From Victivallales bacterium (GTDB lineage Bacteria; Verrucomicrobiota; Lentisphaeria; Victivallales; GWF2-50-93): a DNA stretch of 38,800 bases. Of this stretch, positions 1 through 38,800 are shown in pieces. The stretch spans positions 1-38,800 of the forward strand of contig JBAYFV010000002.1 in the NCBI GenBank assembly GCA_041666985.1. Direction: 5' to 3'. The position numbers and the translations under genes are program-made. How positions within the stretch are numbered: the first letter of the stretch is position 1; each line of letters opens with the position of its first letter. The notes under the pieces were generated by a model that was not told the origin of the DNA, did not search any database, and was given only the letters and a program-made list of their open reading frames with translations.

Positions 1-10
1 AAACTACCCT

Positions 11-120
11 GAGCCGATTCAAAACTAACGGAGGGCGGACTTTCCAGTCCGCCGCTTGAGTTAGATTTCCGCGGGTAAGAAAACCCGCGCTCCTTTAAAT
101 TTGAGTTTTGAAATCGGCTC
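11..120. repeat. Compound palindromic multi-helix element, unclassified (candidate structured RNA or REP/MITE-like unit)
   Basis: 11-25 GAGCCGATTCAAAAC pairs with 105-120 GTTTTGAAATCGGCTC (15 bp, one bulged A). Two perfect hairpins lie inside: 34-41/46-53 GGCGGACT-TTCC-AGTCCGCC and 70-76/83-89 CGCGGGT-AAGAAA-ACCCGCG. GGAG 30-33 and CTCC 90-93 can close both. The first hairpin reads as a GGAA (GNRA) tetraloop on the minus strand. The strand of any transcript is unknown. Confidence 0.6.
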
Positions 121-333
121 ATATACAAATCAACACATTGGAAAAATCCAAAATGCCTCTTTTGGAATTCTTCTCCTAATCCTTCTTCTTTGGTCTTTGC
201 TTGACAAGCCCGATCATTCATCCGGCAATCCATCCATCCGTCATCCTGCGGGATGACTCTGAAACAAGCGCTGCGCCCGCTTGCTTAAACTTTTTCAGGA
301 GGTATTTTTCAGCTTTGTTCAAAGAGGGGGACT

Positions 334-1734
334 ATGGTAAAATTCTTATCTTCATTTTTTTCAATATTATTTTTTTCAATGGTTTCCGGCTTTGCGGGAG
401 AGTTGAGGAAAATCACCATTCTCGAGACTTCAGATATCCATTCGCAGGTGGACGGCGGTTCAAAGCCCGGAATCTTCCGGCTTGCCGCCGCTCTGGATTC
501 GGAACGGGAAAAAGCGGGTGGCGGTGATGCCTGCCTTATTATTGATTGCGGCGACATCCTCCAGGGTTCCCGCCAGGGGAGCCTGAGCAGCGGGGAGCTC
601 GGAGTGAGATTTTTGAACGAGCTGAAATATGATGCCTGGATCCCTGGCAACCATGATTTTGATTTCGGCTCTGAAAGGATTTTAAGGGTATTCAATGAAA
701 CAGAGGCCGCAGATATTGCTGCAAACCTTTACTTTGACAATAAAAGAATGACTTTGCCGTGGAAAGTTTTTGTCAAGAATGGCGTGAGGATAGCGGTGAT
801 TGGAATGACAGCTCCGTCTCTCGACAAATGGCACTGGGGAGACAGGTCAAAGGGGTATTCCTCTGGAAGCATATCCGAAGCTCTTGATGAAATAATGCCT
901 GCGGTAATGTCGGCGGAAAGTGATATGATTGTCCTTGCAGTCCACCAGGGCGGTTTTCAGGGAGACAGAAGCGATTCCAGCATCAGCAGGATCGCCTCGA
1001 AATATCCTCAGATTGATTTGATTCTCGGGGCGCATACGCATCAGGAGTTTCCGGGTGGGAATCTCGGTGTTTCGAGCTGGTATGTCCAGCCTGGAAGCCA
1101 CGGTTCCTCTCTTGCCTGGATAGAGGCGAAGGTGGATGTCGAGAAGCATAAAACCGTGAAAATTGAATCCAGGATGACAAATGTTTCCGCCTGTTTTCCG
1201 GATTCATTCAGGTTTTCAGATGGATTTCATGATATTCTTTCATCCGCCGCCAAATCCTCCGGTAAGAGCATAACCTCTTTTAAGGACGAAATCACACCCG
1301 ACGAGGTCAACAGACTCACCGCCGGCGCATTTTTCAATTCTACTGCGAATATTTCATCAGCCATGCTCATTATTCAGAATTACGGGATACGGCAGGGGAA
1401 GTTTTCAGAGGAGGATCTTTTCCGGATTTTTCCGTTTGAGGATACTGTCTGCCTGATTGATCTTGATGACAATGAGATAAAGATGATTATTGACGAGGCT
1501 TCCCAATTAAAAGATGATATCAAGGTTGTTTTTTTCAAGAATGAAAAAAACATGGTAAAGACCGGACGACGTACAGTTGCCACGAGCAGCTATTGTCTTG
1601 CCGGAGCAGGGGGCCGTCTCAAAACCCTTGCGAACTTCGCAAAAAATCCGGACTGCCGCGCAACCGACACATCTGTCACCCTCCGCGATGCATTTAGGGA
1701 TTGTCTCAGGAAAAGTTTTTCAACTGTCCGTTGA
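334..1734 (+). CDS. Secreted bifunctional metallophosphatase / 5'-nucleotidase (UshA/CpdB-like)
   Basis: 466-aa ORF with GAGG-type SD just upstream and a hydrophobic N-terminal signal-like segment. Calcineurin-type motifs occur in order (TSDIHS, DCGDILQG, GNHDFDFG, LAVHQG, GAHTHQ), followed by a 5'-nucleotidase-type C-terminal half. Confidence 0.85.
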   Translation: MVKFLSSFFSILFFSMVSGFAGELRKITILETSDIHSQVDGGSKPGIFRLAAALDSEREKAGGGDACLIIDCGDILQGSRQGSLSSGELGVRFLNELKYDAWIPGNHDFDFGSERILRVFNETEAADIAANLYFDNKRMTLPWKVFVKNGVRIAVIGMTAPSLDKWHWGDRSKGYSSGSISEALDEIMPAVMSAESDMIVLAVHQGGFQGDRSDSSISRIASKYPQIDLILGAHTHQEFPGGNLGVSSWYVQPGSHGSSLAWIEAKVDVEKHKTVKIESRMTNVSACFPDSFRFSDGFHDILSSAAKSSGKSITSFKDEITPDEVNRLTAGAFFNSTANISSAMLIIQNYGIRQGKFSEEDLFRIFPFEDTVCLIDLDDNEIKMIIDEASQLKDDIKVVFFKNEKNMVKTGRRTVATSSYCLAGAGGRLKTLANFAKNPDCRATDTSVTLRDAFRDCLRKSFSTVR

Positions 1735-1772
1735 AAAACTTGCCACACAAAGCGTTTGCAAGCTTGTGAAAG

Positions 1773-2378
1773 GTGTTTGAAATGGTTAGATTGTACTTGT
1801 TGATGTCCGCAATGTCGGCCGTTTTCATGACCGGCTGTATTTCAGGTAGGCAAAATAACATGGAGGAAGGCGCGATGAAAGAAATCAAACTCAAAGGCAA
1901 CCCGATCCACATTTCCGGGGATCTTCCGGCAAGCGGTTCAACCGCCCCTGACTTTGTCCTTACGAAAACAGACATGTCAGATGTCTCCCTCAAGGATTTC
2001 AAAGGCGGGAAAATAGTTCTCAATATTTTTCCGAGCATTGACACCCCGATCTGTGCAATGTCCGTAAGGAAATTCAATGGGGAAGCCTCGAAACTCGGGA
2101 ATACCGTCGTCCTCTGTGTTTCCGAAGATCTTCCTTTTGCCCATGCGAGATTCTGCGGGGCTGAAGGAATAAAGAATGTCGTTTCTGTTTCGGATTTGAG
2201 AAAGAGGGATTTCGGAAAGAAATACGGTCTTGAAATCGTTGACGGCCCGATAGCCGGGCTTCTTGCAAGAGCCGTGATTGTCATAGATGAGAACGGAAAA
2301 GTGAAATATACGCAGCTTGTTCCGGAAATCGCCCAGGAACCTGATTATGAGGCGGTTTTTCAAGCGCTTAAAAACTAA
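1773..2378 (+). CDS. tpx: Thiol peroxidase (atypical 2-Cys peroxiredoxin Tpx), possibly lipoprotein-anchored
   Basis: Close to canonical Tpx: APDFVLT, peroxidatic Cys in PSIDTPICAMSVRKFN, resolving Cys in VVLCVSEDLPFAHARFCGAEG. The longest ORF adds a hydrophobic leader ending MTGC (weak lipobox). Alternative start is ATG 1875 (MKEIKLKG). Confidence 0.9.
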   Translation: MFEMVRLYLLMSAMSAVFMTGCISGRQNNMEEGAMKEIKLKGNPIHISGDLPASGSTAPDFVLTKTDMSDVSLKDFKGGKIVLNIFPSIDTPICAMSVRKFNGEASKLGNTVVLCVSEDLPFAHARFCGAEGIKNVVSVSDLRKRDFGKKYGLEIVDGPIAGLLARAVIVIDENGKVKYTQLVPEIAQEPDYEAVFQALKN

Positions 2379-2400
2379 GCCGGAATTTTAAAGTTTATGA

Positions 2401-2489
2401 ACACTCAATATCCAACACTCAATTTTCAATTTTCATCGGAATTCATTTCTTGTTTGGACATTGGATATTCCGTGTTGGACATTTGATGT
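2401..2489. repeat. Long imperfect hairpin made of duplicated words in the tpx-bioA spacer
   Basis: Arm 2401-2435 (ACACTCAATATCCAACACTCAATTTTCAATTTTCA) versus the reverse complement of 2455-2489 gives 24/35 ungapped matches with a 19-nt loop. Each arm is itself a tandem duplication (ACACTCAAT x2; TTGGACATT x2). The element ends 18 nt before the bioA ATG. Confidence 0.6.
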
Positions 2490-2506
2490 TCAATCTTACG
2501 GTAAAC

Positions 2507-3841
2507 ATGGCCAATCTTCAGAAACGGGATTTGAAACACGTCTGGCATCCGTGTTCGCAGATGAAGGACTACGAGCTTTTTCCGCCGCTTCAGGTGAAGG
2601 AGGCGCGGGGGGCTTTTATCTACACGGCTGACGGCAGAAAGATTATCGACGCCATCAGTTCATGGTGGTGCAAGAGTCTCGGACATTCCCATCCCGGAAT
2701 CAGAAAAGCCGTTCAATCCCAGATCAAGAAGTTCGAACATGTGATCATGGCCAACACCTGCAATGAAACACTTGTCGAGCTTTCGGAAAGATTGTGTTCG
2801 CTGATGCCCGGGCTTGACAAGGTTTTCTATGCCGACAACGGTTCCACCGCCGTTGAAGTGGCGATGAAGATGAGCCTGCAGTATAACCTTCAGACCGGAA
2901 GTCAGGGGAGAAATAAATTCCTCGCCCTGAAAAACGGATATCACGGTGAAACGATTCTCACCCTTGCCGCCGGTGACTGCGGAGCCTATTCGAAGCCGTA
3001 CAGGTCAATGATGATCAGTATCCCGAAAATCGCAGAAGTTCCATATCTTTCCGGTTCGGATTCGCCTGAATGGCTGAAAATGAAAGACATTCAATGGAGG
3101 AAGGCCGAAAAGTTCCTCGATAAGTTTTCCGGAAGGATATCGGCGATAATTTTTGAACCGGTGGTTCAGGGTGCGGGAGGCATGCTCGTCTACAGTCCGG
3201 ATCTCCTCCGCAGACTCAGAACCTGGTCCGCTGGGAACGGCGTCCACCTCATAGCGGATGAAATCATGACGGGGTTTGGGCGCACCGGAAAAATGCTTGC
3301 GTGTGAACATGCCGGAATAGTTCCGGATTTTGTCTGCCTCTCAAAAGGTCTTACAGCAGGCTGGGGTGCGATGTCCGCAGTGCTGTGTTCCAATAAGGTT
3401 TACAATGCTTTTTACGGCGATTATATGAACGGGACTTCTTTTCTGCATTCGAACACATATTGCGGCAATGCGATCTCCGCAGCCGCAGCACTGGAAGCTC
3501 TGAAAATATATGAGGATGAGGACATTGTTGCGAATGTCGCAAGGAGAAGCTGCGAACTTCGCAGACGCATGGAATGGGTTGCCTCCGAAACCGGCGCCCT
3601 CAAAAATGTCAGGGGTGTAGGGTTCATCGCCGCAGCCGACATAATAAACCCTGACACCGGGAAGTCTTTTTCCGCAGTCCGGAGAACAGGTTTCAGCTTC
3701 TACAGGAACGCCGTTGAACTCGGTGCTCTTCTCAGGCCGCTCGGCGATACGGTTTACTTCCTTCCGCCGTTGAATACGCCCGACAAAGTCCTCGACGACC
3801 TCGCGGAAATAGCGGTAAAGGCATTGAAAATAACGGTATAG
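2507..3841 (+). CDS. bioA: Adenosylmethionine-8-amino-7-oxononanoate aminotransferase
   Basis: Class-III aminotransferase with the BioA-typical SSWWCKSLGHSHP, DEIMTGFGRTG and PLP-lysine context FVCLSKGLTAG. ATG 2507 (MANLQKRDLKHVWHP) is preferred to the upstream TTG 2450, which lies inside the hairpin. Confidence 0.9.
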   Translation: MANLQKRDLKHVWHPCSQMKDYELFPPLQVKEARGAFIYTADGRKIIDAISSWWCKSLGHSHPGIRKAVQSQIKKFEHVIMANTCNETLVELSERLCSLMPGLDKVFYADNGSTAVEVAMKMSLQYNLQTGSQGRNKFLALKNGYHGETILTLAAGDCGAYSKPYRSMMISIPKIAEVPYLSGSDSPEWLKMKDIQWRKAEKFLDKFSGRISAIIFEPVVQGAGGMLVYSPDLLRRLRTWSAGNGVHLIADEIMTGFGRTGKMLACEHAGIVPDFVCLSKGLTAGWGAMSAVLCSNKVYNAFYGDYMNGTSFLHSNTYCGNAISAAAALEALKIYEDEDIVANVARRSCELRRRMEWVASETGALKNVRGVGFIAAADIINPDTGKSFSAVRRTGFSFYRNAVELGALLRPLGDTVYFLPPLNTPDKVLDDLAEIAVKALKITV

Positions 3842-3875
3842 TTTTTTTATGTTCATAAAAAAATAAAAATGTTTT

Positions 3876-3900
3876 AGCACTTTGCCTTGCAAAGTGCTTT
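3876..3900 (+). terminator. Rho-independent terminator candidate after bioA
   Basis: AGCACTTTG (3876-3884) / CAAAGTGCT (3890-3898) form a perfect 9-bp stem with a 5-nt loop, followed by TT. It is preceded by an A/T-only palindrome, TTTTTTTAT..ATAAAAAAA. Confidence 0.55.
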
Positions 3901-3989
3901 GAGCAAAAGCCTCGATGAGGCTAAGAAATCACTGAAGCCCGAGAAGAAATTTGCATCAGTCATGCACGGCAACGGCGTAATCACGGTAA

Positions 3990-4685
3990 ATGTATAGAAT
4001 GAATTTTCCAATACGGAAATTATGCAGGGGGATTCCCGGGGAACTCGCCGGGTTGATAAAAAACTCGGGGAATGAGTGTCTGTACTCATGTTTTATATTG
4101 GCAATTTTATGCAGTTCGGTCTATGGCTTGAGTGTCGGGATATGGAGGGCGCCGCTCCAGGGGTTCTATGTCGCCATGAAATTCCCATTCCTTATTGTTT
4201 TGGTCACCGTAGGCAATGCGCTGATTAACGGTATTTTTGCAAAGGTTCTGGGTGCAAAGATGACATTCAGGGAATCTTTCATTGCCGTTCTGATGTCGTT
4301 CACGATCGCGTCGGTTATTCTCGCATCTTTCGCACCGCTCATGCTTTGTCTGATATGGAACTGCCCCTCCGTGTCAGAGCCGAATTCCATAATATCGCAT
4401 CATGGGATTTTACTGTTCAATGTTGTTGCAATAGCTTTTGCGGGCGCGGTTTCGAATCTGCACCTTTACAAACTGGTTTTGCATCTCACGGAATCGAAGG
4501 TAGAATCCCGGCGGATAATCTTTTCATGGCTTGCCGTGAATCTGCTCCTGGGTTCCCAGCTTTCCTGGATTATGCGCCCTTTCATAGGCGGACCTAAGGG
4601 AGCTGTTGAGTTCTTGAGGGAGAATGCATTTGCCGGAAACTTTTTTGAGGCGGTGTTCCATACTGCGAAAGATCTGATGTTTTGA
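3990..4685 (+). CDS. Multi-pass (about 5 TM) membrane protein, uncharacterised; paralogue of 4938-5666
   Basis: 231-aa hydrophobic ORF. It shares colinear motifs with the next membrane ORF (YG.xVG, SFAPLMLCL vs GFAPIAWVF, W.....L.SQLSWIMRPFIG vs LQMMTALRPMIG). No clear SD, so the start is uncertain (ATG 3990 or 3999). Confidence 0.6.
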   Translation: MYRMNFPIRKLCRGIPGELAGLIKNSGNECLYSCFILAILCSSVYGLSVGIWRAPLQGFYVAMKFPFLIVLVTVGNALINGIFAKVLGAKMTFRESFIAVLMSFTIASVILASFAPLMLCLIWNCPSVSEPNSIISHHGILLFNVVAIAFAGAVSNLHLYKLVLHLTESKVESRRIIFSWLAVNLLLGSQLSWIMRPFIGGPKGAVEFLRENAFAGNFFEAVFHTAKDLMF

Positions 4686-4754
4686 TTGTAAAATGATGGA
4701 TTGTTGGGACTGAATTTTAAGGGCGACAAAACGGTAGATGCCAGAATTGATTAA

Positions 4755-4846
4755 GTTGGAGTACAAGCTTTAGCTTGCGTCTTGTTGGAGTTCACAGCGT
4801 GTGTAAGTTAGTGAGTACAAAGACAAACTAAAGTTTGAACTCCAAC
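4755..4846. repeat. Palindromic repeat element, GTTGGAGTTCAAACTTTAGTTTG family, copy 1
   Basis: The word occurs at 4755-4777 (20/23 to consensus), partially at 4784-4794, and inverted at 4820-4846. Outer copies can pair as a roughly 90-nt hairpin. Each word contains its own mini-palindrome (CAAGCTttAGCTTG / CAAACTttAGTTTG). 4820-4846 is the exact reverse complement of 23344-23370. Confidence 0.8.
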
Positions 4847-4937
4847 AGGATTTATTCGCGATATAATGATTTCTGTATTTCTACGATCAACTCGGACACT
4901 TGGCAACTGTTAATAGCAAAAATCAAGGGAGGCGGTT

Positions 4938-5666
4938 ATGAATGACGGGAAAAACAGTTTGAACGTGGAGGAGGGCGGTGAAAAAGCAATCAGACCTGAT
5001 TCTGAAGATGTGAACAGAGTGTCTTGGCTCACCGAGAATCTTCTTAAGGATCCGCTTAAAGTCATAACCGGGTTCGATAGAATGTCAACCTTCGGGTTCT
5101 TAGTCAACGTCCTGCTGGTAAACATAGTCTGCCTGTCGGCATACGGCGTTATTGTCGGGAGTTTTTCCGGAGGCATTCAATGGTACATGTCGCCTGCTAA
5201 AATCATAGTCGGGCTGATATTGGCAATACTGTTCTGCTTCCCCAGCTTTTATATTTTCATCTGTCTTGCGGGAATAGATGTAAAACCTGGAAAGGCGTTT
5301 CTTGTACTGCTTTCGTCAGTCTCGGTGTTTTCGATTTTGATTGTGGGGTTTGCGCCCATAGCCTGGGTTTTCTCCCAGTCCACAAGCACGGTCTTTTTCA
5401 TCGGGTTCTTCCATCTTGTGTTCTGGCTGATAAGTACACTTTTCGGCATGCGAGTTCTTCTGAAGGCGGCGACTTCGCTTAAATGCAAGAACATGTTTTA
5501 TCCTCTTTTTTGGATATTGATATTTTTGATCACCTCACTCCAGATGATGACAGCGCTCCGTCCGATGATCGGCACCGCTGATACAATTCTGCCCAAGGAG
5601 AAAATGTTCTTCATGTACAACTGGGGAAAACTGTTTTCAGAAACCATTGACAACCCGAAGAGGTGA
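4938..5666 (+). CDS. 5-TM membrane protein, uncharacterised (Yip1-like topology is only an impression)
   Basis: Strong SD AGGGAGG 6 nt before ATG 4938. A hydrophilic roughly 50-aa N-terminus is followed by five hydrophobic spans. Paralogous to 3990-4685. The stop overlaps the next start. Confidence 0.7.
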   Translation: MNDGKNSLNVEEGGEKAIRPDSEDVNRVSWLTENLLKDPLKVITGFDRMSTFGFLVNVLLVNIVCLSAYGVIVGSFSGGIQWYMSPAKIIVGLILAILFCFPSFYIFICLAGIDVKPGKAFLVLLSSVSVFSILIVGFAPIAWVFSQSTSTVFFIGFFHLVFWLISTLFGMRVLLKAATSLKCKNMFYPLFWILIFLITSLQMMTALRPMIGTADTILPKEKMFFMYNWGKLFSETIDNPKR

Positions 5667-6865
5667 TTTTTGCGATGTTCAAGAATAAAATAACATTGAA
5701 ATCTTTCCTGAGGCTGACCGTTTTATCAGTCCTGTTTTTATTCGGGCTTTACTTTATCCCCCATAACTGGTGTGCCAGGGAAGCGGTTCGGATATTCCAT
5801 AATAAAGGCGATATCCAGAACAGAATGGCGGCGCAGGCTGAAATCCTTGTTTCCAATGAGATCGGAAGGGAGAACTTCAAGACCGGATCGGATCTGTTTA
5901 ACGGCGAGTGGCTCTTCGGAACTTATATGATGTCAGGAATGGGGTTCGGGCAGATGGCGGTCTTGTGTCCGGACAGAAAAGAGGAATACTGTTTTGCAAT
6001 GGAGAAATGCATCCGCCAGATACTGTCTCCCGCCGTAAGGGAGTTTGACAAGCAGAGCTGGCAGAGTGATCCGGTAGATTCCCTGAATTCCGACCATGAC
6101 CATGCGGCTTACCTCGGATATTTCAATTTGCTGTTAAGCCTTCACCGCTTACTGAAGGGCGAATCGGAATACAGTGAGCTGAATGACAGGATAACAGTAG
6201 CGCTGGCAAGGAGATTGGACAAATCTCCGGTTCTGCTGCTTCAGACTTATCCGGGAGAATATTATCCTGTTGACAATTGTGCCGCTATTGCTTCAATCGG
6301 CTTATATGATAAGGCGACAGGGAAAGACCATTCGGAACTGCTGGAAAGATGTGTTTTCCGGATGAAGAATGATTATACGGATAAGAAAACAGGCCTGCTT
6401 TATCAGTGCATTGACGGAAGCAATGGAGAGCCTGCAGATTTACCGCGCGGTTCCGGAACATGTCTCGGATTATATTTTATTTCGTTCATGGATGCGGAAT
6501 TTTCAAAATCCTTGTACCTTTCCGTGAAACGCGAACTTCGCGGAGGCGTTTTGGGTTTCGGGGGAATAAAGGAATATCCGTCTTCATGTAAGGGGGAGCG
6601 TGGTGACATAGATTCCGGCCCTGTAATTTTCGGGTACGGGTTGTCGGCCACCGGTTTTGCTATTGCCGGGACAAGAATTCATGGCGACTCTGAAATGTTC
6701 AGGAACTTATACGCCACCGCATATCTTTGCGGCGCGCCGCACGATGCGGATGGGAAACGCAATTTTGTCACAGGCGGACATATCGGAAACTCCATCATGT
6801 TTGCCATGATGACAGCCCTGTCAAAGGATGAATTTGCAAAATTCTGCGAGAGGAGCGGGAAATGA
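5663..6865 (+). CDS. N-terminally membrane-anchored 400-aa protein of unknown function (helical-repeat/toroid-like impression)
   Basis: GTG 5663 overlaps the upstream stop (GTGA); alternative ATG 5675. One N-terminal TM (LRLTVLSVLFLFGLYFI) precedes a soluble domain with no motif I can name confidently. The stop overlaps the next start (ATGA). Confidence 0.65.
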   Translation: MIFAMFKNKITLKSFLRLTVLSVLFLFGLYFIPHNWCAREAVRIFHNKGDIQNRMAAQAEILVSNEIGRENFKTGSDLFNGEWLFGTYMMSGMGFGQMAVLCPDRKEEYCFAMEKCIRQILSPAVREFDKQSWQSDPVDSLNSDHDHAAYLGYFNLLLSLHRLLKGESEYSELNDRITVALARRLDKSPVLLLQTYPGEYYPVDNCAAIASIGLYDKATGKDHSELLERCVFRMKNDYTDKKTGLLYQCIDGSNGEPADLPRGSGTCLGLYFISFMDAEFSKSLYLSVKRELRGGVLGFGGIKEYPSSCKGERGDIDSGPVIFGYGLSATGFAIAGTRIHGDSEMFRNLYATAYLCGAPHDADGKRNFVTGGHIGNSIMFAMMTALSKDEFAKFCERSGK

Positions 6866-7158
6866 ATCTTAAGCTGCCATTAAAAAATAAAAACAAAAGG
6901 GATGCAATACATGTGGTCGTCATTATCGCATTATATTTCATCATTTTCAATTATGTTTCTCAAAAGGATATTGTCTCCACCTTGCTGACGGCTGGCAATC
7001 AGGCTTCGACATTTGATCTGATACTTTGTCTGTTCTTTATTGTTTTGCGTTTTTTTACACTGGTTTTACTGCCGGGAATACTTCTGGCTATGGTGGGTTC
7101 GCTTGTTATGGAATATATTGTTGCCAAAACTAAAGCACATGAAAAATTGCAGGATTGA
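6862..7158 (+). CDS. Small 2-TM membrane protein
   Basis: 98-aa ORF, ATGA-coupled to 5663-6865, with two clear hydrophobic spans. A+T-rich (38% G+C in 6901-7000 by hand count). Confidence 0.55.
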   Translation: MNLKLPLKNKNKRDAIHVVVIIALYFIIFNYVSQKDIVSTLLTAGNQASTFDLILCLFFIVLRFFTLVLLPGILLAMVGSLVMEYIVAKTKAHEKLQD

Positions 7159-7162
7159 GCGT

Positions 7163-7327
7163 ATGGATAATATAAAGAGAAAGGCTGCAGCATTAAGGAT
7201 TCTGGAAATCCTGAGGAAGAATGCAGGAAATGGCGTTGATTCCAAAACGGCAGACAGGATTGCTAATGAAGCAAAACACAATTCAAGGAAATCTGGAAGA
7301 TCTGCAAGGATAGTGTTTGACAAATGA
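7163..7327 (+). CDS. Possible small basic protein (54 aa)
   Basis: Internal ATG of the 7040-7327 ORF, preceded by AGGA with 8-nt spacing. The product MDNIKRKAAALRILEILRK... is K/R-rich. No homology recognised. Confidence 0.3.
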   Translation: MDNIKRKAAALRILEILRKNAGNGVDSKTADRIANEAKHNSRKSGRSARIVFDK

Positions 7328-7345
7328 ACTTTCCTGTCGCATAAG
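7317..7345 (+). promoter_or_regulatory. Sigma70-like promoter candidate for the 7421-9622 cassette
   Basis: TTGACA (7317-7322), 17-nt spacer, CATAAG (7340-7345), lying 76 nt upstream of ATG 7421, which has an AAGGGA SD. Confidence 0.4.
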
Positions 7346-7420
7346 AAAAATAAGAAGGTGTATACTTGAAAAAGCAATTCATTCGGGTTAATCTAATAAT
7401 TCAAATTTAAAGGGAATTAT

Positions 7421-8164
7421 ATGAACTGGATTGACTTTAATTTTTCTTTCAGGCAGCAATATGATAGAGGATACCGCTATCTGGACAGATTCGGAGAATT
7501 TCTTGTTGAAGCGGAGACAAATCATGGTTTTATGCCTAACGATATAAAACCTATAGGCGGTAATCTGCAATTACCTGAAGAATGTATTGATGTCCAGATT
7601 GATTCAGCTTCGCTTAACGTTTCACAGGAAAATCCAAAACTGGAGATACTTCTGGATAAAACCAAAATATTGACAGATTTAGTTTTAAAGTATTTCGAGC
7701 CTGTTAATATTGAAATGAATGTTGTTAACCTGAAATCGTATTGGCCTATCCACTCAATAGATGAGCTTGCAAAGACGCTCAAAGTTTCAGAAATGTTTTT
7801 CAAGAAAGAGGAAAAGCCTGACTTTGATGTTCTTGCCGACGCGATTGGAATGATTCCTGTTTACAGGAATGACAGTTTTGCTTTCAAGTCTGGCAGTAAG
7901 GATCTTGTTGTGAATTTAAATACTTTTACCTTCACATCCACCCAGAAAAAGAACTTTAATGCAGTGATCAACTCAACCGAACGGGAACAGAAACGGATTA
8001 GCCGTATAAATGCAAGAACCGCCAGATTTGTTGAGCCTCCACCTTATGGCTTTATGCTTGAAATTGTTCTCAGGGAAGAAAAGCCGCCGGAAAGTGGTTT
8101 TGACTCATTATTTGAAAACGCCATGAAAAAACTCGGAATATTAAAGGAACTTTATAAATTATGA
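7421..8164 (+). CDS. Hypothetical 247-aa protein, first gene of the A+T-rich cassette (faint resemblance to the TIGR04255 family, unverified)
   Basis: SD AAGGGA 7 nt upstream. 39% G+C in 7421-7520 by hand count. No catalytic motif recognised. The stop overlaps the next start (ATGA). Confidence 0.7.
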   Translation: MNWIDFNFSFRQQYDRGYRYLDRFGEFLVEAETNHGFMPNDIKPIGGNLQLPEECIDVQIDSASLNVSQENPKLEILLDKTKILTDLVLKYFEPVNIEMNVVNLKSYWPIHSIDELAKTLKVSEMFFKKEEKPDFDVLADAIGMIPVYRNDSFAFKSGSKDLVVNLNTFTFTSTQKKNFNAVINSTEREQKRISRINARTARFVEPPPYGFMLEIVLREEKPPESGFDSLFENAMKKLGILKELYKL

Positions 8165-8619
8165 ATCTTACTATAGATATGGCGATGGACAGCGAAAAAA
8201 GCACTTATGCTTCTTATGAGACGGATTGCGCTAAACCATTAAATGAAGTGCCTATTCGGCACTCAGTTTCATCCGATAAGAGAAGAACAGGTTTTTTTAA
8301 CAAAAAAGTAAAGAAAAGACTTAATGGATTTCTCCTGAAAATTGAGGGAGATAAAGCAATTGTTGTTATTCAAGATGCAGACAATCATTATGAATATGCC
8401 ATTCCCATAAAAATTCTTGAGTCTGCGGGAATAAGTCATAGAAATCAGCCATTCGAGATGGATTATGTCGTGATAGTCACTGATGCTGGAATAATAACAG
8501 GGCAGGAGTTCAGACCTCTTGCTAGTAGGGAACATATGACACGTGAAGCAATAAGCCTGTCGTCCGAAGAAGTTAAATGGAGAAATCTTCTTTTAAAAGA
8601 GGAAAATGATAAAACTTGA
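8161..8619 (+). CDS. Hypothetical 152-aa protein, second gene of the cassette
   Basis: ATGA-coupled to the upstream gene and overlaps the downstream gene by 14 nt. No recognisable motif. Confidence 0.6.
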   Translation: MNLTIDMAMDSEKSTYASYETDCAKPLNEVPIRHSVSSDKRRTGFFNKKVKKRLNGFLLKIEGDKAIVVIQDADNHYEYAIPIKILESAGISHRNQPFEMDYVVIVTDAGIITGQEFRPLASREHMTREAISLSSEEVKWRNLLLKEENDKT

Positions 8620-9622
8620 CTTCTATGAATCAGGAAAAGGCGAAACAATTATCATCACGTTTCCTGGTGGTGGTATTGGTGTCGTTGACGCTCATCCTTC
8701 TGAAAAAGTCGACAGATTGCATATAATTGAACTTGTTAAAGATAAAAAAATACATTTTCTCTGTCTCACCCATCCTCACTTAGACCATGCAAAAGATCTC
8801 CTTGAGGTTGTCAGAATAAGGCAGGACTATGAATTCTGGCATACCGTTCCATCGCTAAGAAAATTTTTCTTTGTCTGCACCGAAAGAGAGAAATATCCTT
8901 CCCCTGTTGATGCTCTTACTGAAAAACTATTTAGAGATAAAGTCAAGGTATTGACAGAACTCTTTTGGCGTGTGAAAGACTGCAAGATCGTATGCCGTTC
9001 TCTATTGAACAACCAAGTTGCAACGGTTATCGATCAGGTTGAAATATACTGTTTAAGTCCAAGCGAGAGAATTAAAAACAAAATAGAAGATGTTTATGAA
9101 GATATTGTCCAAGGTAAAAATCATGAAGAGCCTGAAGAGAACAGTTTGTCGGCTGTTTTAGCTTTGAAATACGGTGATACAATAATTATTCTTGGAGGAG
9201 ATGCCCTTAAAAAGAACTGGAATGACGCTTATGAAAAAGCTCGCAAAATAAATTTAGGAAAGGCCTTGATTATAAAAGTTCCGCACCATGGAGCATCTAA
9301 CTCTTTAAATGCTAAATCCAAAGAAAATCATCGCAGTTATCTCGAGTTCTGTAAAAATAACAGGGGAACTAAGGCTGTATTGTTTGCCGGAGACAGTAGA
9401 CATCCGGATGAAGCTGTTTTCGCTAAGCTTAAGGGCAAAGCGGTTCTTCATTGCACTGCAAATGGCTTGAAAACACCAGTATATGACCCATTGGATTTAA
9501 AAATACCTGGCGCAAAATGTTTGACTCCATCGAAAATATGTAATCCGGTTATCAGTTTCACTTGTGATGACAAAGGGAATATTGTTAATACGATGGGACA
9601 CGACTGCAGTGTGTGTAATTGA
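8606..9622 (+). CDS. MBL-fold metallo-hydrolase, ComEC-type, with Cys-rich C-terminus
   Basis: HxHxDH motif in LCLTHPHLDHAKD. ComEC-like NSLSAVLALKYGDTIIILGGDA and KVPHHGASNS. C-terminal cysteines (HC..., C...C, FTC, CSVCN). 33% G+C in 8701-8800 by hand count. Confidence 0.85.
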   Translation: MIKLDFYESGKGETIIITFPGGGIGVVDAHPSEKVDRLHIIELVKDKKIHFLCLTHPHLDHAKDLLEVVRIRQDYEFWHTVPSLRKFFFVCTEREKYPSPVDALTEKLFRDKVKVLTELFWRVKDCKIVCRSLLNNQVATVIDQVEIYCLSPSERIKNKIEDVYEDIVQGKNHEEPEENSLSAVLALKYGDTIIILGGDALKKNWNDAYEKARKINLGKALIIKVPHHGASNSLNAKSKENHRSYLEFCKNNRGTKAVLFAGDSRHPDEAVFAKLKGKAVLHCTANGLKTPVYDPLDLKIPGAKCLTPSKICNPVISFTCDDKGNIVNTMGHDCSVCN

Positions 9623-9629
9623 GTTTAAT

Positions 9630-12158
9630 ATGATTCTTCCCGTCGAGAAAATCCTGCCGCAACTGAAAGCTTCTTTGGTTAAGGCTAATTCTGTCATCCT
9701 CAAAGCTCCGCCCGGGGCTGGGAAAACAACGGTTGTTCCGGTTGCACTTCTCGATGAACCGTGGCTTGACGGGAAGAGGATAATCATGCTTGAACCGCGC
9801 CGTCTTGCAGCCCGTTCAGCAGCTTACAGGATGGCCGACAATCTCGGGGAGTCGGTCGGGAAGACTGTCGGTTACAGAACGCGTACCGACAGCAGGATTT
9901 CGCGTGACACCAGGATCGAAGTTGTGACGGAGGGGATATTCACCCGGCAGATACTCGGTGATTCCGAACTGAAAAATGTGGCGCTTGTCATTTTTGACGA
10001 ATTTCACGAGCGCAGCATTCATACCGATCTCGGCCTTGCTCTTGCACTTGATGTCCAGACTGTCCTGCGGGATGATCTTAAGATTCTCATAATGTCGGCG
10101 ACCCTCGATCCCGAAAAGATATCTGTTCTCTTTGACAAGCCGGGACTGGTTTCCTGCGAAGGGCGAATGTTTGATGTCAACACCGGATATATGACTAAAT
10201 CCTCCGGGGAAAGACTGGAGGATTTAGTAACAAGGACTGTGAAAAAGGCTCTTGAATACGAGGCGGGGAGCGTCCTCTGTTTTCTCCCCGGTGTCGGTGA
10301 AGTCCGCAGGGTCGAGGAGAAAATACGATCTGAGTTGAAGCTTCCGGACAATATTATGATCCGTCCCCTTTACGGTGATTTGGATAAGAAGGAACAGGAT
10401 GAGGCCATTCAGCCAGCGCCTTCCGGGAAACGTAAAATAGTGCTTGCCACTTCCATTGCCGAAAGCAGTATTACAATTGACGGCGTAACTGTCGTGATTG
10501 ATTCCGGGCTTTCGAGGAAATCCGTTTTTGATTCCCGGACGGGAATGTCGCATCTTGAAACTGTCAGGGTGAGCCGGGCTTCCGCCGATCAGAGGCGCGG
10601 ACGCGCAGGAAGAACAGGTCCGGGAGTCTGTTACAGGCTCTGGGGCGAAAACGAGAATTCACTGATGCCGGAATACGACATTCCTGAAATCCTGGAATCG
10701 GATCTTGCGAATCTCGCACTGATTCTTGCCGAATGGGGTGTCGCCGACACTTCGGCTTTGAAGTGGCTCAATCCTCCTCCGTCTGCGAAATTCGCACAGT
10801 CAGTCGAGCTTCTGACTGAGCTCGGAGCGGTTGATGAAAAAGGAAAAATCACGGTGCACGGCAGGAAAATGCTCGCCGCAGGAACTCATCCGCGTCTCGC
10901 GAACATGATCATCCGCAGTTCCGGAATCGGGCTGGGGAGCCTCGCCTGTGACATAGCGGCGATCCTTGAGGAAAGAGATTTGATCAAGTTTACGACGAGA
11001 AACAGGAATTCAGATTTACGACTGAGATTGGATTTGTTAAGACACGGGCAAGATGCCTGTGCTGCATTAAATAGAATTGACGATTCCGTCAGGTGGCGTG
11101 TAAAGAACTTTTCAGAGGAATTCAGGAAAAGGCTTGGAATTGAATTTCGTGAATGCGGTTCGGAAATGGCGGGAGTCGTTCTCGGTTTCGCATATCCCGA
11201 CAGAATCGCCAAACGGCGCGAAGGGCAGGACTCAATATATCTTCTTTCCTGCGGAAGGGCTGCGAAGTTCGCAAACATAGAACCTCTTTCAAAGGAGGAA
11301 TTTCTGACAGTTGCCGAACTTGATGACAAGGAGAAGGATGCGAAGATCCTTCTTGCCGCGCCTGTTGCAAGAAGTGATCTTGAAGAATATTTCGGCGGCA
11401 ACATCAGGATTGTTGAAACTGTGGAGTGGAATGACAGGGCAGGTGCGGTGGATGCCCTCGGCAGACGTGTCTTCGGCTCAATAATTCTCGAAGAATATCC
11501 GCTTAGAAATCCGGACAGGCGTAAAATATACGGAGCGGTTTTGAACGGAATCAGGATGAGAGGGCTTTCAGTTCTGCCGTGGACCGATGAAACTGAAAAC
11601 CTGAGGGGGAGAATCGTGTTCGCCGCAGGAACTGACAGGAAAAACGAGTGGCCCGATCTTTCCGACGATGTGTTTCTGGAAAATGCCGGCGACTGGCTTT
11701 CCCCGTTCCTGGGCGGCGTGAGAAGAGTCGAGGATTTCAGGAAGATAAATCTGCATGAGGCGTTGAACGGGTTGCTTGATTGGAAACACAGGGAACTTCT
11801 TGATAAGCTTGCGCCATCACACTTCAAGGTCGCCAGCGGTTCCATGGTGCGGCTGAATTACAGGGAAGGGGACCTGCCCGTTTTAGCGGTGAGGGTCCAG
11901 GAGCTTTTCGGAACGAAAACCCATCCCTGTGCCGGCGGCGGAAAAGTCCCTGTCCTTGTTAAAATCCTCTCGCCGTCAATGCGTCCGGTTCAGACCACTT
12001 CCGATCTCCCGGGTTTCTGGTCGAGTTCGTATCAGCTCGTGAAAAAAGATCTCAAAGGCCGTTATCCGAAACATTTCTGGCCCGAGAATCCCATGGAAGT
12101 TTCCGCGACAAGGGGGCTGAAGCCGAAGGCGGGCGTTGCCCGCAACACAAAAGACTAA
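9630..12158 (+). CDS. hrpB: ATP-dependent DEAH-box RNA helicase HrpB
   Basis: N-terminus MILPVEKILPQL as in HrpB. Walker A APPGAGKTT, DEFHERS, SATLD, QRRGRAGRTGPG, and a long HrpB-type C-terminal region. ATG 9630 preferred to the longest ORF start 9564. 52% G+C in 9641-9740. Confidence 0.9.
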   Translation: MILPVEKILPQLKASLVKANSVILKAPPGAGKTTVVPVALLDEPWLDGKRIIMLEPRRLAARSAAYRMADNLGESVGKTVGYRTRTDSRISRDTRIEVVTEGIFTRQILGDSELKNVALVIFDEFHERSIHTDLGLALALDVQTVLRDDLKILIMSATLDPEKISVLFDKPGLVSCEGRMFDVNTGYMTKSSGERLEDLVTRTVKKALEYEAGSVLCFLPGVGEVRRVEEKIRSELKLPDNIMIRPLYGDLDKKEQDEAIQPAPSGKRKIVLATSIAESSITIDGVTVVIDSGLSRKSVFDSRTGMSHLETVRVSRASADQRRGRAGRTGPGVCYRLWGENENSLMPEYDIPEILESDLANLALILAEWGVADTSALKWLNPPPSAKFAQSVELLTELGAVDEKGKITVHGRKMLAAGTHPRLANMIIRSSGIGLGSLACDIAAILEERDLIKFTTRNRNSDLRLRLDLLRHGQDACAALNRIDDSVRWRVKNFSEEFRKRLGIEFRECGSEMAGVVLGFAYPDRIAKRREGQDSIYLLSCGRAAKFANIEPLSKEEFLTVAELDDKEKDAKILLAAPVARSDLEEYFGGNIRIVETVEWNDRAGAVDALGRRVFGSIILEEYPLRNPDRRKIYGAVLNGIRMRGLSVLPWTDETENLRGRIVFAAGTDRKNEWPDLSDDVFLENAGDWLSPFLGGVRRVEDFRKINLHEALNGLLDWKHRELLDKLAPSHFKVASGSMVRLNYREGDLPVLAVRVQELFGTKTHPCAGGGKVPVLVKILSPSMRPVQTTSDLPGFWSSSYQLVKKDLKGRYPKHFWPENPMEVSATRGLKPKAGVARNTKD

Positions 12159-12380
12159 CCAGCGCGCCAAGGTAGGAATCCGTCGTCTCCGCAATCTGGC
12201 TCGCCAAAAGTCAAATTTTCACCCTTATAGGGTATAAAAGGAGATAGAACTGAAAATCCTTCGATAAACTCAGGACAGGCCGAACATCGAATGGACATAG
12301 AGGTGCAGGAGGAGATGTGGATTTACGGTTATGGTCGGAGATGGGTTTGCCAAGAGGATTTGATAATGTAGAGTATTGAC

Positions 12381-12566
12381 ATGATTGCGAAATGCGTGAA
12401 AATCGGGAAGATCAAAAGGCCGTCCCAGAAGGATGAGTTGAAATACTGGCTTGGAAAGACGCCCGAAGAACGCATAGGGGCAGTGGAAATTCTCAGAAAG
12501 CAGTATCATGGAAATACACAGGGACTTCAAAGAGTTTATAGGGTTGTTCAACTATCACGGAGTTGA
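12381..12566 (+). CDS. Small 61-aa protein of the type that precedes nucleotidyltransferase-fold genes
   Basis: The pattern ...TPEERIGAVEILRKQY...GLQRVYRVVQLS is typical of short partner proteins found upstream of the GGYA...DLD nucleotidyltransferase family (from memory, unverified). Confidence 0.45.
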   Translation: MIAKCVKIGKIKRPSQKDELKYWLGKTPEERIGAVEILRKQYHGNTQGLQRVYRVVQLSRS

Positions 12567-12768
12567 ATATGTTATTGTGGGCGGTTATGCCCTTGCCTTT
12601 CTTGGAGCCCCGAGGTATACCGGCGATTTAGATTTATTCGTGAAGGCTGATCGCGGGAATGCATCGAAAATCCTTTCCGCCCTTAAAAGTTTCGGATTTG
12701 GCTCGTTGAAATTAAGCGAGTCCGACTTCTCCGAACCCGGCAAAGTGATACAGCGAGGCCTTGGGTAA
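12508..12768 (+). pseudogene. Truncated nucleotidyltransferase-fold gene (GG.A....G..R.T.DLD family)
   Basis: FKEFIGLFNYHGVEYVIVGGYALAFLGAPRYTGDLDLFV matches the N-terminal half of roughly 140-170-aa family members. The ORF stops at TAA 12766 right after VIQ.G, where homologues continue. The same frame stays open for 53 more codons to 12930. Confidence 0.5.
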
Positions 12769-12792
12769 GAAGGTCATGTAGTCAGAATTCAG

Positions 12793-12820
12793 CGGCCTAC
12801 TGCGGTGGCCGCAGTTTTAT
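12793..12820 (+). terminator. Hairpin plus T-run, terminator candidate
   Basis: GCGGCC (12793-12798) / GGCCGC (12807-12812), or alternatively CTGCGG / CCGCAG (12800-12805 / 12809-12814), followed by TTTTAT. Confidence 0.4.
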
Positions 12821-13031
12821 CAATAAAAAACTTAACTAGTTTGCGATCTCCGAGCGCAAAAGACGAAGAGGCCGATTGCGCCAAGGATGTCGCAAGCTAC
12901 TCAAAGCAAGTTTCAGAGGAGTCAGAATAAATCTGGATTTGAATTCAAATCCCGTTCTAGATCCTGACTTCTGAATTCCTGCAAAAAGCAAGTTTTACAA
13001 TCAGCTCAAATAAAATACGGATTTTAAAAAT

Positions 13032-13910
13032 ATGCCAGATGGAAATTACATGGGAAATCCCCTGAGAGATTCGCGCTCATGGCCGGTGAGTGCGGCCATG
13101 ATTATCATGATTGCGAACGTGCTTGTGTTTTTTATTCAGAAAATGACCGAAACCGGTGTGGACACCCCTATGGGATCAGTGATGTCGGACAAGGTTACGG
13201 AAGCTCTTGCCCTGGTTTCCACCGACGTGCGAAACGGTCAGGTTTACAGGCTTTTCTCGTATATGTTCGTCCACGGGGGGTTTGCCCATATATTCTTCAA
13301 CATGTGGGGACTTTATCTTTTCGGTTCCCTTCTCGAATCAAGAATCGGGGCGGCAAGGTTTTTCAATCTTTATGTGATCAGCGGGCTCTGCGGCGCCGGA
13401 CTCTGGATGCTTTCCAACTGGAACAGCAGTATTCCCTGCCTTGGCGCAAGCGGCGCTGTTTTCGGAATAATAATCGCCACCGCCATGTTCTTTCCAGACC
13501 TGAGGATCATGCTTCTTCTTCCCCCGATCCCGATGAAACTGAAGACTTTTGCGATTGTATTTGCCGTCCTTGAAGTGTTTTTTGAATTGACTGGCACTCA
13601 GCGCGGGGTCGCCCACCTTGCACATCTCGGCGGATTCCTGGGCGGATACCTCTACATAAGGATGCTTTATAAAAACGAGGTCTGGGACATATTCTCATTT
13701 CTCAAATCCGGGAAATCCAAGACGGGAGAAGGGATGTACTCGATGAACAACCCTCCTCCGGGATGGAATGTTTCGGACAAGGTGTCGCAGGCCGAACTTG
13801 ACAGGATTCTTGATAAAATGTCGCTTAGCGGCATCAACAGCCTTACCGAAACGGAAATGGAAACATTGCGAAAAGCGCGTGAGCAGATGCGTGCGGAAAG
13901 AGAAGGATAA
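13032..13910 (+). CDS. Rhomboid-family intramembrane serine protease with C-terminal soluble extension
   Basis: HIFFNMWGLYLFG (H-x3-N), catalytic GASGAVFG, and AHLAHLGGFLGG with the catalytic His. About 70 aa of hydrophilic C-terminal tail. Confidence 0.9.
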   Translation: MPDGNYMGNPLRDSRSWPVSAAMIIMIANVLVFFIQKMTETGVDTPMGSVMSDKVTEALALVSTDVRNGQVYRLFSYMFVHGGFAHIFFNMWGLYLFGSLLESRIGAARFFNLYVISGLCGAGLWMLSNWNSSIPCLGASGAVFGIIIATAMFFPDLRIMLLLPPIPMKLKTFAIVFAVLEVFFELTGTQRGVAHLAHLGGFLGGYLYIRMLYKNEVWDIFSFLKSGKSKTGEGMYSMNNPPPGWNVSDKVSQAELDRILDKMSLSGINSLTETEMETLRKAREQMRAEREG

Positions 13911-13913
13911 TCA

Positions 13914-15497
13914 ATGAAAGCGACCGGTAAAAAAACTTCACCAGCAAAAGCGCGGTTAGAAATCAAGAAGGGGGGGGGGCTTAAGTCGGCGGCGCCTAAA
14001 ACTGCATCCGCAAAGAAACATGTCAGGGAAATAGTCTGGCTTACAAGCGAGGCCTCGCCTTATGCGAAAAGCGGCGGGCTTGCAGATGTTTCCGGTGCTC
14101 TTCCCCAGGCGCTTTCAGGGAAAGGGTACAAGGTTTCGGTGATAATGCCCTATTATCCGAAGATGATGGGGGAACACAACAAAAACGTCAAAGTGCGCTA
14201 TCAAAATCTCGGCGTCCCGTTTCTGGGAAGGACGGAATGGGCGCAGATACTCGAGCAGAAGGTCAATCCGAACCTCACCTACTACTTCATTGAATATCAC
14301 AGGTTTTTCGACAGGCCTGCACTGTACGACTGGCGCGGCGTCGAGTATGGCGACAACTCTGAACGGTTTATTTTTTTCTGCAGGGCCGCAATGCAGGCCG
14401 TTATGGCGCTGAAACTCAAACCGGATATTCTTCACGCGAACGACTGGCATACCGCACTGTGCTGTGTCTACCTGAAAAGCGAGCTTTACAAATACTGTCA
14501 TAATTTTGACAGGACTGCGTCAGTCCTCACCGTCCACAATATCGCGTACCAGGGGGTCTATCATAAATCGCATCTCTATTTCACAGGACTCGGATGGGAG
14601 TACTTCACCCACCGCTGCCTCGAATTCTACGACCAGATAAATCTCCTCAAGGGGGGGGTGATGACGGCTGATTTCGTGACGACGGTCAGTCCGACCCATG
14701 CAAAGGAAATGCTTTCACCTGCATACGGGTTCGCGCTTGACGCCCCGCTCAGGGAACGGAATGCGGCTGGCAGGCTGAGAGGAATAATAAACGGGATTGA
14801 CGTCGGGAAGTGGAATCCCGGAACAGACAGGCTCATCCCCGCAAATTATTCCGTGGAAAACATTGGAGGGAAAGCCGTATGCAAGGAGGAGCTTCAGAAG
14901 AGGTTTTTGCTTCCGATACGCCCGCATTCCCCTGTCTTCGGGATTGTTGCGCGTCTCGCACAGCAGAAAGGCCTTGACGTATTCATCTCGGCAGTCGAGG
15001 ACATGCTCCTCTATGACGACATGCAGTTTGTGATACTTGCATCCGGCGATCCCGGTCTCGAAGGATCTTTTTCACGTATGGCGGCAAAATATCCCGCGAA
15101 GTTCGCAGTCCATATCGGCTATGACGACGGGCTCGCCCATCTGATAGAGTCTGGAAGCGACTTTTTTGTGATGCCCTCAAGGTATGAACCGTGCGGCCTC
15201 AATCAGATGTACAGCATGCGCTACGGCACTCCTCCAATCGTCCGGGCGACCGGCGGACTCGAGGACACCGTCATCAATTATGACCCGGAAGATTTCTCGC
15301 ATTCGACAGGATTCAAACTGTGGGATCTTAATCCGCGTTCACTTCTCAACACCATGCGCTGGGCCGCATCAGTTTACAGGCTTGAACCGGAAGGATACAG
15401 GCAGGTTCAGGTCAACGGGATGAAACAGGATTTCTCCTGGAACCGTACGGCTGACTTATATGAGAAACTATACGACGATGCAACTACAGCAGTTTGA
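13914..15497 (+). CDS. glgA: Glycogen (starch) synthase with Lys/Ala-rich N-terminal extension
   Basis: YAKSGGLADVSGALPQAL (K-x-GGL motif), HANDWHTAL and PSRYEPCGLNQMY. The 38-aa K/A-rich extension has no alternative in-frame start before the catalytic core. Confidence 0.9.
   Translation: MKATGKKTSPAKARLEIKKGGGLKSAAPKTASAKKHVREIVWLTSEASPYAKSGGLADVSGALPQALSGKGYKVSVIMPYYPKMMGEHNKNVKVRYQNLGVPFLGRTEWAQILEQKVNPNLTYYFIEYHRFFDRPALYDWRGVEYGDNSERFIFFCRAAMQAVMALKLKPDILHANDWHTALCCVYLKSELYKYCHNFDRTASVLTVHNIAYQGVYHKSHLYFTGLGWEYFTHRCLEFYDQINLLKGGVMTADFVTTVSPTHAKEMLSPAYGFALDAPLRERNAAGRLRGIINGIDVGKWNPGTDRLIPANYSVENIGGKAVCKEELQKRFLLPIRPHSPVFGIVARLAQQKGLDVFISAVEDMLLYDDMQFVILASGDPGLEGSFSRMAAKYPAKFAVHIGYDDGLAHLIESGSDFFVMPSRYEPCGLNQMYSMRYGTPPIVRATGGLEDTVINYDPEDFSHSTGFKLWDLNPRSLLNTMRWAASVYRLEPEGYRQVQVNGMKQDFSWNRTADLYEKLYDDATTAV
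13970..13979 (+). repeat. G10 homopolymer inside the glgA 5' coding region
   Basis: aagaaGGGGGGGGGGctt encodes KK-GGG-L. A second G8 run lies at 14651-14658 in the same gene. Confidence 0.95.
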
Positions 15498-16515
15498 CTA
15501 TCATCTCCCCGAAGAACTGATCGCGCAGCAGCCGCCGGAACATCGCGGCGAGTCCAAAATGCTCGTCATGGACAGGCGGACGGGTGTCTGCGAAATTCGC
15601 AGTTTTACGGACATCTCCGGATATCTGGAAAAGGGCGACTGCGTCGTCATAAACAACACAAGAGTCCTGAATGCCAGGATTTACGGGCGCAAGAACGGCG
15701 ACGGCGCAAAAGTGGAGATACTTTTCCTGAAGGAGATTGACGGGAGGAAATGGATCGCTTTCCTCCGTCCCGGAAAAAGAATGCACGCGGGGACAAGAAT
15801 CAAAGTATCCGTTCCGGACGGTTCCGAATTGTGGGTCAGCATAGCCGCGAGAAACCCTGACGGGACTTTCACCGTAGAATCGGAAGGGGTTTCGATAATG
15901 GAGATCCAGGGGATGGCTGGACACGTTCCGCTGCCGCCTTATATCAGAAGAGATGATGTGAGTGCCGACAGGAACAGGTATCAGACTGTTTACGCCAAGA
16001 AAGAGGGGGCTGTTGCCGCGCCCACCGCGGGTCTTCACTTCAGCGAAGGGGTTTTTGCGGAATTCGCAGAAAAGGGGATCGCAGTCGCCGAACTCACGCT
16101 TCATGTCGGACCCGGCACTTTCCTTCCTGTCTCATGTGAAAATATCGAAGAGCATAAGATGCATTCCGAATATTTTCTTTTGCCGGAGCCGGCAAAAGAA
16201 AATATAAATAAGGCGAAGAGGGAAGGAAGAAAAATACTTGCCGTGGGGACAACTGTCGTGCGCGTCCTTGAAACGTGTGCAAACGATGATGGAACTGTCA
16301 GGGCGGGGCAGGGGGAGACGTCAATATTCCTTTATCCGCCCTACAGGCCCAAGGTGGCGGACATGCTTCTCACAAACTTTCATCTTCCGAAAAGCACTTT
16401 GCTGATGCTGGTCTCGACTTTTTCAAGCCGTGAAGATGTGATGAAAGCCTATGAAATGGCCAAGGCGAACGGGTTCAAGTTCTTCAGCTACGGCGACTGC
16501 ATGCTGCTGAAGTAG
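15478..16515 (+). CDS. queA: S-adenosylmethionine:tRNA ribosyltransferase-isomerase
   Basis: MQLQQFDYHLPEELIAQQP, TAGLHF, AVGTTVVR, LLTNFHLPKSTLLML and FFSYGDCMLL. ATG 15478 overlaps the glgA end by 20 nt. Confidence 0.9.
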   Translation: MQLQQFDYHLPEELIAQQPPEHRGESKMLVMDRRTGVCEIRSFTDISGYLEKGDCVVINNTRVLNARIYGRKNGDGAKVEILFLKEIDGRKWIAFLRPGKRMHAGTRIKVSVPDGSELWVSIAARNPDGTFTVESEGVSIMEIQGMAGHVPLPPYIRRDDVSADRNRYQTVYAKKEGAVAAPTAGLHFSEGVFAEFAEKGIAVAELTLHVGPGTFLPVSCENIEEHKMHSEYFLLPEPAKENINKAKREGRKILAVGTTVVRVLETCANDDGTVRAGQGETSIFLYPPYRPKVADMLLTNFHLPKSTLLMLVSTFSSREDVMKAYEMAKANGFKFFSYGDCMLLK

Positions 16516-16540
16516 GGCATTGACTATTCCCAAAAGTGAA

Positions 16541-16560
16541 GATTTCGGGGAAATCCCCGG
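16541..16560. terminator. Small hairpin between convergent queA and the GH5 gene
   Basis: CGGGG-AAAT-CCCCG (16546-16559) overlaps GATTTC..GAAATC. It lies between stop codons at 16515 (+) and 16564 (-). Short stem, so weak. Confidence 0.35.
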
Positions 16561-16563
16561 ATA

Positions 16564-17748
16564 TTATTTCTTTTCGAGGAGCCATTTCCTGAAGAAGTCG
16601 CCGGCCTCGGCAGGGTCGAACTGCTTGTCCTTGATGAGGCATGGACGCCAGACGCACGACATGCACCACGCGCACCAGCTTATATTCCCGTCGTCGAAGG
16701 TCTTTTTCAATTCCTTCTGATAGTTTTCCGTGACCTCCTTGAGATAGGACGATGTTTTCGGATTGGACATCAGGGTTTCCAGAAGCCTGCGGTTGAGGTC
16801 GCTGAAGTAAAGCTTGTTTCCGCTCTGTCTTTTCACCTCGTCCATCTGCGGTTTGACTTGCGGATAAAGCTCCAATATCTTTTTCTGAACATCGCTGAGG
16901 GTTACGAACTGTTCGATGTCGTATCCGACTTCGGTTGCAAAAACGAACTGTTTTTTTGCAGCCGAAGAGACAATCTTCAGGTTTTTCATCGTGGCAAGCC
17001 GGGATTCAGACGGATACGGATGCACTGAATATCCCACATTTTCCCTGTTCAAAGGATAGCTTCCGGCAAATGAGATGTCGCGGGCCCAGCTGAGACCCGA
17101 CACGAGGCAGATGGCATCGGGATCATTTCTCCGGACAATGTCAATTACCACCCCCATGTTGTTCCCCCACTCAATCCAGTCCTTTTCGGATATCTTCATG
17201 AATTCCTTGGTGACCGGTTCGCTGAACAGTTCATACATTGCAACCACCTTGTTGTCCTTGAAGTGGTTTGAGACTTCATTCCAGAAACTGTGAAGCTCCT
17301 CAATTGTTGTCCTGCCCGACTTGTCGGACGGATTGTCGGTGCTCGGCCACCCGGTAGCCTGATAGGCGATGACAACATACATGTGATGTTGTTCAGCCCA
17401 TGCAACCGCCTGGTCAAGAGACTTCAAGGTGTTGTTTTTCCCCTGTATTTTCCAAGAGAAGGGAAGTACCGGCAGTCTGACTGTGTTTGCGCCCCACTCA
17501 TGCACCTTTGCAAAGAGCCTTTCATTGAAGGGGACACATTCATTCTGGAAGCTTGCGTCTCCTGCGTTCATGCCAACCGGATCCCGGGTGGACACGCCTT
17601 TGAATACAAACGGTTTTTTCGATTCATCCAGTGCGGAATTTTTTTCTATGTGGAATTTCTGCGGAAACACGGTCGCCTGTGCGAAGACGTTTTTGTTGAA
17701 TGCCAGGATGGCGAAGAAAAGGAGAATGACAAACAGGGATCTTTTCAT
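16564..17748 (-). CDS. Secreted glycoside hydrolase, GH5 (clan GH-A)-like
   Basis: Signal peptide MKRSLFVILLFFAILAFNKNVFA. GANTVRLPV, acid/base region VAMYELFSEP (Ser where GH5 normally has Asn), HPYP, and nucleophile region FVFATEVGY. About 100-aa insert before the C-terminal W.AW strand. Confidence 0.7.
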   Translation of the reverse strand: MKRSLFVILLFFAILAFNKNVFAQATVFPQKFHIEKNSALDESKKPFVFKGVSTRDPVGMNAGDASFQNECVPFNERLFAKVHEWGANTVRLPVLPFSWKIQGKNNTLKSLDQAVAWAEQHHMYVVIAYQATGWPSTDNPSDKSGRTTIEELHSFWNEVSNHFKDNKVVAMYELFSEPVTKEFMKISEKDWIEWGNNMGVVIDIVRRNDPDAICLVSGLSWARDISFAGSYPLNRENVGYSVHPYPSESRLATMKNLKIVSSAAKKQFVFATEVGYDIEQFVTLSDVQKKILELYPQVKPQMDEVKRQSGNKLYFSDLNRRLLETLMSNPKTSSYLKEVTENYQKELKKTFDDGNISWCAWCMSCVWRPCLIKDKQFDPAEAGDFFRKWLLEKK

Positions 17749-17822
17749 TTTTCCTCCATTAAAATTGTTTGGGCAAATATATTCCGTGATTCCGCAATGC
17801 GCAATTGCTTTCGTAACTTAAA

Positions 17823-17869
17823 TATTTTTGTTTTTGTAAGGGCAAAGCGCCTGAAAGAAAACAAAAATA
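17823..17869 (-). terminator. A/T-rich hairpin downstream of hicA
   Basis: TATTTTTGTTTT (17823-17834) / AAAACAAAAATA (17858-17869) form a 12-bp stem with a 23-nt loop. It lies between the hicA stop and the GH5 start. Confidence 0.3.
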
Positions 17870-17903
17870 CAAATGAAAAAGGATTCGGTAATTCAATTGC
17901 GGC

Positions 17904-18155
17904 TTAAATGTCAAAGAGAGATGAAGCTAGCTGATCCTTAGAAATCTGAAGATGTTGGGAGATATCGTTCAATATGTTGTTCAAAGTTCCGATGCGTATC
18001 GGATTATGGTCAGGAATCGTGATGTTATGTGGGGATGGCGGAATATCTCGGGTTAACCTGATATGGCTCCCTGTCTGTCTTGTGACCACATATCCGAGGG
18101 ACTTTAAAAGTTTGCAAAGCTCTCTGCCGGAAACATCACGAGGAATCTTAGGCAT
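17904..18155 (-). CDS. hicA: HicA-family mRNA interferase toxin
   Basis: MPKIPRDVSGRELCKLLKSLGYVVTRQTGSHIRLTR...ITIPDHNPIRIGTLNNIL matches the YcfA/HicA pattern (G.EL...L...G....RQ.GSH..L). ATG 18155 overlaps the hicB stop by 8 nt. Confidence 0.8.
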   Translation of the reverse strand: MPKIPRDVSGRELCKLLKSLGYVVTRQTGSHIRLTRDIPPSPHNITIPDHNPIRIGTLNNILNDISQHLQISKDQLASSLFDI

Positions 18156-18357
18156 ATTGCAAGACTTCCTCCTTAACAAAATGGAGGCGGATTATTTTTG
18201 GGACATTGGAGTCATAATGGCATTTCATTGCATCAAGGATGTTTGCCTTGAGCTCTGGCACGGTATCAGCCTCTGTGAAGATTGACTGTCCCAGAGCCTC
18301 CGCCGTGTACCCTCCATCTGGAGAGTCTTCAACCATAAATATTATTTCGTTCATCAT
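18148..18357 (-). CDS. hicB: HicB-like antitoxin (short, N-terminal domain only)
   Basis: IIFMVEDSPDGGYTAEALGQSIFTEADTVPELKANILDAMKCH fits the HicB/UPF0150 N-domain pattern. Located immediately upstream of and overlapping hicA. Confidence 0.6.
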   Translation of the reverse strand: MMNEIIFMVEDSPDGGYTAEALGQSIFTEADTVPELKANILDAMKCHYDSNVPKIIRLHFVKEEVLQYA

Positions 18358-18491
18358 TATGTCATCTCTTTTGTTTGGTTGGAGAATATAACGAATGAAA
18401 TCATAAAATCAAACTGTCAGGGAGAATCCAATTAATAGAGGTAATTTCAAAAGTAGTCAGAGTTCAGTTTAATTTCTATGTTTATGAACCC

Positions 18492-19292
18492 CTAAAAACT
18501 CATTTTCTTCAGCCACCCAGCGCACAGGTCAACCCAAGTGGCGACATGCGGATCTGCGCCACCCATGCCCATTCCGTGGGGGCCGTCCGGGTATACGTGA
18601 AGTTCGAACGGAACTTTGTGCGAACTTAATGCTTCGGCGAAAAGGAGGCTGTTTTCCAGTGGCACACAAGCGTCATTTGCAGTATGCCATAAAAAAACAG
18701 GAGGCACGTCTTTGTGCACGTTAAGCTCCAGGGACATTTTTTTCATGAGTTCATCCGAAGGATTTTCCCCGAGCAGGTTTTTAAAGGAGGCGATATGCCC
18801 GAATCTCCCCGAACTTATCACCGGATAACAGAGAATTCCCGCGTCAGGACGTGCCGAGACTTTGTTTTTTCTGTCAGGCGCCAATGATTCCGCCAAGCCG
18901 TAATGGACGCAGGCGCTTGCGGCGAGGTGTCCGCCCGCTGAAAAACCGAGGATGGCGATTTTGTCGGGTTTGACTTTCCATTTTTCCGCATTGCGTCTGA
19001 CTGCCCTCACAGCCTCGGCAGCATCAACAAGAGGGGCGGGATGCCTGTTTGGCGCAACACGGTATTCGAGCATGAATGAATGGAATCCGGCCTCGTTGAA
19101 ACGGGCGCAGACATCCCTTCCCTCATACGATGTCATTTTTCCCGTGTAACCGCCGCCCGGCAATACAATTATTGCACCTGACGGGATTGCGGTTTTTAAA
19201 AGGAAGCTTTCCATATAGGGCTGGAATCCGTCCCCGTTTTCAGAGAGCGGGGCGGTTCCAGGCCATAACATTATTTTTTCTTGGGCATTCAT
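18492..19292 (-). CDS. Alpha/beta-hydrolase esterase (Aes / BD-FAE-like)
   Basis: Oxyanion-region LPGGGY, nucleophile elbow GFSAGGHLA, and late Asp/His (ANDACVP, DGPHGMG). Confidence 0.8.
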   Translation of the reverse strand: MNAQEKIMLWPGTAPLSENGDGFQPYMESFLLKTAIPSGAIIVLPGGGYTGKMTSYEGRDVCARFNEAGFHSFMLEYRVAPNRHPAPLVDAAEAVRAVRRNAEKWKVKPDKIAILGFSAGGHLAASACVHYGLAESLAPDRKNKVSARPDAGILCYPVISSGRFGHIASFKNLLGENPSDELMKKMSLELNVHKDVPPVFLWHTANDACVPLENSLLFAEALSSHKVPFELHVYPDGPHGMGMGGADPHVATWVDLCAGWLKKMSF

Positions 19293-19324
19293 GTGTTTTT
19301 TCTTTCTAATATTATCTAGTTGCC

Positions 19325-19411
19325 AAGGTGTTAAGTTTTAGGTTTTAAGTGTTAAGGGAATTGCCTGGAAAATCTCTTGCTTAAAACTTAACACCTGAAA
19401 CTTAAAGCTTA
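19325..19411. repeat. Long imperfect hairpin made of duplicated words (GTTAAGTTTTA-type)
   Basis: Perfect 14-bp core GGTGTTAAGTTTTA (19327-19340) / TAAAACTTAACACC (19382-19395). Whole arms 19325-19357 and 19379-19411 align with about 27 of 33 positions complementary. Each arm is two tandem copies of a roughly 16-nt word. Located between the holB stop and the esterase start. Confidence 0.75.
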
Positions 19412-19424
19412 TTTCAGAGTCACC

Positions 19425-19456
19425 AGCCGATTCGAACGGGCTGGAAAGCCCGCCCT
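19425..19456. repeat. Short relative of the window-start element
   Basis: AGCCGATTCGAAC followed by GGGCT-GGAA-AGCCC-GCCCT. Compare the reverse complement of 11-120, which starts GAGCCGATTTCAAAAC and contains GGACT-GGAA-AGTCC-GCCCT. It abuts or overlaps the holB stop codon (19455-19457). Confidence 0.5.
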
Positions 19457-20510
19457 ACCTGCTTCCCAGTGCTACATTCAGGCAGAATTCCCTCAAAGCC
19501 AGATCACCGTTCACATTCCACTGGAGCACCTGCAGGAGGTTTTCCGAAAGGCGAAGCGACCGGTATGCCTTTTTCGGATCAATGTCTTCGGGCTTTATTT
19601 TAAATTCGGAAACAAGCTCTGGGTTTGCAAGACTGTCCCGGGGGATTCCCTGGGACAGCATGTAGAGATGCGCGAACCATGCATGGATCATGCTTAAAAA
19701 CGAGTTCCTCATCCCGATATATTCCGACTCGACAGCGGCTTCGAAACGTTTCTGAATCAGCTTCTGCCCCGCCGATTCAAGGCTTTTCGAGTCAGTTAAA
19801 AACTTTTTCCAGCTGCCTGAAATTTTCTCTTCTGCGATGTCATGAAGTCTGTTTGAAATGAAGATAAGTTCGGAGGCGCAGTTTTCCGCCGCGGATATTC
19901 CCGCTTTCCCGAACATCAGCATGTGGAGAACCGGAATAAGATCCTTCATTTTCCCAATGTCGTAAACTGATTTGTTGCGCAGAAGAAGGATATTCTGGCA
20001 GCGGGAGCGGATTGTGGGGAGGAGTGTGAACGGATTCGGGGTTAAAAGGATAAGCATGCTTGAGGGGGGCGGTTCCTCAAGGGTTTTCAGAAAACAGTTC
20101 TGCACCTGCTGGTTCATGCAGTCGGCATCGTAAATGATTCCGATTTTCATTCCTCCGCCGGAAACGCTCTTGAGATGGAACTGCGACTGGAACCAGCGCA
20201 TGGTGTCGGGCTGAGTGCTGTCATCGCCGATTACGATCTGTCTTGATTTTGAAACCGGAGACAGGGTGAAGAGTTCTGAATATGTCCGGTTTTCCATCTG
20301 GCGGCAGACCTGGCATTTTCCGCATGCGTCCCCGGAATCAACAGGTTCGGGGCATGAGACGGCCTGTGCCAGGGCTGTTGAGAAATCCGCCGAAAGGGTG
20401 CTGTCGTCACTGTGAACAATGAAAGAGTGTGACAGATGTCCGGCCTTCTTTGCGGAAAGCAGGGCTTTTACGATGAAAGGGAATTCATTTTGGAATTGCA
20501 GCAGTTGCAT
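19455..20510 (-). CDS. holB: DNA polymerase III delta-prime subunit
   Basis: AAA+-like N-domain without an intact P-loop (GHLSHSFIVHS), Zn-module CGKCQVCRQMENRTYSELFTL, and SRC-type TIRSRCQ. Classical tmk-holB arrangement with a 26-nt overlap. Confidence 0.8.
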   Translation of the reverse strand: MQLLQFQNEFPFIVKALLSAKKAGHLSHSFIVHSDDSTLSADFSTALAQAVSCPEPVDSGDACGKCQVCRQMENRTYSELFTLSPVSKSRQIVIGDDSTQPDTMRWFQSQFHLKSVSGGGMKIGIIYDADCMNQQVQNCFLKTLEEPPPSSMLILLTPNPFTLLPTIRSRCQNILLLRNKSVYDIGKMKDLIPVLHMLMFGKAGISAAENCASELIFISNRLHDIAEEKISGSWKKFLTDSKSLESAGQKLIQKRFEAAVESEYIGMRNSFLSMIHAWFAHLYMLSQGIPRDSLANPELVSEFKIKPEDIDPKKAYRSLRLSENLLQVLQWNVNGDLALREFCLNVALGSR

Positions 20511-21123
20511 TTTTAACAGTTTTCACAATTTCACTGTGGACGGAGCCAATGCTTCCGGCCGAACTTATCATTTTAACGCGCCTGGGTTCCTCGGACGCTA
20601 TTTTTAAAAAGGCGTCCCGTACTTTCGAATGGAAGGAAATACCCTCGGCTTCGATTCTGTCGTTCTCGTTTCTCTCAATTCTCCTCGCGAGGCTTTCCTC
20701 AGGTGTCAGATCGAGGATGATCGTGAGATCCGGTGAACGGCCTATTGTCGCAAAGCGGTTCAATGTCCTTATGAAATCCAGACTCAGGCCTCTGGCATAT
20801 CCCTGATAGGCGACTGTTGAATCTGCAAAACGGTCGCAGATGACATATGAGCCGTTCTGCAGGGCCGGAATAATGACTTCCCGCATATGCTGTGCGCGGC
20901 TTGCCGCGAAGAGCAGGAGTTCCGTTTCGTCGGCAACGGGATTTTTCCCGGCATGGTGTTTGACTATGTTCCTGATTTCCTCGCCGATCTCGGTGCCGCC
21001 CGGTTCACGGGTGACAACGCAGTTGATTTTATTCTCCAGGAGATATTTGCTGAGGAGTTTGATATGCGTTGACTTGCCTGCGCATTCGCTCCCCTCGAAA
21101 GTTATGAAATAGCCGTTTCCCAT
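20485..21123 (-). CDS. tmk: Thymidylate kinase
   Basis: P-loop ITFEGSECAGKSTH, TREPGGT, and DRFADSTVAYQGYARG. Confidence 0.9.
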   Translation of the reverse strand: MGNGYFITFEGSECAGKSTHIKLLSKYLLENKINCVVTREPGGTEIGEEIRNIVKHHAGKNPVADETELLLFAASRAQHMREVIIPALQNGSYVICDRFADSTVAYQGYARGLSLDFIRTLNRFATIGRSPDLTIILDLTPEESLARRIERNENDRIEAEGISFHSKVRDAFLKIASEEPRRVKMISSAGSIGSVHSEIVKTVKNATAAIPK

Positions 21124-21136
21124 GACAGTCCTGTGT

Positions 21137-21214
21137 TTAAGTAATCAGTAATCAGTATGGAATGGCAAAGACATTTCAGGATCTATTTCTGAACACTGAT
21201 TGCTGGTCACTAAG
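21137..21214. repeat. Imperfect hairpin with duplicated word (AATCAGT x2)
   Basis: 21137-21158 TTAAGTAATCAGTAATCAGTAT versus the reverse complement of 21193-21214 gives 16/22 matches with a 34-nt loop. Located between the M48 stop and the tmk start on the minus strand. Confidence 0.5.
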
Positions 21215-21350
21215 GTTTATAAGTTATTTGAAAAAGCGCTTATAGCAAGAAATCATTCAGATTTTAGTTTGAATTGTTTAAGGAAACCTCTGAAAATCCA
21301 CATTATTCTTCCTTGCCGTCTATCCATAATTTACTGTTGTGCGCCATGCG

Positions 21351-22601
21351 TCAATTTTCAGAGATTCCCTTGAGATGCCTGATTCGTTCCGTGACAGGGG
21401 GATGCGAATAATGGAATTTTGCGTACAGGCGATGCGGGTGGAGGTTTGAGAGGTTTTCGGCGGAAAGTTTTATCAGTGCCGAAACCAGGCCTTTGTTTTC
21501 GCCGGTGAGGTCACATGCGAATCTGTCGGCCTCCCATTCGAATTTTCTCGAAATTAAGTTGAACACCGGCGCAATCGGATAGGTGACTGTTGATGCGATA
21601 AAGCCCAGCAGAATTATTTTTGCGGACAAGCTGTCGCCGGAAAGGTGGAATATCCGGGGCAGGATATCGCTGTTTAAAATCAGGAAGGCGAGATATGAGG
21701 AAATCAAGGCTCCTGTTTCAACGATGAAGAGGAGTTTCATGACATGTTTGCGTTTCCAGTGGCCGGCCTCATGTGCGAGGATCGCAAGGATTTCACTCTT
21801 TCCCATCTGCTGGAGGAGGGTGTCGAAGAGTACGATCCTTTTCACATGGCCGATGCCGGTAAAATATGCGTTGCTGTGTTTTGTGCGTTTTGACGCGTCC
21901 ATTTTCTGGACTTTGCTTATTTTGATTCCAGCTTTTTGCATGAGTGAAGAGATGTCCGAGACAAGTGATTCGTCTTCGATTTGAGTGTATTTGTTGAATA
22001 AGGGCTCTATTGCATATGGAGATAGGTACATGAGGAAGATGCTGAACATGAAGAACAGCAGCCATACCCAAAACCACCAGAATGCCGGACTTGCGGTGAT
22101 TATTGCGAAAGCCGCAGAGATGAGAATTGAAAGTACTACGGCGGAGATTATGAGCGATTTCGCCAGGTCGCCCAGCCAGAGCTTAAGCGTCATTTTATTG
22201 AAACCGTATTTGTTCTCTATTCTAAAAGTGCTGTAGAGGCTGAAAGGAATTTCGAGGAAGGTTTTTACAAAAATCAGCGGAAGGAAGAAAGCGAGCCCTG
22301 AAACTATGAAATTCAGGCCGAACCCGTCCAGCCGGGAACTGTATGCGTCCAGCAGGCCGGAAAATATGAATGTCAGAATGAGCGCCTCGTCAAAAACAGT
22401 ACATATAAGACCGAAACGCATTTTGTCTACGGTATAATCGGAAGTCTTCTTAAGCTGTTTGGCGTCAATCCCGCCTTTGAATTCCTCCGGAATCAGATGT
22501 CCGAAGGCCTTGAGGTGTCTGTAGTTCAGATAGTCCAGGAGGAAATCGAACGCCCTGACCACGGCATACGCTGCCAGGATTATTATAAGAATTGTGTTCA
22601 T
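21351..22601 (-). CDS. M48-family zinc metalloprotease, Ste24-like (multi-TM)
   Basis: HEAGHWKRKH (HExxH) with downstream EWEADRFA. Multi-pass N-terminal half as in M48A/Ste24 homologues. Confidence 0.85.
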   Translation of the reverse strand: MNTILIIILAAYAVVRAFDFLLDYLNYRHLKAFGHLIPEEFKGGIDAKQLKKTSDYTVDKMRFGLICTVFDEALILTFIFSGLLDAYSSRLDGFGLNFIVSGLAFFLPLIFVKTFLEIPFSLYSTFRIENKYGFNKMTLKLWLGDLAKSLIISAVVLSILISAAFAIITASPAFWWFWVWLLFFMFSIFLMYLSPYAIEPLFNKYTQIEDESLVSDISSLMQKAGIKISKVQKMDASKRTKHSNAYFTGIGHVKRIVLFDTLLQQMGKSEILAILAHEAGHWKRKHVMKLLFIVETGALISSYLAFLILNSDILPRIFHLSGDSLSAKIILLGFIASTVTYPIAPVFNLISRKFEWEADRFACDLTGENKGLVSALIKLSAENLSNLHPHRLYAKFHYSHPPVTERIRHLKGISEN

Positions 22602-22707
22602 TCTCTTAATTTTACTTTCAAAACAAACAAAAACAGCGATATTTTACAAAAATCGCAAAGATTCCCGGAAAAGTATTGTCTAATTGTCAAATACACAGGA
22701 AAAAGTT

Positions 22708-23253
22708 ATGCAGGAATCACAGTCTGTTGAAAAATTTCTGAAAGAGAAGACGACTGAGACCTTTTCTCCGGTGATAAATGAGCATATCGGCATGCTCAGG
22801 AATTTTGTTTACAGGATCGTTCTTAACGAACATGATGCCGATGACATTGTCCAGGAGGCGTTTATAACAGCATATAACAAGGCCGGATCGTTCAAGGGGA
22901 AATCAAAATTCTCGACTTGGTTATGCAGGATTGCCTGCAACAGGAGCCTGACAATGATGAGGGCTGGCAGGAAAACAATAGTCACAGACGGTGAGGACTG
23001 TCCGGAAATGAGGGATGCCAGCACCTCCAACACCCCGGACAAGCCGATGATCAGCAATGAAACACAGAGCCGTGTCATGACAGCCGTTTCAATGCTTCCG
23101 GAACACCTGAGAGCGGCGATAACGCTGATTGCTATTGATGAGAAGGAACCTGATGAAGCCGCATACATACTTGGCTGTAATAAGGCAACATTGTACTGGC
23201 GGATTCATAAGGCCAGGAAAATTTTAGGAAAAGAACTCGGAGACCTGACATGA
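22708..23253 (+). CDS. ECF-type RNA polymerase sigma factor
   Basis: Region 2 DADDIVQEAFITAYNKAGSFKGKSKFSTWLCRIACNRSL and region 4 HTH EAAYILGCNKATLYWRIHKARKIL. ATG 22708 with AGGA SD is preferred to TTG 22684. Confidence 0.85.
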   Translation: MQESQSVEKFLKEKTTETFSPVINEHIGMLRNFVYRIVLNEHDADDIVQEAFITAYNKAGSFKGKSKFSTWLCRIACNRSLTMMRAGRKTIVTDGEDCPEMRDASTSNTPDKPMISNETQSRVMTAVSMLPEHLRAAITLIAIDEKEPDEAAYILGCNKATLYWRIHKARKILGKELGDLT

Positions 23254-23283
23254 GGAGTCGGAACAACTTTTATGTAAAAACTC

Positions 23284-23369
23284 ACAAGCTGAAGCTTGGA
23301 CTCGTGCGCCTGTGGGGCGCACATCAACAAAGGAAGCTCATTCGTTGGAGTTCAAACTTTAGTTTGTCT
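23284..23369. repeat. Palindromic repeat element, GTTGGAGTTCAAACTTTAGTTTG family, copy 2
   Basis: 23344-23370 is the exact 27-nt reverse complement of 4820-4846. The inverted partner at 23284-23303 (ACAAGCTGAAGCTTGGACTC) matches 16/20, and three of the four differences are G-U compatible on the + strand. Inner perfect hairpin GTGCGCC-TGTGG-GGCGCAC (23304-23322). Confidence 0.8.
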
Positions 23370-23451
23370 TCTCTTGCTCTTTTCCCGTATTTTTTTGTAG
23401 TCAATGCCGCAAGGCATGTTCTTAACTCTAGTTTTGCTTCAGAGGTGAATT

Positions 23452-24186
23452 ATGAATAACAATAATTTGGACAATATCCTCAAAGCCTGGGACAAGAACC
23501 TCAAGCCCAGTTTCAAGGATCCCGCAGAACTCAAAAGCGGTGTAATATCAAGGATAAAGGCGGGAAACAGGTTCTTTCCGGATTCGAACGTATATTTTTT
23601 CGTCAAGAAAAAACATGTCTACAGCCTTGCCACCGCTGCTGCCGTGTTCCTGGTCATTGGCGGAGTATTCCTCTTGAATCTCAGAACAAACAAGCCAGGC
23701 CTGGCTACTCCGGAGCAACTTGCACTCCTTACAACTGACGACATGTCCGACATCAAGAGGATTTCAGATGAAGTGTGCCGTCTTTTCAATGACAAGATAC
23801 TGTGGATTATCAAGTCTGGAGACAAGATGGAGATAAAGCCCGCCGACATTTCCGACACTTCGGTTTCCAGTTCCAAAATCCTAGTCAGGCAGACTGTATT
23901 CCGGAAAACAGGCAATGGCTGGGAAAAAGTCTATATCGCCGACATCATAACAAACACGGGCCAGCAGGTGGTATTCAAGAATGACAAGAGCGATGGCTAT
24001 CTCTGGACACATCAGGCAGGCGACAACATAATCGCCCTTGAAGGCCAGATGAAACTCAGGGTCAACGGTGAGACCATCAACCTCAACTATTCCGGCGGCC
24101 AGCCGGAACAGACGCCAGTCATGCTCAAGGACATCAAGAACTCAAATTCCGAATATATAGTGTATCAGACCGTGAACCGAATATAA
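23452..24186 (+). CDS. Single-pass membrane protein, putative anti-sigma factor (by position and topology only)
   Basis: About 55-aa N-terminal cytoplasmic part, one TM (VYSLATAAAVFLVIGGVFLL), and about 165-aa extracytoplasmic domain. Lies downstream of the ECF sigma. No zf-HC2 motif seen. Confidence 0.5.
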   Translation: MNNNNLDNILKAWDKNLKPSFKDPAELKSGVISRIKAGNRFFPDSNVYFFVKKKHVYSLATAAAVFLVIGGVFLLNLRTNKPGLATPEQLALLTTDDMSDIKRISDEVCRLFNDKILWIIKSGDKMEIKPADISDTSVSSSKILVRQTVFRKTGNGWEKVYIADIITNTGQQVVFKNDKSDGYLWTHQAGDNIIALEGQMKLRVNGETINLNYSGGQPEQTPVMLKDIKNSNSEYIVYQTVNRI

Positions 24187-24190
24187 GATT

Positions 24191-24292
24191 AACCACGAAA
24201 CACCTGGAGCAGCTCGCGCCGCAACCAATTTTATAACCACAGAACACACAGAAAAAACATAAACCACGAAACACACTAATCACACGAAAAAC
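24191..24292 (+). promoter_or_regulatory. Four degenerate direct repeats of AACCACGAAACAC in the 350-nt leader of the exported-protein block
   Basis: AACCACGAAACAC at 24191-24203 and 24262-24274 (identical), AACCACAGAACAC at 24235-24247, and AATCACACGAAAAAC at 24279-24292. Inverted copy GTGTGATTCGTGGG at 24510-24523, just before ATG 24540. Confidence 0.55.
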
Positions 24293-24539
24293 TCATAATT
24301 GTCAACTTTTTGCTGCGCAAAAACTTAACAATTGATTTTTAAATAAACGTGCAAAAAAAACAAGAATATGACGGATAGTAGTACGAATGGCACGAAGGTA
24401 TTTTACATTGAAATAGAGGAGCGCTGGCGTCCCGCCGGCAATTTAAAATTGAATTATCGCAAATATTTCCATGTGTTGTGCGTCTAATTCATATAAGGAA
24501 ATATTATCTGTGTGATTCGTGGGCAGAAAGGATTTAATT

Positions 24540-25457
24540 ATGAATAAATTGTTTTTCATCTGCGGGTTTGCCTTATCCATTTCACTGTCTGCGGCGGAAA
24601 TCAAGTATGATTCTCCGCAGGCATTCTACGCCGGCAGGGAGGCCGTCGTCAATATTAAAACGGATGGCCTGAGCGGGAAGAACCTTTCCTGGAACCTTAA
24701 ATATTCCGGGCGGACAATCGCTGCTGCGGAACTCGCAGTTCCGGAAACCGGGGACGTAGAACTCAAATTCACGTTCCCGGAAATCAAGGACGGTGTCAGC
24801 GCAACTGCCGAGCTCGACTGCCAGTCTGGCGACAAGAAACTTGTAAAAAATATTTTTTTCTTTACGCAAAATCCTTTTGCGTTCAAGAAAAAAATACTTG
24901 AAAAGATGAAGATTGGTCTATGGGCTTCCGAGGGGGATGAAAAAGCTAAGAAACTTCTTGATTCACTTGGAGTCGCGACCGCTGATGTTGCGAATTTCGC
25001 AGATTTCAAAGGGGAGCTGCTGATAGTCACAGGAATCGCCTTCGGTAATTTTTCCGGTCTGGAGAAGGATTTGGTCAATATTTGTTCAGGAGGAGCAAAT
25101 ATATTAATAATCAATCCCAAGGCAGGAACCTTGCCCTTAAAAACTGAAAGTTTCAGGAATATGATTTTTTCGTGCAACGAAAAAATCATTGATTTCGACA
25201 GGAAGTTTGATTCGGAAAGATGGGGGGATTTCCCGCCGAACGAGAAATCACTTAACCTGATCCCCCTTGACAGCGGAGTCGCAATAGAAGTGGCCGGCAA
25301 CAGGAACTTTTTCACCTTCATGTCTGCTAAAATCGGCAAGGGCGAGTTGGTAATATGTACCTGGGATATCTTCGGTAGGATCGAAAAGTCGCCTACACCG
25401 GTTTACTTGCTTGAAATACTAATGTCAGAATCGGAGAAAGAACAGAAAAATAATTAG
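24540..25457 (+). CDS. Exported protein, Ig-like N-domain plus alpha/beta (flavodoxin/GATase1-like impression) C-domain
   Basis: SD AAAGGA 7 nt before ATG 24540. Signal peptide MNKLFFICGFALSISLSAAE. No catalytic motif recognised. Confidence 0.65.
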   Translation: MNKLFFICGFALSISLSAAEIKYDSPQAFYAGREAVVNIKTDGLSGKNLSWNLKYSGRTIAAAELAVPETGDVELKFTFPEIKDGVSATAELDCQSGDKKLVKNIFFFTQNPFAFKKKILEKMKIGLWASEGDEKAKKLLDSLGVATADVANFADFKGELLIVTGIAFGNFSGLEKDLVNICSGGANILIINPKAGTLPLKTESFRNMIFSCNEKIIDFDRKFDSERWGDFPPNEKSLNLIPLDSGVAIEVAGNRNFFTFMSAKIGKGELVICTWDIFGRIEKSPTPVYLLEILMSESEKEQKNN

Positions 25458-25550
25458 ACAGGATAACTGGATGTACAGGATTTATTGAAGAGAATGGATA
25501 GTATTTTTTATGCGAAGCAGAAAAAATAAAATAACTACGGAGGAATGAAG

Positions 25551-26489
25551 ATGAAGAAACTCATGACGATGTTGGCGCTGATTATTGGAATTTCAGCGGT
25601 CGCCCAGAATGAAGAAGCAAAAAAACAGGGGGCTGTTAATGCGGAAGTTTACACTGTTGCGGTACTGCCGTTCACGGAATCCGGAGCCGGAGTCGCCGGA
25701 ATGGGGGAACAGGTGTCTGACATCCTTTTTGCTAGGCTTTGTGTAAATCCGAACGTATGGATGGTCGAAAGAAAGGAGCTTGAGAAGATCTTTAAAGAAG
25801 CTGAACTCAACTATTCCGGCGCAGTGAATCCTAACCAGGCAATCCAGCTCGGACAACTCACCGGAGCGAAGATTCTTCTGACAGGCTCCGTATTCAAGGT
25901 GAAGGACAAGACTTTCCTTATTGCGAAAGTCATCAGCACGGAGACCAGTCGAGTCCTTGGAAAAAGCGTAGACGGTATGGGCGCGCTTGACGCCCTTGCA
26001 GACAAACTTGCCGGGCAGGTTAATGAAACTATTACAAAAGATGCCAGCAATCTTATGCCCCAGATAAGAGAACACAAGGACATAGTAGCCGACCTGAAAA
26101 AGTCCATAGGCGAAGCGAAGAAACCGAAGGTTTACGTCAAGATAGAGGAGCGTCATGTTGGTTCTGTTGCAGTTGATCCCTCTGCGGAGACAGAAATGCA
26201 GGTGATCTGCAAGGAACTAGGATTCGAAGTGACGACCAGCGAGAATGATGCCGAACTGGTGATAAAGGGCGAAGGCTTCAGTGAGTTCGCCGGCCGCAGG
26301 GGCAATCTGGTAAGCATCAAATCCCGCCTGGAAGTCAAGGTTCTTGACAAGGCCGGTAACGTGGTCGCCGTTGACAGGCAGACAACCGCCGAGGTTGACC
26401 TTGCCGAACAGATCGCCGGAAAGAAGTCCCTGCAGGAAGCGTCTGCGAAGATCGCAGAGCGCATACTCCCGAAGATTGTGAAGAAATAA
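25551..26489 (+). CDS. Exported protein with CsgG/LpoB/FlgO-like N-terminal module
   Basis: GGAGGA SD 6 nt before ATG 25551 (ATG 25545 also possible). Signal peptide MKKLMTMLALIIGISAVAQ. VAVLPFTESG...VSDILFARL...VWMVERKELEKIFKEAEL...QLGQLTGAKILLTGSV parallels the CsgG-family core pattern. Confidence 0.7.
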   Translation: MKKLMTMLALIIGISAVAQNEEAKKQGAVNAEVYTVAVLPFTESGAGVAGMGEQVSDILFARLCVNPNVWMVERKELEKIFKEAELNYSGAVNPNQAIQLGQLTGAKILLTGSVFKVKDKTFLIAKVISTETSRVLGKSVDGMGALDALADKLAGQVNETITKDASNLMPQIREHKDIVADLKKSIGEAKKPKVYVKIEERHVGSVAVDPSAETEMQVICKELGFEVTTSENDAELVIKGEGFSEFAGRRGNLVSIKSRLEVKVLDKAGNVVAVDRQTTAEVDLAEQIAGKKSLQEASAKIAERILPKIVKK

Positions 26490-26514
26490 TTTTTTGCAAG
26501 CAAAAAATTATAAC

Positions 26515-29500
26515 ATGAATTCCTTCAGGAAAACAATCCTTGTCATTCTTGTCTGTGTTATCTGTGGACATCTAGATGCGCAGACAAAGGTGGCTTTGAT
26601 TCCAACCGCGCCGGATCTTGCGCCGGTGGCAGATCAGGTGCTTGCCGCAATGTCGAATGAACCCGGTGTCGAGTTCCTCGAACGCTCCAGTATTGAAGCG
26701 GTGTTCAGTGAGCGCAAACTTACCGCCTCCGGTCTGACCGGCTCCAATCTTGCCGAACTGGGTAAGCTCATTCATGCCGAGCTTTTTGCTATCATTACCG
26801 CTAAACCCGGAGAAAAGGGCGCAATGGTATCTGGACTTATTGTCTACGATGCCCGCAACGGCTTTCGTCTGGTCAATGTGATGTTGCCGGAGCAGGATGC
26901 GGTCAAAGAGATCGCCAAACGCTTGCGGCAAGCGCAGGAGGTAATCCAACATCCCGAAAAGCAGATTTTACTGTCGGTGGCAACGGTGCGCAATGCCGGG
27001 ATACCGGAACGCTTCAAATATCAGGAAGCGTTTATCGCTGCCGATCTCGAACGGCGTTTGGGCGGTATTCCTAATGTCACTGTGCTGGAACGTGATTATC
27101 TTGACAGCGTAAATCAGGAATGTAAGACTACCGAACAGATGTTTGAACTTGCGCCGTCGTCACGGTTACTTCGGCTGGAATTTGCGCCTGGCAGTTCGCC
27201 GGAAATCGTTAATCTGCTCTTGCGCGTGACCGATGCCGCCAATAAAGAACTGTTCCGTTTCAATCTTGACAACTGCCTTGCCGATACCGAAGCCACTGAG
27301 ATGAAGACGATCGTTGCGGTGGCGGAATATCTGAAAGTAAGTCCGCCGAATATAACAGCGTCTGCGTCGGAAGAAGCGGCACGATTTTTTGCGGAATACC
27401 AGTTTTTCAGCCGTCTGGGCGATTACGCCGCCGCCCGCCACAAGCTCGATGCCGCAATCGCACTGGAGCCGATGAAATTGGAATACCGCATGGCGGTGTT
27501 ATCCTTAAATAAAGAAACTCCGGCCAACTCCTGTCGCGAAATGGTTTTGCGGCAGCAGCGGGCTTTTGATTTGAGCTTGGAGATTGAGCGCGATTTTCCG
27601 TTATTGCGTGAACCTTTATATAGCAATGGCAGTTATTATGACTGGAATCTCATGAATTCGATTGGACAGGCGACTCCGCAGGACTTGGCGGAAATGAAAA
27701 GTTTTGCCGCTGTTTTTCGTCCGAAGTACGATGCGGAAATCAGGCGGATTTATTATAAGTTCGATATCTCCGACGGTGTCAAAACTTATGAAGACTTAGA
27801 GATGCATGACCGTTATTGTAGCTACATGTCGCGATTTCATCTCTACTTCGATGCTGATCTATGGGTGGAAAACATTTACCGGGGCGCACTTCAGCGCTTG
27901 GAATTGAGCAAGGCCTTCTTTCTGGCACATCCGGAATTATGTAAAAAACCGGATATCTCCGATGGTGTTTCCGACTGGTTTTTCAATTTGGGAAGTGAGT
28001 ATAGGGAATTGCGCCATAAAACTAATATCGACAGCAAAAGTGCGGTGGAAAAAGTTTTACGAAACAGCAAAGAATATATTGAATTGGCGATGTTGCATCC
28101 GTTGTCTCAGACCAGTATTATGTCACTACGGATTGATTTGCTTCGCAAGACGGTGAAAAGCAATTACGATCCGGAAACATTTAAAGACAATATGTTGGAA
28201 TATTGTCGCCAGTTGTCGGCTATCAATCCGGAAGAGTGCAAAAAAATAGACGACCATGAAATCAATTTCTTCTGGGATGATAACAATCCGTTGCGGCGGA
28301 TTTCCTATGAAGTCCACAGGGATTTTGTTGCCAGCCAACGTTCTCAAGTTCCGGCTTCCGATACGGCGACAACACTTCGTCCGATGACAGAGCTTTTTGA
28401 TGATGTGAGATTGTTGAAAATTTCTGAAGCGAAATCGAGAACTCCGCAAGAGCAAGCAAAAATGCAAGTGAAACTGGCAGAAGCAAAGGCAAAGAAACTG
28501 CTGGAACTGGCGCCTCAGCTGCGGCAATATGTGAAATTGTCCTTTACCGATCCGGAAGTACGTGATTTCTTCTTGGAATCAGACTCTCTCCTTAATCAAT
28601 ATGTTTGGCGGGAAAAAAATCCGGTATTCCGACAGGCGATTGAAGCTTTAAATTGCGACGTTACGATCAAAAAAATAGCAACCGTTGATGATCAAAATAA
28701 ATTTGATTATGGAGATGTCAGAATATCCAATGCCGTCTGGCATGACGGTGAAATTTATATGTTGCTGTATCGTCATCTGAAGGATCCCGAAAGAGATTTG
28801 CGTGGCTGGAATTATCAGGATACTTGGAACATTGCCCAATTGGATATGGCTGCTGGGAAAATCAATGCTTTGTCCCTATGGTTCCAGCCTGCGGAACAAT
28901 CCCAAGATTGGGACACTTCCCGGATGACGCCTCTGGCAGTGGCCGGAAAAATGGCGGCAGTGGGCGGCAATAATGCCATTCATCTTTTTCCATTCGATGG
29001 GATACCGCAAGTTATCAAGGACTTACCGGACGGGATCGTGAAGGCAGTCGCAATTATGAACGACCGCATCTATGCTTTTATCGGAAAAGAAAACACCAAC
29101 GGACTGGATTATGCCAAGGAAATCACACTTTTCTCCTGCAAGTTCGATGGTAGCGATCGGCAAATTCATATTTCTTCGTCGCGGGATAACAAGCAGAATA
29201 ATATGGATCGGGAAAAACCGTTTTCGGTCTATTCGATGATTGCCGATAAAAATAAGAACCGACTGGTTTTCAATTGCGCTTCGCTCAACGGTAGCGGAAA
29301 CGTCAATGGATTATGGGAATTCAACCTGTCGACCAATACCGGAAAATGTCTGTTCGATATCCAATATAAATGGATTGATAAAATAATGACGGCGGTTGAT
29401 GATCACATCTTTTTTTCATTCTTTCTTTGGGATTCCTGTATTTATGATCTTGCCGCTGACAAGGGGGAGGTTTTCTTTTCAATAGCCAACGAAACTGCTA

Positions 29501-29784
29501 AAAATTATTTAAAGGTAAAAGTCCGTCCTGCTCAAGGTATTTTTTATCATGGCCCTTTCTTTGCGCGTCCGAATCAAATCTGGTTCGGTGGTGATGGAGG
29601 TGTCAAACTTTTAACTTTGCCGGGTATTAGCCACTCTCCGATGATCATATTGCCGTTCGGCCGCTTCTCTCCCGGCTGGAACCGCCTGCTTTTTCCCCAT
29701 CCCGACGGAAAGTCGGCAATTGCCATTGATGAGAGGAATATCTACAAAATCACCCCGAAAGAAAGAGGAGTGGAAACTCAATGA
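26515..29784 (+). CDS. Giant exported protein B: 2x CsgG/LpoB-like modules, helical (TPR-like) region and beta-propeller-like C-terminus
   Basis: Signal peptide MNSFRKTILVILVCVICGHLDAQ. Module 1 is KVALIP...VEFLERSSIEAVFSERKL. Module 2 is LLSVATVRN...VTVLERDYLDSVNQE. C-terminal repeats of strand-rich blades (AVWHDGEIYMLLY, AIMNDRIYAFIG, AVDDHIFFSFF, NQIWFGGDGG). Codon usage differs from the neighbours. Confidence 0.75.
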   Translation: MNSFRKTILVILVCVICGHLDAQTKVALIPTAPDLAPVADQVLAAMSNEPGVEFLERSSIEAVFSERKLTASGLTGSNLAELGKLIHAELFAIITAKPGEKGAMVSGLIVYDARNGFRLVNVMLPEQDAVKEIAKRLRQAQEVIQHPEKQILLSVATVRNAGIPERFKYQEAFIAADLERRLGGIPNVTVLERDYLDSVNQECKTTEQMFELAPSSRLLRLEFAPGSSPEIVNLLLRVTDAANKELFRFNLDNCLADTEATEMKTIVAVAEYLKVSPPNITASASEEAARFFAEYQFFSRLGDYAAARHKLDAAIALEPMKLEYRMAVLSLNKETPANSCREMVLRQQRAFDLSLEIERDFPLLREPLYSNGSYYDWNLMNSIGQATPQDLAEMKSFAAVFRPKYDAEIRRIYYKFDISDGVKTYEDLEMHDRYCSYMSRFHLYFDADLWVENIYRGALQRLELSKAFFLAHPELCKKPDISDGVSDWFFNLGSEYRELRHKTNIDSKSAVEKVLRNSKEYIELAMLHPLSQTSIMSLRIDLLRKTVKSNYDPETFKDNMLEYCRQLSAINPEECKKIDDHEINFFWDDNNPLRRISYEVHRDFVASQRSQVPASDTATTLRPMTELFDDVRLLKISEAKSRTPQEQAKMQVKLAEAKAKKLLELAPQLRQYVKLSFTDPEVRDFFLESDSLLNQYVWREKNPVFRQAIEALNCDVTIKKIATVDDQNKFDYGDVRISNAVWHDGEIYMLLYRHLKDPERDLRGWNYQDTWNIAQLDMAAGKINALSLWFQPAEQSQDWDTSRMTPLAVAGKMAAVGGNNAIHLFPFDGIPQVIKDLPDGIVKAVAIMNDRIYAFIGKENTNGLDYAKEITLFSCKFDGSDRQIHISSSRDNKQNNMDREKPFSVYSMIADKNKNRLVFNCASLNGSGNVNGLWEFNLSTNTGKCLFDIQYKWIDKIMTAVDDHIFFSFFLWDSCIYDLAADKGEVFFSIANETAKNYLKVKVRPAQGIFYHGPFFARPNQIWFGGDGGVKLLTLPGISHSPMIILPFGRFSPGWNRLLFPHPDGKSAIAIDERNIYKITPKERGVETQ

Positions 29785-32700
29785 TGAAGAAAATACTTGG
29801 CATGATTGTTTTGCTATTCTGCGGCATGGTGGTTAACGCCGCTAAGGTGGCAGTGATCGCAGACAAAGGTCTGGAGAAGTATGCGGATCTGCTGACGGTT
29901 GAGTTGTCGAAGCAGAGTGACTTGAATGTCATTGAGAGGACGGAGATTGACAGGGTCTTGAAGGAGCAGGCGATTTCAAGTGCGAACCTGACTGCCAATT
30001 ATCTCAAGCTCGGTAAGCTTTTAAAAGCCGACGGGCTTGTGATTATAAGGAAGTTTGAATTTCAGAAGAAGGAATTCCTCGTGTCAAGGCTTGTTGCGGT
30101 AAACCAGGGAGCCGTATTGTCAGCATTCTCCAATCCTTTTCCCCCAGAAAAAAACGACAACTGGTCGGCGGATATTTCTGCGAAGTTCGCACCGTACCTG
30201 AACAAGCTGAATGTATCCCCGGATAAGGCGGTTCCAATCTCTATCCTGAATATCAGGGCGCCGATAGACACGCCCGAAATGCGTCTGCTTGAAAAGGAAT
30301 TTACCCTTGCGCTTGCATTCAGGCTTGTCCAGGAAAAGGACTTGTTCGTCCTCGAACGGTGGAAGATGGAGAAACTCGCCTGGGAAAAGGATATTGACAC
30401 CGAATCGAGTCCATTCTGGACCGGAAGCTATCTTCTCGATGGCAACATTGAACTCGTTGACAAAGAGAATGTCAAGATAAAGGTAAGATTGAGGATGCCT
30501 ACAGGTCTGGAAAAGACCATAGAGGCGGCAGGCACCAAGGACAGGTTATCCGAAATTACTGAAAAAGTAACAGGTGATCTTTTGAAGAAGATAGGCAAAG
30601 CCCAGGATAGGATAATGTGGGACAGCACCAAGGAGGCCGAGCAGTATCTTAAAGAGGCTGAATGGGCGTTCAATGCAGGACTTTTTGAGGATGCCTTTTC
30701 CTCCGTCCAGACTTCAATTGCCTTGGGGAATAAATCGGAGGTAGCCCTTTTCTTGGAAGTCAAAGCCGCCACGAATTGCGCGTATCCCGCCAGAGAGCCT
30801 GAAGTATGGATTAAGATTAACTTTGGATATGAGTCGAACTTGATTGATATTACCAAAGACAGTAGGCGAATCGACGATGCTTTGCTTTCAATGGAGCTGC
30901 TCAGGAAGAGCATCCTGGATAAGATACCCGAATCGGGGCAAAGTTTTTCTAGTGAGAAGAAATGGCGGGAGCTTGCAGAAAGAACTCTGTTAAATGCATC
31001 TATTGTCCTGAGGGCTTATTATGATCAGGGTTGCATATCTAAAGACAGTGGCAAAACATCCGCCTTAAGGAAAATGATCAGGGATTCATATCCCGTAATC
31101 GCTGGGAGATACTTTAATTACGGACTGACTGCCAATGTTTTTGAAATAAAGGCTTCATACATTCCTTTCTGGTGTGATAGCCCGGAAGAAACCTTGGATG
31201 CCTACAGGGATCTTCTCTGTAATAATCATATCAAAGATGCTAGACAATACTATTATGAAATAAAAAGGACTCTGATTGTCAAGGATGTTTTGAAGGAAAT
31301 GACAATGTTTCGGGCATCTGCCTGGCAAGGCTTACGCATGGAGCGTGCGGATGACCCTTCGCGGACTCCCTTTCTTATTGATTGGCAAGGCCGGATTGAC
31401 AAGAAGATGCTGATGGGGATGTGGGATAATTTTACGGACAATCTTTGCGCATCCGGAGACTTGAAGGCGAGATACGCGGGATTATACATCAAGGCCTGGA
31501 CGCATAATCTTTCCGCAGCGAAAGGGGGAAACAAATACATGCGCGAGCTTATGGATTTGTGCTGGAAAGAGAGGGCAAACATCGTTGAGGGCAAGTCTGA
31601 TATTCCTGTTTTTTCCGCAGACGGCTTCAATATCGCAGCGGTAGACAAGGACGCCGTTTATCAATACCTGTCCAAATATGTTAAATTCCTTCTCGAGGAA
31701 AGTATCTCAGGAAAAATCGCAAAACATTCCGGCAATCTTCCTGATGTTTTCTCGGTTTGGTTGAAGGATTCGACTCCGGCTGATGCAGATGCTGTCTTTT
31801 CGCTGCTTATGAAATACAGGGACACGATCAAGGAGTCTCTTAAAGGCAAAGGGATATATGATTTTACGATTTCCTATAATAATCAAATCCTGAAAAAGTA
31901 TCCGCAACTATGTGATTCAGGGACGAAAAACCTTTTGATTTCAAGAATATGGAATCCATATGAATCCAAAGTGACAAATGACCTAAGCGGATTCCAAATA
32001 CTTCATATTTCCGGATTAGCATCCGGGGTCTCTCTTATCTGTTCATATGACTCAAAAGATGCTGTGACTTTCAAGATTGCATTCATCAGTTCAAACGGTC
32101 TGGAAAACAGTTTTATGGATATTCCATACGAAAACATCTCGAGTATGGTGGCCGCAGATGTTTCAGAGAATTTTGCCGTAATAGCAAGGGGCAGAGGTGC
32201 GCTTTTATCTTATGATATAAAATCCGGCAAATGGAGCGAATATGATATGTTTGAAAAGAAATATACGTCTGTGAAAATTATCGGTGAAACCGCATTCATT
32301 TCCTTTAATCCTTCTGAATCTGGAAATTTGGACAGTGGAATCATCAAGCTTAATTTAAAGAGCGGTAAAAGTGAAATCCTGGCCTCTTCAGGCCGCAATC
32401 CAGCTCAATCGCCTTTGGATAATCTTCCACCTTATAAGGTGGAAGAGATTATGGAGATTTCTCCCGGGATAGTCCTGGTTGCAGTCACATTGAAAGATAA
32501 ACCATATTTTCCGCAATGTCTGACCTATGATGTGGCGAATGACAGATGGGGTGAATTGTTCTTGGCCGAGGAAAAACTTCTCAGAGGCTTGTTCAAGCAT
32601 AAAATATCCTTGGAATTCCTTTCAGAGGGAGGGGATTTCTATGGAAGATATACTTTCGGTGGCTTTATGGTGCTTCTATCTGACATGAATTATCAAAAGA

Positions 32701-33146
32701 CAATCTATCTTCACTATAACAACGCCAGAGAACTGCCAGTGATTTTCAATGGGTTGAGAGAATGGAAGAGTTTCGGGAAATATCTTTTCCCTGCGAATAA
32801 GTATTTATGTTATGATGGAAGCAGTGCCTTCTATTATACGGGAAATCAGGAAAATATCGCGTGTAAATATCTGATTGCTTTCCCCGACAAGTCGACTGAT
32901 GGGATTGCAATCAAGTTGGAATTCAACATGGACGACCAGCTGTTCAGCCTTATGAGTGCAAAAAACAGGGGAATTGACAGGAAGGAGGCTTTTTTTAATA
33001 ATGCAATTTCTGACAACTGTTTTTGGCTAAAAGGTTCTGGATTCTTCATAAAAAGCGGCGACTCAAGGGTGCTATGGTTCATTCCCCAGAGGGATATTGA
33101 TGATTATATAAGCAAGGGGATTGGAGATAGGAAAATAAAACAGTAA
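29781..33146 (+). CDS. Giant exported protein C, paralogue of B with the same architecture
   Basis: ATGA overlap with the B stop. Signal peptide MMKKILGMIVLLFCGMVVNA. Module 1 is KVAVIAD...LNVIERTEIDRVLKEQAI. Module 2 is ISILNIRAP...LFVLERWKMEKLAWEKD. Long helical middle and strand-rich C-terminus. Confidence 0.75.
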   Translation: MMKKILGMIVLLFCGMVVNAAKVAVIADKGLEKYADLLTVELSKQSDLNVIERTEIDRVLKEQAISSANLTANYLKLGKLLKADGLVIIRKFEFQKKEFLVSRLVAVNQGAVLSAFSNPFPPEKNDNWSADISAKFAPYLNKLNVSPDKAVPISILNIRAPIDTPEMRLLEKEFTLALAFRLVQEKDLFVLERWKMEKLAWEKDIDTESSPFWTGSYLLDGNIELVDKENVKIKVRLRMPTGLEKTIEAAGTKDRLSEITEKVTGDLLKKIGKAQDRIMWDSTKEAEQYLKEAEWAFNAGLFEDAFSSVQTSIALGNKSEVALFLEVKAATNCAYPAREPEVWIKINFGYESNLIDITKDSRRIDDALLSMELLRKSILDKIPESGQSFSSEKKWRELAERTLLNASIVLRAYYDQGCISKDSGKTSALRKMIRDSYPVIAGRYFNYGLTANVFEIKASYIPFWCDSPEETLDAYRDLLCNNHIKDARQYYYEIKRTLIVKDVLKEMTMFRASAWQGLRMERADDPSRTPFLIDWQGRIDKKMLMGMWDNFTDNLCASGDLKARYAGLYIKAWTHNLSAAKGGNKYMRELMDLCWKERANIVEGKSDIPVFSADGFNIAAVDKDAVYQYLSKYVKFLLEESISGKIAKHSGNLPDVFSVWLKDSTPADADAVFSLLMKYRDTIKESLKGKGIYDFTISYNNQILKKYPQLCDSGTKNLLISRIWNPYESKVTNDLSGFQILHISGLASGVSLICSYDSKDAVTFKIAFISSNGLENSFMDIPYENISSMVAADVSENFAVIARGRGALLSYDIKSGKWSEYDMFEKKYTSVKIIGETAFISFNPSESGNLDSGIIKLNLKSGKSEILASSGRNPAQSPLDNLPPYKVEEIMEISPGIVLVAVTLKDKPYFPQCLTYDVANDRWGELFLAEEKLLRGLFKHKISLEFLSEGGDFYGRYTFGGFMVLLSDMNYQKTIYLHYNNARELPVIFNGLREWKSFGKYLFPANKYLCYDGSSAFYYTGNQENIACKYLIAFPDKSTDGIAIKLEFNMDDQLFSLMSAKNRGIDRKEAFFNNAISDNCFWLKGSGFFIKSGDSRVLWFIPQRDIDDYISKGIGDRKIKQ

Positions 33147-33237
33147 TTTTCATCCTATGCATATACAATAAAAGAACTCCGTAATGCGTTTTAATCGGAG
33201 GTGGGTTTTTAAAATCTTTAGAAAAGGGGAATGGATT

Positions 33238-33789
33238 ATGAGAAAGCTGATTGCGATGACTTTTGTGGGGCTTCTGTCGGGCGTCTTTGTCTTAAGCGCG
33301 GAAGATGCGTCAAAACCGTCCGCACCCGGGAATGGTCCGGTTCCTGCGAAAGCGATAAATCCTGAACTTGGAATGCAGATGGCGTCCGAGTACCTCAGGC
33401 AGAGCGATCCTAAGAAATTTGAGGAGATGCAGAAGCTCAGACAGGAAAATCCCGAGGAGTTCAAGAAACAGATGTCCGCCCTTTCCGGGAAGATGAAAGA
33501 GAAAAATCAGAAGGAGAGGGAAGAATTTAAAGCCCTCACCGACAAATATCGCGAAACTAAGAGCGATGCTGACAAGGCCGCCGTGAAGGCCAAGCTGGAA
33601 GAGTTTATGAAAAAGAGAATTGAGATGCAGAAGCGGCGCATTGATGAAATGGAGAAAAATATCGTCCAGGCCAAATCGAACATTGCCGACGAGGAAAAGA
33701 ACATGCAGGCGAAGATTGACGAGAAGCTCAATCAGATACTTTCAGGCAAAGACGGCCAAAAAGACAAGAAGACCGAACCTGCCAAATAG
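33238..33789 (+). CDS. Exported K/E-rich coiled-coil protein (Spy/CpxP-like chaperone is a guess)
   Basis: SD AAGGGGA before ATG 33238. Signal peptide MRKLIAMTFVGLLSGVFVLSA. The remainder is a highly charged helical sequence. Confidence 0.6.
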   Translation: MRKLIAMTFVGLLSGVFVLSAEDASKPSAPGNGPVPAKAINPELGMQMASEYLRQSDPKKFEEMQKLRQENPEEFKKQMSALSGKMKEKNQKEREEFKALTDKYRETKSDADKAAVKAKLEEFMKKRIEMQKRRIDEMEKNIVQAKSNIADEEKNMQAKIDEKLNQILSGKDGQKDKKTEPAK

Positions 33790-34034
33790 GTCGAGATAAT
33801 GCAAAATATTATGTGTTTTCTGTTTTTTTCATTCCAGGCGTCAAATAAAACATAGAAAGCGGAAGAACAGTCCTTGCGGACTTGACTGCCGGCAAATTTT
33901 CAAGGGAACCTCAATTGTTTTTATCAGCTTGGACGGTTTGTGTATTCGCCTCTCCGTGTTAAGTTACGGGATGTTAAATCTAATAAAAACACGAATTCAT
34001 TCAAGGCTGGAAATCCGATGTTGAAGGAACCCGT

Positions 34035-37000
34035 ATGAGACTTGTTCAGAAACCGGCGCCAGGTAATCATTCCCTTTATTTCAGGGGGGATACTGCCTGC
34101 TTTGAACTTGAAGTCGAGGGTTTCGCCAAAGGGAAGGCTTTTCTTCGTACAAATCTTGGCAACGCCTTCATCAGGCGAAGAGAGATTATTGAGGCCGTTG
34201 AAACAAAGCGCCAGAGGAGCGGTCAGGACTGGCATGACGTGCCCATGGAGAAAACCGGAGAGAAAACCTATTCTGTCATACTCGCCCTGCTGGAGGTCGG
34301 ACATTTCGAGGCGAAATGCCTTTTTCTCACCGATGAATCCTCCGAACCTGTCTGGGTTGAGGGAGACAATCTGCACATAAACGTGGAGCCTTCGGACTTC
34401 TGCTGCGCAAACAGCATATACTGCGCATTTGTCAGGCAGTTCGGCGGCAATAAGGGCAAAAAGGAAACCGTTGGCGACGAGCTCAACTCTCTCATTTACA
34501 GGCTGGACAACAAAGGGTATTCCGTGATTCCCCCGTCGGGCACATTCAGAAGCCTGATAAGGGAGCTGGACATAATAATTGACAGGCTCAAGTGCAGGAT
34601 AATCCATCTTCTCCCTGTGAATCCGACCCCCACCGTCTTTGCCAGGATGGGGCGTTTTGGAAGTCCGTACGCAGCTCTGGATTTTACGTCGGTTGATCCG
34701 TCGCTTGCCGAGTTCGACAGGAAATCGACTCCGCTGGATCAGTTTCTCGAACTTGTTGACGCGGTTCACCGGAGGAATGCGAAAGTTTTTATCGACATGG
34801 CGATAAACCACACCGGCTGGGCGTCCAGAATTCACGAGGATCATCCGGAATGGCTTGTAAGGGAACCCGACGGTGCAATCCACTCTCCGGGCGCCTGGGG
34901 GGTTGTGTGGGGAGATCTCACCGAACTCAACCATAACAGGCTCGATCTCTGGAAATACATAGCGGAAGTTTTCACAACGTGGTGCAGCAGGGGGGTGGAC
35001 GGCTTCCGTTGTGACGCCGGATACATGATTCCGGGCGAAGCGTGGGAGTTCATAATCGCCCGTGTAAGAAATGAATACCCGGATACGATTTTCCTTCTTG
35101 AAGGGCTGGGCGGGGATCCTGCGGTCACCAGACAGCTGCTTGACAAAGCCAACATGAACTGCGCGTATTCCGAGCTTTTTCAGAATTTCACCAGGCAGCA
35201 GATTGAAGGATATGTGCCATATGCGCAGGAGATAAGTTTCTCGGAAGGACTGATGGTCCATTATGCGGAGACGCATGACAACAACCGGCTCGCGGCCATT
35301 TCACCTCTTTACGCGCAGATGAGGACGGCCCTCTGCGCTCTCACCTCAAGCAACGGCGCCTTCGGTTTCACAAACGGCGTTGAATGGTTTGCAACGGAGA
35401 AGATTGATGTTCACGAGGCCAACGCCCTCAACTGGGGAAACCCGGAAAATCAGATTCCCCATATCCGCCGGCTCAATTCAATTCTTGTCTGCCATCCCTC
35501 GTTCTTCAATAATTCTTCAATAAGATTCATTGATCCCGGACATCCCCGCGCCATTGCATTCGTAAGGTCGGACGCGAAGGGGGAAAAAAATCTGCTGGTG
35601 TTTATAAACCTTGACTGCGGGGAGGTGTCGAAAATCGTCTGGAAGACCGAAGATGTTCCTTTCGAATGCGGAACCCTGCTGGATCTCATAAGCGAGGAGC
35701 ATTTTGTTCCGACGGAATCGCCGGGGAGGAAAAAATCTCTTCTTCTTGGGGCGGGACAGGTCCTCTGCCTTACGGCAAATCCGAAGGAGTTGTATTACAT
35801 CTCCGAGGTTGAGGGGAGGAAGCATGAGAAGCCCGACAAGATTGTGCGGCAGAGCGCTCAGGCGATCGCATTTGAGGTGCTTTGCCGGAGAAACCGTTCC
35901 AACGTGGTCGTTGATTTGAAGCCGAAGGAGCTTGCCCTCAAGCTTCTTGACGATCCGTATGAATTTGTTTCATCGTTTTACGATTCGCTGGAGGAGACTC
36001 CGGTTGTCGTATGGGAATGGCCCACCGACATGAGGAGAATGGTCATGATACCCCCGGGCCACCATATACTCGTGAAATCGCCTTTCAGGTTCCGCGCGAG
36101 AATCGCGGACGACAGGAAAATCATAATCCAGAGGGACAGCCTCAGGAAAAGTTCCGGAAAATATTTTGCCTTGTTCATGCCTCTCCCGGTCAGTAAGACG
36201 CATGTCAGGTTGAAGATGAAAATCTCGGTGTATGCCGAAGACAAGTCAAGAAGGGAGGAGGCGGAGATTCTTCTGCTTTCACCCGATGACACAAGGGTGC
36301 ATTCAACCTATGCCAACGCCGACATGCGTTCGTCCCCGCTTGTTTTCCTGGATACGAACGGAAGGGGCGGCATGTTGCATTCATGTGTTCAATGGGGTGA
36401 ATTGAAAAGCAGGTATGACGCCATTCTGGCCGCAAATATCAGCGTTGATTATCCTGAAGACCGCCATATCATGTGGAGGCGTTGCAGGATGTGGGTGGAC
36501 TTCCATGGACGCAGGGAGGTTTTTTCGCTTGACACAACGGAGAATTTCACAGTCAACACGGACGGCAGCGGAACCTGGAATTTCCATCTTCCGGTCGGCA
36601 ACGGTCTGTTTGTGGATGTCTGCGTCAACATGATGATGATTGATAATGAAAACGCTGTCAGAATGGAGGTCTTCAGGCGTCTGGCCTTAAACGAAAACGA
36701 ATATCTTTCTGATGATTTTCCGGTCAGGATCATAATGCGTCCCGACATTGACGACAGGAATTTCCATATGGAAACCAAGGCGATGCACGGAGCCGAGACG
36801 CATTTCCCGAAATCCGTTGAAGCCAACCATAAGTCAGTGACGTTCTCGCCTTCCGGGGACAGAAGCCTTGTCATAAGCACTTTCAAGGGGAAGTTCGTGT
36901 CCGCGCCTGAATGGCAGTATTCGGTTTACCACGAGAGGGAGTCGTCCCGCGGGCTTGAAGCTTTCAGCGATTTGTTCAGCCCCGGATATTTTGAAATCAC

Positions 37001-38297
37001 CCTCGGCGGAGGAGAGGGTGAACAGGTTGTCGGGCAGGTTCTGACTGCTTTGGAAAACAGGAAAATACAGTTGAACAATGTTAACCACGAATCTCTGCCC
37101 GCAGATTCCTCTTTTGAGAAAGTCCTGCTTTCCGCGATGGACAAGTTCATTGTCAGGAGAGACGGGTTGAAGACGGTTATCGCCGGATATCCGTGGTTCC
37201 TTGACTGGGGCAGGGATACGCTCATTTGCGCAAGAGGTTTAATTGCCGCCGGGAAAATAGACGAGGTTTCACAGATTCTCCTTTTGTTTTCGAAGTTCGA
37301 GGACAGGGGAACGCTCCCCAACACTATTCAAGGCGCAGTTGCCGGCAACAGGGACACCAGCGATGCTCCGCTCTGGTTGTTCGTCGCATGCAGCGATTTC
37401 ATCAGGAAAACCGGGAGAAAGGGTTTTCTCGGAACTGCGGTTGAGGGCAGGGGAACTCTTGTTTCAATTCTGGAAAGCATTGCGCATAATTACATTAAAG
37501 GCACGCCTAACGGCATAATTGCCGACAAGGATTCCGGCCTGATTTTCAGCCCTTCTCACTTCACCTGGATGGATACGAATTATCCGGCGGGAACCCCGCG
37601 CGAAGGATATCCCGTGGAAATACAGGCTCTCTGGTATTTCGCGCTTTCCTTTCTGGCTGAAAATACAGATGACAGGGAATGGGGAGTTCTTGCGGACAAG
37701 GTGAGAACTTCATTTATAAGGCTCTTTTATCTCGAAGATGAGAAATATCTCGCCGACTGTCTTCACGCGGGAGCCGGACAGCCTGCGTCAAAAGCCGGAA
37801 AGGGTGACGCGCTGAGGCCGAATCAGCTCTTCGCCATTACGCTTGGACTTGTCAGGGATCCGGTAATATGCAGGGATATTCTCCTGGCGTCATCATCTCT
37901 TCTCATGCCCGGCGCCGTACGGAGTCTTGCCGACAGACCCGTTTCTTTCAGGCTTCCTGTCTACGGGAGGAATGCGCAAATCATCAACGATCCTCCGAAT
38001 CCGTACTGGGGCAGATATGAAGGCGATGAGGATTACAGGAGGAAGCCCGCATATCACAACGGGACGGCCTGGACCTGGCCGTTCCCCTCATACTCGGAAG
38101 CCTATTATCTCACCTACGGGAATTCAGGGAGGAAAACCGCGAAGTCAATTCTCGCGTCTTCAAAGATGCTTCTGGAAAAAGCCTGCATCCAGAATATTCC
38201 CGAAATTCTCGACGGCGACTATCCGCACACCCAGAGGGGCTGCGACGCGCAGGCGTGGGGAGTCACCGAACTCTACAGGGTCTGGAGCCTGCTGTGA
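34035..38297 (+). CDS. Fused GH13 alpha-glucan-active domain plus amylo-alpha-1,6-glucosidase (GDE) domain, 1420 aa
   Basis: GH13 regions I-IV: VFIDMAINHTGW, GVDGFRCDAGYMIP, IFLLEGLGG, VHYAETHDNNR. The HPEWL/GVDGFR context recalls GlgE-like enzymes. Central GDE_N-like segment (NGRGGMLHS...RYDAILA). C-terminal GDE_C motifs GYPWFLDWGRDTLI, RPNQLFAITL and AYHNGTAWTWPF. Confidence 0.85.
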   Translation: MRLVQKPAPGNHSLYFRGDTACFELEVEGFAKGKAFLRTNLGNAFIRRREIIEAVETKRQRSGQDWHDVPMEKTGEKTYSVILALLEVGHFEAKCLFLTDESSEPVWVEGDNLHINVEPSDFCCANSIYCAFVRQFGGNKGKKETVGDELNSLIYRLDNKGYSVIPPSGTFRSLIRELDIIIDRLKCRIIHLLPVNPTPTVFARMGRFGSPYAALDFTSVDPSLAEFDRKSTPLDQFLELVDAVHRRNAKVFIDMAINHTGWASRIHEDHPEWLVREPDGAIHSPGAWGVVWGDLTELNHNRLDLWKYIAEVFTTWCSRGVDGFRCDAGYMIPGEAWEFIIARVRNEYPDTIFLLEGLGGDPAVTRQLLDKANMNCAYSELFQNFTRQQIEGYVPYAQEISFSEGLMVHYAETHDNNRLAAISPLYAQMRTALCALTSSNGAFGFTNGVEWFATEKIDVHEANALNWGNPENQIPHIRRLNSILVCHPSFFNNSSIRFIDPGHPRAIAFVRSDAKGEKNLLVFINLDCGEVSKIVWKTEDVPFECGTLLDLISEEHFVPTESPGRKKSLLLGAGQVLCLTANPKELYYISEVEGRKHEKPDKIVRQSAQAIAFEVLCRRNRSNVVVDLKPKELALKLLDDPYEFVSSFYDSLEETPVVVWEWPTDMRRMVMIPPGHHILVKSPFRFRARIADDRKIIIQRDSLRKSSGKYFALFMPLPVSKTHVRLKMKISVYAEDKSRREEAEILLLSPDDTRVHSTYANADMRSSPLVFLDTNGRGGMLHSCVQWGELKSRYDAILAANISVDYPEDRHIMWRRCRMWVDFHGRREVFSLDTTENFTVNTDGSGTWNFHLPVGNGLFVDVCVNMMMIDNENAVRMEVFRRLALNENEYLSDDFPVRIIMRPDIDDRNFHMETKAMHGAETHFPKSVEANHKSVTFSPSGDRSLVISTFKGKFVSAPEWQYSVYHERESSRGLEAFSDLFSPGYFEITLGGGEGEQVVGQVLTALENRKIQLNNVNHESLPADSSFEKVLLSAMDKFIVRRDGLKTVIAGYPWFLDWGRDTLICARGLIAAGKIDEVSQILLLFSKFEDRGTLPNTIQGAVAGNRDTSDAPLWLFVACSDFIRKTGRKGFLGTAVEGRGTLVSILESIAHNYIKGTPNGIIADKDSGLIFSPSHFTWMDTNYPAGTPREGYPVEIQALWYFALSFLAENTDDREWGVLADKVRTSFIRLFYLEDEKYLADCLHAGAGQPASKAGKGDALRPNQLFAITLGLVRDPVICRDILLASSSLLMPGAVRSLADRPVSFRLPVYGRNAQIINDPPNPYWGRYEGDEDYRRKPAYHNGTAWTWPFPSYSEAYYLTYGNSGRKTAKSILASSKMLLEKACIQNIPEILDGDYPHTQRGCDAQAWGVTELYRVWSLL

Positions 38298-38667
38298 TCA
38301 GGTTCGGTTCGTAGCTTCTCTGCGAAGGGGGAAGCCCGACAATTCTTAAGAATTTAGATTGGCGGTTTAAAAATCCGCCTTGCTTATTAGGTAAGAACGG
38401 CTCTTTGATTTGATTTTAAGCATGTGTTGTCGAAGATTATTATATGTATGATGTTTATTGTAAATAAGTTGGATTATCCCGGGGAACGGATAGGTCAGCT
38501 GCAAAACATTTATAATACACAAGAGTTAAGCAAGGAGGCAACTAAACTCAATTCCCTGGATAACGCGTGGATCAGCCAGAGCGGCCCGACAGGGCTGCGA
38601 TTGGCTGCATCCTGTGGTTGGGCAATGTTTTTTCATGCTCCTTGTCCTTTGTCAGTGCCTGCACCCT

Positions 38668-38799
38668 TTACCCTCTCCATTTCAACATTTCAAGAGTGTG
38701 GTCCCTCTTCTGCCTTTTTACCCGGGAGACACTGTTCCAGAAGCCGTAGTATCTGAGGAGTTCGCTATGGGACTGCTTCATTTCCAGTAGGCCCTGTGG
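38668..38799 (-). CDS. 3' end of a gene running out of the window; possible IS91/Y2-type transposase fragment
   Basis: The minus-strand frame is open from the window edge: ...PQGLLEMKQSHSELLRYYGFWNSVSRVKRQKRDHTLEMLKWRG, with stop at 38668-38670. R-Y-Y-G-F-x-N/S..R resembles the conserved R.YG..sN..R segment of IS91-family transposases (from memory, weak). Confidence 0.25.
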   Translation of the reverse strand, partial: PQGLLEMKQSHSELLRYYGFWNSVSRVKRQKRDHTLEMLKWRG

Positions 38800-38800
38800 G

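Follow-up and report, generated by a model that had tools for sequence, protein, structure and literature searches.

A mobile three-gene cassette with a putative ComEC-like nuclease is a candidate defence module in a Victivallales bacterium

Three overlapping genes, designated A, B and C hereafter, lie directly upstream of hrpB in a 38,800-nucleotide stretch of DNA from a Victivallales bacterium (the window). The reading that we favour, with moderate confidence, is that they form a self-contained mobile module with a ComEC-like metal-dependent nuclease as its output, whose likeliest role is abortive-infection-type defence against phages or other mobile genetic elements (MGEs). A horizontally acquired defence or abortive-infection-type module had been proposed in a previous sequence-only reading of this DNA; the mobility, the translational coupling and the nuclease-like character of C stand, whereas the defence role itself is something that we infer. 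No entry in PADLOC 2.0, NCBIfam 2026 or Pfam gives the system a name, in agreement with that reading, and we found no account of the trio in the literature on DefensePredictor, component modularity networks and modules of a metallo-beta-lactamase (MBL) and a protease.

A coupled, A+T-rich cassette upstream of hrpB

All three genes are encoded on the plus strand: A at 7421..8164 (247 aa, pI 5.3), B at 8161..8619 (152 aa, pI 6.1) and C at 8606..9622 (338 aa, pI 8.3). A and B overlap by 4 nt (ATGA) and B and C by 14 nt, and the lengths and overlaps exactly reproduce those given in the sequence-only reading. So does the spacing at the right-hand end, where 7 nt separate the stop codon of C (9620-9622) from the ATG of hrpB at 9630. 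The hrpB gene (9630..12158, plus strand) encodes a DEAH-box helicase, identified in Pfam by its HrpB_C (1.6e-48), DEAD and Helicase_C domains, and is a housekeeping flank outside the module. A terminator scan found no terminator between C and hrpB, and hrpB may be transcribed through from the cassette.

The composition of the cassette differs sharply from that of its surroundings. The interval 7317-9629 has 37.2% G+C, against a mean of 46.9% (sd 3.4) for windows of equal size over the 38.8 kb, and is the lowest of them all. GC3 ranges from 0.29 to 0.37 in A, B and C, compared with 0.51-0.61 in eight flanking genes, and hrpB, with a GC of 0.517, is at the native level, the cassette lying 10-14 points below it. 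These values bear out the A+T-rich, foreign composition claimed earlier; the left edge of the tract, however, is at about 6862 rather than at 7317, with a sharp fall in G+C at 6800-6900, and is marked by orf98 (6862..7158, plus strand; GC 0.36, GC3 0.37, Gravy +0.83), which encodes a small hydrophobic protein, probably of the membrane. A second small gene within the A+T-rich tract, orf54 (7163..7327, plus strand), encodes a very basic protein (pI 11) with no Pfam, PADLOC or NCBIfam match. We considered both as additional parts of the system and excluded them because they are absent at all other loci, tblastn having found no homologue of either beside other trios.

The promoter-like site TTGACA-17-CATAAG (7317..7345, plus strand), previously taken for the promoter of the cassette, is indeed present as a sequence. 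Its role as a promoter has no statistical support, and its presence is not evidence of function: promoter-like sites in the region occur at chance level (11, against 7.7 in shuffled sequence, sd 2.6), and this one is absent from the output of a consensus promoter scan. Direct repeats had also been suggested as possible island borders, and a search for direct and inverted repeats returned only short ones at chance level. The window contains no tRNA gene, and no Rfam element was found in 6000-13000.

The trio recurs in changing genomic contexts

Homologues of A and B lie directly upstream of every examined C homologue with an identity of 35% or more. The co-conservation presupposed by the sequence-only reading is found, in the same gene order, at 12 of 12 independent related loci (L001-L003, L005-L008, L085, L095, L097, L099 and L102), which belong with the window to clade I. 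B is located directly between A and C at every clade-I locus, and the overlap between A and B is the same 4 nt at all loci with called genes. The flanking genes change at every clade-I locus, which places the trio outside any conserved housekeeping, competence or envelope operon, as had been anticipated, and the GC of the trio is below that of its flanks at 20 of 21 loci.

By a qualitative count, about 6 of the 13 clade-I loci have genes of restriction-modification systems, MGEs or phages, or HNH/RlaP genes, next to the trio. MmeI-type restriction-modification genes stand directly upstream at L002 and an MmeI_N fragment stands upstream at L005; at L003, the trio is within an element carrying relaxase, TrwB, ArdC and primase genes; in L085, an IMG/VR contig, it comes right after genes for a GpA terminase and a DNA methylase; and at L095 and L102 it is adjoined by RlaP and HNH genes. 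Housekeeping genes surround the trio, with no directly adjacent defence gene, at roughly half of the clade-I loci (the window, L006, L097 and L099). Searches of PLSDB plasmids and INPHARED phages found no clade-I C homologue. Toxin-antitoxin genes occur close by at L097 (RelB/ParE) and in the window (HicA).

C has a ComEC-type metallo-beta-lactamase fold

The metal motifs of C (H56xH58xD60H61, D199, H227-H228 and D263/H266) are those of a ComEC-type MBL fold. The sequence-only reading had recognised this fold from the motifs HPHLDH, GGDA and VPHHG and had pointed to a Cys-rich tail; in our alignment, all three motifs are invariant across 40 C homologues, as are residues H56, H58, D60, H61, D199, H227 and H228, and the tail holds a conserved cluster of C249, C283, C312, C334 and C337.

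Matches of C to Pfam are only of the Lactamase_B type (Lactamase_B, 23 bits). Its best profile matches are the MBL components of DRT, Lamassu, PDC-M48 and Avs1, and in PADLOC these include RTasMBL (1.3e-11, residues 4-237), PDC-M48B (5.5e-10) and LmuA (1.4e-8). This relation to MBLs that serve as effectors in known defence systems agrees with the nuclease-type effector suggested earlier. The PADLOC matches are weak, at only 32-42 bits, and express a superfamily-level likeness, which suggests that C belongs to a separate MBL family. For PDC-M48 itself, the matches are partial and confined to PDC-M48B against C, with no PDC-M48A in A or B at E<=1.

C shares the HxHxDH, GDA and HHG metal motifs and the fold with ComEC/Rec2; hhalign aligns it with the ComEC MBL domain at E 2.5e-25 over 226 columns, and PDB entry 9ic4 ('Competence protein') matches at 2.6e-4. 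However, ComEC/Rec2 is a membrane protein of 800-900 aa that contains DUF4131 and a Competence domain (PF03772) spanning the membrane several times, whereas C is a soluble protein of 338 aa that carries about 100 extra C-terminal residues. Neither PF03772 nor DUF4131 was found in C by Pfam, and its match to NCBIfam ComEC_Rec2 (TIGR00361; 5e-6) reaches 24.9 bits, the cut-off being 190. We propose that C is a soluble, putative Zn-dependent DNase effector. MBL folds also cover RNases J and Z, as well as hydrolases that are not nucleases.

The MBLs of Hachiman, Avs and canu were recently shown to be ComEC-like death effectors, Zn-dependent dsDNA nucleases that kill once activated, and ComEC-like MBL nucleases also accompany Lamassu and DRT systems (PMC12799240, PMC12642450). 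These defence MBLs are zymogens, and the protease that cuts them, of a trypsin-, caspase- or subtilisin-like type, is encoded alongside and fused to a sensor (PMC12799240, PMC12642450). For comparison with C, the protease-activated set comprises HamM (Hachiman), the MBLs linked to Avs1, Avs2 and Avs4, the Lamassu and DRT MBLs and canu CanC, and the corresponding PADLOC models are RTasMBL, LmuA, PDC-M48B and Avs1a. C resembles them in size (about 330-370 aa), in being a stand-alone protein with a ComEC-like fold and in its mobile or defence contexts, theirs being encoded beside a regulator. It differs from them in its clade-specific, conserved Cys cluster in the tail, and whereas their modules include a protease partner, the window trio has two small non-protease proteins. 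The 6A-MBL anti-phage system of Pseudomonas aeruginosa (NF058524) likewise has an MBL-fold effector, which C matches weakly (1.8e-4; 20.7 bits against a cut-off of 220). The passage on 6A-MBL in a 2026 review citing Van Den Berg et al. gives that system ubiquitin-related partner genes, whereas the partners of C are A and B only.

A is a predicted double saddle and B has a small conserved domain

An AF2 model of A based on 45 sequences (pLDDT 90.8, pTM 0.87) predicts a duplicated beta-alpha-beta4-alpha saddle resembling that of TBP, with this exact order of elements in the first half and a variant of it in the second. The model supersedes an unusable one made from 3 sequences (pLDDT 49). A Foldseek search of the PDB retrieved RepDE, TBP and AdoMetDC at TM scores of only 0.26-0.33 and returned no close solved structural relative; the best match in BFVD, a viral protein without a name, is moderate (TM 0.57/0.67). 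The A family has a sporadic spread, with 126 cluster representatives in 1.84 billion proteins. It is characterized by the motif GYRYLDxCGEF and by invariant or near-invariant residues Y18, Y20, D22, G25, P52, P94, G158, R195 and E219; position C24 is Phe in the window protein.

B combines a variable N-terminal region of about 45 residues with a conserved C-terminal domain of about 100 residues, as judged from 15 aligned homologues. The motifs RRLxGF, NQPFEMD and FRPLA lie in the conserved domain, and G56, V68 and F98 are invariant.

Profile searches with A gave no match in Pfam, NCBIfam, PADLOC or PDB sequences, and the same four collections gave none for B, so the earlier statement that neither protein has a nameable motif holds. 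A faint likeness of A to TIGR04255, also mentioned in that statement, did not persist: the window protein has no NCBIfam match at E<=1, 0 of 45 family members match TIGR04255, and no NCBIfam match recurs among them. We also sought a family identity for the remote relatives of A and B and for the partner proteins of clades II-IV, and NCBIfam, Pfam and PADLOC offered none. Nor did A or B contain a recognisable protease domain or a conserved Ser/His/Cys set, and no protease was present among the flanking genes at the 12 loci. We propose that A acts as a sensor or regulator and supplies the module's constant, portable component, and that B is an adaptor or inhibitor.

Related trios on plasmids and in prophages

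Near full-length alignments by hhalign relate C to the MBLs of clade II (E 1e-24) and of clades III/IV (E 1e-35), which are encoded in trios with a layout of about 240, 200 and 365 aa; clades III/IV also form a bridge from C to clade II (E 1e-35 and 1e-38). Taken as one putative class, such trios are present in bacteria, a Thermoplasmata MAG, plasmids and prophages. Clade-II trios, themselves without annotation, resemble the window trio in gene order, sizes and overlaps, and their contexts are mobile. On the conjugative plasmid pAR24_C of Pantoea agglomerans, the trio is flanked by two tyrosine recombinases, and on an Adhaeribacter swui plasmid it stands beside a recombinase. Clade-II trios occur in 15 of 5,426 complete Escherichia coli genomes; in the one that we inspected, RM10466, the trio occupies NZ_CP028381.1 1400513-1402913 within a lambdoid prophage, with the Q antiterminator gene on one side and the holin gene on the other, and 13 genomes match at least 80% of this Q-trio-lysis region. 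In related prophages, the same slot holds a KAP NTPase, a DNA methyltransferase or other cargo. A viral clade-II C protein found no match in the phage collection.

Clade-II C proteins lack the Cys cluster of the window C, the core domains of clade-II B proteins align with the window B in the same register at a weak, marginal level, and clade-II A proteins have no detectable sequence similarity to the window A. Sequence profiles were equally unable to detect homology of the clade-I A to that of clade IV and gave a marginal match to that of clade III (E 0.002). Because homology between the A proteins of clades I and II is undetectable and that of B is marginal, the evidence from E. coli and the plasmids bears on the window solely by way of C and the common architecture.

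A-like proteins head another conserved trio, A'-X-Y (hhalign probability 98.5%), found once beside a phage integrase, which is part-swapping of the kind typical in defence systems. X has no detected homology to B. A PIN identity that we considered for Y came from a truncated copy only (E 0.012), the full-length copy matching nothing in Pfam or PDB. Taking these trios together, we tentatively suggest that the window trio may belong, as a single branch, to a large and unnamed class of immune trios, in which a ComEC-like DNase would be controlled in a protease-free manner by A, a protein of TBP-like fold not described before, and an adaptor B, and in which A would be a portable sensor that is also wired to the different output of A'-X-Y.

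Proposed role and alternative explanations

In the mechanism that we propose, translational coupling would cause A, B and C to be made in fixed proportion, and the three proteins would probably assemble into a complex. Within it, the acidic A, with its TBP-like double saddle, and B, with its flexible N-terminal tail and small conserved C-terminal domain, would keep the basic C inactive. Detection of an infection cue by A, B or both would then release or activate C, and active C would degrade DNA. Complex formation, DNase activity, the logic of inhibition and release and the defence phenotype are all points that we infer. To our knowledge, every characterised ComEC-like MBL effector is unlocked by a dedicated protease; given this need of the known defence MBLs and the lack of a protease here, the activation logic is speculative.

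The compact, translationally coupled layout with the enzyme last would also suit a tripartite toxin-antitoxin or addiction module, with C as a DNase toxin and B, A or both as a labile antitoxin or regulator, that stabilises carrier elements and islets and affects phages incidentally. Such a module could account for the pairing of acidic partners (A, pI 5.3; B, 6.1) with a basic nuclease (8.3), for the variable and probably flexible N-terminal half of B, for the presence of the trio on plasmids, in a conjugative element and in prophages, and for the RelB/ParE genes near the L097 trio and HicA in the window. We nevertheless regard it as unlikely, as A and B show no recognisable fold or family of DNA-binding antitoxins, the three genes, at 250, 150 and 340 aa, are big for a module of this kind, the nearest characterised MBL relatives of C function in defence, and the Q-holin slot of the prophage is a classic site for cargo, not for maintenance genes. 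Addiction and defence are, moreover, compatible with each other.

C is as near to the ComEC MBL domain as to the MBLs of clade-II trios, and the trio directly follows a terminase gene in a viral contig and also occurs within a prophage of E. coli. Both observations would fit an offensive or DNA-processing function of a phage or MGE, such as breaking down the DNA of hosts or competitors, scavenging nucleotides or processing incoming DNA as ComEC does, rather than immunity. Against this quite improbable role, most clade-I copies are chromosomal islets without other phage genes, C has no membrane channel domain, and the E. coli prophage trio is antisense to the late operon, which is typical of cargo expressed in the lysogen and not of lytic functions. 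Hardest of all to credit is a host housekeeping operon for RNA or DNA metabolism, in which C would be an RNase J/Z-like MBL ribonuclease acting with HrpB. The close junction with hrpB, which lacks an intervening terminator and an obvious Shine-Dalgarno sequence of its own, is what such an operon would look like; a DEAD/DEAH helicase gene beside the Adhaeribacter trio, a DeaD gene 2 kb from the L102 trio and the JGI automatic annotation of some C homologues as 'ribonuclease BN' lend themselves to the same interpretation. However, the composition changes abruptly between the cassette and hrpB, hrpB adjoins the trio at no other clade-I locus, and the helicase genes near other trios belong to different families and lie on the opposite strand. 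C also scores below the threshold of every RNase Z, BN and J model in Pfam and NCBIfam, and the scarcity and sporadic distribution of the A family do not suit a housekeeping role.

If the module acts in abortive-infection-type defence, as we favour, its pairing of the same type of nuclease with two small partners that are not proteases would reveal a second licensing route, and a function would be assigned to the new protein fold family represented by A. The class is represented in a prophage of E. coli and on a conjugative plasmid of Pantoea, so standard phage panels would allow a direct test of the hypothesis, without recourse to the uncultured host of the window; the trio proteins of E. coli RM10466 are WP_000143147.1, WP_162543785.1 and WP_001198055.1.

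A compact A+T-rich cassette ahead of hrpB

The cassette consists of three genes on the forward strand, A (7421–8164, 247 aa), B (8161–8619, 152 aa) and C (8606–9622, 338 aa), with lengths and overlaps (4 nt for A/B, 14 nt for B/C) that match exactly those of an earlier, sequence-only reading. C ends at 9622 and the helicase gene that follows has its in-frame ATG at 9630, which gives the 7-nt gap claimed; HrpB_C, DEAD and Helicase_C domains identify this gene as hrpB. The region 7317–9629 is indeed abruptly A+T-rich, with 37.2% G+C against a mean of 46.9% (sd 3.4), the lowest value of all equal-sized windows across the 38.8 kb. GC3 is 0.29–0.37 in A, B and C versus 0.51–0.61 in eight flanking genes. 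The left border, placed earlier at 7317, has to be moved: the A+T-rich tract begins abruptly at about 6862, about 450 nt further left, and holds two small ORFs of similarly low G+C (6862–7158, 98 aa, hydrophobic; 7163–7327, 54 aa, pI 11), homologues of which were found beside no other trio. The proposed TTGACA-17-CATAAG promoter is present in the sequence, but promoter-like matches in this A+T-rich DNA occur at chance level. No terminator was found between C and hrpB, and the borders are marked neither by a tRNA nor by an Rfam element, and by no meaningful repeat in the flanks.

The trio is conserved and mobile

A word-indexed protein search returned over 187 sequences related to C, most with 38–47% identity over full length and, where named, from Verrucomicrobiota; for A it gave just two relatives, and for B no relative at all. 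The result for A and B is misleading, because their true homologues are the two genes upstream of C in every inspected locus (C identity at least 35%). HMM E-values at trio loci are 1e-25 to 1e-120 for A and 1e-14 to 1e-80 for B, with the motif GYRYLDxCGEF common to A homologues and RRLxGF, NQPFEMD and FRPLA to B homologues. As a conserved neighbourhood, A-B-C is kept in 12 of 12 independent loci compared with the window (L001, L002, L003, L005–L008, L085, L095, L097, L099 and L102); the order is invariable across inspected loci, and A and B overlap by 4 nt wherever the genes are called. The A family is real but small, with 126 cluster representatives among 1.84 billion proteins in an exhaustive profile search. 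In the MAG that contains L007, a frameshift breaks gene A (1602–2372) into two ORFs, through either pseudogene formation or an assembly error.

Horizontal acquisition, suspected from composition, is borne out by flanks that differ at each locus and by a trio G+C that is 1.5 to 18.6 points below that of the flanks in 20 of 21 loci from all clades, a pattern characteristic of an islet that moves horizontally. A complete MmeI-type restriction-modification gene pair lies directly upstream of the trio at L002 (2590–6173), and only a 201-aa MmeI_N fragment upstream at L005 (8064–8666), a locus from an unrelated genome. At L003 the trio sits within an element carrying relaxase, TrwB-like ATPase, ArdC, primase and HNH genes; on the IMG/VR viral contig L085 its immediate upstream neighbours encode a large terminase of the GpA type, a DNA methylase and a DUF3987 protein. 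At L102 (7653–11933) and L095 (7720–11089) the flanking genes encode RlaP-family nucleotidyltransferases, and these genes and an HNH gene abut or overlap the trio; at L102 the HNH gene is upstream, and C shares 35 nt with the RlaP gene that follows it. Some Verrucomicrobia may therefore carry the trio within a larger unit that travels together, RlaP-A-B-C-RlaP. At L006, L097, L099 and in the window the trio lies among ordinary housekeeping genes, and it does not belong to an operon for competence or the envelope, or to one linked to HrpB.

A DEAD/DEAH-family helicase is encoded next to or near the trio at L112 (9162–11285), L102 (13019–15322) and in the window (9630–12158). These are unrelated loci with helicases of different families, two on the opposite strand, and the proximity is probably a coincidence.

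C is a ComEC-type MBL protein

Nine residues of C (H56, H58, D60, H61, D199, H227, H228, D263 and H266) are invariant in 40 homologues, and the catalytic MBL set is therefore intact. Among the cysteines, C53, C283 and C312 are invariant in the same homologues and C249, C334 and C337 nearly so; judging from the sequence, the tail probably binds a structural metal. In Pfam, C reaches only the generic Lactamase_B threshold, and its NCBIfam matches to ComEC_Rec2 (5e-6) and 6A-MBL (1.8e-4) are sub-threshold. Its sole solved sequence relative is the ComEC ‘Competence protein’ domain of 9ic4, and profile–profile comparison with ComEC MBL domains from fetched loci gives an E-value of 2.5e-25 over 226 columns. 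The assignment as a ComEC-type MBL thus stands, although C is not ComEC itself, since it is a soluble protein of 338 aa that scores far under the cut-off of the model. Its best library matches are PADLOC defence MBL models, namely RTasMBL of DRT (1.3e-11, residues 4–237), PDC-M48B (5.5e-10) and LmuA (1.4e-8); it reaches no named defence model in the 2023 release of PADLOC-DB, in keeping with the sequence-only reading. C is basic (pI 8.3) and plausibly a DNase.

The MBLs of Hachiman, Avs and canu are ComEC-like Zn-dependent dsDNA nucleases, made as zymogens that a protease of the trypsin-, caspase- or subtilisin-like type, encoded next to them, activates, and the same nuclease–protease pairing has been reported for Lamassu and DRT systems (PMC12799240, PMC12642450). 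In contrast, neither A nor B of the window trio has a protease domain that can be recognised.

A and B are partners of a different kind

Neither A nor B had offered a nameable motif, and neither has a Pfam, NCBIfam, PADLOC or PDB sequence match, even with remote relatives and profile searches; the faint resemblance of A to TIGR04255 could not be reproduced against NCBIfam with the window protein or A-family members. An AlphaFold2 model of A from a 45-sequence alignment is confident (pLDDT 90.8, pTM 0.87) and predicts a TBP-like pseudo-dimeric saddle, with elements in the order beta-alpha-beta4-alpha followed by a second, modified copy. Foldseek finds only fold-level likeness in the PDB (TM about 0.3: RepDE, AdoMetDC, TBP and guanidino kinases); the sole moderately close structural match is A0A515MGR4 in BFVD, an unnamed 202-aa viral protein (TM 0.57/0.67, E 1.6e-7). 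The acidity of A (pI 5.3) speaks against a saddle that binds DNA in the manner of TBP. In B, which is mildly acidic, the N-terminal half varies and a C-terminal domain of about 100 residues is conserved.

A protease role for A or B is very unlikely, because neither has a conserved Ser/His/Cys constellation. Cys24 of A is near-invariant but is Phe in the window protein.

A sister family, A′ (19 of 125 A-family representatives; hhalign probability 98.5%; motif GYRFLDKCGE), heads a different conserved trio, A′-X-Y, at L106 (1192–2942), L110 (3612–5919) and L116 (2199–4392), the last with an adjacent phage-type integrase and a seemingly disrupted gene X. X (about 220 aa) has no detected homology to B. 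Y (about 280 aa) is not an MBL; its N terminus is PIN-like in appearance, and attempted confirmation of a PIN domain failed. Heading both kinds of trio, A behaves as a portable front-end with alternative back-ends, like sensors in defence systems.

Distant trios share the layout

Genome and viral scans revealed many distant MBL loci with overlapping genes for proteins of about 240 aa, about 200 aa and an MBL of about 365 aa. Alongside clade I (the window trio and its close relatives), these comprise clade II (19 loci spread over many phyla, among them four IMG/VR contigs and a Thermoplasmata MAG), clade III (L009, L011 and L013) and clade IV (L012, L017 and L040). C proteins align nearly end to end across clades (hhalign E 1e-35 for I versus III/IV, 2e-38 for II versus III/IV and 1e-24 for I versus II). 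B of clade I matches that of clade III with 68% and clade IV with 54% probability, and aligns with clade II in the same register but insignificantly. For A, similarity is marginal to clade III (E 0.002) and undetectable to clade II by profile comparison. What links the window clade to the E. coli, plasmid and phage trios is C and the architecture, not A.

Clade-II trios in cultured bacteria carry no annotation beyond ‘hypothetical’ for the first two proteins and ‘MBL fold metallo-hydrolase’ for the third. One adjoins a recombinase on an Adhaeribacter swui plasmid, and another lies between two tyrosine recombinases on the conjugative plasmid pAR24_C of Pantoea agglomerans. In E. coli RM10466 (NZ_CP028381.1 1400513–1402913; L114 10662–13062), the one genome inspected, the trio belongs to an e14-like lambdoid prophage, where it has the Q antiterminator on one side and the holin on the other and is encoded on the opposite strand. 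Among 5,426 complete E. coli genomes, 15 match the clade-II MBL segment and 13 match at least 80% of the RM10466 Q-trio-lysis region. The slot is a variable cargo hotspot, since in related prophages it is filled by a KAP NTPase, a DNA methyltransferase or cargo of another kind.

A candidate defence module

The reading best supported by these sequence data is that the three genes form a mobile module for defence or abortive infection, in which a ComEC-like nuclease is the putative effector. We infer a phenotype of this kind together with complex formation, DNase activity and trigger-dependent release: the basic nuclease C would probably be kept inactive in a complex with A and B, acting as non-proteolytic regulators or sensors, until a trigger frees it. 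The effector class and general logic are already known; for the partner proteins, the protease-free arrangement and the A fold family, we found no description in the searched libraries and literature.

The likeliest rival, a tripartite toxin–antitoxin or addiction module, fits nearly all of the data and does not exclude a role in defence. An offensive or DNA-processing function for a phage or other mobile element ranks behind it. Least likely is a housekeeping partner of HrpB, a reading that both the composition of the cassette and the lack of a conserved hrpB linkage contradict.

Other possible islets in the window

Directly after hrpB lie two small overlapping ORFs (12381–12768; 61 and 86 aa) with no precomputed Pfam match; on visual inspection, the 86-aa product looks like a truncated nucleotidyltransferase, and the pair may be a toxin–antitoxin remnant. 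A HicA-toxin gene and an overlapping gene for a 69-aa partner (17904–18357, reverse strand) occupy a second A+T-rich patch about 8 kb downstream of the cassette (G+C 0.41 at 17501–18500), and look like another small mobile toxin–antitoxin islet.

Follow-up and report, generated by a model that had tools for sequence, protein, structure and literature searches.

A candidate ECF sigma-controlled operon for exported proteins conserved across the PVC superphylum

ECF (group 4) sigma-70 factors contain only the sigma-2 and sigma-4 domains and are about 170-200 aa long. An ECF group has a co-located cognate anti-sigma factor and a promoter that is specific to the group and in most cases autoregulated, its -35 and -10 elements being separated by about 16 nt. 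In circuits of the sigmaE-RseA-RseB type, a group 4 sigma factor with an autoregulated promoter is co-transcribed with a single-pass anti-sigma factor and acts in envelope stress. ECF/anti-sigma circuits are also found in the polysaccharide-utilisation loci of Bacteroidetes. CsgG is the curli secretion channel, and HfaB functions in holdfast anchor export. Channels of this type carry a lipoprotein signal peptide with a lipobox cysteine, and their partner genes are csgE/csgF and those of the amyloid subunits, or hfaA/hfaD. LpoB, which activates a peptidoglycan synthase, the TolB N-terminal domain, FlgO/FlgT and PelC are periplasmic proteins on the same small alpha/beta fold, and rings are built from this CsgG-N-type fold in CsgG, PelC and the flagellar H-ring proteins. 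TolB combines a TolB_N domain with a six-bladed PD40 propeller and belongs to the tol-pal operon. PVC bacteria have unusual envelopes, and to our knowledge a function has been assigned to only a minority of the envelope proteins they conserve.

The 38,800-nt stretch of Victivallales DNA analyzed here (the window) contains a block of seven ORFs, G1 to G7 (Table 1). The original prediction described an ECF sigma factor and a single-pass membrane protein followed on the same strand by five exported proteins, and all seven ORFs are in place on the + strand. The short gaps or overlaps claimed for the block exist at the G5/G6 junction, where the ORFs overlap by 4 nt, but not at its head, where the G1-G2 and G2-G3 gaps are 199 nt and 353 nt. 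Hydropathy places the sole hydrophobic segment of G3, G5, G6 and G7 at the N terminus, and motif reading assigns an AxA-Q-type leader to G4; at this level, the claim that all exported proteins carry signal peptides is supported. No enzyme domain was found in Pfam/NCBIfam, structure or PDB searches, as expected from the claimed lack of a recognisable catalytic motif, and the module is predicted to have no catalytic activity.

Table 1. Positions of the genes and promoter-like motifs in the window.
Feature	Position	Strand	Basis or comment
Whole gene block	22708-33789	+	7 ORFs, one strand
G1, ECF (group 4) sigma-70 factor, 181 aa	22708..23253	+	Sigma70_r2, Sigma70_r4_2, TIGR02937
G2, putative anti-sigma factor, 244 aa	23452..24186	+	Position, topology
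G3, exported, 305 aa, Ig-like + alpha/beta + beta region	24540..25457	+	AlphaFold2 model
G4, exported, CsgG-N-like, 314 aa (312 aa from MKKL start)	25545..26489	+	Pfam CsgG
G5, exported giant, 1089 aa	26515..29784	+	AlphaFold2 model
G6, exported giant, 1121 aa	29781..33146	+	hhalign vs G5 family, Pfam CsgG
G7, small K/E-rich exported, predicted helical	33184 or 33238 to 33789	+	Composition, leader
Promoter-like motif P1, CGCAAAGATT-N14-GTCTAATT	22654..22685	+	23 nt before G1 ATG
Promoter-like motif P2, CGCAAATATT-N14-GTCTAATT	24458..24489	+	51 nt before G3 ATG

The neighbours of the module in the window are housekeeping genes that are common only to its closest relatives. A divergent M48 peptidase was considered as a possible anti-sigma protease and was rejected as part of the module; it is a neighbour only in the closest relatives (L011, L012 and L024). 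A defence system was also rejected, PADLOC giving only marginal matches among the seven genes (G1 and G7, E 0.006 or weaker). An Rfam search of the whole window returned no RNA element match, and a sigma-70 promoter scan gave promoter-like sites at chance level. Terminator-like sites exceed shuffles, yet mark no gene end.

Domain searches identify G1 as an ECF sigma factor, as claimed. G1 matches Pfam Sigma70_r2 (PF04542, 2.8e-16) and Sigma70_r4_2 (PF08281, 8e-08) and scores 74.1 bits against NCBIfam TIGR02937 (cut-off 42.9), and its length and domain content are those of ECF (group 4) factors. Every NCBIfam equivalog model scored below its cut-off, and no named ECF factor was reached. The ATG start is kept in orthologues, which are 78-88% identical in L012, L014 and L016 and 30-45% identical across PVC phyla; an alternative TTG at 22684 overlaps P1. 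The predicted single-pass topology of G2 was recovered by hydropathy, which gives a single internal hydrophobic segment at residues 55-79, with ~55 residues predicted to be cytoplasmic and a conserved domain of ~165 residues predicted to be periplasmic. W13, F112, W118, W185 and an EYxxxQT motif are conserved in the family alignment. G2 lies directly downstream of the sigma gene in the window, and a G2 homologue is present at 35 of 36 sigma-carrying loci and at none of the loci that lack sigma. Position and topology point to G2 as a putative anti-sigma factor; against this role stand the short cytoplasmic part and the lack of any Pfam match, anti-sigma domains included, in 28 family members.

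The search for an ECF promoter motif upstream of 22708 and 24540, called for by the original prediction, located a shared motif at both sites. This promoter-like motif, CAAAGATT-N14-GTCTAAT, stands 5' of G1 and again 5' of the structural genes G3-G7. As a 32-nt pattern (CGCAAAnATT-N14-GTCTAATT) it has exactly 2 matches in the window, compared with 0.02 expected by chance, one just 5' of G1 (P1) and one just 5' of G3 (P2). In -35/-10 terms, CAAAGA-N16-GTCTAA stands upstream of G1 and G3, which agrees with the spacing of ECF promoters. The alignment with L012, L014 and L016 shows invariant blocks at P1, and the P2 arrangement is also present upstream of G3 in L014 and L013. In 40 sigma-upstream regions spanning Lentisphaerota, Verrucomicrobiota, Kiritimatiellota and Planctomycetota, the motif (match of at least 13/15) precedes the sigma orthologue at 23 loci, against 8 of 2000 control segments (0.4%). 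A motif 5' of the sigma gene is consistent with autoregulation. We propose P1 as an autoregulatory ECF promoter of G1 and P2 as an ECF-dependent promoter of the structural genes, so that G1 with its partner G2 probably turns on the exported proteins.

The module recurs in hundreds of species of Planctomycetes, Verrucomicrobia, Kiritimatiellae and Lentisphaerae, counted as species representatives. In 68/69 loci the gene immediately upstream of the G4 homologue encodes a G3 homologue. Among species-representative loci, 52 extend far enough upstream of the G4 homologue; a G3 homologue lies ahead of it in all 52, an ECF sigma homologue in 36 and a G2 homologue in 35, so that homologues elsewhere are linked to the sigma pair as predicted. 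Giant ORFs with the N-terminal module described below occur at 32/36 loci of at least 15 kb, with one to three per locus. The order sigma-G2-G3-G4-giant on the same strand is kept in four phyla; neighbouring module genes abut or overlap in many loci, and in L018 the G1, G2 and G3 ORFs, taken at their longest, overlap by 4 nt. These synteny counts place the gene grouping far beyond chance. G3 and G4 are an obligate gene pair, and what is conserved as a unit is this pair together with one to three giants. About a third of species carry G3-G4 and giants without an adjacent sigma/anti-sigma pair, and ECF control is therefore not universal. G7 is lineage-specific, and G5 is part of a paralogous module. 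A cluster in L004 (194-245-274-344-976-193 aa) considered as a second copy was rejected; it has no similarity to G1-G7 and reads as prepilin-type pseudopilins.

The species that lack the sigma pair, and the poor conservation of G7, would suit an arrangement of mere neighbours without functional link in which the sigma pair regulates something else. This explanation is scarcely credible, as the gene order and strand are kept in four phyla and the sigma-type motif is duplicated before G3; the window motif, the cross-phylum motif and the synteny counts already contradict it.

The AlphaFold2 model of G3 (pLDDT 76), built from a shallow alignment of 14 sequences, has a beta-sandwich (20-108), an alpha/beta domain (114-212) and a beta region (236-273). 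The modelled Ig-like beta-sandwich and alpha/beta domain agree with the original description of an Ig-plus-alpha/beta protein. Foldseek matched this model only to Ig/MG domains and to an accessory region of a GH2 protein (TMq 0.40). The window protein has no Pfam match, and 3/56 members have weak single-domain matches. The G3 family comprises 336 clusters (50% identity) in 1.84 billion proteins. In PDB sequence searches no significant match came up for G3, G4 or the G5 family, nor for the profiles of the G3 and G4 families.

G4 is the best-conserved component, with 50-87% identity across PVC phyla and relatives in 268 species representatives in one search and 457 in another. Its description as a 312-aa CsgG/LpoB-like protein stands for the length from the MKKL start and for CsgG (PF03783, 4.2e-12, 46.2 bits against a gathering score of 20.8), whereas the LpoB scores are weak and below cut-off (PF13036, E 0.018, 15.4 bits against 22.3; TIGR02722, E 0.0025, 17.9 against 110.6). 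At its N terminus G4 has a domain of the CsgG-N/LpoB/FlgO type, followed by a highly conserved C-terminal domain without a Pfam match. This second domain carries a GEGFSEFxxRRGN motif and invariant His, Asp, Glu and Arg residues that could mark an unrecognised active or ligand site.

The CsgG score raises the alternative that G4 is an outer-membrane channel of the CsgG/HfaB type and the giants or G7 are its substrates, in a curli- or holdfast-anchor-like export system under ECF control. Public annotations of the family ('CsgG/HfaB family protein', 'curli assembly protein CsgG') and weak CsgG matches in the giants favour this assignment. However, the G4 match spans only positions 12-99 of the 210 in the profile, and the G4 profile aligns with E. 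coli CsgG over chain residues 64-131 only (E 0.23). Residue 131 presumably precedes the two hairpins that build the barrel in the CsgG structure, and G4 beyond the CsgG-like stretch is hydrophilic, without a hydrophobic segment. The G4 leader has no cysteine, the family leaders read are AxA-Q-type, type-I sites, and a lipobox-like motif is present in only 6/120 members. No curli-family model beyond the CsgG matches on G4, G5 and G6 was found in the seven window genes with Pfam and NCBIfam. Without a lipobox and with similarity that ends before the membrane hairpins, G4 is probably not a CsgG channel, and we consider curli-like export very unlikely.

The giants across loci are 823-2388 aa and share an N-terminal module in which one or more alpha/beta domains of the CsgG-N/LpoB type lead into a helical solenoid. 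In the AlphaFold2 model of G5 (pLDDT 79), two tandem CsgG-N-like alpha/beta domains (24-145 and 151-275) come first, then a helical solenoid of 430 residues (284-712), and the C-terminal part folds as a beta-propeller with about seven blades (716-1081). Profile comparison detects the core shared by G4 and G5 (probability 89%, E 2e-6), and G6 matches Pfam CsgG at residues 32-88 (6.3e-05). G5 and G6 had been called paralogues of roughly 1100 aa; BLASTP finds similarity over only about 90 N-terminal residues, but hhalign of the two families supports a distant full-length relationship (probability 99.1%, E 8e-19, 856 columns, 16% identity). The C-terminal heads differ, with a beta-propeller in G5, TPR or FGE/C-type-lectin-like heads in relatives (the latter in L028, L037 and L039) and one weak discoidin match. 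Foldseek matched G5 to propellers only (WD40, BamB, Ycf48, BT4663), and the G3 and G5 structure searches, PDB searches and profile searches produced no confident match to a described machinery.

G6 orthologues directly follow G4 in L011, L012, L013 and L015, and the nearest relative, L012, has G1-G2-G3-G4-G6 without G5. The G5 family is narrow: the database search returned 19 homologues, the named ones all from Victivallales MAGs, and a single-sequence scan of species representatives gave no match. An exact look-up of G5 starting at TTG found nothing, and the form starting at ATG is recorded in one Logan contig. G5 orthologues sit in a paralogous module seen in L006, L008 and contig Ce4ccCBh, which encodes a second sigma factor, a 209/215-aa membrane protein, two or more giants, a 264-272-aa G3-like protein and a 311-323-aa CsgG-like protein. 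The two modules are made up of the same kinds of parts. Identity to the paralogous module is 36-54% between G5 and the giants, 35-36% between G1 and the sigma factor and 36-38% between G4 and the CsgG-like protein, and G3 is weakly related to the 264-272-aa protein (E 6e-5, small database). The order is reversed in the paralogous module, where the giants come before the G3'/G4' pair, whereas the window has the PVC-wide G3-G4 type. G5 seems to have entered the window from the paralogous module. G7 was correctly described as K/E-rich: about half of its mature residues are K/E/R/D/Q, and it has an N-terminal hydrophobic segment and is predicted to be helical. Its start is likely M19 at 33238. G7 has no significant family match in Pfam or NCBIfam, and apart from the identical contig L001 the fetched loci contain a single homologue (51%, at the corresponding position in L013). 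We regard G7 as a lineage-specific accessory whose membership in the module is uncertain.

The domain content of G4 and G5 bears on a cell-wall or envelope biogenesis regulator of the LpoB or TolB kind, with the giants and G4 binding synthases or peptidoglycan. Weak LpoB matches on G4 and a relative, the combination of alpha/beta domains with a C-terminal propeller in G5, and the position of the paralogous module directly after ftsW-murG-PSP1 in L002 and L003 would fit such a role. Nevertheless, all LpoB scores are under curated cut-offs and the G4 family are not lipoproteins; TolB is absent from the top 50 Foldseek matches of G5, Pfam gave no TolB_N or PD40 match, and the division-gene neighbourhood was seen in one lineage only. 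Regulation of this kind is unlikely.

The heads of the giants raise the alternative of periplasmic or surface receptors for glycans or other macromolecules that would form a ligand-sensing device with G2 and G1, G3-G4 being the adaptor. The host phyla are polysaccharide specialists, and the functional likeness is to the Bacteroidetes circuits. The variable heads have typical ligand-binding folds, the G5 propeller resembles, among others, the periplasmic domain of the BT4663 heparin sensor, and the number of giants varies between loci. On the other hand, no conserved CAZyme, TonB-dependent transporter or sulfatase was noticed beside the module on visual inspection, the window neighbours are the lineage-restricted housekeeping genes, and the structural genes look like the regulon proper rather than an input to a catabolic one. 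A receptor function is improbable to the same degree as an LpoB- or TolB-like one.

We favour, with somewhat better than even confidence, an operon under ECF sigma/anti-sigma control for a multi-protein assembly that is conserved throughout the PVC superphylum and would lie in the periplasm, possibly in association with the outer membrane. In the proposed mechanism, the cytoplasmic N terminus of G2 would hold G1 inactive until an envelope signal is read by the G2 periplasmic domain, which may bind G3, G4 or a giant. Once free, G1 would drive transcription from both promoters, one for its own operon and one for the structural genes. G4, which shows the strongest conservation, may oligomerise through its CsgG-N-type domain and form the core with G3; the giants would dock onto this core, or co-assemble with it, through their homologous N-terminal domains, and their variable heads would reach out to bind a polymer of the envelope or outside the cell. 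Both the G4 ring and the attachment of the giants are suggested by analogy with a fold shared over only about 55-90 residues. We propose an ECF-regulated periplasmic scaffold or binding assembly. A more specific version, possible though doubtful, is an undescribed PVC-specific periplasmic or outer-membrane-associated machine, a ring or scaffold of CsgG-N-type domains with exchangeable heads, for example for macromolecule capture or uptake, whose assembly is monitored by the ECF circuit. The original prediction of a dedicated envelope sensing or assembly system under ECF control, outside any known pathway, agrees with the linkage, the promoter motif and the search results; sensing and assembly are what we infer.

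Literature searches combining ECF with CsgG and Planctomycetes, and related combinations, found no publication describing the module, and the main text of ECF classification papers (including PMC7826278) does not mention its proteins. The module, uncharacterised and spread over the whole superphylum, occurs in several hundred species representatives from four phyla or more. No Pfam family covers three of its parts, namely G3, the G2 periplasmic domain and the G4 C-terminal domain. For the G4 family, names given by automatic annotation, 'curli assembly protein CsgG' among them, mislead. The parts list, a promoter motif usable for regulon mapping and a sigma/anti-sigma pair as a genetic switch provide experimental handles.

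Comparison with the known systems defines the likenesses. G4 and the giants share with CsgG ~55-90 residues of the periplasmic alpha/beta domain, including the motif ...ER..L..L..E..L..SG.... Unlike CsgG and HfaB, G4 lacks a lipid-anchor signal and similarity over the barrel-forming half, and its extra, highly conserved C-terminal domain is without known relatives. The same alpha/beta domain has weak LpoB, FlgT_M and FlgO matches, all below curated thresholds, and G4 differs from LpoB, the PBP1B activator, in these sub-threshold scores and in the missing lipobox. Tol-Pal, flagellar or Pel gene context was absent from the window and the related loci viewed. G5 is like TolB in joining the alpha/beta domain to a beta-propeller; domain order is the sole likeness, and G5 has two tandem alpha/beta copies and the long solenoid. 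The sigmaE-RseA-RseB circuits are matched by the sigma-2 and sigma-4 domains of G1, by a single-pass G2 that lies downstream and always occurs with sigma, and by the conserved promoter-like motif before the sigma gene. Unlike those circuits, this one has a G2 with ~55 cytoplasmic residues and no recognisable anti-sigma domain, and what appears to be its regulon consists of exported proteins of its own, not of chaperones or proteases.

The ORF listing places the predicted seven-gene, same-strand block, G1 to G7, at 22.7-33.8 kb in the window. G1 scored above the cut-off for TIGR02937, the ECF superfamily model, and no equivalog model passed in the family-model scan. Family-model scans of the window G2 protein returned no match. 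The sole hydrophobic segment is N-terminal in G3, G5, G6 and G7, and the short G4 leader ends AVA-Q. The composition of G7 bears out its description as K/E-rich. The flanking genes are housekeeping, with an M48 peptidase, tmk, holB, a GH5 enzyme, queA, glycogen synthase, a rhomboid protein and an HrpB helicase upstream. The nearest public relatives of the window are Lentisphaerota/Victivallales MAGs, and these housekeeping neighbors are common to the nearest relatives only.

Features of the block, its promoter-like motif copies (P1, P2) and related giant exported proteins in loci from other genomes (L028, L037, L039)
Feature	Position	Strand	Description
G1	22708-23253	+	ECF sigma factor; Sigma70_r2 and Sigma70_r4_2 domains
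G2	23452-24186	+	putative anti-sigma; single internal hydrophobic segment, residues 55-79
G3	24540-25457	+	no family match
G4	25545-26489	+	Pfam CsgG 4e-12, profile positions 12-99 of 210 only
G5	26515-29784	+	~1100 aa; weak N-terminal CsgG match
G6	29781-33146	+	~1100 aa; weak N-terminal CsgG match
G7	33184-33789	+	K/E-rich
P1	22654-22685	+	23 nt from its end to the G1 ATG
P2	24458-24489	+	51 nt from its end to the G3 ATG
L028 giant	3600-7841		FGE-sulfatase (C-type-lectin-like) C-terminus
L037 giant	10957-14934		FGE-sulfatase (C-type-lectin-like) C-terminus
L039 giant	1065-5324		FGE-sulfatase (C-type-lectin-like) C-terminus

Directly downstream of the module, 34035-38297 encodes a 1420-aa glycogen-debranching fusion that joins an alpha-amylase-like domain to GDE_N and GDE_C, and a starch/glycogen synthase lies upstream at 13914-15497. 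The debranching fusion also follows the module in L013, a related locus. A 450-aa antisense ORF (33924-35276, - strand), which overlaps the debranching-enzyme gene over 34035-35276, is most likely a shadow ORF with no coding function. Positions 7001-9000 have a GC content of 0.37-0.38 versus about 0.47 elsewhere and contain ORFs 7421-8164 and 8161-8619, both without a Pfam match, as are ORFs 3990-4685, 4938-5666 and 5663-6865. The low-GC stretch and ORFs 3990-6865 may be an acquired island.

A database search recovered 643 G4-family proteins that are 50-87% identical and come from Lentisphaerae, Kiritimatiellae, Verrucomicrobia and Planctomycetes, and two scans confirmed G4 relatives in 268 and 457 species-representative genomes. 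A single-sequence search of 1.84 billion proteins placed the G3 family in 336 clusters (50% identity). For synteny, ORFs were called in the best 80 loci and searched with the window proteins and family profiles. Of the 69 loci with 1.1 kb or more of upstream sequence, 68 have a G3 homolog immediately upstream of the G4 homolog. Giants, meaning G5, G6 and relatives sharing their N-terminal module, occur in 32/36 loci of at least 15 kb, at one to three per locus and 823-2388 aa. That the genes are adjacent by chance is exceedingly improbable. The conserved unit is G3-G4 plus the giants; Rhodopirellula sp. SM50 (L117), for example, has a G3-G4-giant arrangement, and loci L041 and L112 belong to the Bythopirellula chromosome OZ245849.1. 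Where 3.3 kb or more of upstream sequence was available (52 loci), G3 is always present, an ECF sigma homolog occurs in 36 loci and G2 in 35, and G2 never occurs without the sigma gene. Co-occurrence of the exported genes with the sigma/anti-sigma pair was thereby upheld in part: the pair is attached to the unit in about two thirds of species, but about a third of the loci lack it. In loci that lack the sigma pair, its place is usually taken by a giant gene, either upstream or divergently oriented. G7 has a single homolog in the fetched loci, in L013.

In the close relative L011 (uncultured Victivallis sp., 6872-10942), an M48 peptidase gene is directly followed by G3-G4-G6-G6', and neither the sigma/anti-sigma pair nor an exact copy of the promoter motif is present; the regulatory pair was lost or gained recently. 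Public names for the G4 family range from 'curli assembly protein CsgG' and 'CsgG/HfaB family protein' to 'TolB-like protein' and even 'DNA-directed RNA polymerase subunit H'. Some few entries are assigned to Pacearchaeota, Paceibacterota or Clostridia and are probably mis-binned contigs from the PVC superphylum.

The region upstream of G1 was aligned with three close relatives, which revealed invariant blocks CGCAAAGATT and TCTAATT spaced 14 nt apart. The 32-nt pattern CGCAAAnATT-N14-GTCTAATT has exactly two mismatch-free copies in the 38.8-kb window, one before each of the starts (22708 and 24540) where the original prediction suggested searching for a promoter motif, and none elsewhere. The expected number is 0.02, and two matches arose in 0/100 shuffles. 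The motif can also be read as CAAAGA-N16-GTCTAA, and ECF promoters usually show this two-block layout and spacing. Loci L014 and L013 likewise carry the motif upstream of G3. Among 40 more distant loci, 23 have a match at 13 or more of 15 positions in the 220 nt preceding the sigma ortholog, compared with 8/2000 random 240-nt control segments from the same loci; the 23 include Verrucomicrobiota, Kiritimatiellota, Pirellulaceae and Rhodopirellula. G1, G2, G3 and G4 abut or overlap in most species, so a single promoter would serve all four. In the window lineage, a 353-nt G2-G3 spacer holds the second promoter copy. A conserved, sigma-linked promoter-like element therefore sits where autoregulation and structural-gene control require it, and G1 would be the factor that uses it. 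The parts of the module, their linkage and this element are direct results of the computation.

The unusually long G2-G3 spacer also contains, upstream of P2, two direct copies of AACCACGAAACAC, a 19-nt repeat (24185-24203 and 24256-24274; 89% identical, 71 nt apart) that could be a candidate binding site for an additional regulator. The G1-G2 spacer is 199 nt in the window, whereas the sigma and G2 genes overlap in most other species. It holds a GC-rich hairpin without a T tract (GTGCGCC-tgtgg-GGCGCAC, 23304-23322) that may be an attenuator or processing site.

G4 had been described as CsgG/LpoB-like. The Pfam CsgG score is above threshold, as a true CsgG-type export channel would require, but three other channel traits are missing. 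The G4 family is without lipoprotein signals (a lipobox-like motif in only 6/120 members), the similarity ends at CsgG residue 131 (profile position 99 of 210), short of the membrane-hairpin region, and no curli-family model other than CsgG emerged when the seven window genes were scanned. An export channel is very unlikely. LpoB and FlgT_M matches to G4 were weak, and LpoB and TolB membership was rejected after family and structural searches; an LpoB/TolB-like cell-wall regulator is unlikely, if less so than a channel. The shared element is a small periplasmic alpha/beta domain. LpoB, FlgO/FlgT, PelC and the N-terminal part of TolB contain this domain too, and it frequently assembles into rings beneath the outer membrane. 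The G4 C-terminal domain, with invariant H204, D211, E217, GEGF, E243, R251 and R261, had no match in a Pfam search and is better conserved than any other part of the system.

The Ig plus alpha/beta layout proposed for G3 was matched by its model (pLDDT 76). The best structural matches were Ig/MG domains and the accessory region of a GH2 protein (TMq 0.40), and there was no enzyme among them. Among 56 members of the G3 family, Pfam matches were confined to three weak single-domain ones. G2 relatives share a short LD..L..W motif at the N-terminus, a single TM segment and a conserved periplasmic domain that includes W118, W185 and EYxxxQT; no Pfam match to them reached a curated cut-off.

The G5 model (17-sequence alignment, pLDDT 79) has a leader, tandem alpha/beta domains (24-145 and 151-275), a helical solenoid (284-712) and a C-terminal beta-propeller of about seven blades (716-1081). 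BLASTP similarity between G5 and G6 is limited to the first 90 residues, but profile-profile comparison of the families gave a probability of 99.1% over 856 columns. The two are therefore paralogs, as predicted, but distant ones with a single architecture. G4 and G5 share a 54-column core (probability 89%, E 2e-6). In giants from other phyla, the N-terminal CsgG/FlgO-type domain is retained together with TPR-like regions and the C-terminus varies, with TPR or weak Kelch/discoidin matches outside L028, L037 and L039. The FGE-sulfatase domain in those three replaces the G5 propeller, which indicates that the C-terminal head is exchangeable. Foldseek searches of the PDB with the G5 model returned generic propellers only (WD40 proteins, BamB, Ycf48, the BT4663 sensor). 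The module might instead be a ligand-sensing receptor array, a reading we consider improbable.

True G5 orthologs (36-54% identity) are located in a second cluster type in Victivallales, ordered sigma', a 209/215-aa membrane protein, at least two giants, a 264-272-aa G3-like protein and a 311-323-aa CsgG-like protein; this cluster also occurs without the sigma pair. G5 is missing from L012, the window's nearest relative, where the gene order is G1-G2-G3-G4-G6. The window block is therefore a hybrid, with a giant from the paralogous module between G4 and G6. The paralogous giant/G3-like/CsgG-like trio directly follows ftsW-murG-PSP1, without a sigma pair, in L002 and L003 (about 6.5-15 kb); in that lineage it may be connected with cell-wall or division genes. 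Near a lone G5 homolog in L004 (16138-19327; also L005), a four-ORF run has prepilin-leader-like hydrophobic N-termini in ORFs 1, 2 and 4 (FSLVEMLVV, YTVVELLVV, YTLVEVMMA) and a more distant one in ORF 3 (FNMIEVILA); it is apparently a pseudopilin cluster with no relation to the module.

The block is most likely an ECF-controlled operon for a periplasmic assembly, and we infer its signaling logic and assembly as follows. G1 would be held by G2 through sequestration and freed when the conserved periplasmic domain of G2 senses an envelope cue. The two CAAAGA-N16-GTCTAA promoters would then let G1 drive transcription of G3-G7 as well as of its own operon. Together, G3 and G4 would form a core built via the G4 CsgG-N-type domain, on which the giants would dock by their homologous N-terminal modules and display variable binding heads. 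No publication on this gene set was found in the literature searched. A distinct, undescribed PVC envelope machine is possible, if less likely than not. The effector module matched no described system, in agreement with the original prediction that this is not a known pathway, and it is conserved across the superphylum; the regulatory layer is of a known kind.
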